A stretch of DNA of 64,000 bases from Octopus sinensis. Lineage: Eukaryota. The translations under genes were made by a program, and so were the position numbers. The stretch lies in contig NC_043003.1 in the NCBI RefSeq assembly GCF_006345805.1, positions 2,976,001-3,040,000 on the forward strand. Reading direction: 5' to 3'. Numbering within the stretch: position 1 is the stretch's first letter; every line of letters starts with the position of its first letter. Below the pieces are notes generated by a model. It made no database searches. It saw only the letters and a list, made by a program, of their open reading frames with translations, and was not told the origin of the DNA. Positions 1 through 64,000 of the stretch are shown here, piece by piece.

Positions 1-275
1 AGAGTGTAGCTGCTAGAATAAGAATAGGTTGGGCAAAGTTCAGAGAGTTTCTACTTTTGTTGGCAACGAAGGACCTCTCCCTCAGAGGGAAAGGCAGTTT
101 GTATGACACCTGTGTGCAAACGGCCATGCTATACAGCAGTGGAAGATGGGCTGTGACTGCAGAGGACATGTGAAGGCTTGAAAGAAATGAATCTGGTATG
201 CTCCACTGGATGTGCAATGTCAGTGTACGACAGAGTGGAAGCATCTTGAGAGAAAAACTGGGCATAAGAAACAGT
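1..275 (+). mobile_element. RTE-clade LINE fragment (C-terminal to the RT domain), decayed
   Basis: ARIRIGWAKFRE...YDTCV..AML...W.....RLERNE..MLHWMCNVS...LREKLGIR, with a stop. Confidence 0.85.
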
Positions 276-282
276 CACAGCA

Positions 283-540
283 TATCTCCAGAGGTCTCTG
301 TCTTTTGTCATTGCCTCTGTGAGGCCCAACGTTCAAAGGTCATGCTTGACCACTTCATCCCATGTCTTCCTGGGTCTACCTCTACTCCAGGTTCCTTCAA
401 CTGTTAGGGTGTGGCACTTCTTCACACATCTCTCCTCATTCATCTGTAGTACATGACCATACCAGTGCACACATCTCTCCTGCACACCACATCTGATGCT
501 TCTTATGTCCAACATTTCTCTCAGAGTGCTGACACATCAC
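283..540 (-). mobile_element. RTE-clade LINE 3' ORF fragment
   Basis: ORFs 333..515 (WYGHV...CVKKC...EG...RGRPRKTWDEVV) and 129..329. Confidence 0.85.
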
Positions 541-1475
541 AGAAAATAAAGTAAATCTCAAATGCTGAATTGCTGTGAAGCCAACTTAGAAGATCAGGTA
601 AATATCCTGAGATGGTGGCAGAAAGTGGCCAGCAAGCTCCTATAGAGAATTGAGCTCTATACGTCTCAAATTCCAGATGAGTTCAATTCTCTGTAGTGGC
701 TTGCTGCTCACTTTGTACCATCTCCTAAGGGTATTTACCCAGTCTTCTAGGCTATGCCACACTTGCACATAAAAAGCACCCAGCATGCTGTGTAAAGTGG
801 TTGGCGTTAGGAAGGGCATGCAGCCGCAGAAACAGTCGGAGTCAGGGCAGCCAACCCATGCCATCATGGAAAACGAATCATAAACAATAATGATGATGAT
901 GATGATGAAAATACCAACTCACTTGGCACTTTTAAGTTTCTTTACGATAAATACTCAATGCTGTCACAATATTTGAAGAAAAATTTTCTTAAAATAAAAT
1001 AAAGATTATTAATTGGATTTTTAAAGAAATTTTCAAAGATGAGAACCACATGAACCTTTTGCAAGGAAGTTTTTGTTCTGTGTGTGTGTAAGTGCTTTTA
1101 CTGTTAAGTATTTCAGGCACACTATTGCTGTTTTAATTAAGCTATTGTCTCTTTATTATATATTTTAATTTGACTTTGGTTTGGTTTTTAATTATTGTAA
1201 TTTTATACATGTTAAGTTTTTTGGTCATCATCATCATAATCATCATCATTTAACGTCCGTTTTCCATGTTGGTATGGGTTGGACGGTTTGATTGCGGTCT
1301 GGAGAGCCAGGAGGCTGCACCAGGCTCCAGTCTGATCTGGCCGTATTTCTACAGCTGGATGCCCTTCCTAATGCCAACCACTCCTAGAGTGTAGTGGGTG
1401 CTTTTTACATGCCACTGGCACAGGAGCCAGTCATACAAGCCTGGCATCAGTCATGTTCGAATCATCGATCTTATA

Positions 1476-1551
<76 letters not shown>

Positions 1552-1594
1552 TAATTGTATCCTTAGTTATATGTACATATAAACGTATGCACGT

Positions 1595-1990
1595 TTGATG
1601 ATTTTTGGGAATGATATGGGGGTCATTCTCTTTGATTTTCTGGAACATGACAGTACTAAGGAGCCATTTGGGAGAAGAAACCAAACAAGAATCTGAAAAT
1701 GGTCCCCATTCACCTTGACATTGCATATCCTCACACACGCACACACACACCTTTGGTAACAAATCAGGCAATCATTAAATCGTGTCGGTCAGTTGTCCCC
1801 ACCCAGACTGGGCATCCTGCAACTTGCATCCGTTCAGTCCCAAAGAAGGACCATCTTTGAGGACGTTTAATGAGGTGAGTGAGGGTAGAACAGTGCACAG
1901 GTGGATCTTTTCAAAGATGATTTGAGGGAAAGAGAGATTCAATGATGGTGCAAAGGCATTGCTTGTGATGGAGACTACGTTGAGAACTAC
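1595..1990 (+). mobile_element. Decayed mariner transposase fragments
   Basis: MIFGNDMGVILFDFLEH (resembles VFWD..GI...DFL), HPFSPKKDHL*GRF (resembles HLFGPLK..LRG..F) and WCKGIACDGDYVE (mariner C-terminus). Confidence 0.65.
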
Positions 1991-3614
1991 CTTTCTGTGA
2001 AGAGAGAGAGAGAGAGAGAGTTACTCTACAAACGTGCAACTTCCACAATCTTAGTTAATTATCTACCACGAGTGGGTGGCCCAACAGAAATAAAAACTTT
2101 TAAATGGTTTCATAATAGTAATACACTGATATTGGTACATATATATATATGTATAGCCTCGCCTGGCCCCCGTGCTGGTGGCACGTAAAAGCACCCACTA
2201 CACTCTTAGAGTGGTTGACATTAGGAAGGGCATCCAGATGAAGACTGGAGCCTGGTGCAGCCATCTGGTTCGCCAGACCTCGATCAAACCGTCCAACCCA
2301 TGCTAGCATGGAAAGCAGACCTTAAACGATGATGATGATGATATATATATATATATATATAACAAAGTGGAGTTGTGGGGTACCGCACGAGTGGAATTAT
2401 ATACGAAAGAAGGTTTGAAAATGCAATTTAAAAGATGTTTATTTACTTTACCGGTTTCACTCTTTGGAAAAAGATTGTCAAAAGTAACATGTAGAAGTTT
2501 GGTTGCGTTAATTATTGGTTGTTGCAAATTGCTACATTACATATATACAGTCTTTGGTAACAGGGATATGTTAAGGACATAAAAAAGTTCAACAAGTTCC
2601 TTAAAATATTGGGCACAAAAGATTACTACATAAATAATCGTTCTCAAGGACAAGCTTAAGATAGTTTCCAGAATGAATTGGTATTGCTATTGGTATTGTA
2701 TCTGTATATTCAAACATGCACAGAATATTGGTTGACACAGAGTACTACAATCCATATGTAGCAATTTGTAACAACCAATAATTAACGCAACCAAACTTCT
2801 ACATGTTACTTTTGACAATCTTTTTCCAAAGAGTGAAACCGGTAAAGTAAATAAACATCTTTTAAACTGCATTTTCAAACCTTCTTTCATATATATATAT
2901 CTATATATTGTTGTAAATTTTATTGATATTTACGATGTATATATATAAATGGTCATCATCATTGCTGTTCTTATGTGCGTTTCTCTACACTGGAATAGAC
3001 TGGGTGGGACTCTTTGTGGCAGTGATTTTAACCATTCTCAGTTTGTGTTGTTACACTTATATTTTCTCCACTAATAAAACATGTAGCAACCACATAATAC
3101 ACACACACATGCAATTCGCACCACTCAGATTCGAATAATTTTAAATGGAACTTTTTCATACTTCACTCTCCAGATATTCCCAATAAAGATGGAACTGGTC
3201 AGGCATTGTGAAGAGTTGAACTTTCAATGAGGAAGAAACCTTCTTCACTACAGTTTCCTCTCTTGCACACTGCATCTTATTTCCCTTACATCCAGTTTGT
3301 CTCTCAGTTCAATTCATCATCATCATCATTGTTTAACATCCGTTTTACATGCTGGCATGGGTTGGACAGTTTGACTGAAAACTGGAGAGCCAGGGGGCTG
3401 CACCAGGCTTCAATCTGATCTGGAAAGGTTTCTACAACTGGATGCCCTTCCTAATGCCAAGTGCTCCGTGAGTGTAGTGGGTGCTTTTACGTGCCACCGG
3501 CACGAGGGCCAGTCAGATAGTACTGGCATCAACCATGCTTGAATGGTGCTTTTTACGTGCCACTGGCATGGCAGCCAGTCAGGCAGCACTGGCAACAATT
3601 ATATTTCGTAACTC

Positions 3615-4085
3615 TTACACACTAATATGGCGCATCTGTTGAAGCATGCTTTCCGCATTTCTCTCAAGCTGCCCTCAAGACACACATCTCACTGCCACAT
3701 AGCAGAACACTTCACATATAAGCATCATACAATCTGCCCTTGATTTTCAGGGATAATCCCTTGTTGCCAGTGGAGATGATTATGCTCAGAACTTTCTCTG
3801 ACCCTTTCTTATTCTAGCTGCCACAGTTTCAGAATTTCTACCGTCTCCCCTACACTGCTAATTTGGACTCCTGAGTAACAAAAACTGTTAACTATTTCTA
3901 GGGCCCCATCTGAGCATTTGAGGGAATCTATTTCTTGAGCACTCATAGTGTTCACTGCCCCAGCGCACCCATTCTGCATATGTAATCTACCTTTTTCTGT
4001 TAACGAGCTTTTGATCCCACTGCATCTTTTGTGTGTCAATTGATTACTGTTGATACACTTTATGGAATTTCTACCAATTCCTTTT
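3615..4085 (-). mobile_element. RTE-clade LINE fragment
   Basis: ORF 3809..4102 (KGIGRNSIKC...WTHKRCSGI-like, LEIVNSFCY); homologous to 42100-42400. Confidence 0.8.
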
Positions 4086-4100
4086 ATGCAGATGGAATTC

Positions 4101-4318
4101 AAGGAGGTGCTGAAAAGTTCCTGGTTTTAAGAGTATTGCAAAAGGCCTGGTTGGAACCTAAACCTTCAAAGTTCTTTTATAGGGCTTAGAAAAACTGAAG
4201 GACTGCTGCAATAAGTGTGTGAATCTGAGAGGAGGGGAATATGTTGAATAAAATCATAATTAACTGATCCTCCTGTATTTTCTTTTACCCAAAGCCAGGG
4301 ACTTTTCAACTCCCTCTC
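4101..4318 (+). mobile_element. Mariner-derived MITE
   Basis: Imperfect TIRs gaggtgctgaaaagttcctgg / ccagggacttttcaactccctc; internal CNKCVNLR(G)GEYVE* transposase tail. Confidence 0.75.
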
Positions 4319-5257
4319 ATGCGGCCATTTCCCTAATGCTATCAGAGATTTATCTTTCTTCCTAAATACTAAAATTTTTTCAGTAAGTTTACCTTAAGGC
4401 CCTTAAATTCTAGGTTTTACTTCCATGTCAAGAATTTCAGCTTCAGTTTTTCTATTGATTCTGCTATAAGAGCCAAGTTGTTAGCATACAAGAATTCTTA
4501 AATTCTTGTTATGGCTTGATTGGCTGTAATAAATAGGAGTGGTCAGTTGAATCATTGAGTAATGTTGACCTGTTCTTTCCTGTGGATAAGTGCTGGACAT
4601 TTTATACACTCTAGTTTTTCATTGTTGACATTTTCTTCACTTTAATTCAGATATAATTTATATAAACGATGTTTTAGTAATTAAATATCTTTATCCCAGT
4701 TTTTCTTAATGATCAGTCATGCACCATCATCATTGTCATCATCATCATCATCAACAATCACAACTGTTACATGGCAAGGTGAGAGTGAGCACACACACAT
4801 ACACATAGATGCAAGCACACACACAAATACACACACGTGTATGTGTGTGTGTTGAATAAAACAATAGAAAGCCATCTGATACATTTTTTGTAAAAGACCA
4901 ACTTATTGTAAACAAATTCTTATCCAGTCACAAATGATATTTTGTGTTAGAATTCAGGTGAAATCCCAAACATCTCAACACTTGAATGGGAATCCCACCA
5001 ATATTTAATTCTGTAGCAGACAGGTCAGAACCTTAAGATCTAGAAAGAAAGAATTGGTAGAAAAATTTAGGAATCTTGATGGAAATAATTTGGGAATAAC
5101 TTGTCAACTTGATACATGTAGATATATTAAACATACATTCGTTGTATACAGTCTGTTTATATTTCTGTGTATATTATGATGTGTAGATATATAAAACATA
5201 TACATTGTATATATAACAGTGTGTCTGTATGTCTTTGTATATTGAGATGTGTGTGTA

Positions 5258-5420
5258 GGTGCAGGAGTGGCTGTGTGGTAAGTAGCTTGCTTACCAAACA
5301 CATAGTTCTGGGTTCAGTCCCACTGTGTGGAACCTTGGGCAAGTGTCTTCTGTTATAGTCTCAGGCCAACCAAAGCCTTGTGAGTGGATTTGGTAGATGG
5401 AAACTGAAAGAAGCCTGTCA
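5258..5420 (+). mobile_element. tRNA-derived SINE family A (5' half). Other copies at about 9285-9668, 28083-28224(-), 30654-30780, 44503-44872, 45593-45912, 53850-54240(-), 56650-56800(-), 57977-58376(-)
   Basis: Head ggcgcaggagtggctgtgtggtaag...ggttcagtcccactg with A/B-box-like motifs; internal (TA)/(TG) tract; tail ...gactgaaacaagtaaaagag. Probably one of the described octopus SINEs (OK/OR families); exact name not assigned. Confidence 0.85.
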
Positions 5421-5682
5421 TATATATATATATATAATTAATATAGGATAAAATTTTTTTCGGGAAAAAATTATCAATGGCCAGCATATCAAAAAATGCC
5501 TTTAAAGGTAAAATTTATACATAATTTACAAGATAAGGGCAGAATAAAAATTCTAATGCCAAATATGCCGAAACAAAAAATTGTTGATAACCATTATAAT
5601 TTATGCGTCTCGAAACAAACTGATAGAAATCTCTAAAAAATTTGTTATTACTGTATTGGATTTTTCTTCTGCCCTTATCTTG

Positions 5683-5722
<40 letters not shown>

Positions 5723-5760
5723 TTGTAGAGAATTAATGCTTTTGTTTTATTTGATTGCAG

Positions 5761-5864
5761 GAATCCAGAAAGGTAACAAGGTGTCTTTGTATATGCCGAT
5801 GATTCTCGAACTGGTCATTGCAATGTTGGCTTGCGCTCGGCTCGGAGTTGTTCATTCAATTGTG
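5761..5864 (+). CDS. ACSS2: ACSS exon (phase 1 to 0): [35 protein letters not shown]
   Basis: ttgattgcag|GAATCC...ATTGTG|gtgaga; inside ORF 5718..5984; matches the G.KGD.V.IYMPM..E...AMLACARIG..HSIV segment of Acs enzymes. Confidence 0.95.
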
Positions 5865-7688
5865 GTGAGAAATTTTACCATTCTCCATTCTAATCTTCCT
5901 CTTCCCTTTCATATATGCAAATTTATTAAGATGGCTATTCACAGTTTACAACCGAAAGGCAACAAGTACAGTCGAGGGTGCTAGGGAGCACCAGCATTGC
6001 TAGAAATAAGTGTCAGACAACTCTTAGCCATGTGAGAGCATGTGCTCTCATGTGTCTAAGATTTGTCTTGACCCTTATTTCTAGCAATGCTGGTACTCCC
6101 TAGCACCCTCCGTCACTTTAGTGATGGCTATATACATACATATATATCTCTATATCTTTTATCCTTTACGTGTTTTAATCATTGTGCTGCAGCCATGCTG
6201 GGGCACCACCATGAAGGGTTTAGTCAAACAAATGGACTTCTGTGAAGTCTGGTATTTATTCTATTGGTCTTGTTTTGCTAAACCACTAAGTTTTGAGGAT
6301 ATAAACAAACCAACACTGGTTGTGAAGTGTTGGTAGTGTTGTGCATGCATAGTATGTAGACAGGGCTATAACCCAAGCTGTGCCCTCATGATTCACGTCT
6401 GCTTTTTCCAGTATTCCAAAGTTGTATGAAGATGTTATATCTGTGTGAGGTATGCATAAGAGTTGAAAAATGCTGGGAATAGTTTTGATAGAGAAATCAC
6501 ATATTAAAATAGGAAATGGTAAAAAAAATTTTCTCCATGTATATAAATCCTTAAATCCTTAAAAATGTTTTAGCCCGAATGCCGCGGCCATGCTGGGGCA
6601 CCACCGCTGTAGTATATATATATATATATATATAGTATATATATACAAGAATCTGTCTATATATGTATGTCATTATTTAGCCTCTGTGTATGTGTGCATC
6701 TGTATTATTAATATGTGTCAGCGTCTATCAATCTTGCTTTTTCTCTGATGTAAATATGTAAACATATGTGTATGTTTATATATTCTTAATTTGTAGGATA
6801 TCATCATCATTTAATGCCCGTTGTCCATGCTGGTGTGGGTTGGATGGTTTGACTAAGGATGGCAAGCTGAGAAGCTGCACCAGGCTCCAGTCTGATCTGG
6901 CGGTGTTTCAACAACTGGATGCCCTTCCTAACACCAACCACCCTGAGAGTGTAATGGATACTCTTATGTGCCAGTTGCGTGACCCCAGTATCTGCCACAA
7001 CTACAATTCCACTTGCCTTGATGGGTCTATTAGTCAAGCGTGACATATTGCCAAACGTCTCGGTCATTTGTCATTGCTTCTGTCAGACCCAACACTCGAA
7101 AGATTCTGTTTATGTGCCACTGGCACGGGGGGCTAGTTATGAGACACCAGCATTGGCCACATTGCTTCCGTGAGGCCCAGTGCTCGAAAGGTGCTTTTTA
7201 TGTGCCACCAGCACAGAAAACAAATCCTTTATATCCAACATAACATGGATGTGCTTCTAGAACACTAAACACTGTGTTATTAGCCTCGAGAGATCCTCCC
7301 ATACAGGTGCTCCCTGCATAAAAGCACACACATAGATTTTAGCAGGTGAGAATTGTCTCTCATGAGCATGAGAGAATTCTTGTATCATGTAATTTAAGTC
7401 TACTGGATCTAATCACCATGAAGCACCAGTCACCACATGTCAGTCAGATTTCAATGCCACCATATAAAGAATACCAGCATCTTTTCAGACACTCATGTAG
7501 CAAATAGCCAACAGGCTTGTTAAAAATTAATTGTTAGTGATGGAAATAGTATTAATGCCAAAAGGTAATCTTAATCTCCGACTAAACATAGATGTGTCGT
7601 TAGAACACTGAATACTGCATTATTAGCCTTGAGAGATCCTCTCTTATCGGTGCTTGGTGCATAACAGCACAGTGTTCTAACAAGGTAT

Positions 7689-7753
<65 letters not shown>

Positions 7754-8204
7754 TACCAGTCATGTGCCATCAGTAATTACTCAGGCTAGGCAGTTGGTGA
7801 TGTTTATGTAGCAAAACACACAAAAAAAAAGCAAAACACAGGCGCATGACTGAGTTGGATGCAGATTTGCTTCTGCCTTTAGAGTGCGTAAAGAAAATGT
7901 TATTGTAGGAGGTACGCAGCATGTGTACCACAGCAGTTCTATGCATAGCTTAGATACTGAGATTGAAACGCAGGTGTAAATTATGCCTACCTGATCTACA
8001 AAAAAATAGAATATTTTGTATTTTATGCAGAGTAATCAGAGCAACCTTCATAATTTTATTGAATTAGGTGCATATTTAGCCACAAAAGGAAAATGTTGCT
8101 ATCGATCTATTTTATTCATGTTAGGCACTGTCTACATTACCTACCTAGGCAGCATGTCCCTGATATATATATATATTTTTTTAAGAAAATAGAGAGATAA
8201 TTAA

Positions 8205-8625
8205 ATTAATAATTATGATCGAAATGATCGAAATAATGATCGAAATCGATCAATGGAAATTGCAGATGTGTTACCAGTGCCGGTGGCATGTAAGAGAACT
8301 TTCCGTTTCGCGACCGTTGCCAGCACCGCCCCGTTTCGTGTCCGTTGCCAGCCTCGCCTGGCCCTCGTGCCGGTGGCACATAAAAAGCACCATCCGTTCG
8401 TGGCCGTTTGCCAGCTCTGTCTGGCACCAGTGCGGGTGGCACGTAAAAAGCACCCACTACACTCACGGAGTGGTTGGCGTTAGGAAGGGCATCCAGCCGT
8501 AGAAACACTGCCAGATTTGACTGGGCCTGATGAAGCCTTCTGGCTTCACAGACCCCAGTAGAACCGTCCAACCCATGCTAGCATGGAAAACGGACGCTAA
8601 ATGATGATGATGATGATGATGATTT
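8205..8625 (+). mobile_element. Young RTE LINE 3' UTR fragment ending in (GAT)n; one of about 30 such tails in both orientations across the window
   Basis: Near-identical in reverse complement to 55680-56045, which is contiguous with the RTE ORF end (ORFs 8253..8483 and 55803..56033 are nearly the same). Confidence 0.9.
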
Positions 8626-8720
8626 ATTAATTATAAAATAGGACATCATCTCTATAATTAATATATAATATTGGGACGTCATCGTATAATTAATTTATAA
8701 TTAATAAATGACTGGTATGC

Positions 8721-8753
<33 letters not shown>

Positions 8754-8755
<2 letters not shown>

Positions 8756-9066
8756 GAGGCGCAATGGCCCTGTGGTTAGGGCCGCAGACTCGCGGTTGTA
8801 GGATCGCGGTTTCGATTCCCAGACCGAGCGTTGTGAGTGTTTATTGAGCAAAAACACCTAAAGCTCCACGAGGCTCCAGCAGGGGGATGGTGACGACCCC
8901 TGCTGTACTCTTTCGCCACAACTTTCTCTCACTCTTTCTTCTATTGGCCTGCTCGCTTAGCCAGTGGGGTGGCGTCTTTTAAAAGCTAAAACAATGCGAA
9001 GCGCATTGTGACCAGCGATGTGTAGCAACATCTGATAGCCTGGTCGGTCATGGTGGTCACGGTGAT
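8754..9066 (+). mobile_element. tRNA-derived SINE, a further family (a 3' fragment on the - strand at about 31667-31760)
   Basis: Head gaggcgcaatggccctgtggttaggg...ggtttcgattcc; tail gcattgtgaccagcgatgtgtagcaacatctgatag is shared with the 31.7 kb copy. Confidence 0.75.
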
Positions 9067-11258
9067 ATATATATATATATGTATATATATGGATACCTTG
9101 TTAAGTGTCTATTTTCTTATTTTCTTAAAAATATATATAAACCCTGGTTTATCCAATTACCTTACAGTTGAATATTAATTATAATATTCAATACTTATTG
9201 TAATCGGTAATAAAGCAGTAAATTCATTGGAATTTATTATCCCTTAATGAGGTTTGTAACCTTTATTTGAACTGTTATACATAGGTGCAGGCATGGCTGT
9301 GTGGTAAAAAGCTTGCTTCCCAACCACATGGTTCCAGGTTCAGTCCCACTGCGTGACACCTTGGACAAGTGTTTTCAGCTATAGCCTCAGGCCGACCAAA
9401 GTCTTGTGAGGAAATTGAAAGAAGCCCGTCGTGTGTGTGTATTTATATATGTATATGTGTATGTTTGCATGTCTGTGTTTGTCCCCTCACCGTTGCTTGA
9501 CAACCGATGTTGGTGTGTTTACATCCCCATAACTTAGTGGTTCAGCAAAGGAGACCGATGGAATAAGTACTAGGCTTACAAAGAATAAGCCCTGTAGTTG
9601 ATTTGTTCAGCTAAAAGGAGATGCTCCAGCATGGCCGCAGTCAAATGACTGAAACAAGTAAAAGAATAACAGAATATATGTATAAAAAAAACAGCTGACA
9701 GTGTGGAGGGGTTACTTTCGCCCCAGCAGGCAACTCCTCTGCTGCTTGTTATCATCATTGTCTTCATCCTCATTTAACATCCATGGTCCAAGCTGGCATC
9801 GGCTGGATGTTTTGACAGGATCTGATGTGTCCAAGCTCTGCATTGTACTCCGGTGGCTTTTGTGGCATGATTTTCTAATGCCAACCACTTTACACCAAAC
9901 AGGTGTGCATAACGATGCAGGAAAACAGTGAAAAGGTAAAGATTTATTAGTAACAATACGTGATCGTTGCCGGAGCAACAAGCTGGCCTTCGTACCAGTG
10001 GCATGTAAAAAACACCATTCGAGCGTGATTGTTACCTGTGTTGCCTTACTGGCACTTGTGCTGGTGGCACGTGAAAAAACATTCAAGCGAGGCCGTTGCC
10101 AGTGCCGCTGGACTGGCTCCTGTGCAGGTGGCACATAAAAAGCTCCATCTGAACGTGGTCAATGCCAGTACCCACTGACTGGATCCTGTGCCGGTGGCAT
10201 GTAAAAAGCTCCATCTGAACGTGGTCAATGCCAGTACCCACTGACTGGATCCTGTGCCGGTGGCATGTAAAAAGCTCCATCTGAACGTGGTCATTGCCAG
10301 TGCTGCTGGACTGGCTCCTGTGCAGGTGGAACATAAAAAGCACCATTTGAGCGTGGCTATTGCCAGTACTGCCTCACTGGCCCTCGTGCCAGTGGCATGT
10401 AAAACCACCCACTACACTCTCGGAGTGGTTGGTGTTAGGAAGGGCATCCAGCTGTAGAAACTCTGCCAGATCAAGATTGGAGCCTGGTGCAGCCATCTGG
10501 TTTGCCAGTCCTCGGTCAAATCGTCCAACCCATGCCAGCATGGAAAGCGGACGTTAAACAATGATGATGAATACATGTAAATCAGTTGAAGCTGTAAGCA
10601 TGGCATTACTGAGCCTTTTTAATCAGGGAGAAGTTATACAAGAGAAATGTAGCAGTGGTACATACAATATATAAGTAGATATCAGTCCCACTGCGCAGCA
10701 CCTTGGGCAATTGGCTTTTGCTGTAGCCTTGGGCCGACCGAAGCTTTGTAATTGAATTTGGTTGGCAGCAGTTACTGCCATGTGTGACCATGTGTGTGTA
10801 AGTGCTTGTGCCTCCTAACATCAACAGGAAACAGGAAAGGTAATACAGGGGTGATATGAAAGCATAGAGGTAAGAAATAAAATCACCTGAGTGAAAGTGA
10901 GGGAGAGTGTAGGGGGAGGGTAGAGAGAGAGAGAGAAGAAAGGAGAGGAGGAAATTAGAATTGACAAAGGAACATTTAGATGATAATAAGCAGACTAAAT
11001 CGGAGATGTGGTAGTATGTGAAGCTAGAAGATTATAGAGAGGAGATGAAAGGTCATAGTAGAGCAGTTATGAAGAAAACAATTAGGGAAGGAGTCAATTG
11101 TATGTCCCTTGACATGCAAATGTCAGCTCTAGTTTTTAGCAGCCTGAATACTTTGGAAGCATCCAAGCATAGAGATCACTAAGTCATGAGAAGAATTTTA
11201 AAATACTAAGCAAAATGAATACAAAATAAGGAGACAATAAAGGGAAGATAGGGTTTAA

Positions 11259-11479
11259 CCCTTTAGTGTTCAGATTAATCTGTTAAGTGTAATACTTTTT
11301 TCACTCAAATCATTTAAAATTAATCATACATTATCTTACAACTTTGAAATTTCAATGGTGTGATAGTTTATTCTTAGAATATCAATGTAGGTTAGGTGTG
11401 AGGGGCTAGATATAGCCAGTTTGAATGTAAAACATGTAGGATATTTGGGCCGGATATGGCCGGCTTAAACACCAAAGGG
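11259..11479. mobile_element. piggyBac-type MITE (also 28570-28745, older copy ~43972-44188, partial copies ~49440-49570 and ~54405-54550)
   Basis: TTAA|CCCTTTAGTGTT...AACACCAAAGGG|TTAA; TTAA target duplication and CCC/GGG termini. Confidence 0.85.
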
Positions 11480-11929
11480 TTAAAGGAGGGACTGTAGATG
11501 TATATCCTTGCATCAGGGATATATATATATATATGTATAGTCCCTCCTTATATATATATCAGGGACCTTGGCATTTATTTAGAATAAAAGATATGTTGTA
11601 GATCAACCTATGCTTGGAGGATTTCATTTATGTCTAAAAAGGGACTCCAAAATGGCTAAGACATCGAGGTTAGATTGAAGTACAGGGAAATAGTTGTCTA
11701 AAGTGATCTTGGAATATTAATGACTATCTTTTTCATTTTTAAAAATTATTAATTATGTTTGTGTGTCATCGGGACAAATGACTTCGATGCCTTGTATAAC
11801 TGTTTGTCAATCTTTTGTTTTAGTGTGTGTGTGTAGTGGACAAATGAAAGAAAGAGGTACTCAGCAGATTTGGATGCAGTTATATTATTATTTAATAACA
11901 GTTCGATTTGGGTCCATGCAACTTTAAGT

Positions 11930-12335
11930 TTTAAAGGTTCATCACTTGTACCTAGCTTGTCAGGCTTAGGTGACTGAAGCCTGGTGAGGGAGCTTTGTAT
12001 CATGATCCTCCTCCGAAACTGTAAACTTGCCAACAAACAAAAAAAAACAAAGAAATCTTGCATGAATAATACCGAAGACAACTGGAAAGGCAAACTCCTG
12101 CATGGGAAACATCCTAACAGCCTGTCCAAGCCAGGTATTGATCAGTATCTAACACACCAATGGCTACAAGGGACAGGTCTGAAAGGGGAAACAGAAGGTT
12201 TTGTTATAACAGTGCAAGATCAGAGTTTAGCCACCAGAAACTACCATGCAGACGTCCTTAAAGACGGATCTGACCTCTCGTGCAGAATTTGCGGAAAATT
12301 CGCAGAGACACTTGATCATTTTTTATGTTTTCCAT
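11930..12335 (+). mobile_element. R4/Dong-like non-LTR retrotransposon fragment (C-terminal, pre-endonuclease zinc knuckle region)
   Basis: ORF 11984..12367: LHGKH...ID...THQWL...GLKGETEGFVITVQDQSLATRNY...CRICGKFAETLDH. Confidence 0.8.
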
Positions 12336-12644
12336 GTATTTTTCACAGGTCCAGCTGGTACGCATAAATATATATAAAAAGTGTTTTCGTATGTGTGTGT
12401 GCGTGTGTGTACACACACATATATGTAGGTATGTAAAATGTGAAGAACGTAAGAAATGGAAAAGGTAAATAAAGACTACATATGTTTCATAGCTAAACTA
12501 TTTGTTATACAACTTGTAGCACAAAACCTGTTTAGCTAATCATCAAGGTTGATTACCTTCAAGTTGCTTACATTGTCACATAGACATGCATATATACGTA
12601 GCAACCACTCGACCTTGCTCACAGTATACATATATGTATGTATG

Positions 12645-12675
<31 letters not shown>

Positions 12676-12705
12676 ATGTAAGATTCAATTGAATAAGGTA
12701 CTTAA

Positions 12706-12778
12706 CCCATGAAGTCCCACTGTCCTATAAATAGGACACTAAATGAGAACCTTAAAAAGTCCTCGGCGACTTAATGGG
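12706..12778. mobile_element. 73-bp piggyBac-type micro-MITE
   Basis: TTAA|CCCAT...ATGGG|TTAA; internal hairpin gtcctataaataggac. Confidence 0.6.
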
Positions 12779-14023
12779 TTAAGTTGGTGCACCTAGTTAA
12801 ACTGGAATAATATACACACGACAATAATTTGCAAATGTCAACCATGGGGTATAAGAATCAGCAGAATGAAATCCCTATGGGGCTTGCGGAAAATTTGATT
12901 CAACGGAGTATACAATCCACTCGTGAGCTATTCAGATGTGTACACTTTATTAAATGCATAGTCTGTTATAAACTTCAGGATATGTGAAGGGCATGTTGTG
13001 AGATAGGCGAATTATATATAAATAAATAACAAATGAAGAACAGGTGTCAATCCATGGATTGACACCTGTCCTTCATTTGTTATGTCTGTGTGTCACTTCA
13101 TACACGCCAGCTCAATGTGATTCGTTCTCAGTCGAAAGACACCTGTTGTTATATTCTTGTTTGTATTTGTAATTGTGTACCTTATTCTCCATTTTTTTGT
13201 CTTTGTTGTCGTACACATTTGTTAGCTTTCTTACAAAAAAGTCTAATGCTCTTAGCTTAGCTTTTTTAGGGGCAAGCACATTGAACAAGTGTAACTGCCC
13301 AAAACAGTAAGGACTTCTGGTATACTTGACTGAGGAAAGAGGGCCACAAATGACCCACCTTTTTCTGTCTGTCCTTCTAATTGCTGTTTGTCCTGTCTGC
13401 CTTTGTATTGTCTATCTGTCCGAATGTTTTATTGTCCTCTATTGCATTTTTGTTCCATTTTATATTGTACACATATCAGTAATACAGTGATTGTTTCTTA
13501 TCAGGAACAAAATGTTTAATAGGACTGCTATAGAAGTGCTCAATTGAATGAGACAAATATATTAAACTATGGTTGCAGAACAAACAATATAAGGTCATCC
13601 ACATAACATTTCATATCTCGAACATTTAATCACATAATGCTTTTTCTTTCACATAGAATTTACATGCATAAAATCACGGAAGATGAAACACAACCCATCA
13701 ATACAAGCATATAAGAAAAATGTGTGAATACAGTCCATCGTGGTTAAAAGTTAATGATTAATACTTTAGCGACTAAAAAATATATATAATAAATACATAA
13801 AAATATAAAGAAATATATAAATATATAGATATATAAAAAGATATAAAAATACATATATATAGGAAACATATAAATAAATAATATATAATATATAAGGTAA
13901 GAGAAAAGTTCATCGTTTAGAAATTTTTCGATTAAAAATTACTTTTCAGATAAGGGAAAACCTATTGTGAAAAGCCAGTGTCCAGGCAAAAAAAAAAAAA
14001 AAAAGGAAGAAACCATAGTTACA

Positions 14024-14105
14024 TTCCCTGTGGCCATTTCAGGGGTTCATCACCGTATTTAATGCACGAGGGTGCATCACGATAATTACTCCTTCATCAG
14101 GGAAA
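14024..14105 (-). ncRNA. Degenerate type-I hammerhead motif
   Basis: Minus strand: UUCC-CUGAUGA-AGG...CCU-GAAA-UGGCCA-CA-GGGAA; stems I-III can form, but the cleavage triplet is ACA rather than NUH. Confidence 0.5.
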
Positions 14106-15303
14106 AAATAAAGAAAATCTTACCTTATATATTATTTATTTATATGTTTCCTTTTGTTACCATATTTTATTCCTTTCATCCTCATCGTCATCGTTTAACG
14201 TCCATCTTCCATGCTGGCATGGGTTGGACGGTTTGACTGGGGATTGGCAAGCCAGGAGACTGCACCAGGCTCCAATGTGATCTGGCAGTGTTTCTACAGC
14301 AGGATGCCCTTCCTAATGTCAACCATTCTGGGAGTGTAGTGGATGCTTTTTACGTGCTTCCGGCACATTCCTTTCTTTCAGTCAATTTTTAAAATAATGA
14401 AATATTTAGTAAAATAATTGCCATTATTTAAGCCTGTGTTTGGAATATACAATAATGCCTCAATATACAAGTTAATTTGTTCCCTGAGACCACTTGTAAA
14501 GTAAAGCAATATTTTCCCATGAAATTTTATGCCATCATTTTACTCTGTTGCTATATACAGCTGCATAGATGTGTCAGAACTAGTGTTGCTGCATGTTGAT
14601 ACATGTTGCAACATTACCACACACACAAAATGGATGTTTAGCCTTTTTATACCCCTTGACTGGCCCCCGTGCCAGTGGCACGTAAAAAGTACTATCCAGA
14701 CATGATTGATGCCAGGCCTGCCTGGCTGGCTCCTGTGCCGGTGGCAGGTAAAAAGCACCCACTACACCCTCGGAGGGGTTGGTGTTAGGAAGAGCATCCA
14801 GCTGTAGAAACCTTGCCAGATCAGATTGGAGCCTGGTGCGGCCGCTGACTTTCCAGACCTCAGTCAAACCGTCCAACCCATGCCAGCATGGAAAACGGAC
14901 GTTAAACAATGGTGATGATGTAAAATAAAACTCGTAAACTCGGTTCCTCGTAAAGTGAGGTATTCTTGTAACTTCTTTCAATAAAAGAAAGCCAACAGCT
15001 TTGAAGCAGTTGCAATGTTCAACGGGTTCTTGTTTTGTCAACCTCTGAAAGCATGAAAGACACATTCAACCGTGGCAGAATTTGAACTTAGACCATAAAG
15101 AGCTGGAAGAAGGCCCACTGCTGTGGATATGTGGTTAGAATGTTGCAGGAAAGGATCACAAGAAGGATTCTTCAAGTTGAAGCCAACCAGCAAAACACCA
15201 AGAGCAAGATGGTTGGATAAGGTCCATAGTTGCAGTTGGTCACTTTTGGGAACCCAGTTGGAAGCTATATTGGCCCTTTCCTCACATGATCACTTTATAT
15301 GAA

Positions 15304-16887
15304 AGGCGGCAAGCTGGCAGAATCATTAGCACGCTGGGCAAAATGCTTAGTGGTAATTCATCTGTCTTTATGTTCTGTGTTCAAATTCCACCAAGGTTGA
15401 CTTTGCCTTTCATCCTTTCGGAGTTGGTAAATTAAGTACCAGTTGCATACAAGGGTCAATCTAAACGACTGGCCCCCTCCTCAAAAATTTCGGACCTTGT
15501 ACATACAGGACCCTGTAGAGGAGGTGCCTGAGGCTGCTACCTTGATGCTCCTTCCAGGAAAAATGGGTGGTGAATATGGTTGGATGGATTTTAATTTATA
15601 TCACTTTAAGACAGTTTGTATCATAGAAGCAGGGGTGACCATATGTGGGTTGGCGTCAAAAATAATTTTAGCATGCCTTGTAGGTTAGTTTTGGAGGTTC
15701 ACTTCTCATTTATTGTAACAAACTCCAACACAATTGCTGTCATTTCTATTGTTATATTTGTTGTTTTCTCTTTTTTCAAACTTTTCTCTTAAACCTTGAT
15801 CCATCTCAAAATTTTGTTGCCGTTTTTGCAGTTTGCTGGCTATTCAGAAAGAGCCCTTTCTGAGCGATTGATGGGATGTGAAGCCTCTATAATTATTACT
15901 GCAGGTCAGCACTTAAAGCCCACATCATAACACTTATATCAAATCTGTATAACATCTTACAGTTTATATATATTTGATATACCTGCCTAGCTGTTGCATT
16001 TACCCTCCCCCTGTAATTGTTAATTACTTGTTCGTTGTTGTATTTTTATATATAATTGGTTCAGTTTAATTAGTTTTAAATGTTGGTTTTGTTTGGTTGT
16101 GATTTCTTTATTTACTTCACTCTGACAAAATCGTTTCAAACTGAATGAGTTGCTTTGTTTCATTTTCTATAATGCTACTTTATGTTTTTGTATTTTAAAC
16201 TCTCTCACTGCTTCAGGAATGAAATTTTTTATTTGTAATTTTTTACGCGTAATTCTAATTTTTTTAATTTAAAAATAACAGGTAAATGCTGATATTTTAT
16301 TTTATTTTCAAAATGAAAGCAAATATTTTGTTTTTACTATCTTTTGGTTATTTAACTACAGCCATGCTGAGACGCCACCTTCTGGGGTCTTTTGTCAACT
16401 ATATTGATCCTCTCCTCGCAGGATTACTTTATCTGAAAAGCAGCAAGCTGGCAGAATCATTAGCATGCTGGGCGAAATGCTTAGTGGTAATTCGTCTGTC
16501 TTTACATTCTGAGTTCAAATTCCGCTGAGATTGACTTTGCCTTTCATTCTTTCGGAGTTGGTAAATTAAGTACCAGTTGCATACTGAGGTCGATCTAATT
16601 GACTGCCCTGCCCCCCCCCCCCCTAATTTTGAGCCTTGTGCCTAGAGTAGAGAAGAATATCTAATTCTTAGTGCGGCGAACTGGCAGAAACGTTAGCACG
16701 CTGGGCAAAATGCTTAGCAGTATTTCGTCTGTTTTTATGTTCTGAGTTCAAATTCCGCCGAGGTTAACTTTCCCTTTCATCCTTTTGGGGTCGATAATTT
16801 AAGTTCCAATTGCGTACAGGGGTGGATCTGATTGACTGGCCCCCTACCCAAAAATTTCGGGCCCTGTGCCTAGAGTAGAAAAGATTA
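15304..16887 (+). mobile_element. Three copies of SINE family B flanking exon A (about 15304-15510, 16437-16660, 16672-16887). Other copies at about 32811-33020, 34283-34490(-), 37493-37680, 45374-45580, 50180-50355, 59217-59430, 63516-63710
   Basis: Head ggcggcgagctggcagaaacgttagc...gagttcaaattcc; tail gtgcctagagtagaaaag. Confidence 0.85.
15832..15904 (+). CDS. ACSS2: ACSS alternative exon A (73 nt, phase 0 to 1): FAGYSERALSERLMGCEASIIITA
   Basis: ccgtttttgcag|TTTGCTGGC...ACTGCAG|gtcagc; open frame; homologous to the FAGFS.ESL..RI.D....ITAD segment. Confidence 0.85.
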
Positions 16888-17049
16888 TTACTTTATGTGA
16901 GACTTAGTTGATCAGTCTTTTAAAGAAGAATGGCAACGTTGACTTGAGCACAGGTTTTTGAACTGAGAATATAAAAAGAGAAAAGCAAATGCCATAAGAA
17001 ATATTTTATTCAACATTCTGCTGATTCTGCCGAGTCACCTGCAAATTTA

Positions 17050-17085
<36 letters not shown>

Positions 17086-17981
17086 ACACACACATTTGAT
17101 GAATTTCTACACAGCCCCTTTTCTTAAATTTCACTTACAAGTGCTGCAAACTTCAGTGAATTCTTTCGGGAATTCTTCATTCCTTACTCTACACAGACAT
17201 GGACACATTCGTTCATGCACGCACAATATATTCAGAAGATGAGCATCAAAATCTATGGTTGAAAGCATTTGTCTAGGCTGCTATGCGGTGAGATCATATG
17301 TGCAACAATGTGGCTGTTAAGTAAATTTCTTAAAGACAGAGCCTGTATATATATATATATATATATATATAACGTATATAATTAGGGCTTAGTAAAATAA
17401 ATTACTTTGCCACATACTGAAATTTTTAGAAATAGCAGCCAAAAAGTTTTTTTAGCTATTTCCACTACTTTAAGAAAAAGTCTCCCAGATAATGTTTACT
17501 CAAAAATAACTCACGAAGTTTTACCTCCATATCTTCGTGAGTTATTTTTGAGTAAACATTATCTGGGAGACTTTTTCTTAAAGTAGTGGAAATAGCTAAA
17601 AAAAACTTTTTGGCTGCTATTTCTAAAAATTTCAGTAGTGGCAAAGTAATTTATTTTACTAAGCCCTAATTATATAACGTAATATTTTGAATACACCTTA
17701 AATGGTCCTTTTACATACTGAACACTACTGGTGAAATTAATTAATACTAATTGATTTTACCCTTAATTATGGATATATATAATAATATATATATACTACA
17801 AAATTAGAGATGGAGAGAAACATACTTAAATCAATAAAAACAACTATCCGATGATACCAATCATACTTTAATACACCATTACATATGAGTAAAGGCATTA
17901 TATAAAATGAGATATACAGTAATAGTAAAAAGATAAAGAGATATAAGTAAAAAATTTTCAAATATAATATGCAATTAAATC

Positions 17982-18095
17982 AAAACTGACAGCTGTTTCG
18001 GCAGTGAGGGCAGTCATCATACCTCATTTAACTTCTAGCCATAAGGCAGGTATAAATGAGGCATTAACAAGATGCCACGGCCTCTTCAGAGAATT
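17982..18095 (-). ncRNA. Type-I hammerhead motif with long stem II insert and GUC site
   Basis: Minus strand: CUGAAGA (18089-83), GGC...GCC stem II base, GAAA (17999-96), palindromic stem III ACAGCUGU, GUC; stem I AAUUCU/AGUUUU has two U-U mismatches. Confidence 0.6.
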
Positions 18096-20133
18096 AAATT
18101 AAATTTGTTATAATTGTGAAAAATATAATATAACCATATACATATAAATATAAAATATATAAAAAATGTAAAATATAAAAATATAAAAACTTATACCATA
18201 ATGCTACACTTATATAATATAATATCATTGGTACAATAAAGGAAGGTAAACAGAACAAAATAAAACAAAAATATATTCGGTGTATATACTAATATTAATA
18301 AGTACCGATATTATACATATTTGGCTAATAGTTTTTTTTTAAAAAACTAACACATAGGGAGATGAAAAATAATAATTAAAACCCATGGTTCAGTTCATAA
18401 AATTTAAAGCTATGAAAGTTAATAAAATTACTATTAATATAATAATAATAATAATAATAAAATAATAATAATAATAATAGATACAGTTAAGTTAGCACCA
18501 AGTCCATCCTTTCAAGATCGAAATAACTATGAGTTTTAGAAATGCTGATCACTAGGTAAAGACAATTTAGATTAATTCGATGGCTATTGTTTGAAATTTA
18601 ATCACAAAAGAAATTATACGGTTGGTTAGTCACGGAACGCCAATATTCACACACGCATCTACAGATCAATCGCACATACACACATAGTTATATGTATATA
18701 CATACACTTATACACATACATAATCACAAGCAACAACTAGCACATAGATAAAAAAAGGGAAGCAGCTATGCTACCATTTAGTCCTTCAAAATTATAACTG
18801 TGCTTCAAATAACGAAAAAAGAACCACCCATGCATTCATAAAATATTTAATTTAGATATAAATATATTTTTAATATCAATATGTTACTAAGTCAGAAAAT
18901 TATTTCATGGGTAACTTAAAATTTATAACACCGGTTGTTGCATAGTAACATACGGTTGTTAGATTTATCGTAAGTTTGTTATGATTCCAAGTACGCTAAA
19001 TTATAAAATATAAAATATATATTAATTTTATATTATAAATAAATCACTTATTTACTTAATAATTTAATGCCATAATATACCAGTTTAGGCATTAAAAAAT
19101 AGAAGGGGAAGTACTAATGTAAACGCTTATGAGAACATCACAGAAATTTTTAAAAAATTTATATTATAAATACTTAAGGTAAAATGTGAAAAGATAAAAA
19201 GAAGGAGTAAAAACTAAGGAATAAATACGGTTATACACATATTATAAGTACAAACCAGTATATATGTATTCATATATTATTATATTCATATATATATATA
19301 TATATTATCATTATCATTCAACAACCATGTCCCATGCTGGTATGGGTTGGGCGGTTTGACAAGGATTGGATGTGTTCGTGAACTGCATTTAGCTCCAACT
19401 GCCTGTTTTGGCATGGTCTTTATGGCTGGATTCCCTTCCTAACACCAACCACTTTCAAGCGTACTGAGTGCTTTTTTCAAACCACTTGTACCATTGAGGT
19501 TGCCATGTGGCTTGCACAGCTTCAAGCTCAGAGGGTTGGGTTTCATCTATATATATATATAATATTAAAAGATGGATAATGAAGGAACACATGGCAAATT
19601 CACACACAACACATTGACACGCTCTTCTCTTGTCAGTCATTGCCCAAAAACCAGAACAATTTCATGTCTTTGTTCATTTTGGTGGCGTCAGCAGCAAAAG
19701 GCTGCTGGGAATGAGTGAATGTAAAGAACAATAACATTTGTTTCTCTTTTACAATTCATGAGTTTCTGTTAGACGAACCATTTTATTTCTATGAATGCAA
19801 ACTTATACATACACTGTTTATAAACTTTTATTCTTTTTTTATAGTATTGTTGTTAGAATTAATTGTTATATTTTAATGAAAATTTGTCTTCAAAAAAAAA
19901 AATACTTTGCATATTGTCTGCATGTTGTAGCTTCTATGTAGCTTACCTGTAAATGCAAACAATTTATACCTTGTATTTATTAGTGCAGTGTTTCAACTGT
20001 TTTGTAATGGCAATCTCTCGTCTGTCAATGTTGTTTAGGATTCTTTCCACTGCTGTTCATAATCTTCGTCAGAACTTTATATTCCTATTACTAAGGTGTT
20101 GCCAAAAATATCTTTGGAATCAATGTTTGGAAA

Positions 20134-20173
<40 letters not shown>

Positions 20174-20892
20174 AATTCTAATCATTCGAGTGAGATGAAT
20201 TGTTGTTAAATGTGATTTAACAATTTCTTTTTCTGTTTCTCTCTCTTATTTCAAATATAAAAAATGCATTTATTGTCTGTTTTTTATGAATTCAAATATT
20301 TTCTTCTGCTATTAAAACAGTGAAATTTGCATTTTGAGACCAGCCTAATGTTGAAAGAAGGTTCCATTAGATTTGTTTGAAATTTTAATCTTTTGATTCG
20401 GTCTTTAACCTGCTTCAGTAAAATCTAGAGAAGGGTTATTTGTAGGACTTGTGTATAGCAAGATTTTTCACAGCAGATTGGCACCGGCATGCAAGTGGTG
20501 TTCTTCATTCCCTATATTCCAAGAAAACACATCGGGTCATAGGGAATAATTACCTGACTTAAAAACAAACGAGGGTTGGCAACATGAAGGGCCTCTGGCC
20601 GTAGAAAATCTGCCTCAATAAATTCCATACAATCCATTCTAGCAGGTAAAAAATAGACATGACCAATATCTTACAGAAATGGTGAAGTGGTGGAGTTTAC
20701 TGCTTTCCTACCATTATAAAAGTGAGAACTCTCATGAAATAGGTATGCCCCTATCATTGCTTTTCTGTAATGAATTGGGTTTTAAATTGGCAATGCGTTT
20801 TAAAACCCAATTCATTATAGATAAGCAATGATAGGGGCCATCCCTATTTCATGAGTAAACCGTCTAAACCATATTAGTATGGTACTTGTTTA

Positions 20893-21392
20893 CCATAAAT
20901 CCTCGAATATAGTCCGCCCTTGAGTATAATATGCAGGGGATTTTTAGGGGGTTGTATCTCTGAAAAACCTAAACCCTGTGTATAATACGCACCCCTTCTC
21001 TAACTTGAGTCAAGGAGATCTATGTAATGTCCTTAGTTTGTAAAAATGTATATGATAACGTCCTTTATTATTATTGTATATATAACATAATGCAAACGTG
21101 TAGCTTTTTTGTGCATTTTGTTTGCAGAAAATAAAGAAGTAACAGTAATAACGTTTAATAAATGTTGCTTACTGCAAGTTATGGATGATTCTTTTATGAC
21201 TTCATTGCTTTCAGGTATTTTCGTGCCCGACATCACAAAATACATCGGAATAAACATTGCCGGACAGCAAATAGAGACTCGGACATTGCTTAGAAAATAA
21301 TTTCCATTTTTAACCTCGTGTATAATATGCACTAGGGATTTTGACCTTTAAATTTTTGGGGAAAAATGCAGATTATACACAAGGATTTATGG
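20893..21392. mobile_element. 500-bp Tc1/mariner-superfamily (pogo/Tigger-like) MITE
   Basis: TA|CCATAAATCCT...AGGATTTATGG|TA with imperfect ~25-bp TIRs and repeated subterminal gtgtataat motifs. Confidence 0.8.
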
Positions 21393-22631
21393 TATTACAA
21401 AGTTAAGTGGGGCTGTTTTGGTTGTACATGATGGTGCTTCCTTAGCCAAGGATTGAACCTACATTGGATAAATTAGTTAGGTACGACAGCCATTCATTAG
21501 AATAAATTAATTAGGTGTGAGGGCTTTTCATTGGAGACAGATTAATTATCCTTATTAAGTTTTGGATGATTAATTACTAGATTTCTCAAAAAAAAATATA
21601 ATCTGCAACATTCAGGTCAGCTTTGCTAGATTGAGATCAAAACTTATTTTTGCTGTTTCGCTAAAAGCAGAAAAGATTAGTTGAAATTGTTTGAGATCGT
21701 GTGTGTGTCTGTGTGTGTGTGTTTGTGTGCGCACTTTATTATGTATGTGTTATACATAATATTTTTGTGTGATGGTGAATTTTTGATCCATTTTCATTTA
21801 ACTGATTTCTTCTGTTCACAGCCATGGTTTGCTTGGAAAGTCTTGTTCCCATTTCATCTGCCATTTGAACCAGGAATATCATCTATTTTATGAATTATGT
21901 GTGTATGTATGTGTATATATGTATATATATATACACACACACAATTCATAAAATAAATGATATTCATGGTTCAAATATATATATGTATGTATGTATGTAT
22001 GTATATCTATCTCTATATATATATATGTGTATATATCTATCTATCTATCTATCTATATATATCATCATCATCATCATCATCATCGTTTAACGTCCGTTCT
22101 CCATGCTAGCATGGGTTGGACGGTTCGACCGGGGTTCTGGGAAGCCAGAAGGCTGCACCAGGCTCCAGTCTAATCTGGCAATGTTTCTACAGCTGGATGC
22201 CCTTCCTAACGCCAACCACTCCGTGAGTGTAATGGGTGCCTATTACGTGCCACCTGCACAGGTGCCAGGTGAGGCTGGCAACGGCCACGGTCAGATTGGT
22301 GTATTTTATGTGCCACCGGCACGGAAGCCAGTCGAGGCGGTGCTGGCATCGGCCACGAGTCGGATAGTGCTTTTTGCGTACCACCAGACCAGGGATCCTG
22401 GCTGGTTCAATTCGATTTCGATTTCGCTTGCCCCAACATGTCTTCACAAGCAAAGGGGGTTGGCATGGGTGCCTGTCGTACGGTCGCATTGGAGTATTTT
22501 ACGTGCCACGGCCACGAGTCGGATAGTGCTTTTTACGTACCACCAGACCAGGGATCCTGGCTGGTTCAATTCGATCCGACTCGTGGCCGTGGCACGTAAA
22601 TATATATATATATATATATATAATCTATATA

Positions 22632-22669
<38 letters not shown>

Positions 22670-22678
22670 CTATATATC

Positions 22679-22709
<31 letters not shown>

Positions 22710-22820
22710 TATATATATATTATATATATATAATCTATAGAATCTATATATATATATATATATATATAATATTATATATATATATATATCTATATATATA
22801 TATATATAATCTATATATCT

Positions 22821-22851
<31 letters not shown>

Positions 22852-22986
22852 TATATATAATATTAATTAGAGACAAAACCACTATTTTGCAAATCAAACA
22901 AGGAAACACTTAATCAATACATAAAAAAATTTTAATATATATATATATAGTGTGTGTGTGTGTGTGTATATCTATCTAGCTATCTA

Positions 22987-23025
<39 letters not shown>

Positions 23026-23468
23026 AAATATATTATGTGTGTGGTGTGTATTATATATCTCTATGTGTGTGTGTGTATGTGATATATATCTATATGTGTG
23101 TGTGTGTATGTATATATATCTATATGTATTTATATCTATATGTATTTATATGTATGTGTGTATGTATATATATCTATATGTATTTATATGTATGTGTGTA
23201 TGTATATATATCTATATGTATTTATATGTATGTGTGTATGTATATATATCTATATATATATGTGTGTGTATGTATATGTATTATATATATATATTATATA
23301 TGTATATATATATATATAATGGTGTTGTGTGTGTGTGTGTTTATATATATCTATATATATATATATACCGGAGAGTAAAAAACATAAATGTGAAACAAGG
23401 TGGAAAAAAGAGTACTCAAATACCAGTGGTAGAGTAATATGCTTTATTTTAAGCAGCAGAAATTCAAC

Positions 23469-23516
23469 AAAATCTGTTACTCTGAGTTTCTCGTTACCGT
23501 TCATCAGACAGTTTTT
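23469..23516 (-). ncRNA. Minimal type-I hammerhead ribozyme motif (mirror copy, antisense)
   Basis: Reverse-complement copy of the 23523-23570 motif; CUGAUGA at 23507-23501, GAAA at 23490-23487. Confidence 0.7.
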
Positions 23517-23522
23517 GCTAGC

Positions 23523-23570
23523 AAAAACTGTCTGATGAACGGTAACGAGAAACTCAGAGTAACAGATTTT
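23523..23570 (+). ncRNA. Minimal type-I hammerhead ribozyme motif (sense to the ACSS pre-mRNA)
   Basis: Stem I CUGU(23528-31)/ACAG(23562-65); CUGAUGA 23532-38; stem II A-CG-GUAA-CG-A; GAAA 23549-52; near-palindromic stem III ACUC-A-GAGU; GUA cleavage triplet 23559-61. Confidence 0.7.
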
Positions 23571-24620
23571 GTTGAATTTTCTGCTGCTTAAAATAAGTAT
23601 ATATATATATATATATAATATATATGTATGTATATATATATGTATGTATATATATATGTATGTATATATATAGGTATGTATATATATATGTATGTATATA
23701 TATATGTATGTATATATATATGTATGTATATATATATATGTATGTATATAGTATGTATGTATATATATGTATGTATGTTATATATGTATGTATATTATAT
23801 ATATATATGTATGGATATATATATATGTATGTATATATATATATATGTATGTATATGTATGTATATATGTTATGTATGTATATATGTATATGTATGTATA
23901 TATGTATATGTATGTATATATATATGTATGTTATAATATATGTATGATATATATTAATATGTAGTATGTATATATATGTATGTATATATATATAATGTCT
24001 GTATATATATATTGTATGTATATGTATGTATGTATTATATGTATGTATATATATATATGTATGGTATATAATATATAATGTATGTATAATATATAGTTAG
24101 TATATATGTATAGATATATATGTATGTATATGTATGTATTATATATATTGTATGTATATATATATATGTATATATTTCCTGAGCGCCATACTAATACAAT
24201 TGTTCGTTTGTTTTCCACCTGCCTTCGTCTTTTGTTTATTTTCATAAAGCTTCCCGTTATATATATATATATGGTGTGTGTGTGTGCGTGTGTGTGTATA
24301 TATACACAGTATATATATGTATACACACACACACACACACATATATGTATATGCGTATATATATACATATATATATGTATATGTGTATATACACACATAA
24401 TTATTTTTTATGTTTCTGTATTTTCAGTATTGCTTCTCTTGTTTATTTCTTCCCTTGTAGCACAATCAATCTTTTACCATTTCTTCAGCCTTCTTGGAAC
24501 ATTTTCTCACAATAATTTTCTCCACTCGAAAGACACATTGTTTGCATCCTCCCATCAACATGTCCCCCCTTTTTTTTTATATTGTATTACATTACATTAT
24601 GTTATATTATATGGGCATGG

Positions 24621-25072
24621 ACACATTGAAACTCCGATGTCTGGCAGCTGACTTGGCAGACACCCATAAAATTATCAACCATCGTACAAACAATAACTCT
24701 GAGTATCTTTTCAAACTCCACCTGTCTAACACCCGTGGACACATTTACAAAGTCAGAAAACAGCACAGCTCCCATGACTTCAGGAAACATTTTTTCCCAC
24801 TAAGAGTTGCTGAAGCATGGAACAGATTGCCAGCATCAGCTGTTAGTTGTCGGAGCACTGCATCCTTCAAAACTTCCATGCTTCCTGAGATTCGCCAACA
24901 CTACACCTGATTTTCTCCCCTCCATACACACGCAAGCATGTATCTGACTCATACACTGTTCACTTTCCAGACATTTCTACATTACTGCATATACATTATG
25001 TGCTTTTGACAAGTTGTGGTGCACCTGAGCACTGTATACAATAATTTCATTATTATATATTATTATTATATT
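24621..25072 (+). mobile_element. CR1-clade LINE 3' end
   Basis: ORF 24494..24910: TRGH.YK......DFRKHFF..RV...WNRLP......FK; followed by a 3' UTR and (TTA)n-like tail. Confidence 0.85.
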
Positions 25073-25510
25073 CAGCTTTTTATGTATTTAATTAAAGAGG
25101 TAAGTACCACGCCCCTAGACTAATGAGTTCATTCATTAATACGTGTGGGGAAGAAACAGGGGCTAAATTTGTGGGTTTGAAATCCAGTAGGGCTGTGAGG
25201 GGGGGAAGTGAAATTGGGCTTTAGGTTGACTTAGGACATGTTTGAACAATCAGAAATCATTAGAATAGACACAGAGAGAGGAAACCGGGGATCTGGGACC
25301 CAGGGGCTGCAGTGTATCGGTGAGTGAGTGTTGACCAGTCAGCTAGATGAGGTGGGGTGTTTGCAGTGTTGCCTCAGATATTGAGTAATATGGGACCCTA
25401 ATGGAGCAGCAGGGACCGAGCAAATGATGATGACTGAGACACTTTCAGATCCTGAAGAGGAAGTTTAACCTTTGGGATATAGTTTCCACCTTCTAATGGA
25501 TGGACAGATG

Positions 25511-25543
<33 letters not shown>

Positions 25544-26288
25544 TTAACATCCATTTTTCCATACTGGCATGGGTTGGACGGTTCAACTGGGGTCTGGCAA
25601 GCCAGATGGCTGCACCTGGCTCCAGTCTTGATCTGGCAGAGTTTCTACAGCTGGATGCCCTCCCTAACGCCAACCACTCTGAGAGTGCATTGGGTGCCTT
25701 TTACGTGCCACCGGCACGAGGGCCAGTTAGGCGGAACTGGCATCGACCATGCTTGAATGGTGCTTTTTATGTGCCTCTGGCACGGGAGCCAGTCAGGTGG
25801 CACTGGCAATTTATATACATGATGTGATAAAGAATTTGAGAGTTTTAGTTGTGTATTTTCATGTATTAATGGAGTGTTACTTTGGGAAATTCATTTTTAT
25901 TATCTTTTAACGTGTCTTCCATACTGGCATCGGCTGGACTGTTCAACACGATTCACCAAGTGGCAAGACTGCATCAGGCTCTGTTTTGGTGCTAATTAAA
26001 AAAAGTTGTTTTTATTTCCACTGTGAAGAATTACCTGTGTGAAATCTTCTTTACCTTACCTTTGAGATATGTTTGTTTGACACCATCTCTGGCATTTCTT
26101 CCTATGTTATTTATCTGTAATGCATGCTCATGTCAGTACAGTTTTCCATTCCTGCATTTCTTGACCAATACCCATTCTTTGAAACCTGACTGTTTTTTGT
26201 TTAGAATTGCTATGAAAACAACATCTCAAACTCACTTGTTTGTCTCTGAGCCATTCTTTCATCACATTGTTTATAGAAATCTACATTA

Positions 26289-26690
26289 AGGTGGCGAGCT
26301 GGCAGAAATGTTAGTACACCGGGTGAAATGCGTAGCCATATTTCGTCTGTTGCTACGTTCTGAGTTCAAATTCTGCCGAGGTCGACTTTGCCTTTCATCC
26401 TTTCAGGGTCGATTAAATAAGTACTAGTTACGCACTGGGGTCAATATAATCGACTTAATCCGTGTGTCTGTCCTTGTTTGTCCTCTCTGTGTTTAGCCCC
26501 TTGTGGGTAGTAAAGAAATAGTTATTTTGTCTGTCTTTACGTTCTGAGTTCAAATTCCACCGAGGTCAACTTTGCCTTTCATCCTTTTGGGGGAGTCGAT
26601 AAACTAAGTACCAGTTGTGCACTGGGATCGATCTATTCGACTGGCTTCCTGCCCCAAAATTTTCGGGCCTTGTGCCTAGAGTAGAAAATA
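26289..26690 (+). mobile_element. Dimeric SINE family B element
   Basis: Full head plus body 1 (...gtagtaaagaaatag), then a second 5'-truncated unit with a different tail. Confidence 0.8.
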
Positions 26691-26956
26691 TACAAAACTA
26701 CATCACATCTTAATCATTTTTGCCTTGGGTCTGGTGAAGCTAACAGGGAAATAGGACTCAAATCACGAGTATCTACCTGTCTATTATTAAATAATCAGCA
26801 AAAGTCACAGAGTGACTTAAGGGCCGAGAGTTTCATGCATTGGCTTGTGTCAAAACTTAGCTTAATAATTTATGTCGGAAAGAAATATAACAAGTTATTT
26901 TAAAGGAATGGTTATTCATATTTTACCTTTGAAAGTTCCAATCAGATTGTTTGAAA

Positions 26957-27343
26957 TCATCATCATCATCATCATTTAGCGTCCGCTTTCCATGCTAGCA
27001 TGGGTTGGACGGTTCAACTGGGGTCTGTGAAGCCAGGAGGCTGCACCAGGCCCAGTCTGATCTGGCAGTGTTTCTACGGCTGGATGCCCTTCCTAACGCC
27101 AACCACTCCGTGAGTGTAGTGGGTGCTTTTTACATGCCACCCACACAGGTGCCAGACGGAGCTGGCAAACGGCCACGGACGGATGGTGCCTTTTACGTGC
27201 CACCGGCACGGGGGCCAGGCGAGTCTGGCAATGCCCACGATCGGATGGTGCTTTTTTCTTTGCCGGTGGCACGTAAAAAGCACCCACTACACTCACGGAG
27301 TGGTTGGCGTTAGGAAGGGCATCCAGCCGTAGAAACACTGCCA
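26957..27343 (-). mobile_element. Young RTE 3' end with an adjoining inverted partial copy
   Basis: (CAT)n start; 27265-27343 is the reverse complement of 27063-27141. Confidence 0.9.
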
Positions 27344-27485
27344 AATACTTTGGAAAAATTACTAACGTTATGAATTTTTAGCATTTTGTGTCATGTGATT
27401 TTTTTTCATGCCATAATTAATTAGGTTTAAATTAATGAAGATTTTAGTTAAACATTGTTTTTATTTTGCAACCATTTTCTTGTAG

Positions 27486-27558
27486 TTTGCTGGATTTTCC
27501 GCAGAGGCATTAACAAATAGAATCCTTGATGCCAAGTGCTGTGCAATTGTGACTGCAG
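27486..27558 (+). CDS. ACSS2: ACSS alternative exon B (73 nt, phase 0 to 1): FAGFSAEALTNRILDAKCCAIVTA
   Basis: ccattttcttgtag|TTTGCTGGA...ACTGCAG|gtgatt; open frame; closer to the canonical Acs sequence than exon A. Confidence 0.9.
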
Positions 27559-29946
27559 GTGATTCTTAGAGTGCTCTTTGTTGCTTTGCGTCTTCACACT
27601 AACTGCTTGGTGCTCTCTTTACACTAAAATCCGAACCAACAAAATCTGCACAACTCATCTGATGTTTTTGTTTCTAAATTTTTCAATGTCAAATTCTTAA
27701 CAGAAACGATTCTTTAAAAACTAATATCATTTAGAACTGTACAATAGCCACAGAAAGCATTTACAAACACACACGTGAGTCTATACATATAAGTGTATAC
27801 ACTTATAGATTCTCAATACCTGCATGTATGTGTATATGTGCATTTCATAAATGCATACATGTATTTGAGTGTGTATGTGCATACATAGAAAGCACATTCA
27901 CATCTACACATACACACACATATCTATATTAATTAATAATTAAAGGAAGTAAAAGCAGTACCAGCATGCTAAATATAGCAGTCAAAATGCTTGTTAGTAC
28001 CCTTAATTATTAATTGATAAATTTTTTACCGTTATGGGTTTTTTTTCCACATGCTAAGCCACTGGTATTATTATAGACATTATTATAATGGGTGTCACAA
28101 GGCTTTGATTGGCCCAAGGCTATAGCAGAAGACACTTGCCCAAAGTGGCACAGAGTAGGACTGAACCTGAAACCATGTGGGTTGGGAAGTAACCTTCTTA
28201 CCACACAGCCACACTATCACTTACATGATATCCTCCTATATATTTATATATAGATGTATTATTTTTGCTTGTGCATAGCATTACTAATAACCTGGTGTTA
28301 GAATTCAGTATGCATATGCTCCAGAACAAAACATCAGTCAAGTACAGAGCAGAGTAATATGGAATTAAAATGACAAGGAACTTTTATAGCATATTGTAGC
28401 AGAAACTGCTGTAAGCTACTGAAATGCATGGCATAATTATTTATTTCTTTGTCATTTTAGTTTCTTATGTGTGTGTGTGTGTGTGTGCATGCATGTATAT
28501 ATGCATGCATGTATGTATATGCATGCATGTGTTAATGCGTATCTATACACGTGTGTATGTATCTATTAACCCTTTAGTGTTCAGATTACTCTGTTAAATG
28601 CAATATTTTTTCACTCAAATTGTTTTTAATTAATCCTGCATTATCTTATAGCTTTGAGGTTTCAGTGATGTGATTGTTTATTTTTAGAATGTCAATGTAG
28701 GTTAGGTGTGAGAGGCCAGATATGGCTGGTTTAAACACTAAAGGGTTAAGTAACATAAGTTTATAAATTAATTCTATATTACACTAATTGCCAAACTTAC
28801 ACCACCAGAAAGTTTTCTTCTGGATATTAACCAATACAGAAATGGTCTGAAGCAGCATGAGTGATTGTGTTTAATTCTTAACGAGCATCCTAATTAGAAA
28901 CACTCTAGCCATAATCATCCAATCTCAACGTTTTTAATCTATCTAGGACCATATTAATCGTGTTGCTTTTTGTTTTGTTTTTTAAGACATTAAGGTGTGA
29001 TTTGAGGGAGATTTAGCTGCTATTTGCTGCTGGTTGAATGACTATGTTGAGGTTCCGTTGCTGGGTTAAAAATGGTTTTTAACTGCACTGAAGCTATATG
29101 GGACTCCACGGTTCCTTCGCTTAATAAAACTTGCATGTTTTCTCTTAATCTTGAAACCGTTTTATTACTAGAAATATTCTTGTATTTCTATTTGTATAAA
29201 TATATGTATTTGTGCGTCTGTGTGTGCATATATGTATTTGTCTCTGTGTGTATACAAATGTATGTATATCATCATCATCATCATCATCATCGTTTAATGC
29301 CAGTTTTCCTTGCTGGCATGGGTTGGACAGTTTGACGGGAGGTGGCCAGCTGAAGAGCTTCCCAGGCCCCGTGTCTGTTTTGGCGTGGTTTCTGTAGATG
29401 GATGCCCTTCCTAATGCCAACCACCTTATACAGTTTACTGATTGCTTTTACGCAGCACCAACACAGGTGCTTATTACATGTCTTCAGTGCCCACGAGCCT
29501 GCAAGGTTAGGGTTGTTTAGCTGAAGAGAGATGCAGGGGACATAGCTGGATGCAAGAACAACCGTGATTTTGCTTAGCTTGGTGTGTCTTCTCAAGCACA
29601 GCAGACTGCCTGAAGTTTCAGTCCCCTGTCATCCTCTCTGTGAGGCCCAACGTCAGAAGATCCTTTCCCTCCATATATGTGTGCATATAGAGTGTTAGGT
29701 GTGGTGTACAGAATTGAATATCGAGAAAAAAAGTTGTCAGAATTTTGGGAAAAAAATTCTTTTATTTCTTAAAAAAACAAAACAAAAACAGAAACAATGT
29801 TCTCTTCTAACCCCCCCCCCCCCAAAAAAAATCTGTTTTATATAAATGAACAAGCTGTTTGTGCATTCACAAAATTGTATTTGACGAATTCTAGAGAGGA
29901 ACGAAAGCGATAATAATAATGAAGAAATAAAAGGATTTTTTCCCAA

Positions 29947-29991
<45 letters not shown>

Positions 29992-32900
29992 GATATATAT
30001 ATATATATATATATGTATATGAATTAAAAAAAGAGAATTTGGATAAAAACTATTCATTTAGTGCTTTCATCCCGTTCACCATGACTAATCTCTGAAAGGG
30101 ATGAAAGTGCTGGATAAGCTGGTTTTATCCAAATCCTGATTACCTTCTTTTTCTTAATATATAAAATCTGTACAGTTCTTTAAACAATCTATACGAACTT
30201 ACATATATATATGCGTGTGTGTGTGGGCACCCATGCCAGTGCTGCATAAATGTACCCAGCACACTCTGTAAAGTGGTTGGCATTAGGAAGGGCATCCAGT
30301 TGTAGAAACCAGGCCAAAACAGACAACTGGAGCCTGGTGCAGCTCTCTGGCTTACCAGGTCTGGTCAAACCGTCCAACCCATGCCAGCATGGAAAGCTGA
30401 TGTATGATGATGATGATGATGACTGTTAGGTAATTGCTTTGTTAGTTGTTGACAGGAAATGGCTACGATCTCATAACTTTCTCACAGCATATCTTAAAAT
30501 GTTTTATCAAAAACAAATTATTGGAAAATCTCAGCTCATTTTATTCTTTTGGTATTTGGTTTCTGTGATGTCAGATTCATTTAGGGCAATGGCTTTCAAC
30601 AAAGCCCTTTATGGCTCTTTAGGGTCCATATAAGATTCCGTTAAAATTTATCTGTGAGTGATAGTGTGGCTGTGTGGTAAGAAGCTTACTTCCCAACCAC
30701 ATCGTTTCAGGTTCAGTCCTTCTGTGTGGCACTTTGGGCAAGGGTCTTCTGCTATAGCCTTGGGCCAATCAAAGCCTTGTGACACCCATTATACTCTTAG
30801 AGTGGTTGGCATTCAGCCATAGAAACCATGCCAAATCAGACTGGCGTCTAGTGCAGCCTTCCAGCTGGCCAGTCCTGGTCAAAGTGTCCAACCCATGCCA
30901 GCATGGACAACAGACAAATCAAATCACAATCAAACGGAAATTGTAGTTGTGGCCGATGCCAGTGTCACCTTACTGGCTCCTGTGCTGGTGACATGCAATA
31001 AGCACCATTCATGCGTGGGTCATTGCCAGTGCTGCCTGACTGGCTACATGTGCCATTGGCACATAAAAAGCACCATCTGAACATGGTCGATGCCAGCCCC
31101 CCTGCCCTGACTGGCTCCTGTGCCAGTGCTGCCTGACTGGCTCCTGTGCCGGTGGCATGTAAAAAGCACCCACTACACTCTCGGAGTGGTTGGCGTTAGG
31201 AAGGACATCCAGCTGTAGAAACTCTGCCAGATCAAGATTGGACTGTGGTACAGCCTCCTGGCTTGCCAGTCTCCAGTCAAGCCATCCAACCCATGCCAGC
31301 ATCGAATATGGATGTTAAACGATGATGAGTTAAAATATAACATGTTTTTTTTTAAGAATCACATAGCTAGGAGGGTCCCTTTGAGTAGAATAGGCACCAA
31401 AGGGGTCCATAGGTAAGAAAATGGTTGAGGGTGGGGAAGAGGTGGGATAAATTCCCCTCTATTTAGAGGAACTAGACTGTGTTAGTGAATGCATGAAAAA
31501 ACAAATGGGACGTCGTTAATTAAAAGTACTTGTCATGCATGATGAGCAGAGTGTGACCAGCAGTGGGAGCAGCATTATGTAAGATGTGTTGAGTGCAGCA
31601 TTTGGGGGTTGGACTTAAGAAACTCTTGCATTTGGTTGGCAATTTATGTTGAGATATGTACATGTATCACATAATCAACCAGACAATCAGATGTTGTTAT
31701 ACATCACTGGTCACAATGCACTTTGCATTGCTTTAGCTTTCAAATAACGTCACTCCACTTCTGTTACACACACACACACTATATATATATATGTGTGTGT
31801 GTGTGTGTGGCTTTTGTTATGCGGTGTCGATTTTTACAATTCTGTAAATAATAATAATAATAGCATTTTATAAGCCCTGGGAAAACCTACTTTTTTCCAT
31901 CTAGGTGTTATATGCCCCATTATTAGACTATTTTCTTTAGCATGGTGATCGCTTATAAGCTTTAAGATTATAAAATACTATTATATATATATATATATAT
32001 CATCATCATCGTCGTTTAACGTCCGTTTTCCATGCTAGCACGGGTTGGACGGTTTGACTGGGGTCTGGGAAGCCAGGAGGCTGCACCAGGCTCCAGTCTG
32101 ATCTAGTAGTGTTTCTACAGCTGGATGCCCTTCCTAACGCCAATCACTCCGAGAGTGTAGTGGGTGCTTTTTACGTGCCACCGGCACAGGTGCCAGGCGA
32201 GGCTGGCAATGGCCACGATCGGATTGGTGCTTTTTACATGCCACTGGCATGGAAGCCAGTCAAGGCAGCGCTGGCATCGGCCACATTCGGATGGTGCTTT
32301 TTATGTGCCACTGGCACAGAAGCCAGTCCAGGCGGCGCTGGCATCGGCCAAGTGTGTGTGTGTGAGTATTAGGTTTAGTCAATCAAGTTGACTCCAGTAT
32401 TATTTTTTTAATTATGGCACTAATTCTATCGGCCCCTTTTGCCTAACTGCTAAAATACAGGGACATAACCATCAGGTAGCCTTTAAAGTAAGTTTCCCTG
32501 GGGCCTCAAAGTATTCGCTATGATATTAAATGCACTGTCATATAATGGAAGGAAACTAAGATGCTACTTATAAGTTGAAGAGAAGCTGCATATCTTTACA
32601 TCCAAATTAAATAGATTAAATAAAAGAAATGAATTAATAGTAAGATGTTTACATCTACTTAGAGGGACCTTCAAAACCTTCCCAAATAAAAGGGGGACTG
32701 GTTAATGTACCCAAATATAATATGTTGCATCTACCTTTCTTAGTCTGTTATATTTAGTATTTTTATGCAGCTAGTATTTAGTAGCAGTTACACTAATATT
32801 TATTTTGTAAGGCATCGAGCTGGCAGAAACATTAGCACACCAGATGAAATGTGGTATTTCGCCTGTCTTTACGTTCTGAGTTCAAATTCTGCCACGGTCA

Positions 32901-35172
32901 GCTTTGCATTTCATCCTTTCGGGAGTCGATAGATTAAATACCAGTTGCGTACTGCAATTGATCTAATCAACTGGCCCCCTCCCCAGAATTTTCGGGCCTT
33001 GTGCCTAGCGTAGAAAGGAATATTTATTTTCTCTAATTATTTTAGTTATCTTAATTTCTTAATTTTCTAATTTTTATTATTATTATTATATTTTAGTTAT
33101 TGTTTTTGTCATTGATATTATTATTATTATTTGAATTTTTTAAATCTGTAAATAGATTGTTTAATTATTTTTTAAACACTTTTTAGTCTTTTTAATCACT
33201 TCTTAATTTATTAATTTTTTTTTATCTAAGTTTATCTTAGTCATATCAGAATTATTCTAATTTTTAATATTTATTCTTTTAAGGAAAATAATTCTTCTGA
33301 CATTGAATGTCTTCGTTAGCCAATAATACATCAGTTTATTTTCTGTTTGAATTCTCATTAACTCTTCCTGTCTTCTTCTACTCATAGTTTATATTTAGAT
33401 TTAATACTGATCAAATGACATTTCCATTGTGGCTTAAACAATTTCCTACGGAACAGCTCGGTCCTACACACCTCCTCTCTCTATTTGAATTAATCAGAAG
33501 TAATTTAAATGCTGCAGGAATTTTTGCCATAAACATTCTTCAAATTGACAAATGATTTAAGAAACAAAATGTCCTATTACATCTCTACCATGACCCAATA
33601 ACTATTCTTCCTAAGCAGATCTGCTGAAATAACTTCCCTTATGGCTTATACTGGTCACATGTTTCTAGTTTTACAACTTTCTATCTCCCTTAAAACGTTC
33701 TCGATTCCAAGTTGTGCTGTATAGTTTTGGAAACGATAGGATGGTGCTTAAACTCTGTAGAATCCCAGTTGATCAGAAATGGGACTGATTAATAGGCATA
33801 ATTACTGCATCATAGAATTTTTTAATTTGCTAGATTATCTAAAAAACACATAAGTGAATTAAAGAATATGTAATTCTCCATTCTTCGTATTTCTCTTCTT
33901 TACTCTGTAATTTTGTACTAAATATATTTGGTATCTGAATTTTGGATTGACATATTGGACAGACAGCAGAGAGAAATTTTATGGTCTATGTAGATTAAAA
34001 TGGCTTTTACTGGACAATTTAACCAAGTTTGTTCCCTACAGAATGCTTCTAAAGTATTCATCTGAATTTTTAATCCCTTTTCCATTGTGTGTGTGTGTGC
34101 ATGCATGTGTGTGTATGGGGTGAGAGAGAGAGAGATACAAAGTGTTATCAGATTTTCTTGATACATATGTTGCATAAATCCTATTCTCTCAGTAGGCTGC
34201 CATCCAATAATCATTGCCTGCATGTGCACACTGCCAGTGAGCAGCACAAAGACAGCATGTATTTATTTCTTTATTGTCCACAGGGGGCTAAACATAGAGG
34301 GGACAAACAAGGACAGACAAAAGGATTAAGTCGATTACATCGACCCCAGTGTGTAACTGGTGCTTATTCAATCGACCCCGAAAGGATGAAATGCAAATTC
34401 AACCTTGGCGGTATTTGAACTCAGAACATAATGGCAGACGAAATGCCGCTAAGCATTTCACTTGGCATGCTAACGTTTCTGCCAGCACGTATGCCTAGAC
34501 ATTTTCTCATATTACATTTCATATACAAAATTGGTTGGGCAACTTTTACAATGAAATCATCATCATTGTCTTATATGAATTTTGGTTTATTCCCTGTCAG
34601 GCCTTCCCTGGCAGTTAGGCCTCTTGATCAGGACAGATTTGTGCAATTTTTTGCAAAAAAAACTTTGTTGAGAATTCTTCCCTTTTTAAATTATTTACAT
34701 GTCAGCTTGACCGTTTCACAAGACATAATTCGTTAAAACTTACCAAAACTTCAGAAGTTCTTACAACTTTGGTTGTTGTAATGCTTTCCTTTCTTTTGTT
34801 TAATAAAAATTCCTCCTCCTAAGATTTTGCTTTCATTCTGTGATAGACAACTGTCACGCAGAAAATGCCAGCTTCCAAACCCTGTTTTCTGATTAGGTAA
34901 AATTGATTAAACTTTAAACCTCTGTAACATTTTCCTGCAATTTTTCAGGAATAAATAAATAAGAAAATTGAATTTAATGTGGAAAATCATTTCAATACAC
35001 CAAATTTGAAAATTTTAACATAATTTTAAAATTTCATAAAATGTGACAGCAAGAGGAAGGACTTGACAGAAATAGAGAGAGGGGCAGTTCTAGACACACA
35101 GACACGCATTTACAAATGTACCCAGGTAATCACGAATTTAAAATGGTATATAGTAGACATATGAATATAAAA

Positions 35173-35785
35173 GCACGTAAAAGCACCATCCGTTCGTGGC
35201 CGTTTGCCAGCTCTGTCTGGCCCCGTGTCGGTGGCACGTAAAAGCACCATCCGTCCGTGTCCGTTGCCAGCCTCGGCTGGCCCCCGTGCCGGTGACACGT
35301 AAAAGCACCATCCGCTCGTGGCCGTTTGCCAGCTCTGTCTGGCAACCGTGTCGGTGGCACGTAAAAGCACCATCCGTTCGCGTCCGTTGCCAGCCTCGGC
35401 TGGCCCCCATGCCGGTGACACGTAAAAGCACCGTCCGTTCATGGCCGGTTGCCAGCTCTGTCTGGCCCCGTGTCGGTGGCACGTAAAAGCACCATCCGTT
35501 CGTGTCCGTTGCCAGCATCGCCTAGCCCCGTGCCGGTGACACGTAAAAGCACCATCCGTTCATGGCCGTTCGCCAGCTCTGTCTGGCACCTGTGCAGGTG
35601 GCACGTAAAAAACACCCACTACACTCGCGGAGTGGTTGGCGTTAGGAAGGGCATCCAGCCGTAGAAACACTGCCAGATCTGACTGGGCCTGACAAAGCCT
35701 TCCAGCTTCACAGACCCCAGTTGACCCGTCCAACCCATGCTAGCATGGAAAACGGACACTAAACGATGATGATGATGATGATGTA
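35173..35785 (+). repeat. RTE 3' UTR with an expanded ~61-bp alternating (A/B) tandem array
   Basis: cacgtaaaagcacc unit starts at about 35174, 35235, 35296, 35358, 35419, 35480 and 35540; normal (GAT)n tail follows. Confidence 0.9.
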
Positions 35786-37940
35786 TGTATGTGTGTCTAT
35801 GTGTGAGTGTTTCTTAGCGATGGACAACAGAAATTCCACCTGTGAACAATTGTTGTCAACTTACCCCCTCTCTCCTTAAAGCTATGTATTCCTCATACCC
35901 ACCTTTATTTCCCTTCCTCAGCATTTTAAAAGTTACTTGTGTGTGGAGGGGGGGGGATGTATCTATGTATTTATGAAAGTCTACGAGATGTGTGTATATC
36001 CCTGAATGACAGCTGTATTAATGTTATCGTCCCATTGCCACTCCATATTTGTTACTTACACAACTCTGTTTTTCCCTTCCTTGATATCAGTCATTCTCCC
36101 TATGCCACCTGACTACCCTCACACTAACACTCTGGCACCCTTCTCATTTTATCAAATAATAGCCTGTCCTACCATTTCAGCTTTATAAGTTATTAGATGG
36201 CATGAGATAAATACACGCACACACACATGCACACACGCACACATTGGTATAGTTTGATAGACAGATAATAGAGAGGTGTATAGACTGACTTTAACTATGA
36301 CAGCTATGACAAATCTACGAACATGTTTACATATTTATATTTGTATTGTTTTATACTGTAAATTATGGAGGATGTAGGAGTTAATATTTATGTATTTATT
36401 TAATCCATCTGTGCTAATATTCTTGATAATAAGCCAGTTATAATCAAGGATTTTTAGGGATTCAATTAAAAGCATTTGCTTTTTAAATTTAATTGGTGGT
36501 AATTAAGCTCATGTTTAGAACATAACTACAGGTCTTTTGAAATTTGGAGAAGGGATTTCATTTAAATACATTTTAAAACAGACCGTTTTGTACCAAAGAA
36601 CAACAGACAAGTTGGTTTCAAAGCATTTAATTCTGTGGTAGATTTAAACCCATCCGAAGCAGCCTCGATTCTGTGATACAAATCCAGTATTTAAATCCTT
36701 TTGTTGCTATGATTCTGTTGAAACTTGTCAGTTAATTTTGAAAATAATAAAGAATTTAATAAAAACTGGGATTTAGAATGAAAATTGGTTTGAAATTTTT
36801 ATGGCAGGATCTAATTTAGATCACTTTAAACAGGAGATTGTATCCATAGAACCAAGGACAATTATAGGTGGATTCATTCTTGATTTAAAGCCATCATCTT
36901 AATTTAATGTAATAAAACTTCCGTTCAAATATGTCCGTTTTCCAGCTTAATGAAAATAGGTTATTTTTACTAAATCCTTAACTTCTGATTATTTTCAAAA
37001 TTGAGACCAATAGGTTGTGTATTTCATTAGAAATATGATCACTAAAAGACTAATTAATTGTTTTACTAATTGAAAGTTGTTTTTGTGTTTTGTGCATGAA
37101 TTTCATTTGTTGAATATTGTTAATGTCTCATCACTGCTAATTAATTTGGTTCATTTTATTGTTTGTTAACACTTCTATTTCTCATTAATTGGAAGATCTT
37201 GTGGTTTTATGCATGCATTTCCTAATAAATAGATTTATTAAAAAAACGTGTTTTGTCTTACCAGAATTCAAAATGGTAAGTTTTTGTGTATTGAGCGAAA
37301 GGAATTTAGTTTTCTCCTTCTTTGTTTGTTGTTCATTCTAGTGATTGTCTTGGTATCTTTTTCCAAAATATTTCCTGTGAACATTGATCTTTGCATCTTC
37401 TGGTTCCTTTGGTTCAACCAAAACCATAGAACAAGAATGCAGAAACTCTCATGTAACATATGGTCCTTGATATGAATATTTACAGAGTATAAGGTGGCAA
37501 GCAGGTAGGATCGTTAGCATACCTGACAAAATGCTTCACAGTATTTCATCCGTCTTAAAGTTCTGGGTTCAAATTCTGCTGAGGTCCACTTTGCCTTTCA
37601 TCCTTTTGGGGTTCATAAAATAAGTACCAGTTGAATACTGGGGTCGATCTAATCGAGTTTTAGCCTTACGCCAAAATTTCACACCAATATTTACAGAGTA
37701 CAGAATTCATGGTTGTCCAAGAATTTATTTAACTTCTTTTTTATAGACATTTATGGAAAAACATTTTCTAAGATGAGCAAACTGGATTTTGTAGGAATCT
37801 CCTTGATAGTTTTATTTTGCCTTTATTTCTTTATTTGAATTAATTTCAATATATCCATGCACAGTAGTGAAAGAGAGGCAATGAATGCAGAGTATGGATA
37901 CTCTGTACATATGTCATCATCATTTAATATCTATTTTCCC

Positions 37941-38200
37941 ATGCTGGTACCACATAAAAAGCACCCGTGCTGGTGTCACATAATAGGCATCCGTGCTGGT
38001 GGCACATAAAAAGCACCTGTGCTGGTGTCACATAGAAAGCACCTGTGCTGGTGTCACATAAAAAGCACCTGTGCTGGTGTCACATAAAAAGATCCCATGC
38101 TGGTGTCACATAAAAAGCACCCGTGCTGGTGTCACATAAAAAGATCCCATGCTGATGCCACATAGAAAGCACCCATGCTGGTGGCAGAAAAAAGTACCTA
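37941..38200 (+). repeat. 10 x 26-bp minisatellite (gtgctggtgtcacataaaaagcacct) at the 5' side of an RTE tail
   Basis: Exact 26-nt period from 37941 to 38175. Confidence 0.9.
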
Positions 38201-39398
38201 GTACACTCTTAAGGGGTTAGTCTTAGGAAGGGCATCAAGCCATAGAAACCTTCACAAAGCAAAAGAATTGGAACCTGGTGCAACTCCTTGGCTTACCTGC
38301 TCCATTCAAACCGTCCAACCCATGCCAGGATGGAAAACTGACATTAAATGATGATGATGATGATTTCCATGCCACCATCGGTTGGATGGTTTGATTGAAT
38401 CCAGTGAGCCATGGAGCTTGTATTGTGCTCCATCTCAGCTTTGACATGGTTTCTATGGCTGGATGCCCTTCCTAATGCCAACCACTTTACAGTGTGTACT
38501 GAGTGCTTCTCTCTTCCACAAATCCCATCCACTTTAAGTGACCGGCTCTTCTTTATGTAAGCTGTTGTCTTTGTTTAACATCCACTTTCCATGCTGGCAT
38601 GGGTTGGACGGTTTGACTGGGGGCTGGCAAGCCAGAAGGCTGTACCAGGCTCCAGTCTGATCTGGCAATGTTGCTACAGCTGGATGCCCTTCCTAATGCC
38701 AACCACTCCAAGAGTGTAGTGGGTGCTTTTTACGTGCCAGTCAGGCAGTACTGGCATCGGCCATGCTTTGAATGGAGCCTTTTACATGCCACCGGCACAG
38801 GACCAGTCAGGTGACACTGGCAACGACCACACTCGCATGGTGCTTTTTATGTGTCACCAGTGCAAGGGCCAGTCAGCCGGCACTGGCATTGACCACACTC
38901 GAATGGTGCTTTTTACGTGCTGCCGGCACGGGAGCGACCAAACCAGTGTAGCTTTACTCTCTTGAACGCTAAGTCTGATTTCTCTTAGGCATAATTCTTC
39001 CCTCAGTACATTAGTTCTTTCCTTCTGAGAATGAAGCTGATTTGTACATTCACCTGAGAAACAGCCGGTTGCCTGGCTTTCTAAGACATATGTTGCATGG
39101 TCATGGCTTCTGTGTAAACCTGAAAAACAGAAAACCCAACCTGATGTCGCTTGGTTTGTTCCTTGAAATTCCTTGTTAATTGTTACAAGACGGCTGCTTT
39201 CTTATTGAGTTAGTCTGCAAGACAATTGCATCGAATCTCTTCATTTACTAATCTCTCAATCCTGGTTGGGTTATAGAAGGGGACCAAAGTTTTCAGTACT
39301 AAGAAGACTTCCCTCCCTCCCTCCTTACCTACCTCCCTCCATCCCCCCCTCCTTTCTATTTCTCTCTCCCTCTGCACACCCTCCCTCCTTCCCTTTGT

Positions 39399-39640
39399 GA
39401 AGGTGCATGGCTTAGTGGTTAGAGTATTTGGTTCAGGATCTTATGATCGTGAGTTCGATTCCTAGTGTTGCGTTTTGTCCTTGAGGAAGACACTTCATTT
39501 CACTTTATTGCCCCAGTCCACCTGTAATCCAAAGAGGCCACCCTTGTCACATTCTGTGTCATGCTGAATCTCCCTGAGAACAACGTAAAGATACGCATGT
39601 CTGTGGAGTACTCAGCCACTTGTACATTAATTTCATAACT
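39399..39640 (+). mobile_element. CORE-type tRNA SINE (related copies at about 48330-48560 + and 59712-60035 -)
   Basis: tRNA head ggtgcatggcttagtggttag...gagttcgattcc, then CORE-like tccttgaggaagacactt...; shared ctgtggagtactcagccac segment. Confidence 0.65.
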
Positions 39641-39919
39641 GTTGTGTTATTGTTTCTTTTGAATGAAAACATGAGACGTTTTGGCACAGCCATATTGGCG
39701 TCGGCTATTTGGCATCATTGATTCAACACTGACTTTGTTGACATCAGACATTTCAGTGTTTCTCTCTTTCTGTCTGTCCGTCTCTCTCTCTCTCTCTTTT
39801 TTCTCCACTTCCTCTGTTTATGTGTGTGTATTTTTCTCTTCATGAGGAGAAGGAACGTGTGTCAGCCATGTTCACTTAATAACTTGTAATGTCTCTCTCA
39901 CTTTATCTGTATGTGTATA

Positions 39920-39961
<42 letters not shown>

Positions 39962-41151
39962 TTCCTCCAGTGCCAAAAGCTACAATCACCTAAACAGGTG
40001 CAATATCCAGTCAGCCATGCCAAACCATCTCCTTCCAATAAACGGTGCACTTTCTATGAAACTTAAATTACATTGAAGCTATTTTTAAAAATGAAATTAT
40101 TGATTTTTCTCCCTCCAATCCCCTGCTCCCCCCCCCCCATCAATATCATTCATTAAATTCACTTGGATTTTGTTTTGAATTTGACCTAATTTCACTTTGG
40201 CTGCTTTTTTGTTGGTTTTTTTTTTTTGTGTTTGGATTTTGTTTTTTGGGGTATTTGTTGTTTTTCTTCTCTCTGGTTACTTTCTTCATTTCACTTGTTT
40301 CTTATTCTTTTCTTTGGCTTTTGGGTTTCTTCTTTCTTTCTTTATTCATTCTTCAACTTCTTATTCAAAAATTTATTCCCTCATAACTCTGTCAATACTT
40401 TCTTCACAGACCGGGAATTAAAGATTCTTGTTTCCTGAATAATGAAAAGATGTAACAACTAATTGAATAACTTCTTGGGGAAAGGATAATTGGTTTTCTT
40501 TTCACTGTTCTTTGCAGCACTATAGTGCTTAGTCTGGCAAAAGGGTAGTGCCAATAATTTTGATCAGGGGCTGTGAGGTGAATGGGAGGCAAGGTAGAAG
40601 GTATCTTCCAATCAGAGATCTGGTCAAAATGCTTGCCATAAAATGAATTCTTCCATTGAAGGCTCCTAACCCTAACCTTGGTGGTGGGGTTAAACCGAGC
40701 TAAGTGATGGCATTAAACTAGACCAGGGGGCTGGTAGGATTAAACTGGGCCACAAGGTAAGTCTACCGCTCAAATAGGGTGCAACAGGATTTGAACTCAG
40801 AGTGCAAAGCATCAGTACAAATTCTGCAAATCAACTTGAATGACATTCAGATAAGTTTGATGTCTGCTGTCCTAGACCAATACTTTATTTTATTGGCCCC
40901 AGAAAGATAAAAGGCAAAATAACCTCAGTGGGATTTGAACACAGAATACAAGGAGCCTTCACTTCCTCTTTCACCACTTTTAGCCATGTCTTTCTCTTGC
41001 TTCCTTTCCTCCACTTCCTTCCATGTTCCTTGCCATCACCCCTCTCATCCACTTTCGTCTTTGCTCAGTACATGACTCGACTCTTTTATCCCATTTCTTT
41101 TCACAGTTTCCACTGCTTGTTGTTCTTTTCCTTTCATTTTTTACAATTCAT

Positions 41152-41220
<69 letters not shown>

Positions 41221-41526
41221 AATACTCTGTTCATCCATCAAATCGTTTTTATTTCCATTCTTTCCAGCCTGCAAGGAGATGAAGATGAAGTACTATTATT
41301 CTTTCAGAAGTACTTTTATCTCTTATTCTTGTATTCTAAGATTTAGACATCTGTTATTCCTCAGGTTTACCTTCTCATTAATAAATACGATCCTCAACAC
41401 CAGCTATCTATCCACAAAACACTGGACCACACACATAATTATTAGACTATTAAATAATCATATTTACCAATATAAAGCCACCGACATTCTCCTTGCCATT
41501 ATTAACATTAGAATATTCAATTGCTG

Positions 41527-43255
41527 GATCAGGTGATGATCCAGTTACGGAGAGAGTTAAAGCCAACCTAATTAGGGAGAGACTTAGCTTCGATGAGATG
41601 CAATTTGGTTTTGTGCCTGGGAGAAGCACCACTGATGCTATATTTCTGCTGCAGGAGAGATACATAGCCAAAGATAAACCTTTGTACTTGGCTTTTGTTG
41701 ACTTGGAGAAAGCCTTTGACAGAGTCCCCTGATCCCTTATCAATACAGAAACTAGGGATAAACGAGTGGTTGATGAGAGCTGTACAAGCTATGTATAAGG
41801 ATGCTACCAGTAAGGTGGGGGTTGGCAGTGAGTACAGTGAAGAATTCAGAGTACAAGTAGGGGTTCACCAAGGATTGGTACTCAGTCCCCTCTTGTTCCT
41901 CATAGTCCTCCAGGCAATAACAGGAATTTAAGGCGGGCTGACCCTTGGAGCTCCTCTATGCTGATGACCTTGCTCTTTTAATTGAACTGGAGAAGTTCCA
42001 GGTATGGAAGCAAGGTCTAAAATCAAAGGGCCTTAGAGTTAACCTAGCAAAAACCAAAGTAAGTAAGAAGACAGACAAATAACAAATCCCTTCAGGTAGA
42101 TGGTCCTGCTCAATCTGTACAAAAGGCGTAGGTAGAAACTCCATAAGATGCTTCCAATGTAAGCTTTAGACTCACAAAAGTAGCAGCAATATCAGAGGAA
42201 GGTTAACAGAGAAACTAACTTTTGTATGTGGAAGGTGCACAAGTACAATAAATGCTGAAAATGTACAGAAAATAGACTCCATCAACTGCCAATGGGGTAA
42301 GCTAGAGGTAGAAGATAACTTCTGTTATCTAGGTGACCAGGTTAGTAGTGGAGGTGGATGCTCTGAGAGTGTAGCTGTGAGAATAAGATAAGGCTGGGCA
42401 AAGTTCAGAGAAGTCCTTCCCCTGCTGGTAACAAAGGGCCTCTTTCTCTGACTGAAAGGCAGATTGTTTGATGCCTGTGTGCAAATACTCATGCTACATG
42501 GCAGTGAAACATGGGCTGTGACAGCCGAGGACATGCATAGGCTTGAAAGGGATGAAGCCAGTATGCTTTGCTGGTTGTGCAATGTCAGTGTGCATGCACA
42601 ACAGAGTGTAAGCATCTTGAGAGAAAAGTTGGGCATAAGAGGCATCAGATGTGGTGTACAAAAGAGATGACTCTGCTGGTATGGTCATGTGAAGCATATG
42701 AACGAGGACAGCTGTGTAAAGAAGTGCCAATCTGTAACTGTGGAGGGAACTTGTGGCAGAGGTAGAGCCAGGAACACATGGGATGAGGTGGTGAATCATG
42801 ATCTTTGGACTTTGAGCCTCAGAGAGGCAGTGACTGAGACCTTTGGCGTTGTGCTGTGCTTGAGAGAACCCATCAAGCCAAGTGCACCCGTGCTGGTGAC
42901 ATGTAAAGAACACCTTTTGAGTGTTGGGCCTCACAGAGGTAAATTGGCTGAGACCTCTGACATTATGTTGTGCTTGAGAAGAAGACCCACCAAGCAGAGC
43001 AAAATTGCAGTTGTGGCACATACCAGCATCACACAAATTGGCACCCGTGCAGGTGGCACGTAAAAGCACCTTGGTGTCATGCAAATGGCATGTAAGAGCA
43101 CCCATTACACTCTGTAAAGTGGTTGGCATTAGGAAGAGCATGCAGCCATAGAAAACTATGCCAACTCAGACTGGAGCCTGGTGCAGCCTTCAAGCGTACC
43201 AGCCTGGCCAAATCATCCAACCTATGCCAGCATGGACATTAAATGATGATGATGA
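41527..43255 (+). mobile_element. 5'-truncated, decayed RTE LINE (RT domain to 3' tail)
   Basis: QFGFVPGRSTTDAIF...AFVDLEKAFDRVP, GVHQG.VLSPLLF, LYADD (~41955); several stops and frameshifts; (GAT)n tail. Confidence 0.92.
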
Positions 43256-44502
43256 TATTAACTTCATGATGAATTTTACTAAAACTATTAAAACTGATAA
43301 AGAAGTTGTAGAGGTGATGTATCAGTACAAGGAAGTGAAGAAAGTAAATGATTACAAGAAAAGTAAGCATTCTGAAGGAGAAGCTTATGTCATGCTGACA
43401 ATTTCTGAAAAGAATGAAATAGTGCTATAAATGATTACTGCTGAGTAGAGATTCTAAGAATTGCATAATAAGTAAGCAACGAAAATGAAATACCAAATTA
43501 AACATGTTTACTTTTTGCATCTCCTTTGTTCTTATTTCCTTAATTTCAGATTCATACTTCTAATCCTGCCAAATGTTATGAAAAAATGATTATCTTCCTT
43601 GTATTAATTGTCTTCTTGGGGACATTGCTAGATAAAAAAAAAAGTAAAAATAGAAAGAGGCATTTCATGTAAATGAGGAGTTTTTTTTTCAGTTATACGA
43701 GATTTCTTATTGTACTCATTTTCTTCTCTGGATGTTCTCTCTCTCCCCCTCCCCCTCTCTCTCTTCCTTCTAAATTAATGCTGTCTGTGGAAATGGCTAT
43801 CATCAGGTGAATGTCGATATCTTTGACACTTCGTCTTTCAATCAATGAGTTCAGCATAGTCTCTATCTCCACTGACTCAAAGACTTTCTTGTTATCCATA
43901 AATGTTTGGCACCATAGGAAATTGTTCAGCTGGTGGGGGAGGGGTGGACTCTTGAAAACTGCTCCTTTTTACCCTTTTTGCATTCAGATTACTCTGTCAA
44001 ATCCAATGCTTATTTATTCACATTGTCTTGAATTAATCATTCAGTGTCTTGTAACTTTCAGATTTCAATGATGTGATTGTTTATTTTCAGAATGACATTG
44101 TAGGGTAGGTGTGAGAGGCTGGATCTTGCTGGTTTGAACATAGAAGAGGTAGAATATTATGGATATGGCCAGCTTAAATGCTAAAGGAATAAGCAAAGAA
44201 CATATATATATATATATATATCGTCACCATCTAACGTCCATTTTTCATGCTAGCATCTGTTTTGGCATGGTTTCTATGGTTTGATGCCCTTCCTAACGCC
44301 AACCACTCTACAGAGTGTACTGGGTGCTTCTACAAAGCACTGTTGGCATGGGTACTTTTTATGTGGCACCAGCCCCTATGAGCCTGCAAAATTAGGGATG
44401 CTCAGCTGGAGAGGGTTGCAGGGGACGAGCCTGTATGCAAGGGCAACCACACTTTTACTTAAATATATCTCAAGAGAAACAAAGAAAGAAGGGTTCACTA
44501 TA

Positions 44503-44872
44503 GGCGCAGAAGTGGCTGTGTGGTAAGTAGCTTGCTAACCAACCACATGGTTCCGGGTTCAGTCCCACTGCGTGGCACTTTGGGCAAGTGTCTTCTACTA
44601 TAGCCCCAGGCCGACCAATGCTTTGTGAGTGGATTTGGTAGACGGAAACTGAAAGAAGCCCGTTATGTATATATGTGTATGTGTGTGTCCCCCTAGCATT
44701 GCTTGAGAACCGATGCTGGTGTGTTTACGTCCCCGTCACTTAGCGGTTCGGCAAAAGAGACCGATAGAATAAGTACTGGGCTTACAAAGAATAAGTCCCG
44801 GGGTCGATTTGCTCGATTAAAGGCGGTGCTCCAGCATGGCCGCAGTCAAATGACTGAAACAAGTAAAAGAGT
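44503..44872 (+). mobile_element. Full-length, little-diverged SINE family A copy
   Basis: Complete head, body and aagtaaaagag tail; near-identical in reverse complement to 57977-58376. Confidence 0.9.
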
Positions 44873-44989
44873 ATTCGGCTAGGTCCCTTCCAACAAGCAA
44901 AATTTTATATCATGATATAAACAATTGCAGTCTGCATCTGAAGAGAGAAAAATCCAAAAGCAAAACATAAAACCAGAATGAATCATTAT

Positions 44990-45260
44990 GAATGAGAAAT
45001 GTGGACCCCAACAGCAGAGAGATGGAGAGGAGAAACTGACAGTGGAAAGATCAATGCTCAGAGTAACATATTCAGATACAAAGACAAATAAATGAGTGGG
45101 AGGTCTTGTGTTTACCCCATGAAAAAGAGAGAGAGAGAATGGACATGTAGGACATGCCAGAAGGACAGGATTATCATGGAATGGTAACTAATGAAGAGAA
45201 AGAAAAATATGAGGGAGACCTTGATAAAGATGGCAAGAAAATCAACAAATACTGGTCCAC
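44990..45260 (+). mobile_element. Old RTE-like fragment of a different family
   Basis: ERSMLRVTYSDTKTNK*V...W..GHARR-like remnant. Confidence 0.45.
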
Positions 45261-45750
45261 CATCATGTAGCAATTATAACAAATTTATAAAGCATAATTA
45301 ACTATTGAATTGATTGGGTTGTCAGATAAGTTCAATGGGTTTTTTTGTCCATTTATGTTAATCCTTATCTCAAGGCGGCAAGCTGACAGAATCGTTTGGG
45401 ATGGAATGCTTAGCGGTATTTTGTTTGTCTACATTCTTAGTTCAAAATCCACCAAGGTCAACTTTGCCTTTTATCCTTTCAGGGTCTATAAACTAAGTAC
45501 CAGTTGTGTATTGGGGTTGAACTAATTGCCTGCCCTCCCCCAAAAATTTGGGCCTTGTGCCTAGAGTAGAAAAGATTAATCCTTATCTTTCAAGGAGTGG
45601 CTGTTCGGTAAGAAGCTTGCTTCCCAACCACATGGTTCCAGGTTCAGTCGCATTGTGTGGCACCTTGGGCAAGTATCTTCTATTATAGCCTTGGGCCAAC
45701 CAAAGCCTTGTCAGTGGATTTGGTAGATGGAAACCGAAAGAAGCCTGTTG

Positions 45751-45785
<35 letters not shown>

Positions 45786-46213
45786 ATGTTTCGGCAAAAA
45801 AGAAACCAATAGTACTAGGCTTACAAAGAATAAGTCCTGGCGGTCAATTTATTCGACTAAAGGTGGTGCTCCAGCATGGCCACAGTCAAATGACTGGAAC
45901 AAGTAAAAGAGTAAAATCAATCAAGGCTAAGCATTGACCTGTTAGTGGAACATTGGTAAAAAGTTGTAAGCAGCAAAGAAAAAGAAATTGATTCAGTTGT
46001 TAAAAGTGGTTCATGAGAAATAAGGATAAAAATAAATGGGAACAAAACCTGAATGAATTTCTCTGACAACTCAATAGTAAGAACTATTATGAGATATTCG
46101 TTATTAATTTATGTGTTCTGTTGTGATTTTGTTTGAAACTTGGTAAATTGTTATTAAAATATAAGAGAAATGATGTGAAATGGTTTTTAAGTATCTCAGA
46201 TGTTTGCTTTCAG

Positions 46214-46289
46214 ATGGCATGTGGAGAGGAACAAAATTAATAAACTTGAAGAATATTGCTGATGAAGCCATCAAACGTTGCAAGGAAAA
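46214..46289 (+). CDS. ACSS2: ACSS exon (phase 1 to 2): (D)GMWRGTKLINLKNIADEAIKRCKE(N)
   Basis: tttgctttcag|ATGGC...GGAAAA|gtaagg; G from exon A or B plus AT gives the conserved Asp. Confidence 0.93.
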
Positions 46290-46666
46290 GTAAGGGTCAA
46301 AAATATCTTTGTGTATGAGTGTGTGTGTGTGTAGGTAGCCAGTTGGCAGAGTTGTTAGAGCACCAGGTAAATTGTTTTGTGGTAGTCATTGTGGCTCCTC
46401 TCTTCGTCCTGAGTTCAAATACCATTGAGAACCACCTTTTTTTGCAACCCAACAAATTAACACTGATGGAAAACAACTGGAAGAAACCTTTTCTTGTATA
46501 ACCAGAAGGATAATTTCTACACAAGATTTAAGCTAAGGGTGGAGATAATGTTGAGCCTATTGTTGTTGTCTAGACTTTGGTCAGCAGCTTTTCTAAATGT
46601 CTCCAGTATAATTTTGTGAAGCACCACCATTTTATTATGTTTTTTTTTTTTTTTTTTTTTGTGCAG

Positions 46667-46787
46667 TGGCTACAATATTGATCATTGCATTGTTGTGCGC
46701 CACCTGAGTCCGAATCCGAATGAGCTGAGGAACGGAAACAGTTGTACTCAGCAAATTCCTGCGAAACGCCCGTGTTATGATCTGAAA
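46667..46787 (+). CDS. ACSS2: ACSS exon (phase 2 to 0): GYNIDHCIVVRHLSPNPNELRNGNSCTQQIPAKRPCYDLK
   Basis: poly-T gtgcag|TGGC...CTGAAA|gtaagt; CIVV.HL plus the ACSS2-type insert. Confidence 0.92.
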
Positions 46788-47006
46788 GTAAGTTAATGTT
46801 GGTTTCTTTGTTTTTTGCTCAAAAAAATGAACCTTCGGTGCTGATTCCGGATTCTTTATTATCCAGACTTTACGGTCATCCTTTACGGTATATACCTTTA
46901 TTTGATCACGTATGTTTTTATATTTCTCTAAAAAAATTCAATATTTGTTTCTAAAAAATTGTTAATTTTAAGCATTCCAATGTCAATTTTGTTTTGTTTT
47001 CAACAG

Positions 47007-47134
47007 ATTAATTGGGACAGTTCTCGTGACAAATGGTGGCATGACTTAATGTCGACCAAAACGGATGAAGAATCAAAGAAATGTCCCCCAGTCTGGTGTG
47101 ATGCTGAAGATCCTCTTTTTATGTTATACACGAG
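47007..47134 (+). CDS. ACSS2: ACSS exon (phase 0 to 2): INWDSSRDKWWHDLMSTKTDEESKKCPPVWCDAEDPLFMLYT(S)
   Basis: ttttcaacag|ATT...ACGAG|gtagag; WWH.L and DAEDPLF.LYT motifs. Confidence 0.95.
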
Positions 47135-47241
47135 GTAGAGAAAACATTTTATACAGTTCTATATTTAAGGGATGAGGAATTATGGCCATTATTTACATTA
47201 TTTACATTTGACGGATATTTGTCCTCATCTTGTTTGTTGTT

Positions 47242-47280
47242 AACACAACATTTCGGCTGATATACCCTTCATCAGGTGCC
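47242..47280 (-). ncRNA. Degenerate hammerhead motif
   Basis: Minus strand: GCAC-CUGAUGA-AGGGUAUAUCAGCC-GAAA-UGU-U-GUGU; stem I intact, stem II broken. Confidence 0.4.
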
Positions 47281-47510
47281 TTGAGGAAATTTTGAACTTG
47301 GGTTCTCATTCCTAGGTATTTTTCAATGTTATTATTATTATAACATCGAAAAATACCTTAGGAATGAGAACACACACATACAGACACACACACACACGTG
47401 CACTCTCTCTCACTTTCTCCCCATTCCTCACCCTCTTATACTACCTTATATCTCTCCCCACCCCTACACACTCAATAATACTATAAAAAGAGACAAAATT
47501 CCTGAAAAAG

Positions 47511-47552
47511 TTCAATCTGACGACTCCACTAGAGTGGACGCAAGCGCTGATA
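47511..47552 (+). ncRNA. Hammerhead relic with core mutations
   Basis: CUGACGA 47517-23; UCCAC-UAGA-GUGGA stem II; GCAA instead of GAAA; palindromic AGCGCU; G at position 17. Confidence 0.4.
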
Positions 47553-47631
47553 TATGATTTATAAAAACATGTGACATATTAATAAATATCTGTAAATATA
47601 AAACCATCCAGATTTCTGAGTACCTCATTTC

Positions 47632-47675
<44 letters not shown>

Positions 47676-47990
47676 TGGTTATAAATTGATAGATATAAAT
47701 GTTTGTTTTTATTTTGAGTTATAATAAAAGCAGTTTAACATTAAAATTGAGAATTACTCATTTTTTGTTTTAGAGTACACATTGTACTTTTACATGATGA
47801 AAAGTGTGACAATGACTTGAGTATTTCAAGCTGCCAGCCTTCATCAGGCAGCATGATGAAGGCTAACAGGTCAAAACTTCAAAGTCACTTTCAACCCTCG
47901 TTTTGTAAAAGTATGACATATTTATGTGTGTGTGTGTGTGTTATATATGACGTGTTTATTTTTTAAATTTTCTTTCACTTTCTCATTTAG

Positions 47991-48183
47991 TGGATCTACG
48001 GGAAAACCAAAAGGTGTCCTCCATACGACCGGCGGCTACATGTTATATGCTTACACTACATTCAAGTATGTCTTTGACTATCATGACGACGATGTGTTCT
48101 GGTGTACTGCTGATATTGGCTGGATCACAGGCCATAGTTATGTCTGCTACGGACCCTTGGTTAATGGATCAACAAGTGTGATT
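47991..48183 (+). CDS. ACSS2: ACSS exon (phase 2 to 0): [64 protein letters not shown]
   Basis: tctcatttag|TGGA...GTGATT|gtgagc; AMP-binding P-loop; ORF 47926..48192. Confidence 0.97.
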
Positions 48184-49146
48184 GTGAGCTGATATTTCTC
48201 TTTATAAACAACACACAGAGACAGACAGACAGACACACACACACACACACACACACATCTGTTTCTTGAACTTTGTCTAATGAAGATCTGAAATTACATA
48301 TTTTATTGAGAAGTCATAGAACATGGGTGAAGCTGAGTGGCCAAGTAGTTAGGGTGTTGCACTCGTGATCAGAATATCGTAGTTTCAATTCCTGAACTGG
48401 GCAGTACATTGTACTCTTAAGCAAGACACTTCGTTTCACATTGTTCCAGTCCACTCAATTGCAAATGAGTGACCCCTGTAATGGATTGGTGCCCCATTCT
48501 GAGTGGGGTGGGGATGTGATTTCAATGATTTATATGTCATGGGAACTGGGTAACTGACCCCTTTGAGTTACAGGTCTTGAGACAGTCATGTCCAGGGGTT
48601 GATTATGATGTTCATGTATCTGACCCTTATTGCTTTTAACTCCTTTTTCAAGCATGGCACAAACAAGCGTTCCCTTGATGTCTTCATCCAAGACCTTTCC
48701 TTCCAGGTGTGTTCACCTCTTTCTTACAATACCTCTACAGAAGGTGTTTGTTTGTTGTCTTTTTACCTTGGTTTATGAATTCCAGCTCAGCACCATCCTT
48801 GTTGTGCTTCATACTGCTTTATGGAGCCTGCAATCTCTCAACTTATTTATTTCCAAAACTACCTTGTTATTTTATCTTCTGTTGTTCCCTTAAACAGTTT
48901 TCAACATGAAGTCATACACGTGGATCATGTTTAGTCCCTGGATATTCGAAATCCTTTTTAAACAGGTTGGGTCAATTATTTTAAGAATTAAGTGAAACAC
49001 ACAGGCAATGTATTTCATTAGAAATACGCTTCGGAAATGGTTAAAACAGCTCCAATAAATGTCGCATTCACTTGTTTTACTGATTTATTTCGCTTTTCTC
49101 ATTATTCCGGTAACCGTATTCACTTCATTTTATTTTTCTGCAACAG

Positions 49147-49280
49147 TTTGAAGGAGTCCCATATTATCCAACTGCTGGACGTTACTGGGAGATTGTGGAA
49201 AAATATAAAGTTTCCAAATTCTATACTGCCCCCACTGCTATTAGATGTCTGATGAAATATGGAGACGAATTTGTCAATAA
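49147..49280 (+). CDS. ACSS2: ACSS exon (phase 0 to 2): [44 protein letters not shown](N)
   Basis: ctgcaacag|TTTGAA...AATAA|gtaaga; FEG.P and FYTAPTAIR motifs. Confidence 0.95.
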
Positions 49281-50666
49281 GTAAGATATCCCAGTTTCTT
49301 ATTTAAACATTGCATTAGAACTGTGTTGTGTTTCAATCCACTGGAATCAGTTGTGGTGTATTTAGTAAATTCCTTAAACTCTTTGGCATTCAGATTATTC
49401 TGACGAATATTTTGCTTATTTATTCACATTGTTTTGCAGTTAATCATGCATTATCCTTTAGTTTCAAGAATTTGATTGATTTATTGTATATTGTTAGAAT
49501 GATATTGTAGGGTTGGTGTGATAGGCCAAATCTGGCCAGTTTGAACATAAAACAAATGCAATATTTTGGCTAATTATAACTGATGTCTTGAAGAAAAGAG
49601 TTACTAAGAAAAGAGTTGGTTTCAGAATCATTAGATTAAGGAGAAAGGGATAATCTTTGATAGGGTTTATAATTACAAATGGTGATGATAGGACTTTGAC
49701 AAACCTTAATGATTGCCTGGCACAACAATTAATCAAGACATTTGATTAGTTAATTCGTTAAGTGTTTGAGCAATTGGGAAATGAAAATAAGAAGTGAAAT
49801 AGAATCAGTGTGTGTGTTTATTATTAGCATAATGACCCTCCCAAAATATAACAATAAAAAGGGGCAGCATTTTACAAACTCCTACAAACATAATGGAGAC
49901 ACATTTGAAACCAAAATAAACACATTTAAATTTAATTTAATATAGTTTTAAAATGGTGGCAGAAAAAGTGCAGGAATAAAGTTGGTTTGAAGTGAATGTA
50001 TTTTCAAACAGGATAAATAAATATTTAGTTGTGCGTAAAATAATTTAATAAAGGCCTTGGGTATGTGTTAACGAAAGGTTACGACCAGATGAATATCTCT
50101 GAAATTTATTTAATCCATATTTAATTATTTTAATTTCTGTTTTCTGTGCCAACTGAGCTTTTTGTCTGCCATTATTTGAAATGCTTAGCAGTATTTCACT
50201 GGTTGCTACGTTCTGAGTTCAAATTCTGCTGAGGTTGACTTTGCCTTTCACCCTTTCGGGGTCGATAAATAAAGTACCAGTCAAGTAACGGGGTCGATGT
50301 TATCGATTTAACTCATCCTCCAATACGCCAGACCTTGTGCCTTTAGTAGAAAGCATTATTTGGGCAGTTTAAGGCAAAAACTACGTCTTAAGGAAAATGC
50401 AGAAACATAGCCAGAGTTGTCTCCCGTTCGTTGTTAAAAACTAAAAATTCAAATGATTGACTAATTATATTTTGCTGCATAATTTTATTCACCTTCAGCT
50501 TTTCAAAGTTGTTTGTATCCAATATTGTGTCATAATAATATTGAAAGTTACGATTGTAAGAGCTGATTAATTAATTCGTTTTAACCACTATCATTTTTTA
50601 CTATCATTTGCAAAAATAAAAAAGAAAATGGTGAAACCAACTTTTTTTCTCATCGATTCTTTTTAG

Positions 50667-50799
50667 TCATGATGTGAGTTCCCTGAAGGTCCTGGGTAGC
50701 GTTGGTGAACCTATCAATCCTGAGGCTTGGTTGTGGTACCACAATGTGGTTGGGAAAGGAAAATGTGCTGTTGTTGACACTTTCTGGCAAACGGAAACG
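50667..50799 (+). CDS. ACSS2: ACSS exon (phase 2 to 0): [44 protein letters not shown]
   Basis: tctttttag|TCAT...GAAACG|gtaagt; ORF 50674..50880. Confidence 0.97.
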
Positions 50800-52151
50800 G
50801 TAAGTTCCACTGAGATTTCTTCTTTTGCAAATGAATCTCTTATAACAAAGCTTAATCAGATTCTCTCATGGATATCGTAAGTCTTCACACATCTTCTTGT
50901 GACATAATACAATTCACATATAACACAGTTTATCTGACACTTCCTCATATCATTCTTTTACAAAACATTTTATTTGTCCACAAAATTGAATAAAATATTG
51001 AAGGAGTGAAATTTTCCCAGAATACATTTTGTTGGACAGTGAGAAGACATTTCTTTTAAAATCTGATTTATTGTGTTATGCAGGGGTTTTTTTTTTCTAA
51101 TTGTCATATTTATGATCTGAATCTAACTTAATGTTTCTAGTTTTAGTTAATTTACCTTCTCTTAGTGTAATTAACTTTGTTACTCGTATCTAATCCCAAA
51201 CTAGTTGTCGTATCACAGATGGCTTTGGCACATTCTTTTCCCCTCTTATCAATAATTTCAATCATCTATACACACAGAAGAGATGGTGTATGTATGTATG
51301 TATGTGTGTGAGTGTGTGTATGTGTAAATATATGTGTATATATATATATATATATATTTAATACAAATAAGAAAATGGAGAAACGAATTTAGTTTGTTCA
51401 TCAACTTACGGATATTATAATCCAACATTATAATATCCGAAAGTTGATGAACAAACTAAATTCGTTTCTCCATTTTCTTATTTGTATTATAAATTTACGG
51501 TAAAAATATTTCTTTACCTTCACCTGTTTAATACAATAAATGAGTTAATTGCATTGCAATTAAAAACATTTATGTATTAAGAATCTGGGTACTGTACCAA
51601 CAGTGTATTGGATAAATATTGTTCCTTAGTGGGTTACATCCATAACTCCTAACTTACTTTGTACATATATATATATAATCTTCATTGGTTAACGTCTGCT
51701 TTCCATGCTGGTATGGGCTGGACAGCTTGACTGGGGACTGGCAAGCCAGAAGGCTGCACCAGGCTCCAATCTGATCTGGCAGTGTTTCTACAACTGGATG
51801 CCCTTCCTTATGCCAACCACTCTGAGAGTGTAGTGGGTGCTTTTTACGTGCTGCTGGCATGAGGGTCAGTCAGGCGGTACTGGCATTGACCACTCTTGAA
51901 TGGTGCTTTTTACATGCCACTGGCACAGGAGCCAGTCAGGTGGCACTGGCATCAGCCACGGTTGTTATATTTACTCTGTCTGTTCCTTACATGGATTGTC
52001 TTGTTTCTCTGATATTTCTTATTCATAAATCTTTGTTAATATATTTGATAGCATAATATAAAATTTAAAATGCTAGTTTTAATTGTTTAATTAGTTTAAA
52101 CATTTACATTTTTTTAAATTTATAATTTTTCATTTTTGACATTATTTTTAG

Positions 52152-52208
52152 GGTGGCCATGTGCTAACTCCTTTGCCTGGGGCAACTCCTACAAAGCCAG
52201 GATCCGCT
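52152..52208 (+). CDS. ACSS2: ACSS exon (57 nt, phase 0 to 0): GGHVLTPLPGATPTKPGSA
   Basis: attatttttag|GGT...TCCGCT|gtaagt. Confidence 0.95.
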
Positions 52209-53471
52209 GTAAGTAAAATTTCCTTCAGGAAAATATATAATTGTTTTCTAGCAAAGCCTTTTTATATAAAAATGTTTCCTTTATTTTTGCTGCAAATTAA
52301 ATTTTCAGAAAATTTTCTCTTTCATCATCATCATCATCATCATCATCGTTTAACGTCCGCTTTCCATGCTAGCATGGGTTGGACGATTTTGACTGAGGGC
52401 TGGCAAGCCAGATGGCTGCACCAGGCTCCAATCTGAGCTGGCAGAGTTTCTACAGCTGGATGCCTTTCCTAACGCCAACCACTCCGAGAGTGTAGTGGGT
52501 GCTTTTGTGTGCCACCTGCACGGGGGCCAGTCAGGCGGTACTGGCAACGACCTCGCTCGAATTTTTCTCTTTTTTTACACATGCCAACAGCATAGGTGCC
52601 AGTAAGGCGATGCTGGTAATGATCTCTTTCGTTAATTAAAAAGTTTCCAAGAAAAGCCTCTGGGTTTTTTTTGTTTTTCTTCTTTTATGTAAGTATGATT
52701 ATCAGGACGGGCATCGTGCCATAGAAACAACCAAGCCAAAGCAGGCATTGGATCTTGGTGCAGTCCTCTCGCCTGCTAGCTCTTGTTGGGCCATCCACTT
52801 GATTACATAGTCTTGCTCCATTTTCCAGTCTGAATTTCAGGTTAAAGGATGAAGGAGCGATTAGTTATAAGGAGAAACACAAACGTGAGATATAGAAGAA
52901 AATATAATCAGGTTTCCAGAAAAATATAGAATGGAATAACTTCATTCTCTTATTGATTAAGTTAATTGCATTGGCAGAAGTATATTTTGCTAGAAGGAAA
53001 AAAAACCATTTGAAATCTTGAGGTATGTCGAGATTATTTTAGCTAAACTTTATATTTCATACTGTGCCATGTAAAAAAAAAACACCTGTGCTGATGCCAC
53101 ATGAAAAGCACTCAAATACACTGAAAAGGGTTTGGTGTTAGGAAGGGCTTGTAGCCATAGAAACCATGCCAAAACAGACAGTTGGAGTTTGGTGCAACTC
53201 TCTGGTTTGCCAGTTCCTGTCAAACCATCAAACCCATGCCAGCATGGAAAATGGACCCTAAATGGTGGAAGTAGCAGTGGTTGCAGTGTCTACTCTTGTT
53301 GTTCTTTAAACTAAATAGAAGTCTTTGAAATAACTCAATTCCCTCTGTTTAAGTAATTGTGTCTGTCATCAGTTGTGAGAATAAATGCTGTTACAGTTTT
53401 TCTTCATAAACCCTGTAGCCATATATATATATATATATATATATCATCTTCAAATGTATTTCTCATTCCAG

Positions 53472-53555
53472 ACTTTCCCATTCTTTGGAATTCGTCCTGC
53501 AATTTTAACTGCTGAGGGGAAGGAAGTAAAAGGACCAGTTGAAGAAGGCTATTTA
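53472..53555 (+). CDS. ACSS2: ACSS exon (84 nt, phase 0 to 0): TFPFFGIRPAILTAEGKEVKGPVEEGYL
   Basis: tctcattccag|ACT...TATTTA|gtaagg; ORF 53385..53675. Confidence 0.95.
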
Positions 53556-54707
53556 GTAAGGAAATGGTTCCCAGATTTCAACTTCCGTTTTTGCTGCTGT
53601 TGTTGTTGTTGTTGTTGTTATGGTGATGGTGCAAGAATACAAAAAGTGGGAATGTTTTATTTCCATCAGAGTTAGTCGGGAGACCCTAAAGGAAGAGGGT
53701 TCCAAACTACGGCTGGACTTCATTCAGTTTTACTTTTCCATCAAAATCATTAACAAATGTTAATACAAACATTTTTCCATAAAAATTTTCCTTCATTTCA
53801 CTTTCAAACTGAAGAATCCAGCAAATTAAGAGTTCCAAGAAATTATCTTTTCTTTTAACTTTACTTGTTTCAGTCATTAGACTGTGGCCATGCTGGGGCA
53901 TCACCTTGAAGAATGTTTTTGCCAACCCCAATGCTTCTTTCTTTTTTTTTTTTTAAAGCCTGGTGTGTATTCTGTCAGCCTCTTTGGCCAAACTACTACG
54001 TTAAAGGGGTGTAAACACACCAACATCTGATCTGAAGTGGTGGTGGGACACACACACACACACACATTCATTCACACTAAACATTCGAAGGGCTTCTTTC
54101 AGTTTCCCTCTACCAAATCCACTCACAAGGCTTTGGTCGACTCAAAACTATAGTAGAAGACACTTGCCCAAGGTGCCACGCAGTGAGACTGAACCTGGAA
54201 CCATGTGGTTGGGAAGTGAACTTCTTACCATGCAGCCACGCTGATGTCTATTCTGATAAAGCATTCCTCTTTTAACCATCATGTGGATGATATTTGATGA
54301 GTGTGAGTCTCGCTCGTCTCTCGTCTCACAATTCAGGAGAATTCTTTTGCTTCTTCTTAACTTTTTAAAACTTGTATTAAGATCTGTTTAATGTGGAACT
54401 GTTTGACCCCTTGGCATTTAAACCAGCCGTGTCTGGCTTGAATATTCTATGCGTTTTATGTGCAAATTGGTCAGTTCAGGCCTCTCATACCTACCCTACA
54501 ATATCACCCCAAAATTAATCACATCATCAAAATCTCGAAGCTGTGAGATTAATTGACAACAATATGGATTAGATTCGAATTAGATTCGACAAAGGAATCT
54601 GAATGCTAAAATGTTAAACGTTGAATTAAGATTAGATGAGTGTTTGTGGAAAAGTGTGATTGAACACCATTGTAATGAGAAATGATAATTATTCTTTAAT
54701 TAATTAG

Positions 54708-54816
54708 GTTTTCAAACAACCATGGCCTGGTATGATGAGAACAGTTTATGGCAACCACGAAAGGTTTGAAACGACATATTTCAAGAAGTTTCCCGGATAT
54801 TATTGCACAGGAGACG
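54708..54816 (+). CDS. ACSS2: ACSS exon (phase 0 to 1): [36 protein letters not shown](G)
   Basis: taattaattag|GTT...GACG|gtaaat; PWPG.MRT and TGD motifs. Confidence 0.96.
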
Positions 54817-55100
54817 GTAAATATGAATTTATATAAACTCACTTCTTTTCTCTTTGTTGAGGATTTGCACTTGTTGTTGCGGGGGGAATGAAATGTCACT
54901 TTGATATTGGTAATTAGGTTGGGGAGGCACTAATAATGGAATTATTATAGTCAATTAGAATCAGTTCTGAGATGAATTTATTCAGTTTCTACAGAATGTG
55001 GGGTTAGGTCTTGTATATTTTAGTATTAGTAAGGGCACCCGCATGTAGAAGCCATGCCATACAGACACTGGAGCACGATGTGGTCCTTGGGCCCATCAGA

Positions 55101-55500
55101 TCCTTTTCTACTCTAAGCACAAGGCCCGATATTTTAGGGGACAGGGGCCAGTCGATTAAATCAACTCCAGTATGCAACTGGTACTTAATTGATCAACCCT
55201 GAAAGGATGAATGGCAAAGTCGACCTTGGCAGAATTTGAACTCAGAACGTAAAGACAGACGAAATACCTATTACTTTACTAACCACAAGGGGCTAAACAC
55301 AGAAGGGACAAACAAGGACAGACAAACAGATTAAGTTGATTACATCAACTCCAGTGCGTAACTGGTACTTAATTTATCGACCCCGAAAGGATGAAAGGCA
55401 AAGTCAACCTTGGCAGAATTTGAACTCAGAACGTAAAGACAGACGAAATACGGCTACGCATTTCGCCTGGCATGCTAACGTTTCTGCCAGCTTTCTGCCT
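55101..55500 (-). mobile_element. Dimeric SINE family B with a single ~18-nt target duplication
   Basis: Same dimer junction as 26289-26690; flanked by ttgggccc(a/g)tcagatcct at 55087-55104 and 55500-55517. Confidence 0.85.
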
Positions 55501-55664
55501 TGGGCCCGTCAGATCCTGACAAACTGTCCGACCCATGCCAGCATGGAATATGGAAATTAAATGATGGTGATGAGGCTGATGTTCATTTACACTCATCACA
55601 TGATGTCAATGTAAGGGTACCCATGGATGCACACACACACACACACATGCATATATATATATAT

Positions 55665-56603
55665 CATCATCATCATCATCATCGTTTAGCGTCCGTTTTC
55701 CATGCTAGCATGGGTTGGACGGTTCTACTGGGGTCTGTGAAGCCAGAAGGCTTCATCAGGCCCAGTCAAATCTGGCAGTGTTTCTACGGCTGGATGCCCT
55801 TCCTAACGCCAACCACTCCGAGAGTGTAGTGGGTCCTTTTTACGTGCCACCCGCATAGGTGCCAGACAGAGCTGGCAAACGGCCACGAACGGATGGTGCT
55901 TTTTATGTGCCACCGGCACGAGGGCCAGGCGAGACTGGCAACGGACACGAAACGGGGCGGTGCTAGCAACGGTCGCGAAACGGAAGGTTCTCTTACATGC
56001 CACTGGCACTGGTAACACATCTGCAATTTCCATTGATCGATTTCGATTCTGATCCTCACTTGCCTCAGGTCTTCACAAGTAGAGTTTTGTGTCCCAAGAA
56101 GGGAAGGTATGCATGAGTAGGCTGGCTCCATCCCATGTAGAAGGCCACGGGTTATGGACTCACTTGTCCTGCCGGGTCTTCTCGCGCACAGCACACTTCC
56201 AGAGGACTCGGTCTCTTGTCATTTCCTCAGTGAGACCTAAAGTTCGAAGGTCGTGCTTCACCACCTCCTCCCAGGTTTTCCTGGGTCTGCCTCTTCCACA
56301 GGTTCCCTCAACCGCTAGGGTGTGGCACTTTTTTACACAACTATCTTCATCCATTCTCGCCACATGACCATAGCAGCGCAAATGTCTCTCTTGCACACCA
56401 CAACTGATGCTTCTTAGGTCCAGCTTTTCTCTCAAGGTACTTACACTCTGCCGAGTATGAGTACTGACATTACACATCCATCGGAGCATACTGGCTTCAT
56501 TTCTTGCGAGCTTACGCATATCCTCAGCAGTCACGGCCCATGTTTCACTGCCATGTAGCATGGCTGTTCGTACACACGCATCATACAGTCTGCCTTTCAC
56601 TCT
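55665..56603 (-). mobile_element. Young RTE LINE 3' end (ORF terminus plus complete 3' UTR)
   Basis: Uninterrupted ORF 56160..56600 (KGRLYDACVR...RGRPRKTWEEVV...EKTRQDK*) runs into the abundant (GAT)n-tailed repeat, identifying that repeat as the RTE 3' UTR. Confidence 0.92.
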
Positions 56604-56620
56604 GTGCGGAATTTGAACTC

Positions 56621-56654
<34 letters not shown>

Positions 56655-56902
56655 GTATATAATGGGCTTCTTTCAGTTTCTGTCTACCAAATCCACTTGC
56701 AAGGCTTTGGTTGACCTGGGACCATAGTAGAAAGCACTGTGGGACTGAATCCAGTACCACATGAGTGGAGAGCAAGCTTCTTACCCACCCAGCCACGCCT
56801 GTCCATCAATGTTTCGAAAGTTCATCTCTGTTTGTCAACCTCCTTCCATAACCTTGAATTCATTTTCCACTTTGTGATTTATTTTTTCCCTTTTTGTTTC
56901 AG

Positions 56903-57102
56903 GTGCTCGTCGTGATGAAGACGATTACATCTGGATTACTGGTCGAATTGATGACATGGTCAATGTCTCTGGGCATTTGATAAGCACTGCAGAAGTGGAG
57001 GCTGCCATTGCCGAACACAGTGCTGTCGCCGAGGCGGCCGTTGTGTCTCATCCTCATTCTGTGAAGGGTGAATGTACCTACGGCTTTGTCATACTCAATG
57101 AT
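56903..57102 (+). CDS. ACSS2: ACSS exon (phase 1 to 0): [66 protein letters not shown]
   Basis: tttttgtttcag|GTGCT...AATGAT|gtaagt; ORF 56956..57264. Confidence 0.97.
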
Positions 57103-57132
57103 GTAAGTAGCGGACATTCTGCACAAGAACAC

Positions 57133-57163
<31 letters not shown>

Positions 57164-57905
57164 GTTGGTTCAGTGTCCGTCTTTCCATGTTTCCATGGAT
57201 CAGACAGAATTTTGCTGAGGCAGAAGGTCAATGTCAGATCATCCTGTCACCTGTCTCCGAGTAAGGCCATATTTTCCCATCACTAGACACATTTTTACAG
57301 AAGACTGGAAACATGGGACACTGCTTGCATGATGGTGGCACTTGTTTACAATTCTCACATATCAAGGCATTCACACACACACACATATGCATACTTACAT
57401 GCAAACACAAATACATAACAGGCTTCCACACAGTTTTCTGCCTACCAAATTCATTCACAAGGCATCGGTTGACCCTGGGCTATAAAAGAAAAGACACTTG
57501 CCTAAGGTGCTGCACAGTGAGACTGAACCTAAAACCACTTGGTTCGAAAGCAAGTTTCTTCATCACTCGGTCGTGTTTAGTCTTTCATATTTTCCATTGT
57601 CAGTTTTGCTCTAATTAACGATGGATTCTGTGTTCCTTCTCATTACTTTCATTTTGATGACTCAACTGAGACCTTTGGCAACATACTCTGCTTGAGAAAA
57701 TTCGTCAAGCTAAGTGAAATCACAGTTGTGGCCATTGCTGGTGTCACGCAAATGGCACCCGTGTTGGTGGCACATAAAAAGCACCCATTACACTATCAGA
57801 GTGGTTGGCATTAGGAAGGGTATCCAGCCATAGAAAACCATGCCAAAGCAGACTGGAACCCAGTGCAATCCTCTGGCTTACCAGTTCCAGTCAAACCTTC
57901 TAATC

Positions 57906-58488
57906 CGGAGGTCCCCAAACATTTTAGACAATTGACCCCTTCATGGAATCCTTGACCCCCCCCCCCCCAGGCATACTCTCTCTTTACTCTTTTACTTGTT
58001 TCAGTCATTTGATTGCGGCCATGCTGGAGCACCGCCTTTTAGTCGAGCAAATCGACCCCGGGACTTATTCTTTGTAAGCCCAGTACTTATTCTATCGGTC
58101 TCTTTTGCTGAGCCGTTAAGTGACGGGGACGTAAACACACCAGCATCGGTTGTCAAGCAATGCCTGGGGGACAAACACAAACACACACACACACATACAT
58201 ATATACATATATACGACAGGCTTCTTTCAGTTTCCGTCTACCAAATCCACTCACAAGGCATTGGTCGGCCCGGGGCTATAGCAGAAGACACTTGCCCAAG
58301 ATGCCACGCAGTGGGACTGAACCCGGAACCATGTGGTTGGTTAGCAAGCTACTTACCTCACAGCCACTCCTGCGCCATGTACAAGAAAATAAATAAATAA
58401 TAATACTTAAGTAGATGTGCATTTATCGACCCCTTGAATAGTCTCATCAACCCCCAGGGGTTGATATCGACCACTTTAGAGACCCCTG
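57906..58488. mobile_element. hAT-like MITE interrupted by a SINE
   Basis: Imperfect termini cggaggtcccca / ttagagacccctg; 8-bp flanks ttctaatc / atctaagc (6/8 match). Confidence 0.55.
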
Positions 58489-59560
58489 ATCTAAGCCATG
58501 CCAGCATGGAATGCAGACGTTAAATGATGATGATGATGAGGATGTTTTATTTTTCTTCCTCTTGTAATTAGTTCGTTATTTTTCTGTGTGCTTAACGATC
58601 ATCTCTTAATACAAGAAACATTCTCCTCCTTTCCTCGGAACCCTTTCTGTCCCCTTAACATCAGCTTTGATCACAGTGAAGACATCGGAATGAATCCCAC
58701 CTGTGTTCATTCGAGTCTTCTTCTCTGCTTTATTGCAGCTTCAGCCTCTGTTGATGGAATCAATTAAACCATTTTCTTTTTCTTATGAACGTGAGCCCTA
58801 CAGCAGTTCCCTTCCAAGGATTGTAGCTTTTCCCATCTTATCTTTATTTAGATTCTGATTGAAACATAATAAATGAGGTTACTATTTTATACAGCAAGAT
58901 GCCTTCTCCTGTCCCTTTAATCTCTCGTTAAATGGCACAGCTGAGGGAGTTTTTGTCTTGCAGGTTACATGGTAATCCTGTTGGTGCTGGTGCCACATAA
59001 ACAGCACTGGTGCTGATGTCATGTAAAAAGCACCCAGTGCACTCTGTAAAATGGTTGGCATTAGGAAGGGATCCAACCACAGGAACCATGCCAATACAGA
59101 CAATGGAGCCTGGTTTATTCCTTGGCCCTGCCAGCTCCTATGAAACCATCCAATCCATGCCAGCATGGAAAACGGATGTTAGAGAGTGATGATAGTATAC
59201 ATGGCCATAATATACAGGTAGTGAGCTGGCAGAAATGTTAGCACGCCAGGTGAAATGCTCAACGCTATTTCATCTGTTTATACATTCTGACTTCAAATTC
59301 CAGCAAGGTTGACTTTGCCTTTCATCCTTTCAGGGTTGATAAATTAAGTACCAGTTGCGTACTGGGGTAGATCTAATCAACTGGCCCCCTCCCTCAAAAT
59401 TTCGGGCTTTGTGCCTAGAGAAGAAAAGAACATACATGAACCATTTCACAAATGATTTTAATTCTGTCATTCTTCAACATGGGAATTATGGGTAGAATTT
59501 CTTTGATTTTCTGAGATTTCAATTTGATTTGATTTGATGACTTTTCAATTCGTTTTCCAG

Positions 59561-59606
59561 GGATTTGAACTGACCGATAAATTGATCACCGAACTGAAAT
59601 GCAAAG
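59561..59606 (+). CDS. ACSS2: ACSS exon (46 nt, phase 0 to 1): GFELTDKLITELKCK(V)
   Basis: cgttttccag|GGA...AAAG|gtaatt; phases bridge the two flanking exons exactly. Confidence 0.88.
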
Positions 59607-60437
59607 GTAATTAACGACAATGCTTTCCTAACGTATTCACGTCGTTAGTCTAAATACATATGTATGCACACGCACACACACATGCACGCATGCACACACA
59701 CACGCACGCTAGTGCTCCATTGGTTATGACGCCGAGGATTCCAGTTGATCCGATTAATGGAACAGCCTGCTCGTGAAACTGATGTGCAAATGGCTGAGTA
59801 CTCCACAGACGCCTGTGTTCCCTTAACATACTTCTATGGGAGGTTCAGTGTGACAGAGTGTCAGAAGACTGACCCCCTTTGAATTACTGGTACGACTCAC
59901 TTTGCTGGATGAGTGGACTGATGGAACTTGAGAATAAAGTGTCTTGCTGAAGGGCACAATGCACCACCAGGAATTGAACTCCCAACCTTACAATCTTGAG
60001 CCGAATGTCTTAACCATTTAGCCACGTACCTTCACTTGCTTGTTTTTGTTTTTTTATATCAGTAGACAGGCACAGGTAAGGTTTTGGATGTGGACGGGGG
60101 TTTTGTGTGTGTGTGTGTGAAAGAGAGAGAGAGTCTGTGTGGGCAGGTGAGAGAGAGAGAGAGAGAGAGAGAGACTGTGTGTGAGATAGAGAGAGACTGT
60201 GTGTGTGTGAAATGTGGTGAGGTTTGAGACCGATAGAGTAAGTGCCAGGTTTAAAAAGCAAAATGTACTGGGGTCAGTTTGTTCAACTAAAATTCTTTGA
60301 GGCAGTGCCCCAGCATGGCCACAGTCTAACATCTGAAACAAATAAAAGATAGAAAGCCATCAATCTAATAACATTGTTGAATCTTCTTACGTTTCACCAG
60401 TCAAAGGCAGCGATCTGATAGAATCGTTGGTGAGTGA

Positions 60438-61430
60438 GGCGGTGAGCTGGCAGAACGGTTAGCACACCAGGTGAAATGCTTAGCAGCATTCCGTCTGCCA
60501 TTACATTCTGAGTTCAAATTCTGCCAAGGTCAACTTTGCTGGTCATCCTTTCAGGGTCGATAAATTAAGTACCAGTTGCATACTGGAGTTGATCTACTCA
60601 ACTTTTCCCCAACTCCCTGAAAATTTCAGGCTTTGTGCCTCGAGTAGAAAAGAATATTTAAATGGAAGAAGGTGGCAAGCTGGCAGAAACGTTAGCATGA
60701 CGGGCGAAATGCTTAGCGGTATTTTGTCTGCCTCTATGTTCTGAGTTCAAATTCCACCAAGGTTGACTTTGCCTTTCATCCTTTCAGGGTCGATTAAATA
60801 AGTACCAGTTACGCACTGGGGTTGATATAATCGATTTAATCCGTCTGTCTGTCCTTGTTTGTCCTTTCTGTGTTTAGCCCCTTATGGGTAGTAAAGAAAT
60901 AAGTATTTTGTCTGCTGTTACATTCTGAGTTCAAATTCTGCCGAGGTCAGCTTTGCCTTTCATCCTTTCGGGGTTGATTAAATAAGTACCAGTTACACAC
61001 TGGGGTCAATATAATCGACTTAATCCGTCTGTCTGTCCTTGTTTGTCCTTTCTGTGTTTAGCCCCTTATGGGTACTAAAGAAATAAGTATTTTGTCTGCT
61101 GTTACATTCTGAGTTCAAATTCTGCCGAGGTCGACTTTGCCTTTCATCCTTTCAGGGTCGATAAATTAAGTACCAGTTGCGTACTGGGGTCGATCTACTC
61201 AACTTTCCCTCACTCCCCCAAAATTTTGAGCCTTGTACCTAGAGTAGAAAAGAATTGTTGGTGAGTGGAACAAAATGCTCGGAGGTTCTTCTGGCTTTTT
61301 GACTTTCATCCTTTTTTGGGGGGGGGACCAATAAAATACGTACCAGTTGAGCACTGGGGTTGACAAAATTGACTTAACCCTTCCCACTAGGATTGCTGGC
61401 CTTGTATCAAAATTAGGAAGAATATTCTGT
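60438..61430 (+). mobile_element. Tandem cluster of family-B SINE units, including two near-identical ~185-bp units
   Basis: Repeated aagtattttgtctgctgttacattctgagttc junctions at about 60901 and 61085. Confidence 0.85.
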
Positions 61431-61583
61431 TCCATGTGTCATAACTTTACACTTCCTACTTTTGCTTCTTCTCCCTAAAACCTTAGGAATTACAGAACTA
61501 CAAAAATGTCTTTTGTTTTGTTCGTTAAAAATTACATGACCAGGATATAATTTGTATATTCTTGTCTTCAATTTTATTTTCAG

Positions 61584-61789
61584 TTCGTACCAAAATAGGA
61601 CCGTTTGCCCAACCAGATTATATCCAATATGCTCCTGGCTTGCCTAAAACTCGATCTGGAAAGATTATGCGGAGAATTCTTCGTAAAATTGCTGTTGGAG
61701 ACACAGATTTTGGTGATATAAGTACTCTTGCTGATGAATCTGTCTTAGGATTGATTTTGAAGCATAGACCCCAAACTATAAAAGCCTGA
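61584..61789 (+). CDS. ACSS2: ACSS last coding exon: [34 protein letters not shown]...RPQTIKA*
   Basis: ttttattttcag|TTCGT...GCCTGA; PKTRSGK motif with the catalytic/acetylated Lys; ORF 61562..61789. Confidence 0.97.
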
Positions 61790-63471
61790 AAATATTGAAG
61801 AACTTTTCACCTTACATGTTCTTTGGAAATTTCAAGTGAAATTGAAAACTTTGGACCAATTCTAGAAATTGTTGTTATTTTTTTTTTTCTTTTTGATAAT
61901 CATAGTACATATCGTTATTCTAATCATAGTTGGTATTTCAGATTTAATTGTTTTGTAATATGTAAGACTAATGAATGAATTTGTTCTCTGAGTGAAATAT
62001 TTCAACTTATGAAAAAAAAAACTGTTCTTTTTGATAAGATTAGATTGCTAGAATTTGGTACTTTGAAGGATTCTAAAAAAAAATGTTTACTGTATTAGGA
62101 ATTTGTTCAAGTGAAATGTTTGCAACAAGATCAGTGTGCATTACAATCCATACTCTCTTCAGACGCATCACAACAATCAAATATTGTATTTGTTTGTTTA
62201 ATTTACTCTCTCTCTCTCAACCACTTTGTAAATTATTGGTTTGTTTATGGCCAGAAAGGAACTTCCACTAGAAATAAGGTTTCTATTTATCAATGATGAT
62301 GAATTGGTCACTATTGTGCTTCTTTTTTTTTCTTCTTTAAATTAACTTTTGGAAAGGAGAAAATGAGAATAGTGTGTTCTGGTAAAAAATCACGTCTCTG
62401 ATGAAAATGCTGATGAATTGTGTTGGCAAAAAAATTCATCCACAGAAGAGTTTGTTGAAGAATTCAGTATGTTTATTTGTCCTGAGGAGTGAAAGAACCT
62501 TAATGTTTTAAGCGCTTGCCCTCCTTCTGAAACAGAAAATATATAGCAGTTGTTACCATGGTTACAAAATGGTGAATGACTCTTTCACTTCTTGTTAAAA
62601 ACTAAACTCTTCTCTGAACTCTCTGAAGGAGATTTTGCAACGGATTTTGCATTTTTTCTTGTAATTTTAATACTTCTGTTTTTTACCGTTTGGCGCTTCG
62701 TTTTGTTAGCATTATTGGCAATAAAAACAAACAAGATTCTGATAAAAAGTTTCCATTACATTGAGATTATTTTGGTTAAGAGAGATGAGAGTTAGTAAGT
62801 CATAGTAAAAATTTGTTGTGTTAAAGAATTTTTGAAGAATTTATTAGCCAGAATCCAAAGGGCCTCATATTTGCTTCATTGTAGTGGAAGTTCTCGATGC
62901 TAAAACTTCTCTGTATTATAATATTGTTTGGTAATCTCAATTCCTAAAGCAATAATTTTCCATAACAGTAATTCATCATTCATGATTTCTTCACAAAAAC
63001 AAAACAACATTCCAATTTTATTTGACTTCCAAAATAATATTATGATACTCATCAATCTTTAGTATTTAATCTTTTAATCATATTCTCAAGTTGTTGTGAA
63101 AACCATTTACAGCATTAAATTTCCTGTGATTCATAAATTCTCTGCAAATATCTGTGGCAGATTAAAATATTCTCTTGATAAAATAGTGAGTTTGATCTCT
63201 TCCTGAAGCAATAAATATTGTCACAAGTGTCTGACTTTTCTAAAAGACTTCTATATATATCCTGGAATATATTTCTGAAATATATATGCATAAAATAGGC
63301 ACTAAACATTCAATTTGATATTGAGTATAAAAGCAATAAATTTTAAACAATGCCTTACACGGATACCATATATTTAGTGCAGTTTCTCAAACAGGAAACC
63401 TGGTATTTTGTTGTATCTGATCAATCATTTTGATTCCAAAAGCAATAAAACAATTTACATGGAAAAATAAA
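61790..63471 (+). promoter_or_regulatory. Probable long 3' UTR with several AATAAA signals (62720, 63210, 63335, 63444, 63466)
   Basis: About 1.7 kb after the stop codon with no recognisable SINE or LINE, unlike the introns; the first SINE begins near 63516. Confidence 0.55.
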
Positions 63472-64000
63472 TTTCATAACATTGTTATAATTTTGATATT
63501 TTGATAATTATCCTTAAGGCAGTGAGCTGGCAGAAATGTTAGCACGCTGGGCGAAATGCTTTGCGGCATTTCATCTGTCTTTACATTCTGAGTTCAAATT
63601 TTGCCGAGGTCAACTTTGCCTTTCAATAAAATAAGTACCAGTTGCATACTGGGGTTGATGTAATTGACTTAATCCCTCCCCCGAAATTGTCTTATGTCAA
63701 AATTTCAAACTATTATTTGATAATTACTTATTGAAAGTTTAAAGTATGCAATCCATATTTGACTTCTAATTTTCTGAATTTGTTGCTTATTATAACTTTT
63801 GTTATGAACTAAATACAAAAAAAAAAAGAAGCAAATTGTTATAAACTGAATTTTAAAAAAAACTGTTAAATTAGATTTTTGCCTATTTGTACTATTTTGA
63901 ATGCATTAGATCAACATGTAGCTATATTCCATGTTTACATTAAATTATAAAATGGTGAATTAAATTTTCGGATATTTTTGTGTCAATATATTTAGATATT

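What the first reader, a model, noticed from the sequence alone, without database searches (positions are those of the whole stretch)
15832..27558. Duplicated, apparently mutually exclusive 73-nt exons in acetyl-CoA synthetase
Seen: exon A (15832-15904, FAGYSERALSERLMGCEASIIITA) and exon B (27486-27558, FAGFSAEALTNRILDAKCCAIVTA) have the same length and phases (0 to 1). Both begin TTTGCTGG and end ACTGCAG, both are stop-free, and they share 10/24 residues. The flanking exons exist only once. A+B together gives a TAG at 27518-20; skipping both gives a TAA at 46238-40, so only A-or-B yields protein. Knowledge: this is the classic architecture of duplication-derived mutually exclusive exons policed by NMD. 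From recollection of bacterial Acs structures, the FGG/FAG segment borders the CoA site (to be verified on a model). Inference: two Acs isoenzymes are made from one gene. A is the divergent form (F to Y in FAG[F]S, loss of the usual Asp in RI.D), possibly with different CoA affinity or tissue use. I do not know whether this has been reported in molluscs.
Basis: partly seen in the sequence, partly recalled or inferred. Interest (0 to 1): 0.9.

Follow-up and report, generated by a model that had tools for sequence, protein, structure and literature searches.

The report
Mutually exclusive exons in octopus ACSS2
The octopus gene for cytosolic acetyl-CoA synthetase holds two alternative copies of one 73-base exon, and each mRNA uses only one, giving two enzyme variants. 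The pair is real and already listed in RefSeq, and I find the same arrangement across molluscs.

Summary
The window lies in Octopus sinensis chromosome C7 and holds exons 3-16 of the cytosolic acetyl-CoA synthetase (ACSS2-type) gene.

- **The pair.** Exon 4 exists twice, as 4A (15832-15904) and 4B (27486-27558). Both are 73 nt, AG/GT-flanked and phase 0 to 1. Including both, or neither, creates a premature stop.
- **Already annotated.** My two spliced models equal RefSeq XP_029638821.1 (A) and XP_029638820.1 (B) letter for letter. This is not a new discovery at annotation level, but I found no paper describing it.
- **4A is not a dead exon.** It differs at only 4 of 24 residues between octopus and cuttlefish while synonymous sites are saturated. 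Intronless cuttlefish RNA-seq contigs from 11 runs carry 4A, and contigs from other runs carry 4B.
- **Wider distribution.** The order exon 3, variant exon, canonical exon, exon 5 also occurs in Argonauta, abalone, a clam, Lottia and a chiton. In Lottia and the chiton no retrieved protein carried the variant exon. A brachiopod and an oyster lack it. The pair is therefore probably ancestral to molluscs.
- **Structure.** The exon starts at the Phe that touches the CoA adenine. That Phe is kept, while the canonical Asp and Cys are lost in 4A.
- **Not shown.** Functional difference, NMD policing and tissue use remain inferred.

This is an ordinary kind of feature and a moderately interesting instance.

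The parts
5761..5864 (+). Constant exon 3 of the ACSS2-type gene (..[35 protein letters not shown]), ending in phase 0. Exons 1 and 2 lie upstream of the window, at -13985..-13684 and -2332..-2241.
   Evidence: acceptor ttgattgcag|, donor |gtgaga
15832..15904 (+). Exon 4A, the variant alternative exon: 73 nt, FAGYSERALSERLMGCEASIIITA, residues 167-190 of isoform X2 (XP_029638821.1).
   Evidence: conserved in Obim, Ahia and Apha; dN/dS about 0.06-0.3 where dS is defined
27486..27558 (+). Exon 4B, the canonical alternative exon: 73 nt, FAGFSAEALTNRILDAKCCAIVTA, residues 167-190 of isoform X1 (XP_029638820.1).
27518..27520 (+). TAG reached if 4A and 4B are both included. This premature stop lies far upstream of 12 further exon junctions.
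   Evidence: codons counted
27559..27620 (+). Intronic block just downstream of exon 4B, conserved between Octopus and Argonauta; the first ~22 nt also align in cuttlefish. It is a candidate splicing-regulatory element of unknown function.
   Evidence: the Octopus-Argonauta blastn match spans 27460-27620 and the Octopus-cuttlefish match 27468-27580. Exon 4A's conserved flank is only about 20 nt.
46214..46289 (+). Constant exon 5 (DGMWRGTKLINLKNIADEAIKRCKE). It contains R195, the equivalent of the CoA-phosphate Arg191 of S. enterica Acs.
46238..46240 (+). TAA reached if both alternative exons are skipped.
   Evidence: codons counted
46667..61789 (+). Constant exons 6-16: 46667-46787, 47007-47134, 47991-48183, 49147-49280, 50667-50799, 52152-52208, 53472-53555, 54708-54816, 56903-57102, 59561-59606, 61584-61789 (stop TGA).
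   Evidence: The assembled 685-aa products are identical to the RefSeq proteins.

Best explanation
One Octopus sinensis gene for nucleocytosolic acetate-CoA ligase (ACSS2 type, 16 coding exons, about 76 kb) carries a tandem-duplicated exon 4.

**Splicing.** Each mature mRNA includes either 4A or 4B. The exon is 73 nt long, so double inclusion or double skipping shifts the frame into an early stop. Only single-inclusion mRNAs encode the 685-aa enzyme. Aberrant mRNAs are presumably removed by nonsense-mediated decay; that step is inferred.

**Protein.** The swapped cassette is residues 167-190. In the AlphaFold model of the A form it covers the end of a beta strand, the F-A/G-G-F/Y-S loop, a helix (172-181), a short loop and the next strand (186-190). 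Its first residue is the Phe that packs on the adenine of CoA.
- Both versions keep the residues that never vary in the family: F167, G169, S171, R178.
- 4A replaces the otherwise invariant Asp181 (to Gly) and Cys184 (to Ala), and alters the helix face.
- Both products should therefore be active acetyl-CoA synthetases. They may differ in CoA-site kinetics, stability or regulation; this is inferred.

**Evolution.** The pair is old. It predates the octopus-cuttlefish split and most probably arose once in early molluscs. The variant copy always lies upstream of the canonical one. The pair is absent from the oyster locus examined.

**Exon choice.** Which exon is used is probably regulated by sample or tissue. 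The factor is unknown, and a conserved intronic block after 4B is the only candidate element.
For: **Shown**
- Both exons have intact splice sites, equal length and equal phase, and the frame consequences are as stated.
- The spliced products are identical to XP_029638821.1 and XP_029638820.1.
- Both isoforms score above the TIGR02188 AcsA cut-off: 925.7 and 932.8 bits against 724.95.
- Isoform pairs differing only inside this 24-residue window occur in three Octopus species and five other molluscs.
- Cuttlefish intronless RNA-seq contigs carry A in 11 runs and B in 8 other runs. Their CDS differ only at nt 532-604 plus one SNP.
- The order e3, A, B, e5, with 73-nt AG/GT exons, is seen in eight genomes: O. 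sinensis, O. bimaculoides, Argonauta, Acanthosepion, Haliotis, Ruditapes, Lottia and Liolophura.
- No second copy exists in Lingula or Magallana.
- Exon A is under purifying selection. Octopus against cuttlefish shows 13.5 differences over 18 synonymous sites but only 4.5 over 54 nonsynonymous sites. dN/dS is 0.11 for Octopus-Argonauta.
- Exon A is 20/24 identical between octopus and cuttlefish, against 17/24 for B.
- Shared variant-type states are Gly15, Ala18 and Glu11-Arg12-Leu13.
- In the ML tree the variant exons of cephalopods, gastropods and the chiton form one group with support 84/87.
- Octopus F167 aligns to S. enterica Acs F163. F163 lies 3.3 A from the CoA adenine, and Arg191 binds the CoA phosphates.
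- The AF2 model of the A-type protein is confident: mean pLDDT 87, and 81-91 across the cassette.
- F167, G169, S171 and R178 are invariant in an alignment holding both exon types.
Against: - I found no Octopus RNA fragment carrying exon 4A. The fragment search gave only distant hits. For Octopus itself, use of 4A rests on RefSeq and ENA gene models whose supporting evidence I could not inspect.
- NMD of the A+B and skipped forms was not tested.
- No kinetic or structural data distinguish the two isoenzymes.
- With only 24 columns the tree is weak. The AU test rejects neither one clade of all variant exons (p 0.28) nor a cephalopod-only duplication (p 0.31). The bivalve variant exons fall outside the main variant group.
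- The non-overlap of runs with A and B contigs could partly reflect how the assembler resolves isoforms rather than biology. The tissues of those runs are unknown.
Confidence: 0.85

Rival explanations
1. Exon 4A is a decaying pseudo-exon, or a poison or decoy exon. On this reading its inclusion only serves to down-regulate the gene and no 4A protein matters.
For: 4A departs from residues invariant in canonical exons, namely Asp15, Cys18 and Glu7. No Octopus RNA fragment with 4A was retrieved. Its donor GTCAGC is weaker than the consensus.
Against: 4A alone keeps the frame open and gives a full-length protein above the AcsA cut-off. Synonymous sites are saturated while only 4 of 24 residues differ between octopus and cuttlefish. 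Full-length 4A mRNA contigs occur in 11 cuttlefish runs. The exon length, splice sites and open frame are kept in eight genomes spanning four mollusc classes.
Confidence: 0.04
2. The two exons are an assembly artefact, for example a collapsed or duplicated haplotype, or a mis-join.
For: None beyond the general possibility. The introns are long and repeat-rich.
Against: The copies share only 40/73 bases. The same order and spacing logic recur in seven other independent assemblies. Separate mRNAs contain each copy.
Confidence: 0.01
3. The pairs seen in cephalopods, gastropods, bivalves and chitons arose by several independent tandem duplications of exon 4, that is recurrent origin rather than one ancestral molluscan event.
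For: Bivalve variant exons are closer to canonical exons (Ruditapes A against its own B, 14/24) and fall outside the main variant group. The AU test does not reject a cephalopod-only duplication (p 0.31). The distribution is patchy: no pair was seen in oyster, nor in the annotated proteins of mussels, scallops, heterobranchs, unionids or Dreissena. In the chiton a local tandem array shows that this spot is duplication-prone.
Against: The variant copy is upstream in all eight genomes. Octopus 4A is closer to Lottia's variant exon (14/24) than to any canonical exon (at most 13/24; 10/24 to its own B). It shares the G-C-x-A motif at positions 15-18 with Lottia. Haliotis A matches cuttlefish A at 13/24 but its own B at 7/24. 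Variant exons of three classes group together in the tree.
Confidence: 0.2
4. Mutual exclusion is enforced by a dedicated mechanism and not merely by the frame. Candidates are competing intronic RNA pairings (docking site and selectors), splice-site incompatibility, or steric hindrance.
For: A roughly 60-nt intronic block after exon 4B is conserved between Octopus and Argonauta, and its first ~22 nt also in cuttlefish. Something must bias exon choice if usage differs between samples.
Against: No conserved intronic blocks exist next to exon 3 or exon 5 that could act as docking sites. The best RNA duplex partners of the exon flanks fall at unrelated positions in the four cephalopods. All four splice sites are GT-AG of ordinary type. 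The A-to-B intron is 11,581 nt, far too long for steric hindrance.
Confidence: 0.15

Closest known systems
Tandem-duplicated mutually exclusive exon pairs in metabolic and signalling genes, for example vertebrate pyruvate kinase PKM exons 9/10, FGFR2 IIIb/IIIc and SNAP25 5a/5b (from my own knowledge)
   Same: There are two adjacent homologous exons of equal length and phase. One is chosen per mRNA, and the length is not a multiple of three, so joint inclusion or skipping breaks the frame. A compact structural cassette is swapped next to a ligand site while the rest of the enzyme stays constant. Both copies are under purifying selection.
   Different: The gene differs (ACSS2) and so does the clade (molluscs). 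The regulators are unknown here, whereas PKM choice is known to depend on hnRNP and PTB factors. No functional difference between the isoenzymes has been measured. The introns around the pair are very long, 10-19 kb.
Canonical ACSS2/AcsA acetate-CoA ligases: human ACSS2 and S. enterica Acs (PDB 1PG3/1PG4, 2P2F)
   Same: The architecture is the same: ACAS_N, AMP-binding and AMP-binding_C. Both isoforms score above the TIGR02188 cut-off. The match to solved Acs structures has E = 4.5e-231. F163 and R191 equivalents are present.
   Different: Every non-mollusc ACSS2 protein or isoform set I inspected shows a single version of this segment, and the one non-mollusc locus I scanned (Lingula) has a single exon. 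That covers vertebrates, arthropods, amphioxus, echinoderms, a brachiopod and a nemertean. The 4A cassette lacks the Asp (SeAcs D177) that is invariant in all canonical sequences examined.
Dscam1-type, 14-3-3-type and MRP1-type exon clusters controlled by docking-site and selector RNA pairing (from my own knowledge)
   Same: Both involve tandem exon duplicates used one at a time.
   Different: There are only two copies here. No conserved docking or selector elements or conserved complementary partners were found.

Membership tests
Acetate-CoA ligase, AcsA/ACSS2 type (NCBIfam TIGR02188) | Whole-protein score above the curated equivalog cut-off (724.95 bits) | tested here: met
   Isoform A scores 925.7 bits and isoform B 932.8 bits. 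The propionate-CoA and acetoacetate-CoA ligase models stay below their cut-offs.
Acetate-CoA ligase, AcsA/ACSS2 type (NCBIfam TIGR02188) | Domain architecture ACAS_N (PF16177) + AMP-binding (PF00501) + AMP-binding_C (PF13193) | tested here: met
   Precomputed Pfam hits for the cluster that holds both O. sinensis isoforms.
Acetate-CoA ligase, AcsA/ACSS2 type (NCBIfam TIGR02188) | CoA-pocket residues equivalent to S. enterica F163 (adenine contact) and R191 (phosphates) | tested here: met
   A gapless alignment puts octopus F167 on F163 and R195 on R191. Their roles come from PMC6122825 and PMC10455477. F167 is kept in both 4A and 4B.
Acetate-CoA ligase, AcsA/ACSS2 type (NCBIfam TIGR02188) | Catalysis of acetate + ATP + CoA to acetyl-CoA by each isoform | not testable with these tools
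   This needs a recombinant enzyme assay.
Mutually exclusive exon pair from tandem exon duplication | Adjacent homologous exons of the same length and the same start and end phase, each with its own usable splice sites | tested here: met
   Each is 73 nt, phase 0 to 1 and AG/GT-flanked, with 10/24 aa identity. No other such window exists in the 40-kb interval.
Mutually exclusive exon pair from tandem exon duplication | Mature transcripts carry exactly one of the two | tested here: inconclusive
   Met in cuttlefish: intronless mRNA contigs carry A or B and are otherwise identical. In the gene models of eight mollusc species, isoform pairs differ only in this window. For O. sinensis itself only RefSeq models were available, no reads. 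Transcripts with both or neither exon would not have been found by my protein-based look-ups.
Mutually exclusive exon pair from tandem exon duplication | Joint inclusion or joint skipping is non-productive | tested here: met
   A+B gives TAG at 27518-27520 and skipping gives TAA at 46238-46240. Degradation by NMD was not tested.
Mutually exclusive exon pair from tandem exon duplication | Both copies are maintained by selection | tested here: met
   dN/dS is 0.06-0.33 for A and 0.07-0.39 for B among four cephalopods. Both are intact in eight genomes.
RNA-pairing-controlled exon clusters (docking site and selector sequences) | Conserved intronic docking site with complementary selector next to each variant exon | tested here: not met
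   The only conserved intronic block is the one after 4B. Duplex partners are not conserved in position across the four cephalopods. Weak or short pairings could have been missed.
Mutual exclusion by spliceosome incompatibility (U2/U12) or steric hindrance | One U12-type splice-site pair, or an intron between the two exons too short to splice | tested here: not met
   The donors are GTCAGC and GTGATT and the acceptors are pyrimidine-rich ..AG. The intervening intron is 11,581 nt.

The most novel reading that the evidence does not exclude
The exon-4A/4B switch is an isoenzyme switch more than 500 million years old and ancestral to Mollusca. It has been kept in cephalopods, several gastropod lineages, some bivalves and chitons, and lost elsewhere. 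On this reading it retunes the CoA-nucleotide side of nucleocytosolic acetyl-CoA synthetase in a tissue- or stage-specific way, for example separating acetate use for lipid synthesis from acetate recycling for protein and histone acetylation.
Probability: 0.25. Interest if true: 0.55.

Novelty: new member of a known kind. Interest (0 to 1): 0.4.

Why it matters
ACSS2 makes nucleocytosolic acetyl-CoA from acetate. In mammals it links metabolism to lipid synthesis and histone acetylation (from my own knowledge).

A conserved exon switch beside the CoA pocket would be a natural experiment on how this enzyme can be tuned without changing its catalytic core. It would also show that molluscs make two isoenzymes by splicing; I saw no such second form in the other animals examined.

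In practical terms:
- RefSeq's two O. sinensis isoforms reflect a real, selected feature.
- Lottia and the chiton Liolophura carry a variant exon that none of the proteins I retrieved for them contains.
- Expression studies in molluscs that count this gene as one transcript merge two enzymes.

The kind of feature, a duplicated mutually exclusive exon, is well known. The value lies in the instance and its age, not in a new principle.

Tried and rejected
1. **Direct Octopus transcript evidence.** I searched the 5.8-billion-protein collection with a 125-aa fragment spanning exons 3, 4A, 5 and 6. The best hits were 58% identical or less and came from other animals or bacteria; none was from Octopus.
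2. **Docking and selector RNA pairing.** I ran RNAduplex of the 70-nt flanks of 4A and 4B against the whole exon 3 to exon 5 interval in four cephalopods. The top partners fall at unrelated positions, probably in repeats. No conserved blocks lie next to exons 3 or 5.
3. **A third exon copy.** None was found with permissive tblastn in four cephalopods or in the window scan.
4. **Tissue identity of the cuttlefish runs.** A full-text search for the SRR series found only unrelated papers.
5. **Literature on ACSS2 or acetyl-CoA synthetase mutually exclusive exons, and on such exons in cephalopods or molluscs.** Nothing relevant turned up.
6. **The primary structural paper on S. enterica Acs.** It could not be read, so I used two open papers that cite its contacts.
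7. **Patella vulgata genomic locus.** It is not on record, so Lottia served for patellogastropods.
8. **Nested genes in the long introns.** Only repeat-derived and low-complexity ORFs were found.
9. **F-to-Y as a mark of the variant exon.** Rejected, because canonical exons of many molluscs also have Tyr.
10. **Exon-4 isoforms outside molluscs.** The annotated isoform sets of shrimps, crayfish, crab, scorpions, amphioxus, crinoids and a nemertean all carry one exon-4 sequence.


Full report
**1. The observation**

- Exon A (15832-15904) and exon B (27486-27558) are each 73 nt.
- Both start TTTGCTGG and end ACTGCAG. Each follows a pyrimidine-rich tract ending in AG and is followed by GT.
- They translate to FAGYSERALSERLMGCEASIIITA and FAGFSAEALTNRILDAKCCAIVTA. 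They share 10/24 residues and 40/73 bases.
- The upstream exon ends at 5864 in phase 0. The downstream exon starts at 46214 and completes an Asp codon with the leftover G.
- Joining both exons gives TAG at 27518-27520. Joining neither gives TAA at 46238-46240.
- As a chance control I scored all 40,278 forward-frame 24-residue windows between exons 3 and 5 against exon B. Exon A, at 10 identities, is the only window above 8. Only 42 windows in the interval are AG|73 nt open|GT.

**2. The gene**

- The window is G000:C7:2976001-3040000 of a 2.72-Gb genome.
- Compact Acs copies found elsewhere in the assembly served as protein guides. With 60 kb fetched upstream of the window, I built a 16-exon model. 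Exons 1 and 2 lie 14 kb and 2.3 kb upstream of the window, and exons 3-16 lie inside it.
- The two 685-aa products are identical, letter for letter, to XP_029638821.1 (isoform X2, exon A) and XP_029638820.1 (isoform X1, exon B) of Octopus sinensis.
- The recorded chromosome length of 117,540,060 bp equals that of C7.
- Both isoforms pass the curated cut-off of the AcsA equivalog model, at 925.7 and 932.8 bits against 724.95. They match solved Acs structures at E = 4.5e-231.
- The gene is therefore the cytosolic ACSS2-type acetate-CoA ligase. The two-isoform structure is already in RefSeq.

**3. Is exon A used and maintained?**

- The same isoform pair is annotated in O. bimaculoides and O. vulgaris. 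An A-type protein is annotated in Argonauta hians.
- In a cuttlefish cluster (Acanthosepion pharaonis and a close relative, 689/696 identical) the collection holds proteins called on Logan assemblies of RNA-seq runs.
  - The contigs are 2.6-3.2 kb, intronless and full length.
  - An A-type product (FAGYSEKALYERLTGCQASIIITA) comes from 11 runs. The B-type product of the same species comes from 8 other runs.
  - The two coding sequences differ only at nt 532-604, which is exon 4, plus one SNP.
  - The run lists do not overlap, although both include members of the series SRR82816xx and the neighbours SRR5319793/SRR5319794. This hints at sample-dependent choice. I could not learn the tissues.
- Genomic loci of O. 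bimaculoides, Argonauta and Acanthosepion all show e3, A, B, e5 with intact 73-nt exons.
- Between octopus and cuttlefish, exon A differs at 13.5 of 18 synonymous sites but only 4.5 of 54 nonsynonymous sites.
- dN/dS is 0.11 for Octopus-Argonauta and 0.06 for O. bimaculoides-cuttlefish. These values are as low as for exon B.
- At protein level A is 20/24 identical between octopus and cuttlefish, and B is 17/24.
- A dead pseudo-exon and a mis-assembly are both excluded.
- Caveat: I found no Octopus RNA fragment with exon A. For Octopus itself, usage rests on gene models.

**4. Beyond cephalopods**

- A full-length search and cluster look-ups showed isoform pairs that differ only in this 24-residue window. 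They occur in:
  - Patella vulgata
  - Haliotis rubra and H. rufescens
  - Gigantopelta aegis
  - Ruditapes philippinarum
  - Mya arenaria
- Genomic loci show the variant exon upstream of the canonical one in Haliotis and Ruditapes.
- The loci also revealed a variant exon that no retrieved protein carried in two further species:
  - Lottia gigantea, L044:3331-3403, FAGYSVNSLVERILGCLAKVIIIA
  - the chiton Liolophura sinensis, L041:12993-13065, FGGYSQSSLADRVLGAEALCLVLA
- The brachiopod Lingula and the oyster Magallana gigas have short introns here and no second copy.
- Annotated isoforms of crustaceans, scorpions, amphioxus, crinoids, a nemertean, heterobranch snails, unionids and Dreissena show one exon-4 sequence.
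- Canonical exons keep Glu7, Asp15, Cys18 and Thr23 almost without exception. Variant exons tend to Glu11-Arg12-Leu13, Gly15 (6 of 11) and Ala18 (8 of 11).
- Octopus A is closer to Lottia's variant exon (14/24, sharing G-C-x-A at positions 15-18) than to any canonical exon.
- An ML tree of the 24 columns puts the variant exons of cephalopods, gastropods and the chiton in one group (84/87), with the bivalve variants outside.
- The AU test rejects neither an all-variant clade (p 0.28) nor a cephalopod-only duplication (p 0.31).
- Taking the constant upstream position in 8 of 8 genomes together with these results, one origin in early molluscs followed by losses is the more economical reading. I put it at roughly 0.7, against 0.2 for recurrent duplication.

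**5. What the cassette is in the protein**

- A gapless alignment places octopus F167 on S. enterica Acs F163, so exon 4 corresponds to SeAcs 163-186. R195 in constant exon 5 falls on R191.
- F163 lies 3.3 A from N6 of the CoA adenine in 1PG3 (PMC6122825).
- An AlphaFold2 model of the A-type O. bimaculoides protein (one residue different in the cassette) has mean pLDDT 87. It shows strand 162-167, loop, helix 172-181, loop and strand 186-190, with pLDDT 81-91 over the cassette against 94-97 just before it.
- F167, G169, S171 and R178 are invariant in an alignment that mixes both exon types.
- The switch thus keeps the CoA-contact Phe and the family-invariant residues. It changes the helix and its C-terminal cap (Asp181 to Gly) and the following loop (Cys184 to Ala).
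- Whether this alters CoA affinity, stability, oligomerisation or regulation cannot be told from sequence.

**6. How exclusivity is achieved**

- What the sequence shows is the frame rule.
- The intron between A and B is 11,581 nt, which excludes steric hindrance. All sites are ordinary GT-AG, which excludes U2/U12 incompatibility.
- Between Octopus and Argonauta the only conserved intronic sequence in the 40-kb interval is a roughly 60-nt block directly after exon B (27559-27620). Its first ~22 nt are also conserved in cuttlefish.
- Nothing is conserved next to exons 3 or 5 that could serve as a docking site. The best duplex partners of the exon flanks are not conserved in position.
- I therefore take regulated splice-site choice by unknown factors, backed by decay of out-of-frame products, as the working model. 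Both steps are inferred.

**7. Comparison and novelty**

- In kind, this is a classic tandem-duplicated mutually exclusive exon pair. The best conceptual parallel is PKM exons 9/10, a metabolic enzyme whose alternative cassette borders a ligand site (from my own knowledge).
- It is a full member of the AcsA/ACSS2 family.
- It does not meet the defining features of RNA-pairing-controlled clusters, U2/U12 incompatibility or steric hindrance.
- The isoforms are already in RefSeq, and three literature searches found no description.
- What appears new is:
  - the phylogenetic depth, covering four mollusc classes
  - the constant exon order
  - the hallmark substitutions
  - the variant exons in Lottia and the chiton that no retrieved protein contains
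- I rate it a new member of a known kind, with interest 0.4.

Noticed in passing
G000 contigs C9497:713-717 kb (L003, L005, L010), C8699 (L004), C2502 (L001), C11402 (L002), C8697 (L006, L008), C13276 (L007, L009): Three further Acs paralogues, each on two contigs (98%, 91% and 99.9% identical), have GT..AG introns of only 26-27 nt at the same positions and phases as the octopus introns around exon 4. Each has a single exon 4. Such mini-introns fit a dicyemid kidney parasite: Dicyema japonicum was collected from O. sinensis and has a mean intron of 38 bp and 36.7% GC (PMC6736024). These unplaced contigs are probably parasite DNA in the octopus assembly.
   Followed up: partly
L041:12240-13065 (chiton Liolophura sinensis, ACSS2 intron 3): An 87-nt unit is repeated about nine times in tandem. 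It consists of the end of the intron, with pyrimidine tract and AG, plus the first 38 nt or so of the variant exon. Only the last copy continues into a complete 73-nt exon with a GT donor.
   Followed up: partly
L044:3331-3403 (Lottia gigantea): An intact 73-nt variant exon (FAGYSVNSLVERILGCLAKVIIIA) lies between exon 3 and the canonical exon. The only Lottia protein I retrieved lacks it.
   Followed up: yes
window 27559-27620: A roughly 60-nt intronic block directly after exon 4B is conserved between Octopus and Argonauta, and its first ~22 nt also in cuttlefish. It contains GTGCTC, TTGCTT and TGC(G/A)T, plus a CACTAAC motif that is conserved in the octopods only. Its function is unknown.
   Followed up: partly
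window 5865-46213 compared with L038:11118-28351: The interval from exon 3 to exon 5 is 40.3 kb in O. sinensis but 17.2 kb in O. bimaculoides. The extra sequence is repeat-rich, with many short dispersed repeats matching within the interval and a long (TA)n/(TATG)n-like low-complexity stretch at about 22.8-24.4 kb.
   Followed up: no
P0020 (Pinctada imbricata, 807 aa), P0026 and P0061 (Timema), P0019 (Acipenser): These over-long ACSS2 gene models contain tandem repeats of other exon segments. In Pinctada the SLKVLGTVGEPIN...WQTET segment appears three times, with intron read-through. These may be annotation or assembly artefacts, or further tandem exon duplications in this gene.
   Followed up: no
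(cuttlefish RNA-seq runs): Full-length A-type contigs come from SRR8281661/74/76, SRR19578107/10/12, SRR5319793 and others. B-type contigs of the same species come from SRR8281664/77/80/82/84/93, SRR5319794 and SRR9970007. The two lists do not overlap, which suggests sample-specific isoform dominance. The tissues are unknown.
   Followed up: partly
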